Part shown: piece after piece, positions 1 through 32,000 of the stretch | Numbering within the stretch: the stretch's first letter is position 1 | Layout of the letters: each line of letters begins with the position of its first letter | Source: Pseudoalteromonas tetraodonis | GTDB taxonomy: Bacteria; Pseudomonadota; Gammaproteobacteria; Enterobacterales; Alteromonadaceae | Reading direction: 5' to 3' | DNA: 32,000 nucleotides | Assembly (NCBI RefSeq): GCF_002310835.1 | Contig: NZ_CP011042.1 | Location: 697,258-729,257 of the forward strand | The notes under the pieces: generated by a model | The model's database searches: none | What the model was told of the DNA's origin: nothing | The model's input: only the letters and a program-made list of their open reading frames with translations | Program-made: the position numbers and the translations under genes

Positions 1-1
1 C

Positions 2-97
2 TCAGGGCTTGAACAACCTAAAGGTAAGCGCTTTAAAGACAAACCTAAGTTTTTAAAACAAAATTACCCGCAATTATTTGCAAAATATTGGCAGTAA
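2..97 (+). CDS. 3' end of an upstream CDS cut by the window edge (product unknown)
   Basis: Frame 2 is open from the window edge to TAA at 95-97 (...SGLEQPKGKRFKDKPKFLKQNYPQLFAKYWQ*). No family recognised. About 280 bp of AT-rich non-coding DNA follows. Confidence 0.3.
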   Translation, partial: SGLEQPKGKRFKDKPKFLKQNYPQLFAKYWQ

Positions 98-378
98 GAC
101 GTTAATATTGCATAATTCTTAACAACTTTTTGAAACATAAAACTGCGTGGATATTTAATTTTTCTATGCAGTTTCTTTGTTCTTTTATCATTTATTTTTT
201 GCATCCTTAAAATTCAAATCACGGTTTCAATTAATTATTTAGTTACCTCTTACATTAGTTAACAATTGTACCTGTTTATTTAGTTTTTTGAATGACTCTC
301 CATTATCAAATATGTTACATTTAAACGTTTTTAAATGAATAAACACTGAATAATTATAATATACGACATAGGAATGTT

Positions 379-3300
379 ATGTATAAAACACTTTCATCAG
401 GATTGATAGCATTTTGCTTTTTGAACACGCTAAGTTCCCAAGCTGCTGTTTCACAGCGAATAAACAAATCATCCACCCAAGAAGTTAAGCAACTTTTAAA
501 TCAAAACTCTTCTATTGCTAATACATCTTCTGCAAGTTCTTATTTTGTAGAATTAAAGCAACCTCAATTGAGCCTTTCACAACAAGTTAATGCATCTTCT
601 AAAAAGATGCAGCAATACTTTTCTGGGGTTCCAGTGTGGGGTCAGCAAATTAGAGTTCAGTCTAACTCTGAACATATTAGTGGTTTTTTTGCTAAAAACA
701 TTAACTTCGCATCTTTGAATAAAACAGCGACCGCTACTTTTGATGAGTTAAAAGCGGTTAAATCGTTGCTGACTAAGTCTAAATTAGATGATTCACTAGA
801 GAGTGAAATAATAAATAATAAGCGCTACATTTATATTCATGATGGAAAAGCGTACTATGTTCGCTTAATTGAACTTAAAGTAACTGAGAATGGCATTGAA
901 AAAATGCCAATAGGTTTAATAAGTGAATCGACTTATCAGATTTTTGAACTGTGGGATAATATTCAAAGTGTTGACGGTAAAGGACCTGGTGGTAATCAAA
1001 AGATTGGCCAATATGAATACGGTACAGATAAAGACGCATTTAATGTTACCCAAGTTGGCGATACTTGTTTTTTAGAAAATGACAAAGTAAAAACAGTCAC
1101 TATGGAATCGGGCTCTGAGCCAAGTGAAGCCTTTTCATTCACATGTAATCGTAATACGCATAAGGAAATAAATGGTGCTTTTTCCCCATTAAATGACGCT
1201 CATGCATTTGGAACTGCAGTTTTTGATATGTATCAACAATGGTACAACACTGCACCGCTTACATTTCAATTGTTAATGCGAGTTCACAGTGGTGATAACT
1301 GGGAAAATGCCACTTGGAATGGCCAAGCAATGACCTTTGGTGATGGCGCTGATAGGTTTTATCCGCTGGTTTCTCTTGATATTGTATCTCATGAGGTTAG
1401 CCATGGCTTTACTAGTCAAAACTCCAATCTTATTTACTCTAATCAATCAGGCGGAATTAACGAGTCTTTCTCTGATATGGCAGGTGAAACTGCAGAGTAT
1501 TTTTTACGTGGTGAAACCGACTGGTTATCAGGGGCGGATATTTCAAAAGTAGAGCCAGCTCTTCGTTACTTTGAAACGCCTTCATTAGATGGTGTTTCTA
1601 TTGATAAAGCCAGCGATTTTTATCCGGGCATGGATGTTCACTTTAGTAGTGGTGTTTTTAACCGTGCTTTTTTCCTGCTTTCAAATACTGATGGTTGGGA
1701 TCCTCAAAAAGCGTTTGAAATAATGCTAAAAGCAAATCAAAACTACTGGGTTAGCTCGAGTGGTTTTATCGATGGTGCATGTGGTGCAATCAACTCTGCA
1801 ATTGACCTACGTTATAATGCATCTGATGTAATTTCAGCATTTAATGAAGTAGAAGTTATTTGCGATAATATTAAGTTTGTCGATACTGATTCAGATTTAA
1901 TGGATGATAACTGGGAACTGTTATACGGACTAGACCCTTCAGATGCCGATGATGCTAACTTAGATTTGGACCAAGATGGTCTTTCTAACTTGGAAGAATA
2001 CTTAGCAAATACTCTTCCAAACTCAGTTGATACTGATGCTGATAGTTTATCTGATTACGATGAATTAAACGTCTACATGACGTTGCCTAACAACGTGGAT
2101 TCAGATTCCGATCGTATGCCAGATGGCTGGGAAGTCACTTTTTCATTTAATCCACTCGATGCAGCTGATGCAGAACTTGATTTTGATTCCGATAGCTGGG
2201 CTAACTTAATTGAGTACTATGGCAACAGCGACCCAACTGATCCAAACTCTGAACCTTCTATTTTTCCTGAAACTACTTATAATTTTGATGACGCAGTTGT
2301 CCCTGAATTTTTAGTTTCTTCAACCCCTCAAACGCCTTGGTTTATTACTGATTATGACGGCCACGATGGCTTAGTGTTAACTAACAGTGATATTACTGAT
2401 TCGCAACAAACGAGTGTTGAATTTCAATTTATAAGTGACGAACAACGTTTTGTTAACTTTAACTACTTATTGGAAACTGAAGCAAATTATGACTTCTTTA
2501 AAGTTTATATTAACGACACACTAGTTCTTGATGAGTCAGGCCTAACTGATTGGAAGGTGGCTTCTTTTCCATTACCTACTGGGTTTAATACAGTTAAGTT
2601 TGTATACACTAAAGACGTTATAGTGTCTGAAGGTTTAGATGCTGTATTTATCGATAATTTATACATTGGGCCTAGTTTCCCTGACTCTGATGGTGATGGT
2701 ATGTCAGATATGTGGGAATTATCGTATGGTTTGGATATAAATACTGACGACTCAGCGCTTGATTTAGATAACGATGGTTTATCTAACCTTCTTGAGTTTT
2801 TAAATAACGGTTTACCTAACAACTCAGATACTGATGGCGATTTAATGCCTGATGGGTGGGAGTATAACAACAGTCTAAATCTTACAGATGCCGCTGATGC
2901 GTCACAAGATGCTGACAATGATGGATTTACTAACTTCACAGAGTATCAAGCAAATACAGATCCTCAGTCAGATACTTCTTACCCTGTTGTTTTAAATATC
3001 ACAACGTCATTCGAAGGCGATACACTTCCAACATGGATGACTGAGTCAGTAGACTCAAGTGCGCCGTTTTTTATCACAAACGACTTTGCCACACAGGGCT
3101 CACAAAGTATTCGCTCGGGAGACATCACTGATTCTCAGTTTAGCGGGTTTACCGTCACGGGTTTATTTGAAGAAGGGGTTTTAGCGTTCGATTATAAGAT
3201 TGATTCTGAAGCGTGTTGTGACTTTTTTATCGTGACTATAGATGGTCAAGAAGTTATTGGTAATGCTGAACGTGGAAATTTGGACGCACCTGAACCAACT

Positions 3301-6300
3301 TCATTTTTAGTTAATATTAGTGAAGGGGTGCATAAGATTGAGTTCAAATATACCAAAGACGGATCAGTATCAACTGATGCTGATGCAGTATGGCTTGATA
3401 ATTTTGCTATGCTTCCAGTCGGTGATCAAACCGATACTGATAACGATCAAATGCCAGACTATTGGGAACTACTAAATGGTTTAAATCGTTTTGATGCAAG
3501 TGATGCACTATCTGACAAAGACGCTGACAGCCTTTCAGCCCTTGATGAGTATAACCTAGGAACAAATCCAAATTCATCTGACACAGATTCTGATGAGTTA
3601 AGTGATGGCTATGAAGTTATTAATGGCTTGCTACCACTTGACCCTTCAGATGCGAGTTTAGATTCTGATGCTGATGGTTATACTAATATCCAAGAGTTCT
3701 ATGGGCAAAGCCTTGCTAATGACGCAACATCAACTGTGCAGTCTTTTTCTCAGCTAAATGAAAGCTTTGAAGAAGGGCTTTTGCCAGCTATGTTTACTGA
3801 GCTTGCAGAGCACTCTACTCAATGGCAGCTTAATACCAACTGGTCTACGGATGGTACATCAAGCTTAAGCCTAAATGCTTCTCCAGCAGGTAGTATAAGC
3901 GGCTTTGCAATTGCAGGGTTATTTGAGGCGGGGTTCATTAATTTAGATTACTTTTCAAACAGTAACTCGTCATTTCAAATTAGTGTTAACGGTACTCAGT
4001 ACAATATTAAGCATTATCGCTCTCGTTTGTTAATTCCTGTAAATGATGGTTTTAATATTGTGAAGGTAAAATACGAAAGCCCTTACTTAGCAGATATGCC
4101 TTTTTCAGTTGATAATATCTCATGGACTGCTGAGCTGGATGTAGTTAGTGACTTTGATGGCGACGGTATTCCAGACTATTGGGAAGCACAGAATGGACTA
4201 AATGCACTTGACTCTTATGATGCATCAAATGATCCAGACTACGACGGTTTATCTAACTTAAACGAGTATCAGATGTCGAGTAATCCGCTTTCTACAGATA
4301 CAGATGGCGACGGTGTGCAAGATAGTGAAGATAGCCACCCAACTGATTCTAGTTTGGGTGAAAATATAGCCCCTGTTTTTGTATCAAGTTTAGAGCCTAT
4401 TACTCTTGAAGCAACTTCTCAAAATACTAACCTTACAAATATTTTTGTTCCTGAGGCAACTGATAACGGACATTTAGAACCTTATGTTTATGCTGCTTCT
4501 GGGTCTTACTTGCCCCTTGGTGAACATCAAATTACATGGGTTGCTCGTGATTATGTTGGTAACGAAACTACGGCTATTCAAACGGTAACCTTGGTTGACA
4601 CAACGCCACCTGTTATACAAAACTATTACTCAGTTAATGTTTATGGCAGCTCAATTGATGACATAAAAGCGGCATTATTTAACTCTAATGCTATCTACGA
4701 TAGTGTATCGGATGTGGCCACTATCGATATTGATAGTAACTTTGTGTTCAGAACGGGGGATACTTTAATTCCTGTTTCTGCCGCTGATGGAGCGGGTAAT
4801 ACTTCTACAGGTGAAATAAATGCTCGTGTTTTTCCTAAGGTTAGTATCCAGCCTACTACCTATGTTTACCAAGATGGTAATGCGGTTATTGATGTATTCA
4901 TAAGTGGTAAAAGCCCTTACGGTTCAGTAAGCTTTGATCTGATTGGAAATAATACTAGTAAATATATATCTACAAATCAGCATGGTCTTGTCAAGGTAGT
5001 GCTAGAACGTGAGTTCTTTGAAAATGCGTCGAATATTCGCATTAATACGAGAAGCAGCTCATTTACTGATAGAAATGATACTAGCCAGTTAGTATTTCTA
5101 AATGAAACTGCAAAACCTGAATTCATTACTAATTTATATCAGAATGGAAAAGTAATAAGCAAGATAGTTCAACGCGATTCGTCAGACTTTATTGTTGATG
5201 TTCATGCAGTTAATTTACCTAGTGCAGCAAGTGATAACTCAATAGAGCTCCAGCTATCTTCACAAGGTGATTACTTTGTAAATAAAATTGGTCCCTCAAA
5301 GTGGAATATTACATTTACGCCTCAATTACTTACAGATTCTGACAATCTAGACATTGCATTCACTATAAAACAAAATAGCGAAGCTGTTGCAACGGATCAA
5401 ATTAGTTTACGTGTGATTGACGCAGTTACTTTCAATGATCCTGAGTTAGATACTGATGGTGATGGTATTTCTGATGCTGAAGAAGGTGTGAGTGATGGCG
5501 ATAAAGACGGCATTGTTGATTACTTAGATAGCTCTTCTATTACGCACTCAGCTGTTTTAGATTCAGGCGATATGGTTCGTAGCATCGATGAGTTTAATCA
5601 TTTGTCAGTAGGTGATATTAAACAGGCTACTGTAACGCAAATGATTGCTGATATGTCTATTTCAGAGCAAGACTTAAGTACTTACTTTGATAGCTTAGAC
5701 ATTGCAGAACCTCACTTTCAAGCTAAAAGTGATATTGTAAATATTCACATTACTCTTTCAAACTCATCGGGTACGTCTGAAATTGCGATACCAGAGTACG
5801 TTAACTCTATTTTAAGTTCAGAAATGCAAATTCGTTTGTTATCTAATACAGGCTGGCAGTCGGTTTCAATGCTAACTGGTAACGTCTACGAGCAAATTTG
5901 TTCAGGTTGCTTTACTTTTGCAGTAACAGACGGCAGTGAATTTGACTTAGACGGTCAAGTTAATGGTGAGATTGAATTAGTTGCTAAGTTAGCTGAAGAA
6001 AGCTTAAACCAAGCGCCAGTTTTAGATGTAACAATTCCAGCAACAATTGAAGAGCTTACAACTATTGAGCTTGATGCGTCAGGAACAACAGACCCTGATG
6101 GTGACCTACTAAGTTTTGAGTGGAGTATTGATCATCCTCAATTATCACTGACGCCTTCAGAGACAGACAGTAAAGCGACACTGACTGTAGGTGAAATAGA
6201 GCAAACGTTCACTACAGATATCACTTTATTAATCTCAGATGGTTACGAGCAATTTACAGAGATATATACAGTGACCTTTATGCACGTTAATCAATTACCA

Positions 6301-6690
6301 GCAGTTGAGTTGAGCTCATCTTCTTTATCGGTTGATGAGGGTAAAGAAGTTAGCGTTACAGCAACTGCGACAGACAAAGAGTCATCTGAACTTACTTACA
6401 GATGGGTTCAAACACAAGGTATAGAAGTCGCAATTGAAAATGTTAATTCAAGTACATTGTCGTTTATGGCGCCAAATGTATCTGTAACAAGTGAACTTGG
6501 CTTTAAACTTAGTGTTTCTGATGGTGAAGGGGAGACAGAGCAAAGTGTTATCGTTACTATTAATAATGTACCTGAAGCACTTGCAACACCTAAAGAAGGT
6601 GATAAAAGTGGAGGAGGTTCTTTCAGTTTCTTCTTATTACTTTTAGCCGCTTTGTTTGTTTATAGAAGAGTACAGTTGTTACACAAATAA
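379..6690 (+). CDS. Giant secreted M4 (thermolysin/vibriolysin family) zinc metalloprotease with thrombospondin-type-3-like Ca-binding repeats, three ~130-aa beta-sandwich modules, an HYR-like domain, PKD/Ig-like domains and a GlyGly-CTERM tail
   Basis: AGGA lies 6 nt upstream of ATG 379. Signal peptide MYKTLSSGLIAFCFLNTLSSQA/A. HEVSH at nt 1390-1404 and GGINESFSD (Glu codon 1462-1464) form the M4 signature. Many DxDxDGxxNxxE-type repeats. HYR-like segment at about nt 4366-4612. PKD/Ig-like pair at about nt 6007-6570. Confidence 0.9.
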   Translation: MYKTLSSGLIAFCFLNTLSSQAAVSQRINKSSTQEVKQLLNQNSSIANTSSASSYFVELKQPQLSLSQQVNASSKKMQQYFSGVPVWGQQIRVQSNSEHISGFFAKNINFASLNKTATATFDELKAVKSLLTKSKLDDSLESEIINNKRYIYIHDGKAYYVRLIELKVTENGIEKMPIGLISESTYQIFELWDNIQSVDGKGPGGNQKIGQYEYGTDKDAFNVTQVGDTCFLENDKVKTVTMESGSEPSEAFSFTCNRNTHKEINGAFSPLNDAHAFGTAVFDMYQQWYNTAPLTFQLLMRVHSGDNWENATWNGQAMTFGDGADRFYPLVSLDIVSHEVSHGFTSQNSNLIYSNQSGGINESFSDMAGETAEYFLRGETDWLSGADISKVEPALRYFETPSLDGVSIDKASDFYPGMDVHFSSGVFNRAFFLLSNTDGWDPQKAFEIMLKANQNYWVSSSGFIDGACGAINSAIDLRYNASDVISAFNEVEVICDNIKFVDTDSDLMDDNWELLYGLDPSDADDANLDLDQDGLSNLEEYLANTLPNSVDTDADSLSDYDELNVYMTLPNNVDSDSDRMPDGWEVTFSFNPLDAADAELDFDSDSWANLIEYYGNSDPTDPNSEPSIFPETTYNFDDAVVPEFLVSSTPQTPWFITDYDGHDGLVLTNSDITDSQQTSVEFQFISDEQRFVNFNYLLETEANYDFFKVYINDTLVLDESGLTDWKVASFPLPTGFNTVKFVYTKDVIVSEGLDAVFIDNLYIGPSFPDSDGDGMSDMWELSYGLDINTDDSALDLDNDGLSNLLEFLNNGLPNNSDTDGDLMPDGWEYNNSLNLTDAADASQDADNDGFTNFTEYQANTDPQSDTSYPVVLNITTSFEGDTLPTWMTESVDSSAPFFITNDFATQGSQSIRSGDITDSQFSGFTVTGLFEEGVLAFDYKIDSEACCDFFIVTIDGQEVIGNAERGNLDAPEPTSFLVNISEGVHKIEFKYTKDGSVSTDADAVWLDNFAMLPVGDQTDTDNDQMPDYWELLNGLNRFDASDALSDKDADSLSALDEYNLGTNPNSSDTDSDELSDGYEVINGLLPLDPSDASLDSDADGYTNIQEFYGQSLANDATSTVQSFSQLNESFEEGLLPAMFTELAEHSTQWQLNTNWSTDGTSSLSLNASPAGSISGFAIAGLFEAGFINLDYFSNSNSSFQISVNGTQYNIKHYRSRLLIPVNDGFNIVKVKYESPYLADMPFSVDNISWTAELDVVSDFDGDGIPDYWEAQNGLNALDSYDASNDPDYDGLSNLNEYQMSSNPLSTDTDGDGVQDSEDSHPTDSSLGENIAPVFVSSLEPITLEATSQNTNLTNIFVPEATDNGHLEPYVYAASGSYLPLGEHQITWVARDYVGNETTAIQTVTLVDTTPPVIQNYYSVNVYGSSIDDIKAALFNSNAIYDSVSDVATIDIDSNFVFRTGDTLIPVSAADGAGNTSTGEINARVFPKVSIQPTTYVYQDGNAVIDVFISGKSPYGSVSFDLIGNNTSKYISTNQHGLVKVVLEREFFENASNIRINTRSSSFTDRNDTSQLVFLNETAKPEFITNLYQNGKVISKIVQRDSSDFIVDVHAVNLPSAASDNSIELQLSSQGDYFVNKIGPSKWNITFTPQLLTDSDNLDIAFTIKQNSEAVATDQISLRVIDAVTFNDPELDTDGDGISDAEEGVSDGDKDGIVDYLDSSSITHSAVLDSGDMVRSIDEFNHLSVGDIKQATVTQMIADMSISEQDLSTYFDSLDIAEPHFQAKSDIVNIHITLSNSSGTSEIAIPEYVNSILSSEMQIRLLSNTGWQSVSMLTGNVYEQICSGCFTFAVTDGSEFDLDGQVNGEIELVAKLAEESLNQAPVLDVTIPATIEELTTIELDASGTTDPDGDLLSFEWSIDHPQLSLTPSETDSKATLTVGEIEQTFTTDITLLISDGYEQFTEIYTVTFMHVNQLPAVELSSSSLSVDEGKEVSVTATATDKESSELTYRWVQTQGIEVAIENVNSSTLSFMAPNVSVTSELGFKLSVSDGEGETEQSVIVTINNVPEALATPKEGDKSGGGSFSFFLLLLAALFVYRRVQLLHK
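6610..6687 (+). other. GlyGly-CTERM-type sorting signal (predicted rhombosortase substrate tail) of the protease
   Basis: The last 26 aa are GGGSFSFFLLLLAALFVYRRVQLLHK: a Gly run, a hydrophobic helix, then a basic cluster at the extreme C-terminus. Confidence 0.7.
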
Positions 6691-6713
6691 CAACAGTCTG
6701 CTTTATAACTATT

Positions 6714-6747
6714 AAATCCCTTGATTGTTATCAAGGGATTTTTTTTG
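6714..6747 (+). terminator. Rho-independent terminator after the protease gene
   Basis: atcccttga (6716-6724) pairs with tcaagggat (6731-6739), followed by a T run. Confidence 0.75.
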
Positions 6748-6819
6748 CATAAATTTTAAAATAAGTAAGTAGGCTTAATGTGTTAAGCTAATTATATTGT
6801 GACTCGTTAGGTTTTTTTA

Positions 6820-7287
6820 ATGAAGAATTATAAAGTTCTATTGTGTATTGGTTGTTTGTTTTTTGCTAATCAGTCTTTTGCTAAAACGATTTTACCTAGT
6901 AACAAAACTAAGTTTGTTAGCTTGTTTAATAGTAAAGTTGGCGATTATGAATTAATTTCAGGCGATGCTCGCTATTGTGATTCAGGTTCATTAATGTGGC
7001 TCGATAGAAATAATACCGATTTGGGTTTTAGACTTGGTAGTTTAATTTCTTTTATTGATTTACATAATGGAACACAAACTAATAAAGTCCCTGATTTTTG
7101 CCTAGTGACTACTAAGTTTAAATATACGAATATTGGTTTAACAATGGATTTGCGCCAAGACAGGTGTGACAATAATAGCGATACATTAGATGTTAGCCGC
7201 ACGCTAAATTTTGTTTCTGACACACAGTTAGAATATTCGATTAAAAATGCTAATGTTCAATGTAAGTTTGAATTAAAGCGTCTATAA
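6820..7287 (+). CDS. Hypothetical secreted protein (155 aa, Cys-containing)
   Basis: N-terminal signal peptide MKNYKVLLCIGCLFFANQSFA/K. No family recognised. The 3' end overlaps the umuC stop by 6 nt (convergent genes). Confidence 0.5.
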   Translation: MKNYKVLLCIGCLFFANQSFAKTILPSNKTKFVSLFNSKVGDYELISGDARYCDSGSLMWLDRNNTDLGFRLGSLISFIDLHNGTQTNKVPDFCLVTTKFKYTNIGLTMDLRQDRCDNNSDTLDVSRTLNFVSDTQLEYSIKNANVQCKFELKRL

Positions 7288-8544
7288 ATCGCATTTTATT
7301 TTTGGAATATCACGCCAACGAGTCGTGTATTGCGGCGATAAAAAAGCCCTGTTCATATGCCAATGATCATTTAATTGGCTGCTCGCCACGCTAAGCATTC
7401 CTTTACCGTATCTATGATTTATCGCATCTAAGCAGCCCATTAACTGCGGGTTATCGGTTTGCTTATCAAATAAATGATGTTGTTGAAACTGCTGCGGGCT
7501 GAGCTCTAATGCGCCCACACCACATTTATAAAATCGAATTCCCGGTTGATATATTTGCTCAAAACTCTTTGATACCGCATTGGCCATAACGCGAGTATCG
7601 TTAGTGGGCGGATCAAATTGATACATAACTGACTTTTTATAAAAGGCGTGTTCATGTGATGAGCTGGCAGCAAAAATATAAATACGATGAGTGAGCGACT
7701 GTTGTGCTCTTAATTTTTGTGCAACTACACTAGCATGATTTATTAGGGCGGTTTTAACTGCATCGGGGTCGCAAAGTCGCTGACCAAAACTACGAGTTGA
7801 AAAAATAGCTTGTTTATCTTGGCGTACATCATCCCAGTTTAAACAGGTAATGCCGTTGAGCTCGTTAATTGTGCGCTCAAGCACCACACTAAATTGGCGA
7901 CGAATAGTTTTTGGGCTTTGCTCAGCCAGTTGCCACGCGGTATGAATGTCCATGAGAGCCAGCTTTTTAGCTAAACGTTTGCCCACCCCCCAAACATCTT
8001 GGCAGTGCATTCGTTGTAAAATAGTGCGGCGACTTACTTCATCGTCAATCACTGCAACACCATTAAAGCCAGTTAGTTTTTTAGCTGCATGGTTAGCGGC
8101 TTTGGCTAAGGTCGGTGTTGGCCCAAAGCCAACCCCAACAGGGAGTTTGGTTTCGCGCCATACAGTACGCCTAATTAGTTGCCCATATGCTTGCCAATCG
8201 TTAATTAAAGGTTGATAACCATTAAAGTGTAAAAACGATTCATCGATACTGTAAACATGCTGGGTGTCACAAAAGCGGCCAATTACACTCATCATCCGGT
8301 CGCTTAAATTAGCGTATAGTTCATAGTTACTAGAGCGTACAACCACATTGTTTTGTTCTAGTAACTGCTTAACTTTAAAGTAAGGGCCAAATTTAGGAAT
8401 ATTAAGCTTACGCGCAATTGGGCAGACCGCACACACACAACCGTCGTTATTGGTAAGCACCACCACAGGCTTTGAGCGAATAGCCGGATCAAATACTTTT
8501 TCTGCACTGGCATAAAAAGCAACGGCATCGACTAAGGCATACAT
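7282..8544 (-). CDS. umuC: DNA polymerase V catalytic subunit UmuC (Y-family polymerase)
   Basis: N-terminus MYALVDAVAFYASAEKVFDP resembles E. coli UmuC MFALCDVNAFYASCETVFRP. 420 aa. Overlaps the umuD 3' end by 13 nt. Confidence 0.93.
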   Translation of the reverse strand: MYALVDAVAFYASAEKVFDPAIRSKPVVVLTNNDGCVCAVCPIARKLNIPKFGPYFKVKQLLEQNNVVVRSSNYELYANLSDRMMSVIGRFCDTQHVYSIDESFLHFNGYQPLINDWQAYGQLIRRTVWRETKLPVGVGFGPTPTLAKAANHAAKKLTGFNGVAVIDDEVSRRTILQRMHCQDVWGVGKRLAKKLALMDIHTAWQLAEQSPKTIRRQFSVVLERTINELNGITCLNWDDVRQDKQAIFSTRSFGQRLCDPDAVKTALINHASVVAQKLRAQQSLTHRIYIFAASSSHEHAFYKKSVMYQFDPPTNDTRVMANAVSKSFEQIYQPGIRFYKCGVGALELSPQQFQQHHLFDKQTDNPQLMGCLDAINHRYGKGMLSVASSQLNDHWHMNRAFLSPQYTTRWRDIPKIKCDL

Positions 8545-8945
8545 GAAAGTAACTCAGGGCTTTGTCGATGCAGCCTAATAGAGCGAGTTACCACGCCTTC
8601 AAGCTGAAACTCATCTGATTCAGTCAATTGCACCGGCTTATAAGCAGAAGAGGCTGATAGCAAGCGTGCATTGGTCTTATCAAGCAGCTTACATACAAAT
8701 AAACCATTTAAGTTAGCCACAATAACATCGCCATCTTTTGGTATTTCTGCACGGTCAACCAACAGTAAGTCGCCCTCAAAAATACCAATTTCTTGCATAG
8801 AGCACCCAGATGCTATCCCAATAAACGTGGCATCAGGGTGCTTTATTAATAACTCATCAAGTGAAACGCCAAGCTCTGTATATTGTGCTGCAGGTGACTC
8901 AAATCCGCATACACCGGCCTCTATATAAATGGGAATAACAAACAT
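8532..8945 (-). CDS. umuD: UmuD, LexA-like S24 self-cleaving peptidase subunit of Pol V
   Basis: GVC/GFESPAAQY matches the E. coli UmuD cleavage region VQC/GFPSPAADY. Catalytic Ser in ASGCSM and Lys in FVCKLL. AGGT lies 7 nt upstream of ATG 8945. Confidence 0.9.
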   Translation of the reverse strand: MFVIPIYIEAGVCGFESPAAQYTELGVSLDELLIKHPDATFIGIASGCSMQEIGIFEGDLLLVDRAEIPKDGDVIVANLNGLFVCKLLDKTNARLLSASSAYKPVQLTESDEFQLEGVVTRSIRLHRQSPELLSCMP

Positions 8946-8965
8946 AACACAACCTAAAACGCATA

Positions 8966-8985
8966 TACTGTATAAGTGTACAGTA
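8966..8985 (-). promoter_or_regulatory. LexA (SOS) box upstream of umuDC
   Basis: TACTGTATAAGTGTACAGTA fits the CTGT-N8-ACAG consensus and lies 21 nt upstream of the umuD ATG. It is embedded in a larger perfect palindrome (arms 8956-8972 and 8979-8995). Confidence 0.88.
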
Positions 8986-9026
8986 TATGCGTTTTATATA
9001 AGTTATGCCAAGTAATGGATCTGCGA

Positions 9027-9446
9027 TCAATCCATATTTTTGATCATTTGCTGAGCTGTATCTAAGAAGTCATTGATTTGCTGTGGGTTTAAGTTTTTAC
9101 ACATTTGGGCATTTACATGCTGCTCAGCGTTTAATAATTTGTCGTAAAGCGTGCACCCTTGTGCGGTAAACGACAGAATAAAACAACGCTTGTCATGCTC
9201 ACTGGCATTTTTATGAATTAAGTTTAGCGCGAGCAGTTCTTTCACTAACCGTGCTATTTGGGCTTTGTCGCGTTGGGTTTGATTCACAATATCGTTAGCA
9301 GTGCACTGAGGTGTCGCTGCAATAATATGCAGACAACGCACATGCATCGCGTTTAATCCAAGCTCACCTGCATTAATGGCTTCGCGTATGGTAACGCGAT
9401 AATTTTGCATTAAAGCAAATAATGTATTGGCCAATGAAGAGTTCAT
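9027..9446 (-). CDS. MarR-family transcriptional regulator (139 aa with the ATG 9446 start)
   Basis: Winged-helix MarR-like core (..HVRCLHIIAATPQCTANDIVNQTQRDKAQIARLVKELLALNLI..). The track start at 9521 is a TTG only 27 nt from the divergent gene. ATG 9446 gives a typical MarR length and a 102-bp intergenic region containing operator-like palindromes. Confidence 0.8.
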   Translation of the reverse strand: MNSSLANTLFALMQNYRVTIREAINAGELGLNAMHVRCLHIIAATPQCTANDIVNQTQRDKAQIARLVKELLALNLIHKNASEHDKRCFILSFTAQGCTLYDKLLNAEQHVNAQMCKNLNPQQINDFLDTAQQMIKNMD

Positions 9447-9462
9447 AATAAATCCATAATGG

Positions 9463-9504
9463 TTGACAAAGTCAATTAAATTGCTATGGTTGATTTTATC
9501 AACC
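9463..9504. promoter_or_regulatory. Two related palindromes, candidate MarR operators in the divergent promoter region
   Basis: TTGAC-AAA-GTCAA at 9463-9475 and GGTTGAT-TTT-ATCAACC at 9488-9504. Both begin GGTTGA. Confidence 0.45.
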
Positions 9505-9548
9505 AATGGGGCGTTGTGCAATTCATCATTTTAGTGAGGTAAATTTAT

Positions 9549-10295
9549 ATGGGTAAAAAAGTACGCAAAGCAACCGTATTAAGCACAAAGCAAATAACCC
9601 CACATTTACAACGCATTATTGTCGGCTCAGATGAGTTTAACGACCTGAGTGCGCAATACATTGGTAACTATGTAAAGGTGCTTATTCCACAAAATGGCCG
9701 CGTTGACTTTAATATTAAAACTACGTGTATGCGTTCATACACTATAAGACATGTTGATGAGCACACTGGTGCACTTACCCTCGACTTTGTGATAAATATG
9801 CACCAAGGTCCAGCCACTAATTGGGCTAAAGAAGCAAAAGTAGGCGATGAAGTGGGTATAGCAGGGCCAGGCCCTAAAAAGTTGGATAACTATGATCATT
9901 CATATTATCTATTACTTGGCGATTTAACTTCGGTTAATGCAATTAAAGGCTACGTGCAACAATTGCCTATAAACGCAAAAATTGACGCGATTATCCATGC
10001 ACCAACAAAAGATGATGTGATTAGCTTAGACTCCTCGCGTGATGTAACGTGGTTAATAACAAATAACCCCGATACAGATATGATAAACGCATTAAAATCG
10101 CTACCACTTAGTGAGCAACAACCTATTGTATTTATGGCACTTGAAGCCGGATTAGTCCGTAAAGCAAAAACCATATTAACTGATGAATTAGCTATACCGC
10201 GCAGTCAAATTGTTGCATCGGGCTATTGGAAAAAAGGACTTGATTCAGAAGCTTATAAACTAAAGCGCCAACACGCTGCGGCTAAAAATAGCTAA
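9549..10295 (+). CDS. Siderophore-interacting protein / FAD-binding ferric-reductase family (ViuB/SIP-like)
   Basis: GAGG lies upstream of ATG 9549. RSYTIRH is an RxYT-type FAD-binding motif. 248 aa, matching the two-domain SIP architecture. Divergent from the MarR gene. Confidence 0.75.
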   Translation: MGKKVRKATVLSTKQITPHLQRIIVGSDEFNDLSAQYIGNYVKVLIPQNGRVDFNIKTTCMRSYTIRHVDEHTGALTLDFVINMHQGPATNWAKEAKVGDEVGIAGPGPKKLDNYDHSYYLLLGDLTSVNAIKGYVQQLPINAKIDAIIHAPTKDDVISLDSSRDVTWLITNNPDTDMINALKSLPLSEQQPIVFMALEAGLVRKAKTILTDELAIPRSQIVASGYWKKGLDSEAYKLKRQHAAAKNS

Positions 10296-10439
10296 CTTAA
10301 TTGTTGTTCAATCACATCGCTATTTAGCTTTTAAAAGGCAAGGCGCCTTGAATTGACTGTCATACACACCCATCTCTTAGCGTAGACTCATTATTTATGG
10401 CTAGCGCTATAAATCGCTATTTAATTTGGAGGTGCTACT

Positions 10440-11432
10440 TTGTTATCAACTATTCCTTTTTCGTTATTAGAACTGGCGCCTATGCCTAAAGGCGCCACTG
10501 TGAGTGACACCTTAAATAAAAGTACAGCCTATGCACAAAAAGCTGATGAGCTCGGTTTTAACCGTTTTTGGTTAGCCGAGCATCATAATATGCCTGGGAT
10601 TGTTTGTGCGGCTACTTCAATTTTGGTGGGGCACATAGCCGGTAACACTAAAAAAATACGCGTAGGGTCGGGTGGAATTATGTTACCTAATCATGCTCCT
10701 TTAGTTGTTGCTGAGCAATTTGGCACCTTAGAAAGTTTATACCCAGGTCGAATTGATTTAGGGTTAGGGCGCGCTCCAGGTAGCGATCCTGTGACAAGTC
10801 GTGCATTAAATAACGATATCAGTCGTGCTGAAAACTTTCCTAATGAAGTGAGCGAGTTACAAACATTATTGGGCCCTTATGAGGGAACTAAGCGCGTGCG
10901 AGCAATACCTGGTGAAAACACCAATGTTCCCATTTGGCTTTTAGGTTCAAGTTTATTTAGTGCGCAGTTAGCTGCACAAAAAGGATTACCCTATGTATTT
11001 GCGGGGCACTTTGCACCGCGTTTTGTGCATGATGCAGTAGCCTTGTATAAACGAGAATTTAAACCATCAAATGTATTAGCTAAGCCTTATGTCATGTTGG
11101 CATTACCTTTAGTGGCTGCAGATACAGATGAAGAAGCACAGTACTTATCAACTACATCCAAACAGCGAGTGTTATCGTTAATTAGAGGCGACGAGTTGTG
11201 GTTAAAACCCCCAGTAGAAACAATGGAAGGTTTGTGGAGCGAACAAGAGCGCGCTCATGTTGAGAGCTTTTTAGGGTTAAGTGTTACCGGTGGGCCAGCC
11301 AGTATTAAACACAAGCTAGAAATGATTGTAAATCAATTAGGGGTTGATGAGCTTATATTCACCAACGACTTATTTGATAATGAAAAGCGCCATAAAGCGC
11401 TTGAAATTTTAATGCAAATAAAACATGGATAA
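10440..11432 (+). CDS. LLM-class (luciferase-like) flavin-dependent oxidoreductase, YhbW-like
   Basis: GGAGG at 10428-10432 lies 7 nt before TTG 10440. FSLLELAP...WLAEHHNMPGI...GSGGIMLPNHAPLVVAEQFGTLESLYPGRIDLGLGRAPGSD matches my recollection of E. coli YhbW closely. Confidence 0.85.
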   Translation: MLSTIPFSLLELAPMPKGATVSDTLNKSTAYAQKADELGFNRFWLAEHHNMPGIVCAATSILVGHIAGNTKKIRVGSGGIMLPNHAPLVVAEQFGTLESLYPGRIDLGLGRAPGSDPVTSRALNNDISRAENFPNEVSELQTLLGPYEGTKRVRAIPGENTNVPIWLLGSSLFSAQLAAQKGLPYVFAGHFAPRFVHDAVALYKREFKPSNVLAKPYVMLALPLVAADTDEEAQYLSTTSKQRVLSLIRGDELWLKPPVETMEGLWSEQERAHVESFLGLSVTGGPASIKHKLEMIVNQLGVDELIFTNDLFDNEKRHKALEILMQIKHG

Positions 11433-11655
11433 GCAATTGGTTAAGCAAGCGTACACTCAACGCTTGTTATGCTATTAAACAGATTAAAGTTGATTACGTC
11501 GGGGCCATTTTACATTATTTAAAAAGTGGCAATGAAAAGGTTTGTTCTGTTTTTTCAATAGAACTGATTTAAACAATCAATTTTAATTATGAATATTGAA
11601 CGATTATTATAAGGGTATGCAACACAATTCAGCTAAATAAATAGGAAGGTAAAGC

Positions 11656-12651
11656 GTGAAATCTCAAAATAGTACGACACCCCATTCATGCAACAACTCA
11701 GTGCAGCCAAAAGTAGCGCTGATAGCAGAAGGTGGCGGACAACGAGGGATATTTACCGCGGGTGTACTCGATGCTTGGTTAGAGCAAGAGTATGATCCGT
11801 TTGACTTATTTATTGGCACATCTGCAGGCTCTCAAAACTTAACAAGCTATTTGGCGCGTCAAAAAGGCTATGCTAAACGCCTGATCAGAGGCCTTTCGCG
11901 TCATAAACGTTTTTTTCAATTAGGTCGCGGCCTAATGGGTAAACATATTGTTGACCTAGATTGGTACTTTGATAAAACTACCGAAGTGAACAGAGCGCTT
12001 GATTTTAAAACCGCAAAAGCCAGTTTAGGTGACCGTGAGCTATTAATTACTGCAACTAATGCCCGTGATCGCAAACCTTATTTTTTATCCCCAACAGGGG
12101 AAGGCCAGCAATGGCGAGAGCTATTAAAAGCGTCAAGTGCACTGCCATTTTTATATAAGCAAGGTGTAAAATTGACGCCGTGGTTAAATGCATTAGCCGC
12201 AAATGAATTAGGTAAGACCGAGATACAGTCAGAGTCTGATTTTTACTTAGACGGTGGCCTTGCCGCACCGCTTCCTGTACGCGAAGCATATAATCGTGGC
12301 GCACGCAAAATTGTGGTTATACGCACCGTTGATGAAGCCTTTCAGGCTCAATCAGCATGGGTAAGTAAATTAAAATCATTTGTTGAAGTATCTGGCTATT
12401 GCCCAAAAACAATAGACTACTTATTACAACATGAGCAAGCTTACGAAGATGAGTTAGCATTTATTGCTAACCCACCAAAAGATGTAGAAATAATCCAAAT
12501 TTTTGCAAATCAAAAGTTGTATAGTAAGTTATTAGGCAGCTCAAATGATGACTTACGATTTGACTATAAACTTGGTTTAGCAGCAGGCCATAACTACTTA
12601 AAAAACCATCACCCAGATCAGGATGATTATAAACACAGCTACATAGCGTAG
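11656..12651 (+). CDS. Patatin-like phospholipase, YjjU-like
   Basis: AGGAAGG lies upstream of GTG 11656. EGGGQRGIFTAGVLD (oxyanion hole), GTSAGS (GxSxG) and LDGG (catalytic Asp). Collinear with my recollection of E. coli YjjU. Confidence 0.85.
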   Translation: MKSQNSTTPHSCNNSVQPKVALIAEGGGQRGIFTAGVLDAWLEQEYDPFDLFIGTSAGSQNLTSYLARQKGYAKRLIRGLSRHKRFFQLGRGLMGKHIVDLDWYFDKTTEVNRALDFKTAKASLGDRELLITATNARDRKPYFLSPTGEGQQWRELLKASSALPFLYKQGVKLTPWLNALAANELGKTEIQSESDFYLDGGLAAPLPVREAYNRGARKIVVIRTVDEAFQAQSAWVSKLKSFVEVSGYCPKTIDYLLQHEQAYEDELAFIANPPKDVEIIQIFANQKLYSKLLGSSNDDLRFDYKLGLAAGHNYLKNHHPDQDDYKHSYIA

Positions 12652-12667
12652 CTGTGTGTTTATTATC
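12633..12667 (+). terminator. Hairpin overlapping the stop codon of the patatin gene; probable terminator
   Basis: Perfect 10-bp inverted repeat: acacagctac (12633-12642) and gtagctgtgt (12648-12657), followed by gtttattat. Confidence 0.5.
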
Positions 12668-12983
12668 AGCAAGATAATAAATCAGCATTTACTGTGTTCT
12701 CATGGCAGTCATTTAGCCGTGAGAAATATTCGGTTTTTTACCTCGAAAATAATGCGCTAACGGTTATTAAAGCACGCGACTAATTCCTTTCTAAAACATT
12801 CCTTTTACATCAGCAATTACACTGCAATATAAATTAGTTTGTTTGGTGAATTTATATTCATTAATAAAGAAAAATAATTCACATCTAATTAGCTTTATTA
12901 TAAAGTGGCTAAGTCTCTACTAAACTTAAACACTCACGTCGCTAAATTAATAACGTGGCAAATAATAATAAAAAGGAAGCCTG

Positions 12984-14390
12984 ATGTTCGACACGCTGAT
13001 CAAAAGTGTAAATAGCCTTTTATGGGGCGAAGGCCAAGTACTCATTTACATTTTACTTTTTGCTGGCATATGGTTTTCTGTGCGTTTAAAAGCTATTCAA
13101 CTCGTTAAATTTACACATATGTTTAGCTTGCTAAAAGGCAGTAGCAAGTGTGATAAAAATAACATTAGCTCCTTTCAGGCTCTATGTACGGGGCTTTGTG
13201 CGCGTGTTGGTACTGGTAATTTAGCCGGTGTGGCTGTTGCTATATCACTTGGTGGAAGTGGCGCCATATTTTGGATGTGGGTGATTGCCATACTGGGTAT
13301 GGCGACCGGTTTTGCAGAAAGTATTCTTGGGCAAATTTATAAAATTCGTGATAGTAATGGCGATTTTAGAGGTGGCCCTGCGTATTATATTCAACAAGGC
13401 TTAGGCAGCCGTGCGTTTGCTATTGTGTTTGCCGCCTGTTTATTTTTAGGTTACGGCTTTACCTTTAGCGCCATGCAAACCAACACCATTACCGATGCGC
13501 TTAATTATGCCTTTGAAATTCCCACACACTATTCCGGCATCGTGATCACTTTGTTAGCCGGTTCAATTATTTTAGGTGGATTTAAAGCTATTGCCCGTTT
13601 TGCTGAGCGAGTAGTCCCTGTTATGGGCATCGTGTTTGTGCTTGTTGCTGTGGTAATTACACTGATTAACTTTACCCAAGTACCCAGTATGCTAAAAGAT
13701 ATATTTTTATCCGCGTTTGGCTTACAAGAAGCGGGAGCAGGCGCAATGGGGGCGGCGATTAAAAATGGTATTCAACGGGGCTTATATTCAAACGAAGCAG
13801 GCGCAGGTAGTGTGCCGCATGCATCGGCAAGTGCCAGCCCTATACCTAATCACCCAGTTACCCAAGGTTACATACAAATGCTAGGCGTGTTTTTCGACAC
13901 TATTGTACTTTGTAGCTGTACCGCGGTTATTATTTTATTGGCCGATGTGAACATAAGCGGCGAAATGGAAGGCATTCGTTTAACCCAAACCGCTATGACC
14001 TCACATTTAGCACAAGGTGGCGTGTATTTTGTAGCCGCTGCCATTACTTTATTTGCTTTTACCTCGGTGGTTGCTAACTACGCCTACGCTGAAAGTAACC
14101 TGCACCTATTTAAGCTTGATAACAAAGTAGGGCGCGGTATTTATACTTTGCTTTATTTATCAATGATGTTGTGGGGCGCATCAGCCACCTTAAAACAAGT
14201 ATGGGATTTAGCCGATATTGCCCTAGGGTTAATGACAGTGGTGAACGTAATCGCTATTATACTGTTAACGCCAACTATTTTGTCTGTTACTAACGACTAC
14301 CACGCACAAAGAGACAAAGGCATAGAGCCTGAATTTAAGGTAAAAAACGTAAAAGTGCAGGGCAAATGTGAAGACGGAATTTGGGATTAA
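12984..14390 (+). CDS. Alanine/glycine:cation symporter (AGCS family; sodium:alanine symporter)
   Basis: AAGGAAG lies upstream of ATG 12984. 468 aa polytopic membrane protein with AGCS-type motifs (GTGNLAGVA, GGPAYY, RGLYSNEAGAGS). Confidence 0.9.
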   Translation: MFDTLIKSVNSLLWGEGQVLIYILLFAGIWFSVRLKAIQLVKFTHMFSLLKGSSKCDKNNISSFQALCTGLCARVGTGNLAGVAVAISLGGSGAIFWMWVIAILGMATGFAESILGQIYKIRDSNGDFRGGPAYYIQQGLGSRAFAIVFAACLFLGYGFTFSAMQTNTITDALNYAFEIPTHYSGIVITLLAGSIILGGFKAIARFAERVVPVMGIVFVLVAVVITLINFTQVPSMLKDIFLSAFGLQEAGAGAMGAAIKNGIQRGLYSNEAGAGSVPHASASASPIPNHPVTQGYIQMLGVFFDTIVLCSCTAVIILLADVNISGEMEGIRLTQTAMTSHLAQGGVYFVAAAITLFAFTSVVANYAYAESNLHLFKLDNKVGRGIYTLLYLSMMLWGASATLKQVWDLADIALGLMTVVNVIAIILLTPTILSVTNDYHAQRDKGIEPEFKVKNVKVQGKCEDGIWD

Positions 14391-14484
14391 GATTAAAGTT
14401 TAAAAGTTTTTTATTGCATAAGTATTCATTTTTAAGTTTGGCTTTAACAACATTAAACTGCGACTCTACAGGTAGTATTTTTAG

Positions 14485-15528
14485 ATGATCGACATTTTTG
14501 CAGGTAAAACTGCAGCAAAAATAATAAACGAACAAGGGTTTAAACCTGAGCTTTTTACCTCGTTTTTAGGGGCAAGTGGTGGCCCTAAATGGTTTACCTT
14601 ATTTGGCTTAGACAAATATATATTTGGCGAATTTTTTAAACATCGCATCCAACCGCTTAATTTAATTGGCTCATCGGCAGGGGCTTTTCGTTCTGCGTGT
14701 TTTGCACAAAACGATCCAGTTAAAGCCATTGAACGTTTAGCAAAATCGTATTCGCAAACCCGATATTCTAGTAATAAACCCACCCCAACTGAGATTACCA
14801 CTAAAGCCCGCGCATTACTTGAAGATGTATTTGGTGATGATGGCGTTACTGAAATTATAAATAATCCGGTATTTAAAGCGCATTTTATTGTCGCAAAATC
14901 TAACGGGTTTATTGCCAGTGAGAATAAATTAATACAGCTTTTGGGTTTATCAAAAAGTTATATGCTTAACCGCGTTAATCGAAAATTATTAGGCTCGCAA
15001 TATGAGCGTTTTATTTTTGGCGCGCCCAATAGTGATTTAAGTATTACCGACAGCTACAATTTTAAAACTCAAAATATCGCACTCACACAAACAAATTTAA
15101 AAGATGCCTTATTGGCATCGGGCTCTATACCACTAGTAATGCAAGGCATAAAAAATATTGCCGGTTCCCCACCAGGAATTTACCGCGATGGCGGCATTAT
15201 TGATTACCACTTTGATTTAAAAATTAATAACCCAGGCTTAATTTTGTATCCGCATTTTAATTCAGAACCAAAAGCAGGGTGGTTCGATAAAAATTTAAAA
15301 CGAAAAGTGTCACCACAAAATTATGATAACGTTGTGATGATCACCCCATCAAAAGAATTTGTCGCGGGTTTACCTTACGGGAAAATCCCAGATAGAAACG
15401 ACTTTACTGATCTTGATGCAGACACGCGGATTAAATATTGGAACACCGTGTTTAGTGAAACTGAGAAACTGGCCGAAACATTTGATAATAATTTAGAAAA
15501 TGAAAGCTTTGATTTAAAAATTTTTTAA
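14485..15528 (+). CDS. Divergent patatin-like phospholipase family protein
   Basis: GASGGPKW (Gly-rich oxyanion motif), GSSAGA (GxSxG) and YRDGGIIDY (DGG catalytic Asp). No clear SD. ATG 14485 is the first start after an in-frame TAG. Confidence 0.72.
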   Translation: MIDIFAGKTAAKIINEQGFKPELFTSFLGASGGPKWFTLFGLDKYIFGEFFKHRIQPLNLIGSSAGAFRSACFAQNDPVKAIERLAKSYSQTRYSSNKPTPTEITTKARALLEDVFGDDGVTEIINNPVFKAHFIVAKSNGFIASENKLIQLLGLSKSYMLNRVNRKLLGSQYERFIFGAPNSDLSITDSYNFKTQNIALTQTNLKDALLASGSIPLVMQGIKNIAGSPPGIYRDGGIIDYHFDLKINNPGLILYPHFNSEPKAGWFDKNLKRKVSPQNYDNVVMITPSKEFVAGLPYGKIPDRNDFTDLDADTRIKYWNTVFSETEKLAETFDNNLENESFDLKIF

Positions 15529-15537
15529 TTATTACTT

Positions 15538-15565
15538 ACTATACATAAATTACGGTATGCAGTAT
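15538..15565 (+). other. Degenerate dif-like site (pseudo-dif; candidate attL of a Xer-exploiting cassette)
   Basis: ACTATACATAA|ATTACG|GTATGCAGTAT. It shares CATAA and an identical 6-bp central region with the site at 17126-17153. Its XerD-arm equivalent matches TTATGTTAAAT at only 6/11. Located 10 nt after the patatin stop codon. Confidence 0.5.
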
Positions 15566-15600
15566 AAATAAAAGGGCGTAAGCCTTTTTTTATTAGATAT

Positions 15601-16674
15601 TTATAGATTCTGCCTGAGTGACAGTTTGTCGTCTGATAAAAAATTCATAATATTTTTAAAATGATAGTGAAGCATGGCTAAAAAAATCTTATTATCTTTA
15701 GTAGAAAAATAATTTAAAAGATTTGCTGTTATTTGAAACATACACAGAGTAAGACCTTCTATTGGGACTTTAGCACCTAAAGAACTTCTTCCTACACAAA
15801 GTTGATCATAAGAAGAACCATTCGTTGCAAGGTTCAAAATTAAACTTTGAGAGCTAGCATGAATATTTTGACTAGCAATTTTAGAGTAAGGTGCATAATG
15901 ATCTAAAGACAAAGTCTTTTCTATATCTGCAAAGGTTATTTTACCATTCTTATTACTTGGCTCTACAAAGCCATCCAACCAGCCATAATCAAATCTGTAT
16001 TTTTTACCATATGTAGTTAATAAATAATTATAAAGTTCTTCTGTTTGTTTGGCTTGGTCGTCATCGACGACTAAGTCTTTATACTTTTCTGGATAATTAT
16101 CTTTGGCTTGCTTAGATTTATTTAGATTATTAAACTTATCAACAATATGATGATGATAAAACTTTTCAGCGCATTCAGGGCCATATGTAAAAATGCTTAT
16201 AAAAATAACCAATATATCATACAGGCTTCTCCATCTTGATAAAGCAGCATCAGGATAGCCATTTTTTATTAAGCATAGTATTTCATTTGATGCTAAAGAT
16301 GCTCTAGCATGAAGTTTAATTAGAACATCAAACATTACATCATTTGTTTCAGATGCACTCAACCTGAACTCTTCATTAATTTCTGAACCCACAAAAACAG
16401 AAAATGAAATGAAGCGCTCAAGCTTTTCAATTAAAGTACCCCATTGTTTATTATGGGATTTAAAAAAAATGTCGTCCGATTCTGTGTTAAATTTCAGGAT
16501 AGAATCATCTATAAAATAAAATGATAGTTTAGGTAGAATGCTATCAACGGACTCTTGAACATAAGTCCGAAAATCAGCTTCAGTATATTCTTGGTAAGTA
16601 TTTTTCCCATTTTTTGATTCGTATTCATACAAATCATAAAGAGCCTGAGTAAGAATATCTTTTATGTCTTTCAT
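15601..16674 (-). CDS. Orphan AT-rich gene; helical protein resembling the DUF5677 family (function unknown)
   Basis: The track start at 16746 is a TTG. ATG 16674 (MKDIKDIL...) has AGGGAA 6 nt upstream, giving 357 aa. The segment LIKLHARASLASNEILCLIKNGYPDAALSRWRSLYDILV resembles my recollection of the DUF5677 core. Hand-counted GC of three 60-nt lines (15601-15780) is 22-35%. Confidence 0.65.
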   Translation of the reverse strand: MKDIKDILTQALYDLYEYESKNGKNTYQEYTEADFRTYVQESVDSILPKLSFYFIDDSILKFNTESDDIFFKSHNKQWGTLIEKLERFISFSVFVGSEINEEFRLSASETNDVMFDVLIKLHARASLASNEILCLIKNGYPDAALSRWRSLYDILVIFISIFTYGPECAEKFYHHHIVDKFNNLNKSKQAKDNYPEKYKDLVVDDDQAKQTEELYNYLLTTYGKKYRFDYGWLDGFVEPSNKNGKITFADIEKTLSLDHYAPYSKIASQNIHASSQSLILNLATNGSSYDQLCVGRSSLGAKVPIEGLTLCMFQITANLLNYFSTKDNKIFLAMLHYHFKNIMNFLSDDKLSLRQNL

Positions 16675-17057
16675 GAATTTCCCTGTAATTATTTGATTAC
16701 TGTTTTTTGCTAGAACACCTACAATATCTAGTAATTGACTTTGCAAATCAAATAAATATTGGTCTTAAGTCTTAATTTGCTCCATAAGTTTTTTGTACAT
16801 GGTTTCATATTTTTTGCTGACCAGTTTATATCACTTAACTAATGTACCGCAGATGATTTACTTTTCCTCAATGTTTAGACATAGTGTTGTCTTAATAGGG
16901 AGTTCTATACCTGGGCATGGGCAAGTTAGGGAAAGGAGACGTAATTAATAATGAAAATATACGTTAATAACATTAAATAATAGAGAGTTTATTAAGTAAT
17001 AAAAAGAAAATAATAATAAGTATTTTACCTTTGAAATTATAAGCGTTAAATTATTTT

Positions 17058-17126
17058 AGCTGATAGCTGATAGCTGATAGCTGATAGCTGATAGCTGATA
17101 GCTGATAGCTGATAGCTGATAGCTGA
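17058..17126. repeat. Perfect tandem heptad array (AGCTGAT) x ~9.9
   Basis: agctgat is repeated without interruption from 17058 to 17126 (69 nt). It ends exactly where the XerC-arm equivalent of the dif-like site begins. Confidence 0.97.
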
Positions 17127-17153
17127 AAACCCATAAATTACGTTATGTTAAAT
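17126..17153 (+). other. dif: Candidate XerCD dimer-resolution site (dif) of this replicon
   Basis: AAAACCCATAA|ATTACG|TTATGTTAAAT. The XerD arm is 11/11 identical to the E. coli and V. cholerae dif XerD arm. The inner XerC arm CATAA sits at the correct 6-bp spacing. The outer XerC arm is non-consensus. Confidence 0.65.
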
Positions 17154-17169
17154 TAAGCAATTTAAATTA

Positions 17170-17201
17170 AAGTGGGCGTAATCCATAAAACTAGCCCACT
17201 T
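17170..17201 (-). terminator. Hairpin downstream of the SYLF lipoprotein gene
   Basis: aagtgggc (17170-17177) pairs with gcccactt (17194-17201), with a 16-nt loop. AT/T-rich sequence follows on the minus strand. Confidence 0.45.
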
Positions 17202-17220
17202 ATGATAGGGTTTTGATAGC

Positions 17221-17784
17221 TTAGTTTAGCTCAGAATCGACCCAAAATTTAGTACCTTTTAAAACAGCTTGCAGTGCAAGGCCACTTTCGGTTAAAGAGT
17301 AAACAGTAACTTGGTCAGCAATAGCTTCGGCAACTAAAGCGCCACCTTTATCTTGGTATTTTGCAGCAGCATCGGCATTACCACCGAACGCCCAACCATG
17401 TTTAATAAATCTATTTAACGCAGCTTGATCGTGAAAAACCATCACAATATTGAAATCTTTAACACCTAAACCTAAGCCTAAACCAGCTTCACCCATATTC
17501 ATATAGGTAGATTTTCCGGTTAGGTTATTTTTTACTACACCGTACCCACCACCAAAACTGGCTAAAATAACGTTTACATTGGCATTATCAAATACAGCAT
17601 AACCGGCAGAGTTTGCAATTTGAGTTTTAACATCTGGTTTTTTTTCGTATAGAGCAGTTAATGTATTCGATTTCATACTTTGTACTAAAGCACGTTTTTC
17701 TCCAGGGGAAGCACTGCCTGTAGTAGCGCAACCTGTTAATAAAACGCTAATAACTAACATGCTCAACAGAAGTAATTTTTTCAT
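17221..17784 (-). CDS. Lipoprotein with SYLF (Ysc84/DUF500) lipid-binding domain
   Basis: The track start at 17841 is a TTG. ATG 17784 has AAGGA upstream and gives MKKLLLLSMLVISVLLTG/C (lipobox). The Gly-rich GGGYGVV...GLGLGLGV segment is typical of bacterial SYLF proteins. Confidence 0.8.
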   Translation of the reverse strand: MKKLLLLSMLVISVLLTGCATTGSASPGEKRALVQSMKSNTLTALYEKKPDVKTQIANSAGYAVFDNANVNVILASFGGGYGVVKNNLTGKSTYMNMGEAGLGLGLGVKDFNIVMVFHDQAALNRFIKHGWAFGGNADAAAKYQDKGGALVAEAIADQVTVYSLTESGLALQAVLKGTKFWVDSELN

Positions 17785-17923
17785 GATTTTTCCTTTAATA
17801 AGGTATATGGTTAATAAATCTGCGTTTAGCATAAATATCAAAATTCATTATGTCCAATACTAGACAGTATCGGACTTTAAGGTTAACCTATAAGTCTATT
17901 ATTTTCTTATATATTTTACTATT

Positions 17924-19135
17924 ATGCTTGTTGCTCTGGTCGATACATTAAAACAATTACGTTATCAAATAGCTCATCTTGAAGATAATACACTCTCATC
18001 AGAATATCCAGAACTAGCCTCTTTTATACAGCAAGTCAGCTTGACTGTAACTGAATCAAAGGCTGATCTTAATTTTTTATACCAGTTTTTATATGTTTAT
18101 GGACGAAAATCTGAGGCAACCTATAGTCGTTTTCGTAATGAGTTGGAACGTTTTTATTTATGGTCATGGCTTATAGCTGAAAAATCTGTATTTGAACTTA
18201 AGCGTGAAGATATTGAAGCCTATGTTGATTTTATGGTTGAACCGGATAAAAAATGGGCATCTAAATCTGTTCAATGGCGTTATAAAGATGAGCAAGGAAT
18301 TCGTCGGTTAAATCAAAATTGGCGCCCTTTCATGTTAAAAGAATCTATTGCGAGTCAGCAAACATTATCGGCCATGTTTACTGCCCTCAATGTATTTTAT
18401 AAATTCGCTATTTTAGAAGAAAAAACCTTTGCTAACTTTGTACCTGTTGTTAAAAAAAATAGTCCCTACTTGGTTGTGCAATCGCAAATACAAATCCCCG
18501 ATACATTAAGTGATATTCAATGGGAATATGTATTTGGCGTTACCAGAGATATATGCGAAAAAAAACCAGAGTATGAAAGAAACTTATTTACCCTCGCCTG
18601 TTTAAAAGGACTCTATCTTCGTATTTCAGAATTATCAGAGCGACCACAATGGTCACCTGTTATGTCTCATTTTTGGCAAGATAATGATGGCTTTTGGTTT
18701 TTACGAATAATGGGCAAAGGAAATAAATTACGCGATGTAACATTAAGTGATGATTTTCTTGAGTATTTAAAACGTTATCGCTTGTATCGAGGCTTGCCTG
18801 CTCTGCCCCGCGTTGATGAGTCAGACCCTCTAGTTCATAAAATTCGTGGTCAGGGTGGAATGACCGTAAGACAAATTCGCAGATTGGTACAACAAAGTTT
18901 CGATATTGCGCAACAATCTTTACTTGATGATGGATTTAAAGATGACGCGGAACAATTAGAAGCGGCCACTGCGCATTGGCTACGCCATACGGGGGCAACG
19001 CATGACGCGCAAACTCGCCCTTTAAAACATTTATCTGAAGATTTAGGCCATGCAAAAATTGCTACAACCGATCAAATTTATATTCAAACAAATATAAAAG
19101 AGCGGGCTAAATCTGGAATTAAAAGGAAAATTTAA
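17924..19135 (+). CDS. Tyrosine-type site-specific recombinase / integrase (403 aa)
   Basis: C-terminal catalytic signature: LRISEL (Arg), HWLRHTGATH (HxxR), LGHAKIATT (His) and DQIYIQ (Tyr). Long N-terminal SAM-like/core-binding region. No tRNA gene nearby. Confidence 0.85.
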   Translation: MLVALVDTLKQLRYQIAHLEDNTLSSEYPELASFIQQVSLTVTESKADLNFLYQFLYVYGRKSEATYSRFRNELERFYLWSWLIAEKSVFELKREDIEAYVDFMVEPDKKWASKSVQWRYKDEQGIRRLNQNWRPFMLKESIASQQTLSAMFTALNVFYKFAILEEKTFANFVPVVKKNSPYLVVQSQIQIPDTLSDIQWEYVFGVTRDICEKKPEYERNLFTLACLKGLYLRISELSERPQWSPVMSHFWQDNDGFWFLRIMGKGNKLRDVTLSDDFLEYLKRYRLYRGLPALPRVDESDPLVHKIRGQGGMTVRQIRRLVQQSFDIAQQSLLDDGFKDDAEQLEAATAHWLRHTGATHDAQTRPLKHLSEDLGHAKIATTDQIYIQTNIKERAKSGIKRKI

Positions 19136-20334
19136 TGGAATACTTAGTGATCTCATTTATTGGCGTTTTATTTTTAGTTTATTCCTTAACATTTCGCCAA
19201 CTAGAAAAAACCGAAGTAACGGGGCCAATGTTTTTTGTAATTGGTGGGATATTGCTTGCCACACTTTTACCTAACGAAAGTAGCAGAATAAAAACCGGCA
19301 TAGATTTTTTACTGCCCTTTATAGAATTGACACTCAGTATTTTTTTATTTTCTGATGCGGCTAAGTCAAAATTAAGTGTTTTAAGACATAGCTTTCAGTA
19401 TCCAAGTTTACTGTTATTTATCGCCCTCCCCTTAACGTTATTACTTGGGATTGCCGTTGGGTTATTTTTGTTTGCCGATTTATCTGTTATTCAAGCGGCG
19501 TTACTTGCAATAATATTAACGCCTACCGATGCGGCGTTGAGTAAAGGGTTATTGGCAAGTACGCAGGTACCTGAAAAAATTCGTGAAGGAATTAATACCG
19601 AAAGTGGTTTGAATGATGGTTTATGTGTTCCTATTTTTTTAATATTTATATTACTGGCAAAAAATCCTGAATCTGCAATCACAGCAACGCAAACGTTAAG
19701 TGTGTTTGGCAGAGAACTTGGTTTAGCCTTATTAATTGCCTTTACAAGTACCGCTATTTTTATTCCGTGTTTAAATTTTGCAATGAAGCGCCATTACTTT
19801 GCGCAAAACACGAGTCCTTTTTTATTATTAGGTTTTGCTATGGCGGTGTTTTCGATTACGCAATATTTTCATGGCAGTGGATTTATTGCGGTGTTTGTTG
19901 CGGGTTTATTATTTGATAAATACGCCACTACTAAAATAAGCAAAGAGTTGATAGAAGACTCAGAGCATATTGCTGACTTTACTTCTTTAATGATCTGGTG
20001 TTTGTTTGGATTTGTATGTGCTTATTTAGTTTTACCTAAATTAAATTTAGCGATAATAACGTATGCATTATTAAGTACGACTTTAATTAGAATAATACCG
20101 GTTATGCTGTCATTGCAATTTACAGCACTAACAATTAAAGAGCGTTTTACATTTGCTTGGTTTGGGCCAAGAGGATTGGCCTCAATTGTTTTTACCTTAA
20201 TGGTAATAGACACACAAATAGAAAACAAATTTCAAATTGCGACCATTGCCATGACAACAATTTTATTTAGTGTGTTTATTCACGGTATTAGTACAAAACC
20301 TATAGCAGATAGTTTTGCTAAAAAAACTAAATAA
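19135..20334 (+). CDS. Cation:proton antiporter (CPA1, Na+/H+ exchanger family)
   Basis: 399 aa with about 11-12 predicted TM helices. Motifs ILTPTDAA and ESGLNDG are typical of NhaP/CPA1. The start ATG overlaps the integrase stop (TAATG, 19133-19137). Confidence 0.85.
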   Translation: MEYLVISFIGVLFLVYSLTFRQLEKTEVTGPMFFVIGGILLATLLPNESSRIKTGIDFLLPFIELTLSIFLFSDAAKSKLSVLRHSFQYPSLLLFIALPLTLLLGIAVGLFLFADLSVIQAALLAIILTPTDAALSKGLLASTQVPEKIREGINTESGLNDGLCVPIFLIFILLAKNPESAITATQTLSVFGRELGLALLIAFTSTAIFIPCLNFAMKRHYFAQNTSPFLLLGFAMAVFSITQYFHGSGFIAVFVAGLLFDKYATTKISKELIEDSEHIADFTSLMIWCLFGFVCAYLVLPKLNLAIITYALLSTTLIRIIPVMLSLQFTALTIKERFTFAWFGPRGLASIVFTLMVIDTQIENKFQIATIAMTTILFSVFIHGISTKPIADSFAKKTK

Positions 20335-20344
20335 ATATAAGCAA

Positions 20345-20386
20345 AATAAAAAGGCGTACTTAATAATAAGTTACGCCTTTTTATTT
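20345..20386. terminator. Bidirectional rho-independent terminator between the antiporter gene and ydiJ
   Basis: aaggcgtactta (20351-20362) pairs with taagttacgcctt (20367-20379), with one bulge. Flanked by an A run and a T run. Confidence 0.75.
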
Positions 20387-20407
20387 TCAGCTTAATTAAT
20401 TAAATTA

Positions 20408-23400
20408 TTAACTAAGTACATTTGCCAGTAACTCTATCGGATGCTTGGGTTTAAACTTTTCATAACGTTTAACTTGGCTGCGACATGAGAATCCCGTTGA
20501 TAAAAGTTGCTCAGGTTTATTTTTATCAATAATTGGTTTCCAACTCATTTCGTAAAGCGATCGAGAGTTATCTTGGTTTTGCGCTTCATGGCCATACGTA
20601 CCCGCCATTCCACAACAACCAGTACTTGTTGTTTTTAATGTTAAACCAAGCTCATCAAAAATAGTTTTCCAAACGTTTGCTGCTTTTGGTAATGCGGTTG
20701 TTTCAGTACAGTGACTTAATAATGTAAATTCAGTATTTAAATTTTGTTTAGCCGTTAACTGTTTAAATGATTGTGTTTCTAGCCATTCATGAGCAAGTTG
20801 CACATGAAAATCACCACGGTTATTTTCTAAAATTGTATTATATTCATCGCGATAACACATAACTAAAGACGCATCTAAACCAACTAATGGCGCATTTATT
20901 TCGTTAAGTTGATTTAAAAATTCTGCGGCATTTTTAGCTGTCACTTTAAACTCATGTAAAAAACCTTTTACATGCTGAGGTTTACCATTGGGTTTAAATG
21001 GTAACAACATTGGTTTTTTTCCAAGCTGTGTGATCAGTGTAATAAAGCTCTCAACCAATTCGGCTTCGTAAAAGCTGGTAAATGGGTCTTGAACAATGAG
21101 TACATAATCATTTTGCTCATCGGCGCTTAACTTTTTAAGTAAATCTAAATCGAATTTTTGCGCTTTGTTTACACGTTTACCGAGTGCCGGAATACTTAGC
21201 TGCGGGGTATCAACATAACCGACCGTTTTTTTAATGATGCTACTAACCAATGATGTTTTTACAATTGGGTTAATAATCCGAGCAAATTTTGACATTAACG
21301 GTGCGCTATTTTCGATACTACCCACTAAATAATCTTTCAGTGGGCGCGCATAATAACTATGGTAATAATTTAAAAAACGAGCTCGAAAAGTTGGTACATC
21401 TACCTTTATTGGGCAAGCGGTAGTACACGCTTTACATGCTAAACATTCGTCCATTGATGCTTTTACTTCGTGAGAAAAATCGTAAATGCCTTTATTTTTT
21501 TCACGGCTATGAACAAAACGCTCCCACCAGGTGATCACTTCACCTTTGTTTAGCTCTTTTTCTACTTCAAGCAAATTAACATCTTTTGACTCTTGAAGTC
21601 GTAACCATTCACGCATTAAACCCGCGCGACCTTTAGGTGAGTTACGACGATCGCCGGTCACTTTATAAGATGGGCACATTGGCGAGTTTTCATCATAATT
21701 AAAACACAAGCCGTTACCATTACAGGTCATTGCATTGTTAAAACTGGTTTTAACATCAATAGAAATTTGCTTATCGAAGTAAGAACGTTTCTGCCCATCA
21801 ACACTAACTAGTGAGTCTTTACTTTCAATTGGCGTACATATTTTACCGGGGTTTATTTTATTATTAGGATCAAAAGCTGACTTTATTTTTCGTAATTGAG
21901 TAAATAAATGCTCACCAAAAAATTCAGGGCCGTATTCACTTCGGTATCCTTTGCCATGCTCGCCCCACATTAATCCACCGTATTTAGCGGTGAGTTTTAC
22001 TACCTCATCTGAAATTGTACGTAGTAATTTTTCTTGTTCTGGGTCGCACATATCCAGTGCAGGTCTAACATGTAATACACCGGCATCAACATGGCCAAAC
22101 ATACCATATTGTAAATTATAGCTGTCGAGTAATGCTCTAAATTCGACAATGTAATCGGCTAAATTTTCAGGCGGTACGGCAGTATCCTCTGCAAACGCGA
22201 GGGGCTTTTGGCTTCCTTTTACATTACCTAATAAACCCACTGATTTTTTACGCATTGCATAAATTTTTAGTATATCGCTTTTATCGCTTGTTAACTGATA
22301 GCCAATAACCCCATTAGTTTGATTTTCAACGCACTCATCTAATAATTTACATAAAGTGTCTACTTTGTCTTTTATGTCTTGTGGTGATACAGCATTAAAC
22401 TCAACCATGTTGAGTCCTTGCATATCTTTATTTGGTACATCGGTTATTAAGTCCGATACTGAATGCCAAATAATGTCTTCGCGCGCAAGATTCAAAACTT
22501 TGCTGTCAACGGTTTCAACCGAGGTAGCACGGGCATCAACCAAAAATGGTGAATGGCGAAGTGCAGAATCAAAACTGTCATATTTTATATTGATGAGTGT
22601 TTTAAATTCAGCAATGGGTGTTAGGTTTAATTTCGCCTCAGTAACTATACCTAATGAGCCTTCAGAACCTGTAATTAGTCGACTCATATCAAAAGTTTGT
22701 AAGTCTTCACTTAGTACATGCTCTAGGTCATACCCAGTTAAGAAGCGATTTAATCGTGGGAATTTGGCTAATATAGCGTCGCGTTCACTAATTGAAATAT
22801 CTAAAACTGTTTTGTATATTTGCCCAATTAATGAGTCTTGATCGGCAATTATTTTTGCTTTTTCTATGTCTATTGGGCTGGTACACATTGCTGTGCCGTC
22901 GACTAAATACGTGGTTAGCCCTAAAACATGGTCGCTGGTTTTGCCATAAACTAATGAACCTTGGCCAGATGCATCTGTACTGATCATGCCGCCAATGGTG
23001 GCGCGGTTACTGGTAGATAAATCGGGTGAAAAGAAAAATCCATACGGTTTTAAAAAGTCGTTAAGTTGATCTTTTATCACGCCCGTTTGAACTCGTACCC
23101 AACCTTCTTCTACATTTATTTCGAGGATTTCACGCATGTAACGTGATAAATCAACCACAATACCTGGGGTTAAAGACTGTCCGTTAGTGCCTGTGCCGCC
23201 ACCGCGAGGACCAAAAGTTAACGACAAAAACGGGTCATGAGATGCAGTTTGTAAGGCAATTTGAATGTCTTTTTCACTTTTTGGAAAAATAACACCTTGC
23301 GGAAGCTGCTGGTAAATACTGTTATCGGTTGATGCAGTCAGCCTCGTTGCATAACTGGCGTCTGTATCTCCAGTAAACCCTTGATTTTTTATGGTATTTA

Positions 23401-23455
23401 AGTAATTTGCAACCAATTCGGTCGCGGCATCTTGTTGTGTAATCGTTGCTATCAT
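20408..23455 (-). CDS. ydiJ: FAD-binding and Fe-S-binding oxidoreductase YdiJ (D-2-hydroxyglutarate dehydrogenase-like)
   Basis: 1015 aa (E. coli YdiJ is about 1018 aa). The N-terminus ..NQGFTGDTDASYATRLTASTDNSIYQQLP.. resembles E. coli ..QQGFTGDTATSYADRLTMSTDNSIYQLLP... A CxxCxxCxxxCP ferredoxin-type motif (CLACKACTTACP) is present. Confidence 0.9.
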   Translation of the reverse strand: MIATITQQDAATELVANYLNTIKNQGFTGDTDASYATRLTASTDNSIYQQLPQGVIFPKSEKDIQIALQTASHDPFLSLTFGPRGGGTGTNGQSLTPGIVVDLSRYMREILEINVEEGWVRVQTGVIKDQLNDFLKPYGFFFSPDLSTSNRATIGGMISTDASGQGSLVYGKTSDHVLGLTTYLVDGTAMCTSPIDIEKAKIIADQDSLIGQIYKTVLDISISERDAILAKFPRLNRFLTGYDLEHVLSEDLQTFDMSRLITGSEGSLGIVTEAKLNLTPIAEFKTLINIKYDSFDSALRHSPFLVDARATSVETVDSKVLNLAREDIIWHSVSDLITDVPNKDMQGLNMVEFNAVSPQDIKDKVDTLCKLLDECVENQTNGVIGYQLTSDKSDILKIYAMRKKSVGLLGNVKGSQKPLAFAEDTAVPPENLADYIVEFRALLDSYNLQYGMFGHVDAGVLHVRPALDMCDPEQEKLLRTISDEVVKLTAKYGGLMWGEHGKGYRSEYGPEFFGEHLFTQLRKIKSAFDPNNKINPGKICTPIESKDSLVSVDGQKRSYFDKQISIDVKTSFNNAMTCNGNGLCFNYDENSPMCPSYKVTGDRRNSPKGRAGLMREWLRLQESKDVNLLEVEKELNKGEVITWWERFVHSREKNKGIYDFSHEVKASMDECLACKACTTACPIKVDVPTFRARFLNYYHSYYARPLKDYLVGSIENSAPLMSKFARIINPIVKTSLVSSIIKKTVGYVDTPQLSIPALGKRVNKAQKFDLDLLKKLSADEQNDYVLIVQDPFTSFYEAELVESFITLITQLGKKPMLLPFKPNGKPQHVKGFLHEFKVTAKNAAEFLNQLNEINAPLVGLDASLVMCYRDEYNTILENNRGDFHVQLAHEWLETQSFKQLTAKQNLNTEFTLLSHCTETTALPKAANVWKTIFDELGLTLKTTSTGCCGMAGTYGHEAQNQDNSRSLYEMSWKPIIDKNKPEQLLSTGFSCRSQVKRYEKFKPKHPIELLANVLS

Positions 23456-23599
23456 GGCGGCGCTTTTTAATGCATTTGTGTAATTATATCATGGTGATGG
23501 CTAATAGAAATTGAAGATTTTACAGTTTGTAACACTCTTTTAATCGTAATATGAGCAGCTGCAATTATAATCAAATTAAACGCCTACTATGAGGTTTAT

Positions 23600-23818
23600 A
23601 TGAAAAAACTACTTATACAGATCAGCGGGACACTGTTTATTTTATTAGGACTACTATTTGCCGTAGTACCTGGACCCTCGTTAATATTTTTTATTGCAGG
23701 TTTACTGTGCTTTTCTATGTATTACCCAAAAGCGAGAGGTTATTTAGCGTGGTGTCAAAAAGCGCTTACTCGTTCATGTGCTTATTTAGATAAAAAATTA
23801 GCAAAACACACATTTTAA
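23600..23818 (+). CDS. Small two-TM membrane protein (possibly PGPGW family)
   Basis: GAGG lies 5 nt upstream of ATG 23600. 72 aa with two hydrophobic helices around VPGPS. Followed by a strong terminator. Confidence 0.5.
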   Translation: MKKLLIQISGTLFILLGLLFAVVPGPSLIFFIAGLLCFSMYYPKARGYLAWCQKALTRSCAYLDKKLAKHTF

Positions 23819-23823
23819 GCCAT

Positions 23824-23854
23824 AAAAAATGCCAGCAGATGCTGGCATTTTTTT
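23824..23854. terminator. Bidirectional rho-independent terminator (small ORF / ppsA)
   Basis: aaaaa-atgccagc-agat-gctggcat-ttttttt: a perfect 8-bp stem with a 4-nt loop. Confidence 0.88.
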
Positions 23855-23865
23855 AACAAGGTAAT

Positions 23866-26241
23866 TTATTTAGCGAGTTTATCAGCTAAGTATAACCATG
23901 TTTCTAGTACTGTATCTGGGTTAAGCGAGACAGAATCAATGCCCTGCTCTACTAACCATGCAGCAAAATCTTCATGATCTGAAGGACCTTGACCACAAAT
24001 ACCTACGTACTTACCTTTTTCTTTTGCTGTTTTAATAGCCATAGAAAGAAGTTTTTTGATTGCAGGGTCGCGCTCATCAAATAAGTGCGCAATTAAACCT
24101 GAATCACGGTCAAGACCAAGCGTTAACTGAGTTAAATCATTAGAGCCGATAGAGAAACCATCGAAGTATTCTAAAAATTCTTCAGCCATTAATGCATTTG
24201 ACGGAAGTTCACACATCATAATTACTTTAAGACCATTTTCGCCACGTTTAAGGCCATGCTCTTCAAGTAATTCAATAACGCGTTTACCTTCTTCAAGGGT
24301 ACGTACGAATGGGATCATGATTTCGATGTTAGTCATATCCATGGTATTTCTAACACGTTTTATTGCTTCACACTCAAGGGCAAAACAATCACGGAAATCT
24401 TCAGAAATATAACGCGCAGCACCACGGAAACCAATCATTGGGTTTTCTTCTTCTGGCTCGTATTGCTGGCCGCCCACTAAGTTTGCGTATTCGTTTGATT
24501 TAAAATCAGACATACGCACAATTACACGCTCTGGAGCAAACGCACAACCTAGGGTAGAAATACCTTCAACAAGTTTGCCAATATAGAATTCAACAGGTGA
24601 TTCGTAACCGGCAATCATGTCAGTAATTTCTGCTTTTAATGCATCAGTTTGTGCATCAAAATTTAATAACGCTTTAGGGTGAACACCAATCATACGGTTG
24701 ATGATAAACTCAACGCGCGCAAGGCCAACACCTGAATGTGGTAAACGAGCAAAATCGAATGCGCGATCTGGGTTACCTACGTTCATCATTACTTTCATTG
24801 GCAGTTCAGGCATTTCGTCTACGCGTGAAGTTAACACTTCAAAGTCTAAAATACCTTCGTAGATGAAACCTGTATCGCCTTCGGCACATGATACGGTAAC
24901 TTCTTGACCTGCTTTAATTAAGTCTGTTGCATTACCACAACCAACAACGGCTGGAATACCTAACTCACGTGCAATAATTGCAGCATGACATGTACGACCA
25001 CCACGATTTGTAACAATCGCAGCCGCGCGTTTCATGATAGGTTCCCAATCTGGGTCGGTCATGTCGGTAACTAAAATGTCACCTACTTGTACTTGGTCCA
25101 TCTCTTTGATTGAATCAAGTACACGCACAACACCACTACCAATTTTATGACCAATTGCACGGCCTTCAACAACAACATTGCTGCTGCCATTAAGTTGGAA
25201 GCGTTCCATTACGTTAGTGTCTTCGTTTGAACGAACTGTTTCTGGACGCGCCTGAACTATATATAGTTTGCCATCGTTACCATCTTTTGCCCATTCGATG
25301 TCCATTGGACGACCGTAATGTTTTTCAATGATTACAGCTTGTTTGGCAAGGTTTTGCACTTCTTCATCTGTAATCGAGAATTTGTTTGAAAGTGCTGGAT
25401 CTACATCAACAATTTCTACTTGTTTGCCGTGGGCTTTGTCTTGAGAGTAAATCATTTGAATGGCTTTAGAGCCAATATTACGACGAACTACTGATGGCTT
25501 GTTTTTAAGCAGCGTTGGTTTATGAACATAAAATTCATCAGGATTTACCGCACCCTGTACAACCATTTCACCCAAACCATAGCTTGATGTAATAAATACA
25601 ACATCTTCAAAACCAGATTCAGTATCAATACTAAACATAACGCCTGATGCTGATTTATCTGAGCGAACCATGCGTTGAATACCTGCTGATAAGGCAACAC
25701 CACGGTGATCGTAGCCTTGGTGAACACGATAAGAAATTGCACGGTCATTAAATAACGAAGCGAATACGTGTTTGATGGCTGTCATTACAGAATCAATACC
25801 AACAACGTTTAAAAACGTTTCTTGTTGGCCTGCAAAAGAGGCATCTGGCATATCTTCAGCGGTTGCTGATGAACGAACAGCGAATGAAACATCTGCAGTT
25901 GTGTCGCCATGTAGCTGGCTGTATGCGTCGCGGATTGCTTTGTCTAGACTAGGTTGGAATGGGGTATCGATAATCCACTGGCGGATATCGGCGCCGACTT
26001 TGGCGAGTGTGTTTACATCATCAACATCGAGTGTATCTAAAATGTCATGAATTTTTGCGTTGAGTCCTGATTGTTCTAAAAACTCGTTAAAAGCGTCTGA
26101 GGTAGTAGCAAAACCACCTGGGACTTGCACACCTGCGTTAGCTAAGTTTGAAATCATTTCACCAAGTGACGCATTTTTACCGCCAACTCGAGGAACATCT
26201 TGCATACCAAGCTCTTGATACCAGAGAACGTATTCTTGCAC
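23866..26241 (-). CDS. ppsA: Phosphoenolpyruvate synthase (PEP synthase, water dikinase)
   Basis: [25 protein letters not shown] resembles E. coli Pps[26 protein letters not shown]. The track start at 26262 is a TTG. GTG 26241 is preceded by GGAGAA and gives 791 aa (E. coli 792 aa). Confidence 0.95.
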
Positions 26242-26394
26242 GGATCTTTCTCCAAAAAACAAATTGTAGTAGTAACTGTGAGAGTTAAGAAAGAAAACCT
26301 TTTATAAAGGTCGCCACCATTCTACACTGGCAAACGTCCCCACGTAAACCGTGATACACTGATTTTAAAATTAAATGTAATAAAAAGAGGCTTT

Positions 26395-27204
26395 ATGAGA
26401 ACTGCGTTTTATATTTCAGATGGCACAGCAATCACATCTGAAGTGTTTGGTCATGCGACTTTATCTTTATTCCCTGTCGAATTTAATCATAAAACAATCC
26501 CTTTTGTAGAAACTGAAGAAAAAGCGCATGAAATAAAAGCGCTTATTAACGCCACGTCATCTAAGCAAGGTGAAAAGCCTTTGGTGTTTTTTACTTTTGT
26601 GAATCATAAGCTGTCTGAGATTATTCGCTCAGCGGATGCAGTTTCATACGATTTTTTAAGTACCTATAGTGAAAAAATTGAAAAAGAATTAAATGTAGCG
26701 CCAGTACCAAAAGTACACAGAACACACTCTATTCATGAAAAAAGTTATGATTTTAGAATTGATGCCGTTAATTACGCGTTGATGAATGATGATGGTGGCA
26801 ACATTAAAAACTTTGCGGAGGCTGATATTATTTTAGTTGGCGTTAGTCGAAGTGGTAAAACACCCACCAGTCTTTATTTAGCTTTGCAGTATGGCATTAA
26901 AGCAGCCAATTACCCGATCACCGAAGACGACTTAGAAAGCGAAGGTTTACCAAAATGCTTAGTGCCTTATAAGCATAAACTGTTTGGCTTAACTATTGAT
27001 CCAGAGCGTTTGGCTGCAATAAGAGACAGGCGCATGGCAAATTCAAAATACGCATCAATCAGGCAGTGTCGTATTGAAGTGCGCGAAGTTGAAATGCTGT
27101 ATAAAAAACATAAAATTGCACATTTAAATTCAACTCACCATTCAGTTGAAGAAATTTCAGCAAAAATCATTTCTGATACAGGCCTTGAGCGTCGTAAGTA
27201 CTAA
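26395..27204 (+). CDS. ppsR: PEP synthase regulatory protein (bifunctional kinase/pyrophosphorylase, DUF299)
   Basis: Divergent from ppsA, as in E. coli. MRTAFYISDGTAITSEVFGHA N-terminus and P-loop GVSRSGKTPTS. Confidence 0.92.
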   Translation: MRTAFYISDGTAITSEVFGHATLSLFPVEFNHKTIPFVETEEKAHEIKALINATSSKQGEKPLVFFTFVNHKLSEIIRSADAVSYDFLSTYSEKIEKELNVAPVPKVHRTHSIHEKSYDFRIDAVNYALMNDDGGNIKNFAEADIILVGVSRSGKTPTSLYLALQYGIKAANYPITEDDLESEGLPKCLVPYKHKLFGLTIDPERLAAIRDRRMANSKYASIRQCRIEVREVEMLYKKHKIAHLNSTHHSVEEISAKIISDTGLERRKY

Positions 27205-27246
27205 CAAACTAATGTGTGATTTAAGCATGTAATGACACACAGCACA

Positions 27247-27277
27247 CAAAAAAGCCGCTAAATAATAGCGGCTTTTA
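27247..27277. terminator. Bidirectional rho-independent terminator (ppsR / DAHP synthase)
   Basis: aaaaa-agccgcta-aataa-tagcggct-tttt. Confidence 0.85.
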
Positions 27278-27293
27278 ACTTATTAGGAGAGTA

Positions 27294-28649
27294 TTACTTG
27301 CGAGCATCTTTTAAAAGGTCTGCAACTAAAAAGCCAAGCTCTAATACTTGATCGGCATTTAAGCGAGGGTCACATTGAGTTTTGTAACGCTGCGCTAAGT
27401 CATCATCTGATAAACCGTATGCACCACCGGTACATTCAGTAACGTGTTGTCCGGTCATTTCTAAATGAACACCACCTGCGTATGAGCCTTCAGCTTTGTG
27501 AACAGCGAAGAACTGACTAATTTCGCGCATAATGTTATCAAAGCTGCGAGTTTTATAACCTGAGCTGGCTTTTTCAGTATTGCCATGCATTGGATCTGAG
27601 CTCCAAATTACTTTGCGACCTTCTTGCTGTACTTTACGCACCAGCGCAGGTAACTTCTCTGGTAATACATCCGCACCCATTCGCGTGATAAGTGTTAATC
27701 GGCCTGGGATATTATCCGGGTTAAGCGCATCGATTAAACGGATAAGCTCGTCTGGATCCATACCTGGTCCAACTTTAACGCCAATTGGGTTTTTAATACC
27801 TTTAAAAAATTCAATATGGGCATGGTCTAGCTGGCGAGTACGTTCACCAATCCAAACAAAGTGTGCTGAACAATCGTACCAGTCACCTGATAAATGGTCT
27901 CTACGTGTTAATGCTTCTTCGTAGCCTAGTAATAACGCTTCGTGTGACGTGTATAAATCAGTTTCTTTTAAGCTTGGCGCTATAGTTGAATTAATACCAC
28001 ACACTTCCATAAATTCTAACGCGTCTTGAATTTTGTCTGCAAGTTGTTGGTATTTTGCTTTTTGTGGATTAGCAGCAACAAAGCCCATGTTCCAACGGTT
28101 AACTTGATGTAAGTCGGCAAGTCCACCTTGTGCAAAAGCGCGTAGCAAATTTAGCGTTGCCGCACTGTGATGATATGCCGTCATTAAACGTTGAGGGTCT
28201 GGAATACGTGCTTCTTCAGTAAACTCAAAGTTATTTACTATATCACCACGGTAAGATGGCAACGAAACGCCGTCTATTGTTTCTAAGTCGGCTGAACGTG
28301 GCTTAGCGTATTGACCTGCCATACGTGCAATTTTAACAACCGGGCACTTTCCACCATAGGTTAATACTACAGCCATTTGTAAGATGGTTTTAAATGTATC
28401 GCGAATATTAGCGGCATTAAAGTCGCTAAACGATTCTGCACAATCTCCACCTTGAAGTAAAAAGGCACGGCCTTCGCATACGTCTTCAAGTTGTTTAAAT
28501 AAACTTCTTGTTTCTTCGGCAAATACTAAAGGCGGTGCACTTTTCAACTGGCTTTCTACCGACTTTAATACGTCTTGATCTGGGTACTGTGGTTGCTGCA
28601 GTATTGGCAGTTCTCTCCAGCTATTTGGGTTCCACGATTGCATGTTCAT
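27294..28649 (-). CDS. Class II (plant/actinobacterial-type) 3-deoxy-7-phosphoheptulonate (DAHP) synthase
   Basis: [47 protein letters not shown] and CDPRLN are collinear with my recollection of M. tuberculosis AroG (class II). 451 aa. Confidence 0.93.
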
Positions 28650-28915
28650 TCCTCATTCCTATTACCTGATGTAATGAAATTAACGTATGCAGTGTGCTTT
28701 GTTCAAGGACTAAATACACTATTTACCAATTATTTAGTTATTAGTTAAATTTTAATAAGATTTAAGAGCCTATTTTGAGTTACTTTTGATGAGCAAGTTT
28801 ATAAAGCAAAAATAAATAAACATTTAAAAACAATAATCTAAGTAGGTAGAGTGTGCATTATAATGGCTTGAGTAGAAGCTTAACAGCTAAGCGATGGTGA
28901 CACAGATAGTAATAG

Positions 28916-28935
28916 GAACACATCATACTTAATTA
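28916..28935 (-). other. Ter-like site 1 (candidate Tus-binding replication terminator)
   Basis: The plus strand reads GAACACATCATACTTAATTA, so the minus strand is TAATTAAGTATGATGTGTTC. It contains TAAGTATG, as in E. coli TerB AATAAGTATGTTGTAACTAAAGT. Identical 20-mer to site 2. Confidence 0.55.
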
Positions 28936-29103
28936 GCACTTATGTAATCTTAACTTTACGGGTGGTTTTAAAAAAGAATGCTACTCAATTATGCGTTTTT
29001 AAATATTTATGCTAACGCTTCATACAAAGCTCAGTGCCTTAACTCAGCCCTTCTATTATTTCCTTTAAAGTATATGAAGCAAAAGTACTTAAAAAACCAT
29101 AAA

Positions 29104-29123
29104 GAACACATCATACTTAATTA
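29104..29123 (-). other. Ter-like site 2
   Basis: Exact copy of the 20-mer at 28916-28935. Flanking sequence is also partly similar (..tgtaa(a)tctta..). Confidence 0.55.
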
Positions 29124-29200
29124 AAATTACTGTAAATCTTAGCTAAAGCATGTTATTTAAAGAAATAAATATCAAAAGAAAGGGTTGTTTGCGAGAATAG

Positions 29201-29220
29201 TATATAAGTAAGATGTGTTC
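29201..29220 (+). other. Ter-like site 3, inverted relative to sites 1 and 2, 15 nt upstream of the tus ATG
   Basis: TATATAAGTAAGATGTGTTC matches the minus-strand reading of sites 1/2 at 17/20. Its position resembles that of E. coli TerB in the tus promoter. Confidence 0.6.
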
Positions 29221-29234
29221 TAGGTAGGTAGCTA

Positions 29235-30110
29235 ATGGTTACAAAGGTACAAATAAGAAGTCAGTTTGATTTACTCAATGAATTAACACTTAGCTTAATT
29301 GATGAGCTTAAAGGGGTTGGCTTTGCTAAAGCAGAGTATTTTCAATTACCTGAGATTAGTAGTACTGAAGAAAATATAATTCCTGAGTCTATAAGCGTTT
29401 CAAAAATAACAGGGGAATTGGCACATAAGGCAATTTTAAATGCTTTCTCAGATATGTATAAAAAGCCAGGGCTAAGCAGCCGAGTATTAAAGCGACACCC
29501 TGGTTTGCTAGTAATAAAAGAGGCGAATAAACAAGCCATTATTGATCGCATAGCACAGGTAAATAGTGCAAAAGCAGCTTTTAAAAATTGTATTTTAGCA
29601 ATAGATAATAACGACGCGCGATTTGAAGCGGTGCATAATGCAATGCCAAATTTAATAACGCTTGCGGCGTATCGTAAAATTCATAGTGAAATTGAATCCC
29701 CTTTTTCTGTTCGCTTTACTTGGATGCATAAACACGCAACCAAAACACTTACAAAAAAAATGGCGCTTGAAATGTTAGAAAAATCGGCAGGCTATAAAAA
29801 CCCGCGAATGATTGATCAGCAAAAATGGCAGTCACTGGTTGCACAAGAACAGGTTCGAGTAGCCAGTTTGGGTGAAAAAGAAAAATTGCGAATTAGGCGC
29901 CCTACTCGAGTTAGTCCTCAAGTTAATGTGAGGTACACTGCACAAAATCGCTATCATGTTAGTGCTGCTTTACCTTTTATACTAATTAACCCACAGCCCG
30001 ACGTAAAATTTGGCGAACTACCGAGTTACCAAAAACCCTTATCGCATCCCCGAAAACGCGAATATGATTTTCTAGTGGACCGATTATATTTAGAACAAGT
30101 AACTAAATAA
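29235..30110 (+). CDS. tus: DNA replication terminus site-binding protein Tus
   Basis: [30 protein letters not shown] resembles E. coli Tus [47 protein letters not shown] resembles LKIKRPVKVQPIARVWY. 291 aa versus 309 aa. Confidence 0.88.
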   Translation: [291 protein letters not shown]

Positions 30111-30117
30111 ATTATGT

Positions 30118-30146
30118 TAAAAAGGCCACATAATGTGGCCTTTAAT
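30118..30146. terminator. Bidirectional terminator between tus and the initiator gene
   Basis: aaaggccaca-taa-tgtggccttt: a perfect 10-bp stem (30121-30130 / 30134-30143). Confidence 0.8.
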
Positions 30147-30172
30147 ATATTTGTTGGTAAAAATAAATAGAA

Positions 30173-31387
30173 TTACTTTTCTACAATTTCTTCCAGCTTA
30201 TCTTCATCAATCAATACCGCATTTTCAACAATGCGTTTACCGCCTTGTATTTCAATACGCTTATTGTGTTTATTTAATGCCAATATCTCATCACAAAATT
30301 GATCAGACGGATGCATTTCATAAGTGTAATCGACTATGTTGCCGGTTTTATCATCTTTAACATTGGTAATGCTGTATTCAGATATTGCTCCTTTTTCAAT
30401 TAAATCTTTCATCGTGGTTGTCATATCACGACGCAGTGCTTTTAATTTATTTTCGGTAATATCATCCGTTGAGTAAATAGAGCCATATTTTTCCATAATA
30501 GAAAGTAATCTAAAATGGTAGGTTTTTCCTGGTGCTGCATAACGCCATAAATGATATAAACGTAGCATCATCCAACGCGATAATCCGCGTTTTAATTCTT
30601 GTGCACTGTTAAAGTAATAACCTTTGTATTCAAGGTTATCAATCATGTTGTGTACAAATGCATTTAAACACGCAACACATTTTACATTTCCGCCTTGGCC
30701 TTTCTTACCACTAAAGTGCAAAGACGATAAAAAGTTCATATTAGACTCGTAAAACGAATCATCAATATCAGAATTTTTAGTATCCGTTGCAGAATATTTA
30801 AAAGAAAGTTTAGAACCTTGCAATGCTTCAAGCGACTCTTTAATTTGCGGATATGGCATAGATTGGCCAACCGCTTTAAGCTCTTGTGCTAATTCGTTCA
30901 TAGAAAACACAACGGCATATTGAATACCGGACTTAAAATTAATTTTTACAATTTTACCTTTTGAAGCTAGGCGAATTAATGCGCGCTCTACTTTTTCTTC
31001 TCTATCTGATGGCCACACTAAATATTCTACATCTTCGCCATCTTTACGAGTACTGACCACAGCCGGTGTTATTTTTATTTCGCCATCATATAAAATACCA
31101 TCTACTTTTTCAGATATCTTACGCGTAATGATGGTTTTTTTAGGGGCTTCTTCAAGTGGCAGTTTTTTGTGGCCTGAGCGAACAAAACGTCCCCACAGAT
31201 CATAATGGTTAAATGTGTTAGAGTAAGCGCGTAACCCATGGGCTGCATTTTCTATCGAAATTCGCACATCTTTATTATCTGTAAATAGTGCTAGGCTTTC
31301 GTTATCGATCGCACTTTCCACCCCGTGAATTTGGCCCCTAAGTGTATCGGGCAAGTTATCTACCGAGATGTTGACCTTTCGGCTCAT
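30173..31387 (-). CDS. Putative plasmid-type replication initiator (RepA-like) of this replicon
   Basis: Called mainly from context. The gene reads away from an iteron-, DnaA-box- and GATC-rich region that starts about 70 bp upstream, and it is adjacent to tus. About 404 aa. The track start at 31441 is a TTG; the first ATG is 31387 (MSRKVNISV...). I recognise no catalytic motif. Confidence 0.6.
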   Translation of the reverse strand: MSRKVNISVDNLPDTLRGQIHGVESAIDNESLALFTDNKDVRISIENAAHGLRAYSNTFNHYDLWGRFVRSGHKKLPLEEAPKKTIITRKISEKVDGILYDGEIKITPAVVSTRKDGEDVEYLVWPSDREEKVERALIRLASKGKIVKINFKSGIQYAVVFSMNELAQELKAVGQSMPYPQIKESLEALQGSKLSFKYSATDTKNSDIDDSFYESNMNFLSSLHFSGKKGQGGNVKCVACLNAFVHNMIDNLEYKGYYFNSAQELKRGLSRWMMLRLYHLWRYAAPGKTYHFRLLSIMEKYGSIYSTDDITENKLKALRRDMTTTMKDLIEKGAISEYSITNVKDDKTGNIVDYTYEMHPSDQFCDEILALNKHNKRIEIQGGKRIVENAVLIDEDKLEEIVEK

Positions 31388-31457
31388 GGTTTTTATTTCC
31401 GTTTTTATTGTGACAGCTAATAACAACACATAAAGCCACAAAAGTTAAATGTTTAAG

Positions 31458-31584
31458 TTAGTATAAAAGTGATCTGACTTCAAATAAAATGCTCAGATCA
31501 GTATTTTACTAAGGAAAACTTAAAACAAGCGTTTTCAGATCACATTTTTACTAACTGAGTGTTGATAAGCCAAATTTTTACTAA
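31458..31584. repeat. Iteron cluster A (19-mers, consensus CAGATCAnnnTTTTACTAA)
   Basis: Inverted copy ttagtataaaagtgatctg at 31458-31476. Forward copies cagatcagtattttactaa at 31494-31512 and cagatcacatttttactaa at 31536-31554. Degenerate forward copy without GATC at about 31566-31584. TACTAA cores are spaced 42 and 30 bp apart. Confidence 0.7.
31560..31568 (-). promoter_or_regulatory. Near-consensus DnaA box (one mismatch)
   Basis: TGTTGATAA versus TGTGnATAA (reverse complement of TTATnCACA). Followed by GC, like the perfect box at 31663. Confidence 0.45.
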
Positions 31585-31662
31585 CTAAATAATAATTTTG
31601 TCCATTACAAAGTGTTTTTTTTTATATTTTACACGACAAATTATATAAAAATCTTAACCCCC

Positions 31663-31671
31663 TGTGGATAA
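31663..31671 (-). promoter_or_regulatory. Perfect DnaA box
   Basis: TGTGGATAA is the reverse complement of the consensus TTATCCACA. It borders an AT-rich stretch (31585-31660). Confidence 0.7.
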
Positions 31672-31688
31672 GCTTAGTTCGAGTTAGC

Positions 31689-31725
31689 ATAGATCTGATC
31701 TGTACTTACTACAGATCAGATCTAT
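31689..31725. repeat. Perfect 16-bp-arm palindrome carrying four GATC sites
   Basis: atagatctgatctgta (31689-31704), cttac, tacagatcagatctat (31710-31725). Confidence 0.95.
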
Positions 31726-31779
31726 ACTAATTAAACCATGCATTATCACTATTGCTTAGTGCATAACTTTATAATTTAC

Positions 31780-31881
31780 TTAGTAAAAATATGATCTACA
31801 GGTAGGTATTTGTGAGTAACTCAGTGCTTAACCTGTGCGTAACTTAGATTGTAAATATTCGCTTAGTAAAAAGCTGATCTG
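31780..31881. repeat. Iteron cluster B (two inverted-orientation copies)
   Basis: ttagtaaaaatatgatcta at 31780-31798 and ttagtaaaaagctgatctg at 31863-31881. Both are reverse complements of the CAGATCAnnnTTTTACTAA consensus. Confidence 0.7.
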
Positions 31882-32000
31882 CAAGTAGATAAGGATCTGA
31901 TCTTAACCACGTACAATGCTGATCCACTATTTTTAATATTATTTATATAAATCATTACGTTATATATGTATTTTACACCCTTAGCCTTAAATACCTTATA

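Follow-up and report, generated by a model that had tools for sequence, protein, structure and literature searches.

The locus lies in a 32,000-nucleotide stretch of Pseudoalteromonas tetraodonis DNA (the window, meaning the whole stretch analysed), in which two dif-like sites in direct repeat enclose one intact gene, a gene fragment, a non-coding spacer and a heptad array, and are bordered by two converging chromosomal genes (Table 1). The window is the terminus region of the Pseudoalteromonas chromid (chromosome II) and the right-hand site is the conserved dif2 of that replicon. Window DNA matches Pseudoalteromonas chromids at 78–85%, a Tus gene is found at 29235–30110 and the cumulative GC skew reaches its maximum at 15–20 kb of the window; dif2 has been located near ori2 and tus (Xie et al. 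2021, PMC7858055).

Table 1 Features of the dif2 cassette and its flanks (positions within the 32-kb window).
Feature	Position	Strand	Remarks
Patatin-like phospholipase gene (left chromosomal flank)	14485..15528	+	Converges on the left site
Left hybrid site (attL type)	15538..15565	+	XerC-side arm ACTATACATAA, centre ATTACG, XerD-side arm GTATGCAGTAT
attP-proximal module with terminator-like hairpin	15566..15600	-	Hairpin AAAAGGGCGTAAGCCTTTTT (~15570-15591); closes the cargo gene
Intact cargo gene, DUF5677 / PHROG 27456	15601..16674	-	357 aa; all-alpha protein
Pseudogene fragment of inovirus 138-aa HTH gene (PHROG 23834)	16696..16842	-	tblastn
Non-coding spacer	16843..17056		16988-17056 88% shared with the L020 cassette
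Heptad array, TAGCTGA x10	17057..17126	+	Abuts the XerC-side arm of dif2
Right site, functional chromid dif2 (attR type)	17126..17153	+	AAAACCCATAA, ATTACG, canonical XerD arm TTATGTTAAAT
YSC84-related lipoprotein gene (right chromosomal flank)	17221..17784	-	Converges on dif2

Both 28-bp sites read as an earlier note on this DNA had given them, and a repeat search recovered its pair of 16-mers (15544–15559 and 17132–17147) at 15/16 identity and a start-to-start distance of 1588. The XerD arm of the right site is identical to that of E. coli dif; the XerD-side arm of the left site is crippled, as had been claimed, matching it at 6/11 positions. The left site shares its ATTACG centre with dif2 and owes its degenerate XerD-side arm to the attP of the element, and the XerC-side arm of the right site is likewise the element's contribution. 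When 2 mismatches or fewer are allowed, CATAAATTACGNTATG occurs at 3 sites in the window compared with a mean of 0.14 in shuffled sequence (0/100 shuffles reach 3), with both cassette-flanking sites matching at 0 mismatches; the flanking repeat is far beyond chance. CATAA-N6-TTATGTTAAAT has a single occurrence in the 32 kb, at 17132, and no better dif was present when one was sought across the window. The proposal that the right site is the true dif of the replicon is upheld by the core CCCATAAATTACGTTATGTTAAAT, which is kept 3' of the YSC84-related gene in every chromid as well as in 35 metagenome contigs, while the outer XerC arm of dif2 changes with the occupant across chromids and metagenome contigs. 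The YSC84-related gene is 100% conserved across many strains with differing occupants, and a search of genome contigs with its protein returned at least 3 Pseudoalteromonas loci among the matches listed. Neither xerC nor xerD is encoded within the window.

The cassette interior (15566–17125) has a GC content of 30.1% versus 37.4% for the window and is the lowest-GC 1,560-bp stretch anywhere in it, in agreement with the low GC noted earlier from hand counts, which are themselves correct (26.7%, 21.7% and 35.0% for three 60-nt lines; 50% at 13201). One ORF of more than 60 aa is found in the cassette, and Rfam returned nothing above noise over 15400–17300. The terminator-like hairpin that had been described is present but weak in the window copy (−5.5 kcal/mol, z = −1.1). 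Relatives keep a stronger hairpin, AAAAGGGCGAAAGCCCTTTT, at the same position, of which the window copy is a degenerate version. The stronger form lies directly 3' of the XerD'-like arm in phage attP/attL sites and in other cassettes; a simple terminator scan did not flag this conserved hairpin. The heptad array reported earlier was recovered by TRF as 10 copies of 100% identity, and its copy number differs between strains (~6 to 15 units in L022, L020, L007 and L100), with a different heptad, CTGACAA, in L089. A search of viral contigs gave 14 with at least 4 AGCTGAT heptads, none of which has a dif-like site beside the array. The orphan spacer (16830–17060), compared by BLAST with every locus fetched, matched no phage region; its 16988–17056 segment is shared with the cassette of L020, a 99%-related strain, which carries unrelated cargo.

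The cargo gene had been called an orphan, and while it is indeed the single gene of the cassette, it is not strictly an orphan, its product matching Pfam DUF5677 (E = 8.7e-24) and PHROG 27456 (E = 1.1e-45). The protein is 75% identical to that encoded by the final gene of an inovirus prophage in P. lipolytica and is found, identical, in 16 metagenome or isolate contigs; judged by a dN/dS of 0.17 against the phage-borne homologue, the gene is under purifying selection. An AF2 model was obtained with a pLDDT of 88.7, and the protein has no PDB match by sequence or fold and no PADLOC or NCBIfam match. DUF5677 genes are enriched near defence-associated recombinases, and no defence phenotype is among those reported for them (PMC12632615).

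The affiliation of the cassette with filamentous phages extends beyond the cargo gene. Over positions 15544–16882 the window aligns at 76% identity with the P. lipolytica prophage, at its attL-proximal end, the homology ending at the left site, and the stump at 16696–16842 aligns with a 138-aa inovirus protein (49% identity, E ~1e-8 to 1e-9), of which it keeps only residues 89–137, the first ~88 residues including the HTH being gone, and holds two in-frame stop codons. In prophages L003, L005, L017, L023 and L051 the 138-aa gene is intact and is located between Zot and the cargo, and sister cassettes hold pieces of the same gene cut at different points. Replication, coat and Zot genes are no longer present in the cassette, and no Rep or Zot similarity was detected within 12 kb to the left of dif2 in the window. 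The cassette had been viewed as a candidate minimal IMEX (an integrative element exploiting Xer recombination), but its reading as a novel, self-contained element of that kind is not supported: a full filamentous prophage ends in DNA that matches its cargo gene and upstream sequence, and it contains a truncated pseudogene of a core phage gene. It is a phage derivative, not a prophage, and the phage-end match, the broken HTH-gene fragment and the loss of replication, coat and Zot genes point to the relic of a TLC-like IMEX: probably a decayed inovirus remnant that was integrated into the Pseudoalteromonas chromid dif2 by Xer recombination. A precedent is provided by degraded dif-integrating Vibrio inoviruses that keep only variable cargo (PMC12715192).

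A comparison of the cassette nucleotides with 50,697 phage records gave only a 28-nt chance match, and the full prophage gave only weak Vibrio and Shewanella inovirus matches among deposited phages. Among the full phages found, none has the heptad array and TATAAGCGTTAAATTATTTT module beside its XerC arm, a DUF3693 gene being there in all of them, and the right 0.3 kb of the cassette is therefore without a traced phage origin. This right-end module is common to three cassettes with unrelated cargo and is not easily explained by independent random deletions. The 138-aa protein combines an XRE-like HTH with a motif, TGPWA...TPWG, that is similar to DUF3653, and may be an XafT-like factor; the Pfam DUF3653 model matches at only E = 0.086, in 2/20 homologues, while the AF2 model with Foldseek gave no significant fold match, indicating at most an XRE-type HTH, and a Pfam and PDB sequence search for an XafT identity likewise returned nothing beyond it. 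A tblastn search of phages with the same protein gave one weak match, at the terminus of a Vibrio DJR phage (E = 4e-5).

Empty single-dif2 sites, which the earlier note had proposed to seek in relatives, exist. P. donghaensis has the single empty site ATATCCCATAA-ATTACG-TTATGTTAAAT, and P. lipolytica has a near-identical left flank followed by ATATCCCATAA-ATTACG-GTACGTAACAA, the terminator, DUF5677, a 137-aa gene and Zot. In such empty and occupied loci the sequences diverge precisely where the central region meets the XerD arm. In the comparison of L027 with L023, an 8-kb inovirus prophage is inserted exactly at dif2, and L025 shows, without an insert, the site that is occupied by a phage in L075. 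The attP is uninterrupted in phage contigs, where the 3' end of DUF3693 is followed by ATAGCCCATAA-ATTACG-GTATGTAAGAA and then the terminator; its centre is that of the host dif2 and its XerD-side arm is degenerate relative to TTATGTTAAAT. These paired loci and phage attP sites bear out the architecture of an integrated IMEX that had been recognised in the window, the direct repeats being hybrids of the host dif and the attP of the element. An arrangement common to all relatives, with no copy elsewhere, had been named in advance as evidence against insertion; instead, relatives without the arrangement were found, and a homologous copy exists elsewhere. The ATTACG centre followed by GTAYGYAR also borders full inovirus prophages and other mini-cassettes in relatives. 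No recombinase gene was found in any prophage or cassette surveyed. Related inoviruses also occupy the dif of chromosome I (ATAGCCTATAA-TTTATA-TTATGTTAAAT), where they match its central region TTTATA, and no recombinase gene lies within 10 kb of the occupied site.

The cassette is one of many at this site. At least 12 other single-gene, dif-flanked mini-cassettes (0.48–1.75 kb) occupy dif2 in other strains, and at least 13 single-gene cassettes have only the half-attP and terminator module in common. The window cassette had been thought far smaller than known IMEXs; it is not the smallest of its kind, with cassettes of 478–582 bp also present. A sister cassette of 1,059 bp shows exact presence/absence between the otherwise matching loci L021 and L029, from which it follows that mini-cassettes are gained or lost, presumably by Xer recombination, and since the same truncated unit is also found in a different left context in L026, mini-cassettes are not always inert. 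Evidence of movement concerns sister elements only (pairs L021/L029, L027/L023 and L050/L017). For the window cassette, the same junctions were found in all 16 identical-cargo contigs and in all identical-patatin contigs extending past the stop codon, and neither a second copy nor a second context was found. The patatin and cargo genes of assembly GCA_007991235.1 are identical to those of the window. JGI metagenomes were scanned with a degenerate pattern matching all four junction types (left, right, empty and circle); every hit was a right-type dif2 site from another strain, and neither the circle junction (AAAACCCATAAATTACGGTATGCAGTAT) nor the predicted empty site (ACTATACATAAATTACGTTATGTTAAAT) of this cassette was found. 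Five strains with right flanks 98–99% identical to one another and to that of the window have five different dif2 occupants, and at least 25 different left flanks are seen among the 35 metagenomic dif2 sites. The chromid dif is thus a well-defined and easily scanned hotspot of phage-delivered genes with a rapid turnover of occupants, given these five occupants, at least 25 left flanks and at least 13 cassettes.

The history that best accommodates these observations would start from a parent phage whose attP had a XerC arm, an ATTACG centre equal to that of dif2 and a degenerate XerD-side arm (GTAYGTAR) with the terminator directly after it. Crossing-over at the central region would place the phage between two sites, the left product being a defective hybrid of host XerC arm and phage pseudo-XerD arm, and the right product a regenerated functional dif2 of phage XerC arm and host XerD arm; the attP layout, the crossover point and both products are shown, at the level of sequence, by comparison with relatives. 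Catalysis would be by host XerC/XerD through a TLC-phi-like route with XerD acting first, the involvement of XerC/XerD being suggested by the 11-6-11 layout of the site and its canonical XerD arm, and the phage 138-aa HTH protein may assist the Xer reaction. About 6.5 kb with replication, coat, Zot and regulatory genes would have been lost, before or after integration, leaving attL, the terminator, DUF5677 with its own upstream region, the dead 138-aa stump, ~0.2 kb of spacer and the heptad array. The relic would be essentially locked in place, given its XerD-defective left site and the lack of a phage factor of its own, with the cargo gene retained by selection as a host gene and dif2 remaining open to the next incoming element.

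It is also conceivable, though rather unlikely, that the cassette is an active minimal IMEX or satellite, excising as a 1,588-bp circle with the attP AAAACCCATAA-ATTACG-GTATGCAGTAT and reintegrating at dif2 through host XerCD and factors supplied in trans by a helper inovirus (an Xer activator, possibly Rep and packaging functions). The conserved ends around unrelated cargo in the mini-cassettes, the presence/absence of the 1,059-bp sister together with the same unit in L026 and the five occupants in strains with near-identical right flanks are all consistent with such activity, as is the ability of XafT to complement TLC-phi integration in trans (PMC6744903). However, a dead gene stump would be unexpected in a streamlined element, the non-coding part is unlike any fetched phage origin or intergenic region, and a search of the phage collection gave no real match. 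The constant junction in all identical-cargo and identical-patatin contigs and the failure of the JGI metagenome scan to return either the circle junction or the empty site argue in the same direction, and favour the decayed remnant.

Two further explanations concern the sites and the recombinase. The left site could be a product of chance or local duplication, with the variable gene exchanged by ordinary homologous recombination in a hypervariable terminus, and the AT-rich region and the departure of the left XerC-side arm (ACTATACATAA) from the CCCATAA core of the other sites are in keeping with this. The chance expectation of 0.14 per window, the recurrence of the site and terminator module at element boundaries in more than 15 loci and the exact divergence of empty and occupied loci at the edge of the XerD arm leave it almost no credibility, and the paired loci, phage attP and recurrent module effectively refute it. 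Dedicated recombinase/site pairs such as XerS/difSL and XerH/difH are known, and a conserved 403-aa tyrosine recombinase is encoded 0.8 kb to the right (17924–19135), adjoining dif2 in every chromid examined; its sequence is divergent Xer-like, matching the XerC model at E = 7.6e-18 and the XerD model at 4.6e-14, both far below the family cut-offs. It is nevertheless very improbable that this enzyme, as part of a dedicated chromid system, carries out the recombination in place of XerC/XerD, as dif2 shares its XerD arm with E. coli dif and has the classical 11-6-11 layout, inoviruses with the same attL and terminator are found at the chromosome I dif with no such gene within 10 kb, and the gene is a core gene that does not vary with the occupant.

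Taken alone, the decayed remnant in the window would be a modest result, a phage relic that gave its host one gene. A broader reading, which we regard as speculative and on balance doubtful, is that dif2 acts as an integron-like single-site platform at which mini-cassettes are gained, lost, stacked and perhaps recaptured by Xer and by phage factors acting in trans. If this were true, inoviruses would deposit single cargo genes, each with its promoter, terminator and half an attP, and would thereby sustain a mobile pool of dif-flanked accessory genes, some of ~0.5 kb; the window cassette would still be exchangeable and its heptad array would be a functional accessory sequence. These loci bear on the proposal that dif2 insertions reshaped the replication mode of the chromid (PMC7858055). 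They also provide natural before-and-after pairs for TLC-type Xer integration outside Vibrio.

Acinetobacter pdif modules and integron cassettes are likewise small units, often of one gene, between short recombination sites, with many alternative cargos at one platform. The former are plasmid-borne with inverted sites and the latter depend on attC and IntI, whereas the units described here have direct repeats at the replicon's own dif and contain phage gene debris. An Acinetobacter-type pdif module was rejected for the window cassette on its direct repeats, chromid terminus and content, and an integron cassette on site orientation and content. The gonococcal genetic island (difA/difB) is similar in that a good dif and a direct-repeat dif with a defective arm stabilise an insert at the chromosomal dif, but it is ~57 kb in size, has genes for a type IV secretion system and does not derive from a phage. 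Filamentous phages of the f327 group (PMC4817708) share the host genus, and prophages and dif2-like sequences were noted near dif2 by Xie et al. (PMC7858055), who suggested IMEXs; neither study defines attP, attL or attR, nor describes empty sites or single-gene relic cassettes, and deposited phages gave no nucleotide match beyond the chance and weak ones mentioned above.

A close parallel is with the TLC-phi-type IMEXs of Vibrio cholerae (Midonet et al. 2014, 2019; PMC6744903), which have an attP with a proper XerC arm, a dif-identical centre and a degenerate XerD arm, lie when integrated between a defective hybrid site and a regenerated functional dif, have no recombinase of their own and encode a small attL-proximal HTH protein between Zot and the cargo. 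The present system differs in that the parent is a full Pseudoalteromonas inovirus aimed at the chromid dif2, that its candidate 138-aa activator is not a proven DUF3653/XafT protein (E = 0.086) and that the window copy has lost the HTH gene and all replication functions. In this last respect it resembles the degraded CTX-I inovirus elements of Vibrio (PMC12715192, 2025), in which the canonical phage genes are gone and variable cargo is kept beside the lysogeny/attP end, and which, as here, form tandem IMEX arrays at dif. Those elements belong to another genus and replicon and carry their cargo between zot and xafT rather than between the HTH gene and attP, while dif2 has a large series of such relics, each a single-gene cassette, with sizes of 0.48–1.75 kb.

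The cassette between the two sites carries one intact gene, encoding a DUF5677 protein whose closest non-identical relative is the last gene of a Pseudoalteromonas lipolytica inovirus prophage (75% amino-acid identity). Nucleotide homology with this prophage ends exactly at the left site and reaches 200 bp upstream of the DUF5677 gene. A 138-aa helix-turn-helix (HTH) gene, kept in all prophages between Zot and the cargo gene, is reduced in the window to a stump lacking its first ~88 residues, and no Rep or Zot similarity was found within 12 kb to the left of dif2. The cargo is under purifying selection (dN/dS 0.17 against the phage-borne copy), and its protein is identical in 16 contigs from several samples. 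The homology to the phage end, the HTH-gene stump, the absence of Rep and Zot and the selected cargo together indicate that the cassette is probably a decayed inoviral Xer-exploiting integrative element (IMEX), stripped of ~6.5 kb of phage functions with its accessory gene retained.

The DUF5677 family has >2,300 representatives at E ≤ 0.001, with R147, R149, W232 and H272 among its invariant residues; the AF2 model of the cargo is all-alpha and confident (pLDDT 88.7, pTM 0.82), and fold and sequence searches against the PDB gave no significant match. In its AF2 model the 138-aa protein combines an HTH of XRE type with a long helix and a beta-hairpin, and its conserved TGPWA...TPWG motif is like that reported for DUF3653 in PSB15 and XafT. 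Pfam DUF3653 matched 2 of 20 homologues, at E = 0.086 at best, fold searches with the protein returned no significant match and tblastn gave one weak match, to a Vibrio DJR phage terminus; we treat likeness to XafT as a lead only.

The surrounding DNA matches Pseudoalteromonas second chromosomes (chromids, which PLSDB files as plasmids) at 78–85% identity, and the Tus gene together with a cumulative GC-skew maximum at 15–20 kb confirms a replication-terminus setting. In these chromids the distance of dif2, the dimer-resolution site, from ori2 and tus ranges from a few kb to 27 kb (Xie et al. 2021, PMC7858055). The right site is the dif of this replicon, since in all chromids examined, and likewise in 35 metagenome contigs, the core CCCATAAATTACGTTATGTTAAAT keeps one position, directly 3' of a YSC84-like gene; strains differ in the outer XerC arm. 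Both 28-bp sites lie where the earlier note had placed them, and a repeat search recovered the direct repeat that it described (15 of 16 positions, spacing 1588). The 16-mer has 3 sites in the window against a shuffle mean of 0.14 (0 of 100 shuffles reached 3), and the full pattern CATAA-N6-TTATGTTAAAT occurs once in the window. Interior GC is 30.1% against 37.4% for the window, the lowest of any 1.56-kb stretch in the 32 kb, and the hand counts that had suggested a low-GC interior were exact on recount. A heptad array is present as had been described. The hairpin is also there, following the left site, though the window copy of it is weak. Several unrelated cassettes have short tandem arrays touching or near dif2 on its XerC side (the window, L020, L022, L100, L089 and L028 are among the loci with arrays), with differing units: AGCTGAT (~6 to 15 copies), an 11-mer in L028 (AATTGAAATTA, five times) and, in L089, CTGACAA.

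Coordinates of features in the window and in two compared loci (hyphens in site sequences delimit the central region)
Feature	Position	Strand	Description
umuDC operon	7282-8945	-	
Left site	15538-15565		ACTATACATAA-ATTACG-GTATGCAGTAT
Homology with P. lipolytica prophage	15544-16882		nucleotide level
Cargo gene	15601-16674	-	357 aa, DUF5677, PHROG 27456
Stump of 138-aa HTH gene	16696-16842	-	C-terminal residues 89-137, two in-frame stop codons
Heptad array	17057-17126		TAGCTGA x10
Right site	17126-17153		AAAACCCATAA-ATTACG-TTATGTTAAAT
Divergent tyrosine recombinase	17924-19135	+	403 aa
Dif-like sequence	18716-18743	+	AAAGGAAATAA-ATTACG-CGATGTAACAT
Cation:proton antiporter gene	19135-20334		
Tus terminus-binding protein gene	29235-30110	+	NCBIfam E = 4e-95
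L119 (Pseudoalteromonas sp. PB2-1, chromosome I), two sites	3521-3548 and ~11210-11240		inovirus between; right ATAGCCTATAA-TTTATA-TTATGTTAAAT; left ...CCTATAA-TTTATA-TTACATAGATA, then terminator module as at dif2
L002 (strain HL-AS1), DUF3693 gene remnant	~8370-8398		gaggacgcatttgcgtta, 3' end of gene

The divergent recombinase gene lies 0.8 kb from dif2 in all Pseudoalteromonas chromids examined; its product scores E = 7.6e-18 against the XerC model and 4.6e-14 against the XerD model, both far below the cut-offs, and its stop codon is overlapped by 1 nt by the start of the antiporter gene. The enzyme may have a role at dif2 or be the relict of a multimer resolvase of plasmid type. The dif-like sequence within this gene is kept in all relatives and lies ~1,590 bp to the right of dif2, curiously near the length of the cassette; it is probably a chance match kept by coding constraint.

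Four natural before/after comparisons at dif2 were found among relatives, and Xer-type insertion there is real. P. donghaensis has a single site, ATATCCCATAA-ATTACG-TTATGTTAAAT; the left flank of P. lipolytica is nearly identical up through the central region, then continues with GTACGTAACAA and a terminator, after which come genes for a DUF5677 protein, a 137-aa protein and Zot. Loci L027 and L023 have a 1.27-kb cassette in common (99% identity); L023 also holds an inovirus prophage of 8 kb, whose insertion point is exactly dif2. The site is empty in L025, and the same left flank leads into a phage in viral contig L075 and, in strain HL-AS2, into a 958-bp cassette. A single-gene cassette of 1,059 bp distinguishes locus L029 from L021, with which it has 1.6 kb of left flank in common (98.3%). 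The phage site, attP, is uninterrupted in IMG/VR contigs, where ATAGCCCATAA-ATTACG-GTATGTAAGAA lies between the 3' end of a DUF3693 repressor-like gene and the terminator. Two independent P. lipolytica assemblies (L018, L019) end inside the left site, with 3' ends ...CGTAATTTATGGG; such a break is the product expected of an integrated/replicative-form (or tandem) branch, and this prophage may be active. Related inoviruses occupy a chromosome I dif with a different central region, ATAGCCTATAA-TTTATA-TTATGTTAAAT, which their own central region matches; the phage lineages are thus fitted to the central region of either dif1 or dif2. These insertions have the same attL and terminator layout with no recombinase gene within 10 kb, which argues for integration via trans-acting host XerCD.

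Strains with right flanks 97.9–99.0% identical to that of the window differ at the site, which either is empty or holds a 153-aa cassette, a GGDEF segment with a 216-aa cassette, or a different DUF5677 cassette. The 56 dif2 loci include four full prophages (8.0–8.7 kb) and at least 13 mini-cassettes (478–1752 bp) bounded by a half-attP and the terminator module, so that the window cassette is neither the smallest nor unique. The smallest of the series (metagenome contigs L087 and L102, 478–480 bp between sites) have by eye a single short ORF, without the 138-aa gene stump. In strain HL-AS1, where an IS30 insertion has cut the patatin gene short, the DUF3693 gene remnant adjoins dif2, next to this insertion and a 182-aa ORF; the locus is an independent case of prophage decay at dif2.

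The cassettes of L026 and L029 align end to end, including an identical truncated stump, in different left contexts, and the unit is precisely missing from L021, so site-specific recombination has inserted or removed at least one mini-cassette as a whole. This mobility, and a right-end module (TATAAGCGTTAAATTATTTT with AGCTGAT heptads) common to three cassettes of unrelated cargo (window, L020 and L022), would fit a satellite mobilised in trans, which we consider unlikely for the window cassette; no full phage with the module was found among the phages fetched or in a viral contig scan. The window cassette is probably a locked relic, a reading favoured by its dead gene stump and by sister cassettes, whose fragments of the 138-aa gene are truncated at differing points. 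It is also favoured by the lack of a second context in contigs with identical cargo or patatin, and of a circle junction or empty site in a metagenome scan and the relatives' contigs.

The earlier note was therefore right about the kind of element in proposing an IMEX, and wrong about a novel minimal one: the cassette is probably an inovirus-derived relic of a known kind, within a cassette hotspot of notably fast turnover. By sequence the dif2 elements appear to belong to the TLC-phi type of IMEX set out by Midonet et al. (PMC6744903), which they match in three features: their central region is identical to that of dif2, their XerD arm is degenerate, and a recombinase gene is absent from all prophages and cassettes surveyed. 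Degraded elements retaining the phage hypervariable region have been described for Vibrio CTX-I inoviruses (2025; PMC12715192), and the window cassette represents the same phenomenon.

What the first reader, a model, noticed from the sequence alone, without database searches (positions are those of the whole stretch)
28916..29220. Three Ter-like sites arranged as a fork trap ~2.3 kb from the origin
An identical 20-mer occurs twice (28916-28935 and 29104-29123; minus strand TAATTAAGTATGATGTGTTC). A 17/20 related copy lies in the opposite orientation (29201-29220, TATATAAGTAAGATGTGTTC). All contain TAAGTA(T/A)G, resembling the AATAAGTATG end of E. coli TerB, and they sit directly upstream of a clear tus homologue. 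In E. coli the TAAGT end, carrying the GC(6) pair, is the non-permissive face. If that polarity is conserved, a fork leaving the origin leftward through repA and tus passes site 3 from its permissive side. It is then arrested at site 2, with site 1 as backup. A fork that has travelled the rest of the circle arrives from the left, passes sites 1 and 2, and stops at site 3. That predicts effectively unidirectional replication, terminating within about 80-290 bp. I recall unidirectional replication being proposed for chromosome II of Pseudoalteromonas haloplanktis TAC125 from skew data (Medigue et al. 2005). A site-level Ter map like this one is something I cannot confirm has been described.
Basis: partly seen in the sequence, partly recalled or inferred. 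Interest (0 to 1): 0.75.

Follow-up and report, generated by a model that had tools for sequence, protein, structure and literature searches.

The report
Tus–Ter fork trap beside chromid origin
Three short conserved DNA sites next to the tus gene of a Pseudoalteromonas second chromosome look like the long-sought replication-terminator (Ter) sites, and they probably stop one of the two forks 2 kb from the origin so that the replicon is copied in one direction only.

Summary
The 20-mer occurs exactly twice on the minus strand (28916-28935, 29104-29123). A 17/20 copy lies on the plus strand (29201-29220), 14 bp upstream of a clear tus gene and about 2.2 kb from a repA/iteron origin.

The functional unit is a 13-mer, GTAWGATGTGTTC. 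It corresponds to E. coli Ter positions 6-18 and matches TerB at 8 of positions 6-14, including G6. I found it in 51 of 56 other Pseudoalteromonas tus loci, down to 43% Tus identity, inside otherwise unconserved DNA. All 102 copies lying more than 60 bp upstream of tus point the same way, so they would block a fork coming from the origin. The copy next to tus usually points the other way, as TerB does in E. coli.

In a complete 680-kb chromid of a related Pseudoalteromonas strain, these three sites are the only matches. GC skew there has a single polarity in the predicted direction.

The five loci without the motif have a divergent Tus. Four of them carry an origin signature matching the only clade known to replicate bidirectionally.

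Published work predicted such sites but did not find them. No binding or fork-arrest experiment exists. Verdict: a real, previously unmapped member of the Tus-Ter family, arranged like the trap in plasmid R1.

The parts
28916..28935 (-). Ter site 1, the distal back-up. G6 is at 28928 and C18 at 28916. Its non-permissive face points right, towards tus and ori2.
   Evidence: Exact 20-mer. A second '-' copy is present in 40 of 42 canonical sequences, at a variable distance of 215-5162 bp upstream of tus.
29104..29123 (-). Ter site 2, the predicted main arrest site for the fork leaving ori2 leftwards. G6 is at 29116. Its non-permissive face points right.
   Evidence: Exact 20-mer. A '-' copy lies 84-139 bp upstream of tus in all 42 canonical sequences. 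It is one of only two islands of at least 98% conservation in a MAFFT alignment of the 175 bp upstream of tus.
29201..29220 (+). Ter site 3, next to tus and positionally equivalent to E. coli TerB. G6 is at 29208, which is -27 from the tus ATG. Its non-permissive face points left. It is probably a tus operator and also closes the trap.
   Evidence: E. coli TerB has the same strand and distance, with G6 at -28.
29117..29207 (.). Interior of the trap: 91 bp between the two inward-facing non-permissive faces. This is the predicted zone of fork fusion.
   Evidence: Geometry follows. Polarity comes from Pandey 2015. The interior sequence is not conserved between species.
29235..30110 (+). tus, encoding the replication terminus site-binding protein (291 aa).
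   Evidence: Pfam PF05472 E=3.4e-90. PDB 1ECR E=5e-25. F140, H144, R198, E49, K175 and R232 (E. coli numbering) are conserved.
30121..30143 (.). GC-rich hairpin with T/A runs between the convergent tus and repA genes. It looks like a bidirectional terminator.
   Evidence: Terminator-like site found.
30173..31387 (-). repA, the chromid replication initiator (404 aa, no Pfam family).
   Evidence: ORF, with no Pfam hit. It is 83-100% identical and syntenic in the other tus loci where the contig reaches it. Its function was shown by minimal-replicon assays in Xie 2021.
31442..32000 (.). ori2, cut off by the end of the window. It contains iteron-like CAGATCA-N7-TACTAA repeats in both orientations, GATC clusters and a DnaA box at 31663-31671.
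   Evidence: The repA-parA intergenic region is ori2 in Xie 2021 Table S3b.
17126..17153 (+). dif2-like XerC/D site, AAAACCCATAAATTACGTTATGTTAAAT. It lies 11.8 kb before the Ter cluster in the direction the long fork travels.
   Evidence: The XerD arm is identical to E. coli dif. The site is intergenic. An equivalent site lies about 12 kb from Ter in the complete HL-AS2 chromid. Xie 2021 places dif2 4-27 kb from ori2 on the repA side.

Best explanation
The three sites are Ter sites bound by the Tus protein encoded immediately downstream, and they form a very narrow polar fork trap next to the chromid origin.

Proposed mechanism. RepA fires two forks at ori2. The fork moving through repA and tus passes site 3 from its permissive side. 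After about 2.3 kb it is locked at site 2, with site 1 as back-up, through the C6 'mousetrap' known from E. coli. That fork stays parked while the other fork copies the rest of the replicon, passes dif2, runs through sites 1 and 2 from their permissive side, and fuses with the parked fork. If no parked fork is there, the incoming fork is stopped at site 3. Replication is therefore effectively unidirectional. Site 3 probably also represses the tus promoter, as TerB does in E. coli.

Shown here: the sites, their conservation, orientation and uniqueness, their homology to Ter and Tus, and agreement with GC skew and with the published direction of replication.

Inferred: Tus binding, polar arrest, firing of two forks, and autoregulation.
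For: 1. The motif is far beyond chance (0.01 expected).
2. Phylogenetic footprint: GTAWGATGTGTTC occurs upstream of tus in 41 of 45 species-representative loci, in 8 of 9 further loci from pigmented and divergent species, in L077 where Tus is only 43% identical, and in the HL-AS2 chromid. When up to 3 mismatches were allowed, they fell only at positions 3-5 and 9. An unbiased alignment shows the two cores as the only conserved islands.
3. Register and extent match E. coli Ter. G6 is invariant, positions 1-5 are variable, and the core spans 6-18. Eight of the nine positions 6-14 are identical to TerB.
4. Site 3 is the positional counterpart of TerB.
5. Orientation: 102 of 102 copies more than 60 bp upstream of tus are '-', while 44 of 49 copies next to tus are '+'.
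6. In the complete 680,547-bp chromid of strain HL-AS2, the only matches with up to 1 mismatch are the three next to tus. GC skew has a single polarity in the direction predicted. Skew in the window is positive over roughly the first 20 kb, then weak or negative.
7. Tus keeps F140 and H144 (C6 pocket, from my own knowledge of Mulcair 2006), R198 (transient fork stoppage; Toft 2021) and E49.
8. Marker-frequency data in relatives show unidirectional replication ending on the repA/tus side.
9. A natural test. The five loci without the motif (L042-45, L052) have a divergent Tus, with E49N/H and R198I in the two sequences aligned, L042 and L043. In L042-45 the ori2 length, AT content and GATC count match the bidirectional clade. 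L042 gives 857 bp / 70.1% / 15, identical to P. spongiae. L077 shares their FecCD-tus gene order but keeps the motif.
Against: - There is no experimental evidence that Tus binds these sites or that forks pause there.
- Positions 11 and 15-18 differ from E. coli Ter. Two residues that I recall as part of the C6 pocket (I79, G149) are not conserved.
- A fork parked for a whole replication cycle is a risky design, and nothing here shows that it occurs.
- Several pigmented species (P. citrea, P. aurantia, P. phenolica) show no '+' site within reach, so the closed trap is not universal.
- Most canonical loci are close relatives, and the loss in the bidirectional-type lineage is a single evolutionary event.
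- Assigning L042-45 to clade I rests on the origin signature, not on names.
- The primary chromosome, P. tunicata, P. spongiae and P. piratica themselves could not be scanned.
Confidence: 0.72

Rival explanations
1. Initiation at ori2 is intrinsically unidirectional and produces a single fork. The Tus-Ter sites do not create the directionality. They only stop the returning fork from running through the origin, which prevents over-replication, rolling circles and multimers, and they autoregulate tus.
For: Xie 2021 leaves open whether one or two forks form. In plasmid R1, loss of Tus causes multimers and rolling-circle intermediates (Goodall 2023 citing Krabbe 1997). RepA has been likened to the R1 initiator. 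The '+' site next to tus is oriented to stop the returning fork.
Against: With a single fork the '-' sites would have nothing to block. Yet they are the most conserved and most numerous class: 102 of 102 distal copies, and up to six in P. citrea. Some species lack the '+' site. With a working '+' site and no leftward fork, the 2.2-kb tus-repA segment could not be replicated.
Confidence: 0.14
2. The sites are purely transcriptional operators for Tus, controlling tus and perhaps neighbouring genes, and have no role in replication.
For: In E. coli, TerB lies in the tus promoter and mediates autoregulation (Toft 2021; Goodall 2021). Site 3 overlaps a weak candidate -10 element that I read by eye from the sequence.
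Against: Copies lie up to 5 kb from tus, one of them inside a coding region in L077. The strict orientation bias, the invariant G6 and the conserved lock residues are not needed for an operator. The motif is absent in exactly the lineage with the bidirectional-type origin.
Confidence: 0.08
3. The repeats bind a different protein (RepA iterons, ParB, another regulator), or they are remnants of a mobile element, and their resemblance to Ter is coincidental.
For: No direct binding data exist. Sites 2 and 3 form an inverted pair, as transposon ends would.
Against: The ori2 iterons have a different sequence, and the motif is absent from ori2 and the parAB side. The sites are always linked to tus. 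Spacing varies from species to species while the core stays invariant, which argues against a mobile-element relic. The match to Ter in register, extent and position relative to tus is specific.
Confidence: 0.04

Closest known systems
E. coli TerB-tus ('vicinal Ter'; Tus-Ter mousetrap)
   Same: - A homologous Tus protein.
- A Ter site on the tus coding strand with G6 about 27-28 bp before the ATG.
- A conserved core over positions 6-18 with G6-T-A-W-G-x-T-G-T shared, and variable AT-rich positions 1-5.
- F140, H144, R198 and E49 conserved.
   Different: - Core positions 11 and 15-18 differ (GATGTGTTC against GTTGTAACT), which explains why a search with the E. coli consensus failed.
- I79 and G149 are not conserved.
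- The partner sites lie about 90 and 280 bp away, not hundreds of kb.
- The trap lies beside the origin rather than opposite it.
Plasmid R1 (IncFII) terRL/terRR
   Same: Two opposed ter sites sit right next to the origin. [quoted passage not shown] Goodall 2021 and 2023 explicitly proposed this analogy for Pseudoalteromonas.
   Different: - R1 carries no tus and uses the host's. Here the replicon encodes tus inside or beside the trap.
- The replicon is an essential chromid of 0.6-1.4 Mb, so the arrested fork must be held for a whole chromosome-scale replication cycle.
- There are 2-6 tandem back-up sites.
Type I chromosomal fork traps of Enterobacterales outside the Enterobacteriaceae (Toft et al. 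2021)
   Same: [quoted passage not shown]
   Different: Those traps are 18-56 kb wide or more, lie opposite oriC, and serve bidirectional replication. This one is about 60-110 bp wide and 2 kb from the origin.
Plasmid R6K ter sites; Bacillus subtilis RTP-Ter
   Same: Both are polar replication fork barriers made of a terminator protein bound to short DNA sites in opposed orientation.
   Different: R6K relies on host Tus, and its terminus is placed asymmetrically rather than beside the origin. RTP is unrelated in sequence and binds as a dimer.

Membership tests
Tus-Ter replication termination system | A Tus (PF05472) protein is encoded | tested here: met
   Pfam E=3.4e-90 over the full length. 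E. coli Tus structures 1ECR/2I06 at E=5e-25.
Tus-Ter replication termination system | A Ter core with an invariant G·C(6) pair, followed by a conserved block of about 12 bp; positions 1-5 are variable | tested here: met
   GTAWGATGTGTTC is invariant at positions 6-18 in more than 120 sites, and positions 1-5 are variable. The E. coli core is positions 6 and 8-18.
Tus-Ter replication termination system | Match to the E. coli Ter consensus (GNATGTTGTAACTA) itself | tested here: not met
   Only positions 6-10 and 12-14 agree; positions 11 and 15-19 differ (sequence, compared with TerB). This is consistent with the failed consensus search in Xie 2021. The site is a diverged Ter, not an E. coli-type Ter.
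Tus-Ter replication termination system | A Ter site directly upstream of tus, on the coding strand, with the non-permissive face pointing away from tus | tested here: met
   G6 lies at -27 here and at -28 in E. coli. The site next to tus is '+' in 44 of 49 cases and flipped in 5 pigmented-species loci.
Tus-Ter replication termination system | Residues of the cytosine-6 lock and of fork stoppage are conserved in Tus | tested here: inconclusive
   F140, H144, R198 and E49 are conserved, but I79 becomes K/L and G149 becomes N. The residue roles come partly from my own knowledge (Mulcair 2006) and partly from Toft 2021. No structural model was made.
Tus-Ter replication termination system | Tus binds the sites and arrests forks in a polar manner | not testable with these tools
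   This needs EMSA or SPR, ChIP-seq, 2D gels or high-resolution marker-frequency analysis.
Replication fork trap (opposed Ter sites that forks can enter but not leave) | At least two Ter sites of opposite polarity with their non-permissive faces pointing inwards | tested here: met
   Site 2 (-) and site 3 (+) face each other across 91 bp. The same arrangement occurs in all 42 canonical sequences and in P. xiamenensis, THAF3 and P. byunsanensis. P. piscicida has tus inside the trap. No '+' site was found within reach in P. citrea, P. aurantia or P. phenolica.
R1-type origin-proximal trap that enforces unidirectional replication | The trap lies next to the origin, and the replicon replicates unidirectionally away from it | tested here: met
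   Ter lies 2.2 kb from ori2. GC skew across a complete related chromid has one polarity in the predicted direction. Marker-frequency analysis in relatives is published. Replication of this particular organism was not measured.
R1-type origin-proximal trap that enforces unidirectional replication | It depends on host-encoded Tus, with no tus on the replicon | tested here: not met
   tus is encoded on the chromid beside the sites. This works like R1 but is not an R1-family replicon, and RepA has no detectable family.

The most novel reading that the evidence does not exclude
ori2 always fires two forks, and the origin-proximal battery of '-' Ter sites is what makes the chromid unidirectional, by parking one fork for the whole cycle. 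The single known switch to bidirectional replication (the P. spongiae / P. piratica clade) would then have been caused, or made possible, by loss of this Ter battery together with retargeting of Tus (E49 and R198 replaced). Insertions pushing the terminus away, as currently proposed, would not be the whole cause.
Probability: 0.35. Interest if true: 0.8.

Novelty: new member of a known kind. Interest (0 to 1): 0.62.

Why it matters
Pseudoalteromonas chromids are the experimental model for how a unidirectionally replicating plasmid becomes a bidirectionally replicating chromosome. Two things about them have stayed open: the cis-acting terminators, and whether one fork or two leave the origin. 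The authors of the key study searched for ter sites and failed, and reviews draw the site with a question mark.

A defined 13-bp Ter consensus with mapped positions and polarity makes the mechanism directly testable. Possible experiments are Tus ChIP, C6-lock assays, inverting or deleting the sites, and re-reading existing marker-frequency data at base-pair scale. The consensus also gives a second, diverged Tus-Ter pair for studying how the protein and its site co-evolve. Finally, it offers a natural comparison between lineages that keep the origin-proximal trap and a lineage that lacks it.

Tried and rejected
- **Iterons or DnaA boxes:** rejected. The ori2 repeats are CAGATCA-N7-TACTAA and the Ter motif is absent from ori2.
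- **Structured RNA:** Rfam finds nothing in the window.
- **Promoter scan:** uninformative, no more hits than in shuffled sequence and none at site 3. A weak -35/-10 overlapping site 3 can only be read by eye.
- **Literature search for the motif as a string:** only unrelated primer hits.
- **Fetching named P. spongiae, P. piratica or P. tunicata chromids:** failed. They are not in PLSDB and not among the listed homologues. P. denitrificans is not on record. I wasted the third homologue search by setting too strict an E-value. Clade I membership of L042-45 therefore had to be inferred from origin length, AT content and GATC count, calibrated on P. prydzensis.
- **Replacement motif in the clade-I-like loci:** I found only a conserved block, TTTATATCA-N11-ATAAAGCTTGT, upstream of tus. 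I could not relate it convincingly to Ter.
- **GC3-skew test on the DAHP-synthase gene:** it shifts in the predicted direction in clade-I-like loci (-0.02 to +0.09, against a mean of -0.134 with sd 0.08), and RepA shows no shift. The test is underpowered and the Tus and ParA controls are noisy, so this is weak support only.
- **Motif scan of metagenome contigs:** not run, because chance matches to a 13-15-mer would swamp the result.
- **Structure prediction:** not run, because sequence homology to solved Tus structures was already decisive.

Full report
**1. Observation**

The minus-strand 20-mer TAATTAAGTATGATGTGTTC occurs exactly at 28916-28935 and 29104-29123. A 17/20 copy lies on the plus strand at 29201-29220. 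With up to 3 mismatches nothing else in the 32-kb window matches, against 0.01 expected by chance. The 16-mer core occurs only at these three places.

The ORF starting 14 bp downstream of site 3 (29235-30110) is Tus: Pfam PF05472 at E=3.4e-90, and E. coli Tus structures at E=5e-25. It is followed by a hairpin terminator and a convergent 404-aa repA. After repA, from 31442, comes an origin-like region. It contains iteron-like CAGATCA-N7-TACTAA repeats, GATC clusters, and the only perfect DnaA box in the window.

**2. What the conserved unit is**

A scan of one genome per species with a Tus alignment returned 45 Pseudoalteromonas loci with Tus identity from 97% down to 40%. Allowing 3 mismatches in the 16-mer, 41 of them have the motif upstream of tus. 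Every mismatch falls at positions 3-5 or position 9.

The invariant unit is GTAWGATGTGTTC. In E. coli Ter numbering this is positions 6-18, usually followed by TT. Positions 1-5 are AT-rich and variable. No copy occurs anywhere else within ±6 kb of these loci.

A MAFFT alignment of the 175 bp upstream of tus from 42 distinct sequences has just two islands of at least 98% conservation, and these are the cores of sites 2 and 3. The surrounding DNA has diverged beyond recognition, so the cores are under selection.

The architecture is constant in this group:
- a '+' copy 15-27 bp before the ATG;
- a '-' copy 84-139 bp upstream;
- a second '-' copy at a variable 215-5162 bp upstream.

**3. Wider sampling**

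Loci from pigmented and divergent species carry the same 13-mer with varied layouts (scanned):
- P. citrea has six '-' copies.
- P. piscicida has five '-' copies, plus a '+' copy between tus and repA.
- P. xiamenensis and THAF3 have the canonical layout.
- In P. aurantia, P. citrea, P. phenolica and P. piscicida the copy next to tus is flipped to '-'.

An uncultured lineage whose Tus is only 43-44% identical to any other (L077) still has two exact '-' copies.

Over all loci, 102 of 102 copies lying more than 60 bp upstream of tus are '-', and 44 of 49 copies next to tus are '+'.

**4. Relation to E. coli Ter**

E. coli TerB, AATAAGTATGTTGTAACTAAAGT, lies on the tus coding strand with G6 at -28. 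I confirmed this with a 54-nt query that matched in 5,424 of 5,426 E. coli genomes, at 99% identity or better in 2,596 of them. Site 3 has the same strand, with G6 at -27.

The two motifs agree at positions 6-10 and 12-14. They differ at 11 and 15-18. The conserved core has the same extent as in E. coli: positions 6 and 8-18 form the core, while 1-5, 7 and 19-23 are variable (Goodall 2021). The differences at 15-18 explain why a search with the E. coli consensus failed in P. tunicata (Xie 2021).

In the Tus alignment F140, H144, R198, E49, K175 and R232 are conserved, while I79 and G149 are not. The pocket roles of F140, H144, I79 and G149 come from my own knowledge of Mulcair et al. 2006. The role of R198 in transient fork stoppage is cited in Toft 2021.

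**5. Polarity and mechanism**

The GC(6) end is the non-permissive face. The replicative helicase encircles the lagging-strand template that carries G6 (Pandey 2015). For a '-' site here, G6 is on the minus strand, which is the lagging-strand template of a leftward-moving fork. So '-' sites block forks coming from ori2 through repA and tus, and the '+' site blocks forks arriving from the left.

The non-permissive faces of sites 2 and 3 face each other across 91 bp (29117-29207), which makes a true trap. The opposite polarity would stop both forks outside the interval and leave it unreplicated, so this polarity is the only workable one.

Because the origin is 2.2 kb away, the leftward fork should arrive within seconds and wait. 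The fork that has travelled the circle then passes dif2 (17126-17153) and sites 1 and 2 from their permissive side, and fuses with the waiting fork at site 2. Site 3 would act as tus operator and backstop.

The universal presence and multiplicity of '-' sites only makes sense if a leftward fork exists. This argues for two forks at ori2, a question Xie 2021 left open. That step is an inference.

**6. Whole-replicon test**

I assembled the complete 680,547-bp chromid of Pseudoalteromonas sp. HL-AS2 (Tus 84% identical) from fourteen 50-kb fetches. The 13-mer with up to 1 mismatch occurs three times only, all next to tus. Expected by chance: 0.03 exact copies and 1.1 with one mismatch. Two-mismatch hits are below expectation, 7 against 19.8.

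GC skew has one sign in 30 of 35 windows and the cumulative curve is monotonic. The polarity is that of a fork leaving ori2 on the parAB side and arriving at tus from the dif2 side. A dif2-like site lies 12 kb before the Ter cluster, as in the window.

This matches published marker-frequency analyses (Xie 2021; TAC125). It also matches dif2 positions 0.3-2.5% of the replicon from ori2 on the repA side.

**7. A natural experiment**

Five loci (L042-45, L052) lack the motif. Even at 3 mismatches, hits equal the shuffled expectation. Their Tus is 40-44% identical to the window's, while RepA stays at 83%. In the two sequences aligned (L042 and L043), E49 is replaced by N or H and R198 by I.

I measured the repA-parA intergenic region and compared it with Xie's Table S3b. 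P. prydzensis reproduces the table exactly (773 bp, 71.8% AT, 14 GATC), which calibrates the method. L042 gives 857 bp / 70.1% / 15, identical to P. spongiae. L043-45 give 856 / ~71% / 15, close to P. piratica at 856 / 70.9% / 14. These are the values of clade I, the only clade with bidirectionally replicating chromids.

Every species I sampled that the table lists with an origin-proximal dif2 has a '-' Ter cluster: P. prydzensis, P. mariniglutinosa, P. lipolytica, P. phenolica, P. luteoviolacea, P. rubra and P. piscicida. L077 shares the derived FecCD-tus gene order with the clade-I-like loci but keeps the motif, so the loss is specific to that lineage.

A GC3-skew comparison of the DAHP-synthase gene shifts in the expected direction but is weak.

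This is one evolutionary event, and the clade assignment is indirect. Still, the hypothesis could have failed this test and did not.

**8. What is known**

- Galli 2019 noted that tus lies next to ori2.
- Goodall 2021 speculated that a terB-like site sits in the tus promoter and that replication resembles plasmid R1.
- The 2023 review draws the ter site with a question mark.
- Xie 2021 could not find ter sites.
- Toft 2021 used the 'vicinal Ter' approach only in Enterobacterales, with Pseudoalteromonas as an outgroup.

I found no paper in the library that gives the sites. The idea is therefore anticipated, but the site-level map, consensus, polarity, uniqueness on the replicon and absence from the bidirectional-type lineage appear to be new.

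The closest systems are R1 terRL/terRR, which share the logic but have no tus of their own, and the type I chromosomal traps, which also have their innermost site next to tus but are 18-56 kb wide and lie opposite the origin.

**9. Verdict**

It is a new, diverged member of the Tus-Ter family in an R1-like origin-proximal arrangement. It would not surprise specialists, who predicted it, but it makes an open mechanistic question directly testable.

The main gaps are the lack of any binding or arrest data, the primary chromosome not being scanned, and no named clade I or clade II genomes being available to me.

Noticed in passing
window 17126-17153 (+): A dif2-like XerC/D site, AAAACCCATAAATTACGTTATGTTAAAT, with a perfect XerD arm. 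It is intergenic, in a low-GC stretch (15-18 kb, GC 0.31-0.32). It lies next to a 403-aa ORF (17924-19135) of the same length and neighbourhood as a gene annotated as a tyrosine recombinase in the related HL-AS2 chromid.
   Followed up: partly
window 31442-32000: ori2 anatomy: at least nine iteron-like CAGATCA-N7-TACTAA units in both orientations, a near-perfect 21-nt palindrome at 31684-31730, one perfect and one 1-mismatch DnaA box (31663-31671, 31560-31568), and many GATC sites.
   Followed up: partly
loci L001-L041 compared with the window (tus 29235-30110, repA 30173-31387): Tus evolves much faster than its neighbours. RepA is 96-100% identical across the non-pigmented species, while Tus is only 71-97% identical. 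The 13-bp Ter core nevertheless stays invariant down to 43% Tus identity.
   Followed up: partly
L050 (P. rubra) 6874-9389: A 2.5-kb ORF-free insert between tus and repA. It carries a degenerate tandem array (period about 160/323 bp) of about 12 Ter-like copies that lack G6 (mostly TTAATGATGTGTTCTT or close variants), all in the '-' orientation, plus one '+' copy. They may be Tus-binding decoys or lock-less barriers.
   Followed up: partly
L042-L045 5900-5960; L052 about 300-330: The loci without the Ter motif, which have the bidirectional-type origin, share a conserved block TTTATATCA-N11-ATAAAGCTTGT about 60-95 bp upstream of tus. It may be a retargeted Tus site or simply the promoter. I could not decide.
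   Followed up: partly
L047, L048, L049, L053 (upstream of tus); L053 about 6970: In P. aurantia, P. citrea, P. phenolica and P. piscicida the Ter copy next to tus is flipped to the '-' orientation. In P. piscicida the only '+' copy lies between tus and repA, which puts the tus gene inside the trap.
   Followed up: partly
L072 (P. donghaensis 244-kb plasmid) about 330-345; L070 (Aeromonas caviae) 270-300: Other Tus lineages also have GTATG-type sites just upstream of tus. The plasmid's second tus (27% identical) has GGTATGATGGTATAG. Aeromonas has an inverted pair, CCATCATAC / GGTATGGTTATTTATAC.
   Followed up: no
L043 and L044 about 1941-1955 (-): A lone AAGTATGATGTGGAT about 4 kb upstream of tus in two of the motif-less loci. 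It matches positions 4-15 of the Ter site and then diverges. It may be a decayed relic of a former Ter site.
   Followed up: no
L077 1117-1143: In the divergent uncultured lineage, an exact Ter 13-mer and an adjacent degenerate copy lie inside the coding sequence of the FecCD-type permease gene upstream of tus.
   Followed up: no

What the first reader, a model, noticed from the sequence alone, without database searches (positions are those of the whole stretch)
31442..32000. Composite origin: GATC-containing iterons in both orientations, DnaA boxes and ~8-fold GATC enrichment
Six 19-mers fit CAGATCAnnnTTTTACTAA, three forward (one degenerate) and three inverted, and five of them contain GATC. 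A perfect DnaA box (31663-31671) and a one-mismatch box (31560-31568) bracket an AT-rich tract. I count 12 GATC sites between 31471 and 31924, where about 1.5 would be expected for roughly 35% GC. The combination suggests a plasmid-type iteron origin whose initiator binding sites are themselves Dam-methylation targets. This recalls methylation-dependent or SeqA-controlled origins such as P1 oriR and Vibrio chromosome II, with additional DnaA input. The window ends inside this region, so the picture is incomplete.
Basis: partly seen in the sequence, partly recalled or inferred. Interest (0 to 1): 0.65.

Follow-up and report, generated by a model that had tools for sequence, protein, structure and literature searches.

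The report
Pseudoalteromonas second-chromosome replication origin (ori2)

Summary
The 613 bp after the repA start codon hold 12 GATC, against about 0.7-1.6 expected.

The region is ori2 of the Pseudoalteromonas chromid (Chr2). It lies between repA and parA2, next to tus, about 14 kb from a dif2-like site. Xie et al. 2021 showed that repA+ori2 is the minimal replicon in two congeners. They also tabulated 12 Dam sites and 2-3 DnaA boxes for this 773-bp spacer, so the locus is already known.

What I add:
- All 12 GATCs are kept in 90-100% of 77 species, while other columns are about 60% identical.
- Five co-oriented DnaA boxes sit at fixed positions.
- RepA is homologous to IncA/C plasmid RepA. 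Its predicted two-winged-helix fold matches RctB domains 2-3 best.
- True plasmids with paralogous RepA also have cAGATC-headed iterons, but with a different 3' half.
- A second iteron array follows parB2, and a conserved AT-rich element is cut by the window end.

Dam/SeqA dependence is inferred and was not tested.

The parts
30173..31387 (-). repA, the chromid replication initiator (404 aa from the ATG at 31387)
   Evidence: It is 87-100% identical over 80 Pseudoalteromonas genomes, several on records named chromosome 2. BLASTP against IncC RepA gives 27% identity over 344 aa, E 4e-34. The AF2 model has pLDDT 75. The best PDB fold matches are RctB domains 2-3, Pi and RepE. No Pfam or NCBIfam model matches.
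29235..30110 (+). tus, the replication terminus-binding protein gene next to repA
   Evidence: Pfam PF05472, E 3e-90; NCBIfam NF002810. Xie 2021 lists tus-repA-ori2-parA2B2 as the conserved cluster.
31411..31450 (.). Conserved block between the repA ATG and the first iteron (GACAGCTAATAACAACACAT ... AAAAGTTAA); probably the repA promoter/operator
   Evidence: Mean identity is 0.86 over 31411-31432 in 77 ori2 sequences. It contains a Ter-like 14-mer with 2 mismatches. Its function was not tested.
31458..31476 (-). Iteron 1 (CAGATCACTTTTATACTAA on the - strand)
   Evidence: Its GATC is kept in 100% of 77 species.
31494..31512 (+). Iteron 2 (CAGATCAGTATTTTACTAA)
   Evidence: GATC kept in 100%.
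31536..31554 (+). Iteron 3 (CAGATCACATTTTTACTAA)
   Evidence: GATC kept in 90%.
31565..31583 (+). Iteron 4, degenerate (TAAGCCAAATTTTTACTAA, no GATC).
   Evidence: family D4. In other clades the homologous copy reads cAGATC...TTTACTAAC, and in the pigmented clade it is absent. Mean identity is 0.59.
31584..31660 (.). AT-rich spacer (a), variable in sequence and length
   Evidence: About 82% AT and the second least stable stretch of the spacer. Mean identity is only 0.36, and the pigmented clade is shorter here.
31663..31671 (-). DnaA box 1 (TTATCCACA, perfect)
   Evidence: A TGTGNATAA-type box occupies this position in 67 of 77 species. Mean identity is 0.95.
31684..31730 (.). Central palindrome: two inverted iteron variants, each holding AGATCnGATCT (4 GATC in all)
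   Evidence: The arms are 21 nt, 95% complementary, with a 5-nt gap. All four GATCs are kept in 100%. AGATCnGATCT units also occur in the origins of the RepA relatives L082, L084 and L086.
31758..31766 (+). DnaA box 2 (AGTGCATAA, 1 mismatch to TGTGNATAA)
   Evidence: Occupied in 64 of 77 species. Mean identity 0.82.
31780..31798 (-). Iteron 7 (TAGATCATATTTTTACTAA on the - strand)
   Evidence: GATC kept in 100%.
31811..31842 (+). Array of three DnaA-type boxes spaced 11-12 bp apart: TGTGAGTAA at 31811, AGTGCTTAA at 31823, TGTGCGTAA at 31834
   Evidence: The positions are occupied in 53, 34 and 47 of 77 species. All boxes share one orientation: 4.2 per ori2 on the + strand, 0.5 on the - strand, and about 0.75 in shuffles. 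Other species match the consensus better.
31863..31881 (-). Iteron 8 (CAGATCAGCTTTTTACTAA on the - strand)
   Evidence: GATC kept in 100%.
31892..31924 (.). Free-standing AGGATCTGATCTT unit plus a lone GATC at 31921; three GATCs outside any full iteron
   Evidence: These GATCs are kept in 90-100% of species while their flanks vary.
31925..32000 (.). AT-rich tract (b) plus the start of a family-wide conserved block (CTTAGCC..ATACC..TTTAACC). This is the candidate unwinding region, and the window end cuts it.
   Evidence: It is the least stable DNA of the spacer, 31911-32038. The block aligns among chromid ori2, four relatives with 47-66% RepA identity, and IncC.

Best explanation
Window 31388-32000 is the first 613 bp of the roughly 773-bp ori2 of a Pseudoalteromonas chromid (second chromosome). 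It lies between the divergent genes repA and parA2.

Shown by published experiments on orthologues: repA plus this spacer is necessary and sufficient for autonomous replication, and most of these chromids replicate unidirectionally.

Inferred here: RepA is a two-winged-helix Rep protein of the IncA/C RepA lineage. As a monomer it binds the helically phased 19-mers cAGATCAnnnTTTTACTAA. One half-site is the invariant cAGATC. The other is a lineage-specific half that sets replicon specificity. Host DnaA fills one strong box and four weaker co-oriented boxes interleaved with the iterons. The DNA then most likely opens in the AT-rich tract and the conserved TTAACC-repeat block at the parA2-proximal edge, which runs past the window end.

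Every functional iteron, plus three further positions, carries a GATC. The origin therefore switches from fully methylated to hemimethylated when it fires. The most likely consequence is SeqA sequestration, weakened RepA binding to hemimethylated iterons, or both, as at Vibrio ori2. Either would limit firing to once per cycle.

The palindromic AGATCnGATCT units may be RepA-dimer control sites. The second iteron array after parB2 (outside the window) may serve copy control.
For: Identity of the locus:
- RepA is 87-100% identical in 80 Pseudoalteromonas genomes, with the same tus-repA-spacer-parA2 order.
- Xie 2021 defined repA+ori2 as the minimal replicon. Their Table S3b lists 773-839-bp ori2 sites with 12 GATC and 2-3 DnaA boxes, and dif2 about 14.5 kb away.
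- The window has a dif2-like site 14.3 kb from the spacer.

Iterons:
- Eight copies are present, against 0.73 expected.
- The frequency matrix from 513 copies in 78 species keeps the GATC and TTTTACTAA halves, with a variable spacer between them.
- Five RepA lineages (27-66% identical) each have their own 3' half. The four marine ones keep cAGATC.
- Iteron spacings in the relatives and the window are 22, 32, 42-43 and 83 bp.

Initiator:
- Homology to IncA/C RepA, E 4e-34 (typing).
- Fold matches to RctB domains 2-3 (E 1.8e-8), the Pi-iteron complex and RepE.

GATC under selection as a tetranucleotide:
- GATC columns are 99.5% identical against 60% for other columns.
- Non-iteron GATCs are invariant while their flanks vary.

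DnaA: five positionally fixed, co-oriented boxes.

Dam-positive host: Pseudoalteromonas ori1 carries 13-15 GATC in 426 bp, and Alteromonadales oriC motifs contain GATC as in Dam-carrying taxa.

Precedent: RctB binds only fully methylated GATC-containing 11/12-mers well.
Against: - No binding, methylation or replication data exist for this sequence or for any Pseudoalteromonas iteron. The papers I could read do not mention iterons in ori2.
- dam and seqA are not in the window and were not checked directly.
- IncA/C iterons lack GATC, so GATC reading is not a property of the whole Rep family.
- GATC invariance inside the iterons could reflect base-specific RepA contacts alone.
- The unwinding site is ambiguous between two AT-rich tracts.
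- A conserved repA promoter was not located.
- The similarity to RctB is structural only, with TM about 0.5. There is no sequence-level hit.
Confidence: 0.8

Rival explanations
1. The origin assignment is right, but methylation is irrelevant to initiator binding. RepA simply reads cAGATC as bases. Dam and SeqA act, if at all, only through generic sequestration, or not at all.
For: True plasmids of the same RepA subfamily also have cAGATC-headed iterons. The motif therefore predates chromid domestication and could be plain sequence recognition. IncA/C relatives work without GATC in their iterons.
Against: GATCs outside the iterons (31894, 31899, 31921) are equally invariant while their flanks drift. 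That pattern points to a reader of the bare tetranucleotide. The host's own oriC is GATC-rich.
Confidence: 0.3
2. The 19-mers are centromere (parS2) sites for ParB2 rather than RepA iterons. RepA would then bind something else in the spacer.
For: The spacer abuts parA2. A second cluster of the same 19-mers lies immediately after the parB2 stop codon in the window's clade. That is the classical position of a type Ia centromere.
Against: - The 19-mer is asymmetric, as Rep monomer sites are.
- A relative (L084) has about 20 such repeats upstream of repA with no ParA-type gene called nearby.
- IncA/C plasmids place 19-bp repeats next to repA in the same way.
- The post-parB2 array is missing in the pigmented clade, although its ParA2 is 87-88% identical to the window's.
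- repA+ori2 without parAB replicates, and the 19-mers are the only lineage-specific repeats in the spacer.
Confidence: 0.08
3. This is an R1/IncFII-type origin with no iterons, controlled by an antisense RNA. This follows the earlier suggestion for strain TAC125 that Xie et al. cite.
For: Replication is unidirectional and tus is adjacent, as with R1-type plasmids. Xie 2021 relays the suggestion of an R1 relationship.
Against: No IncFII RepA domain appears even at E 10. No antisense-RNA family appears in Rfam. RepA is instead homologous to IncA/C RepA and folds like the iteron-binding Reps. Iterons are plainly present.
Confidence: 0.02

Closest known systems
ori2/RepA of the Pseudoalteromonas chromid (Xie et al. 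2021, mBio; P. tunicata, P. spongiae, P. haloplanktis TAC125)
   Same: It is the orthologous locus. It has the same repA-spacer-parA2 position, a length of about 773 bp, about 72% AT, 12 GATC, DnaA boxes, tus adjacent, and dif2 about 14 kb away.
   Different: Nothing essential differs. The published description counts GATC sites and DnaA boxes but, in the text and supplements I could search, does not describe iterons or their embedded GATC. It also reports no RepA relatives outside the genus, whereas IncA/C RepA is a clear homologue.
Vibrio cholerae chromosome II origin (oriII/ori2) with RctB
   Same: - It is a plasmid-derived origin of a second chromosome, placed between the initiator gene and parA.
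- Every initiator site contains GATC.
- A DnaA box is present.
- The RctB central domains are the best fold match to RepA.
- Extra initiator sites lie outside the minimal origin.
   Different: - There is no sequence-level relationship to RctB.
- RepA has 404 aa. RctB has 658 aa, a figure I give from memory.
- The sites are 19-mers rather than 11/12-mers.
- No 39-mer-like or crtS-like elements were looked for or found.
- Five DnaA boxes are present, against one at the Vibrio origin.
- Replication is unidirectional and tus is adjacent.
- Methylation dependence is untested here.
IncA/C (IncA, IncC; pRA1-type) plasmid replicon
   Same: RepA is homologous (27% identity, E 4e-34). It also has about 14 repeats of 19 bp, DnaA boxes among the repeats, and the conserved TTAACC-type block beside AT-rich DNA.
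   Different: The IncC iterons (TATGTGGGnAnnCTGCACG) lack GATC and lie downstream of repA. RepA identity is low, and a wide gap separates the marine subfamily (47% or more) from IncA/C (27-29%).
P1 plasmid oriR (my own knowledge: Abeles, Brendler and Austin)
   Same: It has 19-bp iterons, DnaA boxes, Dam-dependent function, and a second iteron array (incA) for copy control.
   Different: In P1 the GATCs sit in AT-rich heptamer repeats and not inside the iterons. Homology to P1 RepA was not tested here.

Membership tests
Pseudoalteromonas chromid ori2 | Lies between divergent repA and parA2, with tus beside repA, on the second replicon | tested here: met
   Gene order is tus (29235-30110), repA (30173-31387), spacer, then parA2 just beyond the window end. 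This order holds in L001 and 77 other genomes, including records titled chromosome 2.
Pseudoalteromonas chromid ori2 | Spacer of about 770-840 bp, about 71-72% AT, with 12 GATC and 2-3 DnaA boxes (Xie 2021, Table S3b) | tested here: met
   The spacer is 773 bp in the near-identical locus L001, 71% AT, with 12 GATC.
Pseudoalteromonas chromid ori2 | dif2 lies 4-27 kb from ori2 in unidirectionally replicating chromids | tested here: met
   A dif-like 28-mer with a perfect XerD arm lies at 17126-17153, 14.3 kb from the spacer. The GC skew changes sign near it.
Pseudoalteromonas chromid ori2 | Supports autonomous replication together with repA | not testable with these tools
   This was shown for P. 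tunicata and P. spongiae orthologues only.
Iteron-type (winged-helix Rep) plasmid origins | Several 17-22-bp repeats next to the rep gene, helically phased | tested here: met
   Eight 19-mers are present. Start-to-start spacings are 22, 42 and 83 bp in the window and 22, 32 and 42-44 bp in relatives.
Iteron-type (winged-helix Rep) plasmid origins | Initiator with two winged-helix domains (RepE/Pi/RepA fold) | tested here: met
   Foldseek on the AF2 model gives RctB domains 2-3 at 1.8e-8, Pi at 5e-4 and RepE54 at 1e-3. At sequence level only a weak Rep3_N hit appears, in 3 of 28 homologues.
Iteron-type (winged-helix Rep) plasmid origins | DnaA box(es) and an AT-rich unwinding element | tested here: met
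   Five conserved boxes are present, along with two AT-rich low-stability tracts. Which tract opens is not known.
Iteron-type (winged-helix Rep) plasmid origins | Rep protein binds the iterons | not testable with these tools
   Support is indirect only. The 3' half of the repeat changes with the RepA lineage.
Vibrio ori2 / RctB system | Initiator is an RctB homologue by sequence | tested here: not met
   No Pfam or NCBIfam hit. No RctB chain appears in the profile search of PDB sequences at E up to 10. The similarity is structural only.
Vibrio ori2 / RctB system | All initiator sites contain GATC | tested here: met
   Seven of the eight 19-mers contain GATC, and the eighth is a decayed copy. 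GATC is invariant in the frequency matrix and across species.
Vibrio ori2 / RctB system | Initiator binding requires full methylation, and SeqA sequesters the origin | not testable with these tools
   Only the precedent exists, plus indirect signs that the host is Dam-positive.
IncA/C RepA replicon family | RepA is homologous to pRA1/IncC RepA | tested here: met
   BLASTP gives 27% identity over 344 aa, E 4e-34. The PLSDB records are typed IncC and include pRA1.
IncA/C RepA replicon family | IncA/C iteron sequence and its position downstream of repA | tested here: not met
   The repeat sequence differs and the array lies upstream of repA. This is a distant branch and not an IncA/C replicon.
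R1/IncFII replicon | IncFII-type RepA and a CopA-like antisense RNA | tested here: not met
   No IncFII_repA hit appears even at E 10. No Rfam family reaches its threshold in 29000-32000.

The most novel reading that the evidence does not exclude
RepA of this marine Rep subfamily binds its iterons efficiently only when the embedded GATC is methylated on both strands. The chromid origin would then switch itself off on firing, as RctB/ori2 does in Vibrio. Bona fide Pseudoalteromonas and Rheinheimera-type plasmids carry the same cAGATC-headed iterons. Methylation-gated initiation would therefore be an ancestral plasmid trait that pre-adapted this replicon to become a chromosome, and not a trait acquired during domestication. 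The RctB central domains may descend from the same Rep lineage.
Probability: 0.35. Interest if true: 0.55.

Novelty: already known. Interest (0 to 1): 0.3.

Why it matters
The locus itself is established, so its identification adds nothing new. The value lies in the anatomy. It gives a second, independent chromid whose initiator sites all carry Dam targets. These sites are strictly conserved in all 77 Pseudoalteromonas species compared.

The same motif occurs in ordinary plasmids of the family. This makes one question directly testable: is methylation-gated initiator binding, so far shown for Vibrio RctB, a general route by which plasmids become cell-cycle-coupled chromosomes?

The link to IncA/C RepA corrects the published statement that this initiator has no relatives outside the genus. 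It also ties a marine chromid to a clinically important plasmid family.

Tried and rejected
- **E. coli Ter consensus** (GNRNGTTGTAAYKA, up to 2 mismatches): 23 hits against 21.8 expected, so no enrichment. The hit next to repA lacks the critical G, so I do not call it a Ter site.
- **Sigma-70 promoter scan of the spacer:** 3 hits against 4.8 expected. The hit that reads toward repA overlaps the DnaA box, but its -10 element is not conserved. The repA promoter was therefore not located.
- **Rfam on 29000-32000:** only sub-threshold miRNA-type matches caused by the palindrome.
- **Pfam and NCBIfam** on RepA, IncC RepA and other relatives: no family.
- **Profile search of PDB sequences:** nothing meaningful.
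- **Profile search of 1.84 billion representatives:** 882 relatives were found, but only the best 150 are listed. None has RctB length, so a sequence link to RctB could be neither shown nor excluded.
- **Medigue et al. 2005** (TAC125 genome paper, the source of the 'R1-like' idea) is not held.
- **Literature searches** for Dam or SeqA work in Pseudoalteromonas found nothing direct.
- **The 31560 one-mismatch DnaA box** was rejected as functional because it is not conserved.
- **Chance or low complexity** as the source of the GATC excess was rejected.
Full report
**1. The observation**

- **GATC.** It occurs 12 times between 31471 and 31924. The spacer from the repA ATG to the window end is 613 bp and 28.5% GC. 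The mononucleotide expectation is 1.6. None of 20,000 dinucleotide-preserving shuffles exceeds 5. No other palindromic tetramer is enriched, and the rest of the window averages 1.1 GATC per 500 bp.
- **19-mers.** CAGATCANNNTTTTACTAA matches seven times within 31458-31881 at up to 3 mismatches, against 0.73 expected for the whole window. An eighth, GATC-less copy lies at 31565-31583. Two of the eight form the arms of a 21-nt palindrome, 31684-31704/31710-31730.
- **DnaA boxes.** The perfect box at 31663-31671 and the one-mismatch box at 31560-31568 are both present. Such matches are not enriched window-wide, so their meaning rests on conservation.

**2. What the locus is**

- **Flanking genes.** The ORF at 30173-31387 (-) has no Pfam or NCBIfam match. 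The next gene, 29235-30110, is tus (PF05472, E 3e-90).
- **Genome scan.** A scan of one genome per species found the ORF at 87-100% identity in 80 Pseudoalteromonas genomes. Several are on records titled chromosome 2. L001 is nearly identical to the window. It shows the spacer running about 160 bp beyond the window end to a ParA-type gene. A complete 792-kb replicon has the same ppsA-ppsR-aroG-tus-repA-spacer-parA-parB-helicase order.
- **Published work.** Xie et al. 2021 (PMC7858055) describe exactly this cluster. By truncation they show that repA plus the putative ori2 is the minimal replicon in P. tunicata and P. spongiae. They show that most chromids replicate unidirectionally. Their Table S3b lists ori2 sites of 773-839 bp between repA and parA, 71-72% AT, with 2-3 DnaA boxes and 12 Dam sites, and dif2 about 14.5 kb away.
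- **dif2 in the window.** The window carries a dif-like 28-mer with a perfect XerD arm at 17126-17153, 14.3 kb from the spacer. The GC skew is positive over 1-16 kb and flat or negative from 20 kb onward.
- **Conclusion.** The finding is therefore the known ori2, and its GATC and DnaA-box counts are already in print. In the text and supplements I could search, iterons are not mentioned for Pseudoalteromonas.

**3. Anatomy and conservation**

I extracted the repA-parA2 spacer from 78 genomes. The spacers are 675-797 bp long and 23-34% GC.

- **GATC counts.** Each spacer has 11-17 GATC against 1.4-2.5 expected. The one exception contains Ns.
- **GATC conservation.** In an alignment of 77 spacers, each of the window's 12 GATCs is kept in 90-100% of species. 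GATC columns are 99.5% identical to the window, against 60% for all other columns. In a 19-species diverse subset the GATCs stand out as invariant islands in drifting sequence. This includes the three that are not in a full iteron (31894, 31899, 31921).
- **Iteron matrix.** A frequency matrix from 513 GATC-headed iterons gives (t)(t)c-A-GATC-A-n-n-T-T-T-T/a-T-A-C-T-A-A-c/g, with 3-9 such iterons per ori2.
- **Fourth forward copy.** It is decayed in the window's clade, intact with GATC in several basal lineages, and absent in the pigmented clade.
- **DnaA boxes.** TGTGNATAA at up to 1 mismatch occurs 4.2 times per ori2 on one strand. It occurs 0.5 times on the other strand and about 0.75 times in shuffles. 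The boxes sit at five fixed positions, which in the window are 31663, 31758, 31811, 31823 and 31834. The last three are 11-12 bp apart.
- **DNA stability.** The least stable stretch is 31911-32038, which runs past the window end. The second least stable is 31571-31661, which is poorly conserved and variable in length.

**4. The initiator**

- **Homology.** tblastn against plasmids finds 14 chromids (83-99%) and five genuine Pseudoalteromonas plasmids (47-50%). After a gap come more than 1,000 IncA/IncC plasmids at 27-29%, including pRA1. Pairwise BLASTP to IncC RepA gives 27% identity over 344 residues, E 4e-34. This contradicts the published statement that RepA has no relatives outside the genus. 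It also does not support the R1 suggestion: no IncFII domain appears even at E 10, and no antisense-RNA family appears.
- **Family size.** A profile search of 1.84 billion representatives finds 882 relatives, mostly 330-400 aa. The family has no curated model.
- **Fold.** An AlphaFold2 model built from 28 homologues has pLDDT 75 and pTM 0.75. Its best PDB matches are RctB domains 2-3 (E 1.8e-8), the Pi-iteron complex (5e-4), and many RepE54 and Rep-DUE complexes. RepA is therefore a two-winged-helix iteron-binding Rep. The tie to RctB is structural only (TM about 0.5), with no sequence-level hit.

**5. Origins of relatives**

- **Repeats in each lineage.** A lineage with 66% RepA identity (L082, also with parAB and tus) uses AGATCAGGATTTCTCGTA. 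A Rheinheimera/Tara-type element (L084, 47%) has about 20 copies of cAGATCAnnTTTCCCCgAAT. Plasmid pTML1 (L086) uses cAGATCAGATTTACTAcATGT. A 244-kb P. donghaensis plasmid (L087) has at least 16 copies of cAGATCGCAtTTACACGTTATT in 22- and 43-bp register. That plasmid shares its host with a chromid.
- **Shared features.** All these lineages keep cAGATC and change the other half. L082, L084 and L086 also have AGATCnGATCT palindromic units, and the same three have a perfect DnaA box. IncC iterons (TATGTGGGnAnnCTGCACG) have no GATC.
- **Reading.** The variable half tracks the RepA lineage, which is the expected signature of initiator sites. The GATC half is a shared trait of the marine subfamily. 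It is already present in ordinary plasmids, so it was not acquired when the chromid was domesticated.
- **Conserved distal block.** A block at the RepA-distal edge (CTAACC..ATTACCTATATATTTAACCAT..TTAATCTT) aligns across all these lineages and, in reduced form, IncC. It always lies beside AT-rich DNA. In the window it begins at about 31979 and is cut at 32000. I take it as the likely opening or loading region. This is an inference.

**6. Outside the window**

A second array of five GATC-iterons plus one decayed copy lies immediately after the parB2 stop codon, about 2.4-2.7 kb beyond the window end. It occurs in the window's clade and three basal lineages, but not in the pigmented clade. No extra iterons occur in window 1-31400.

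The array resembles the copy-control arrays of P1 (incA) and Vibrio ori2. It also raises the rival reading that the 19-mers are ParB2 sites. I rate that reading low, for five reasons:

- The repeat is asymmetric.
- L084 has many copies with no ParA-type gene called nearby.
- IncA/C plasmids have 19-bp repeats beside repA in the same way.
- The post-parB2 array is dispensable in a whole clade.
- repA+ori2 replicates without parAB.

**7. Mechanism**

Shown, on orthologues: RepA plus this spacer replicates.

Inferred:
- RepA monomers bind the 19-mers. One domain reads cAGATC and the other reads the lineage-specific half.
- DnaA fills one strong box and four weaker co-oriented boxes.
- Opening occurs in the distal AT-rich/TTAACC region.
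- The palindromic AGATCnGATCT units are inverted copies of the conserved half-site. By analogy with the inverted partial iterons bound by Rep dimers in F and pPS10 (my own knowledge), they may be dimer or control sites.

Firing converts 12 GATCs to the hemimethylated state. Several pairs lie 22-25 bp apart, a spacing compatible with SeqA binding (my own knowledge, Brendler and Austin 1999).

Pseudoalteromonas oriC carries 13-15 GATC in 426 bp. Alteromonadales oriC motifs contain GATC, as in Dam-carrying taxa. The host is therefore very probably Dam-positive, although I could not check dam or seqA directly. In Vibrio, all RctB sites contain GATC and only fully methylated DNA binds well. The same may hold here, but nothing tests it.

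**8. Verdict**

The feature is the already described ori2 of the Pseudoalteromonas chromid. The new elements are descriptive:

- the iteron map, with GATC in every functional iteron conserved across the genus and in plasmid relatives;
- the five-box DnaA array;
- the IncA/C homology and RctB-like fold;
- the second iteron array;
- the truncated distal element.

Interest is modest unless methylation-gated RepA binding is demonstrated.

Noticed in passing
window 17126-17153 (+): A dif2-like site, AAAACCCATAAATTACGTTATGTTAAAT, with a perfect XerD arm. It lies in the gap between ORFs 15601-16746 and 17221-17841, 14.3 kb from ori2. This matches the published dif2-ori2 distance.
   Followed up: partly
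window 1-32000 (GC skew), switch near 16-20 kb: GC skew on the + strand is positive over 1-16 kb and about zero or negative from 20 kb to ori2. This suggests a leftward fork from ori2 replicates the roughly 14 kb up to the dif2 region. 'Unidirectional' replication may then really be extremely asymmetric bidirectional replication, one of the two options Xie et al. left open.
   Followed up: partly
window 15000-19200: A low-GC patch (31-32% against 38-41% nearby) surrounds the dif2-like site. It holds a DUF5677 protein, a Ysc84-like protein and a 403-aa phage-integrase-family recombinase at 17924-19135. It may be an element integrated at or beside dif2.
   Followed up: no
window 31411-31450: A nearly invariant block lies between the repA ATG and the first iteron. 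It contains ATGTGTTGTTATTA on the - strand, a 2-mismatch match to the E. coli Ter core. Its orientation would block forks leaving ori2 toward repA and tus. It lacks the critical G, and E. coli-type Ter matches are not enriched in the window. It could equally be the repA promoter or operator.
   Followed up: partly
L001, reverse-complement coordinates 10203-10530 (about 2.4-2.7 kb beyond the window end): A second array of five GATC-containing iterons plus one decayed copy lies directly after the parB2 stop codon. It is present in the window's clade (L001-L036, L039) and in L061, L077 and L080. It is absent in the pigmented clade. It is a candidate copy-control (incA-like) array.
   Followed up: partly
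L001 and 79 other loci (tus, repA, parA2): RepA (87-100% identity) and ParA2 (83-100%) are far more conserved across the genus than the neighbouring Tus (48-97%).
   Followed up: no
proteins P0122 and P0170 (distant RepA-family representatives, 521-537 aa): Some distant members of the RepA family carry a C-terminal stretch matching the N-terminal domain of DnaA (TIGR00362 positions 1-70, E about 1e-5). This may be a Rep fused to a DnaA domain I module.
   Followed up: no
window 30120-30143: A GC-rich hairpin (GGCCAC-ataat-GTGGCC), flanked by an A run and a T run, lies between the convergent tus and repA genes. It looks like a shared bidirectional terminator. Weak sub-threshold sRNA hits in Rfam fall on it.
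   Followed up: no
L084 6959-8104 and L081 3729-4724: The Rheinheimera/Tara-type element with a 47%-identical RepA carries a PAPS-reductase-family gene near repA, as the IncC backbone does. This hints that more than the replicon is shared with IncA/C plasmids.
   Followed up: no
window 379-6690 and 7282-8544: The chromid end region also encodes a 2103-aa secreted M4 (thermolysin-type) metalloprotease with PKD domains and a UmuC/ImpB-type translesion polymerase subunit.
   Followed up: no
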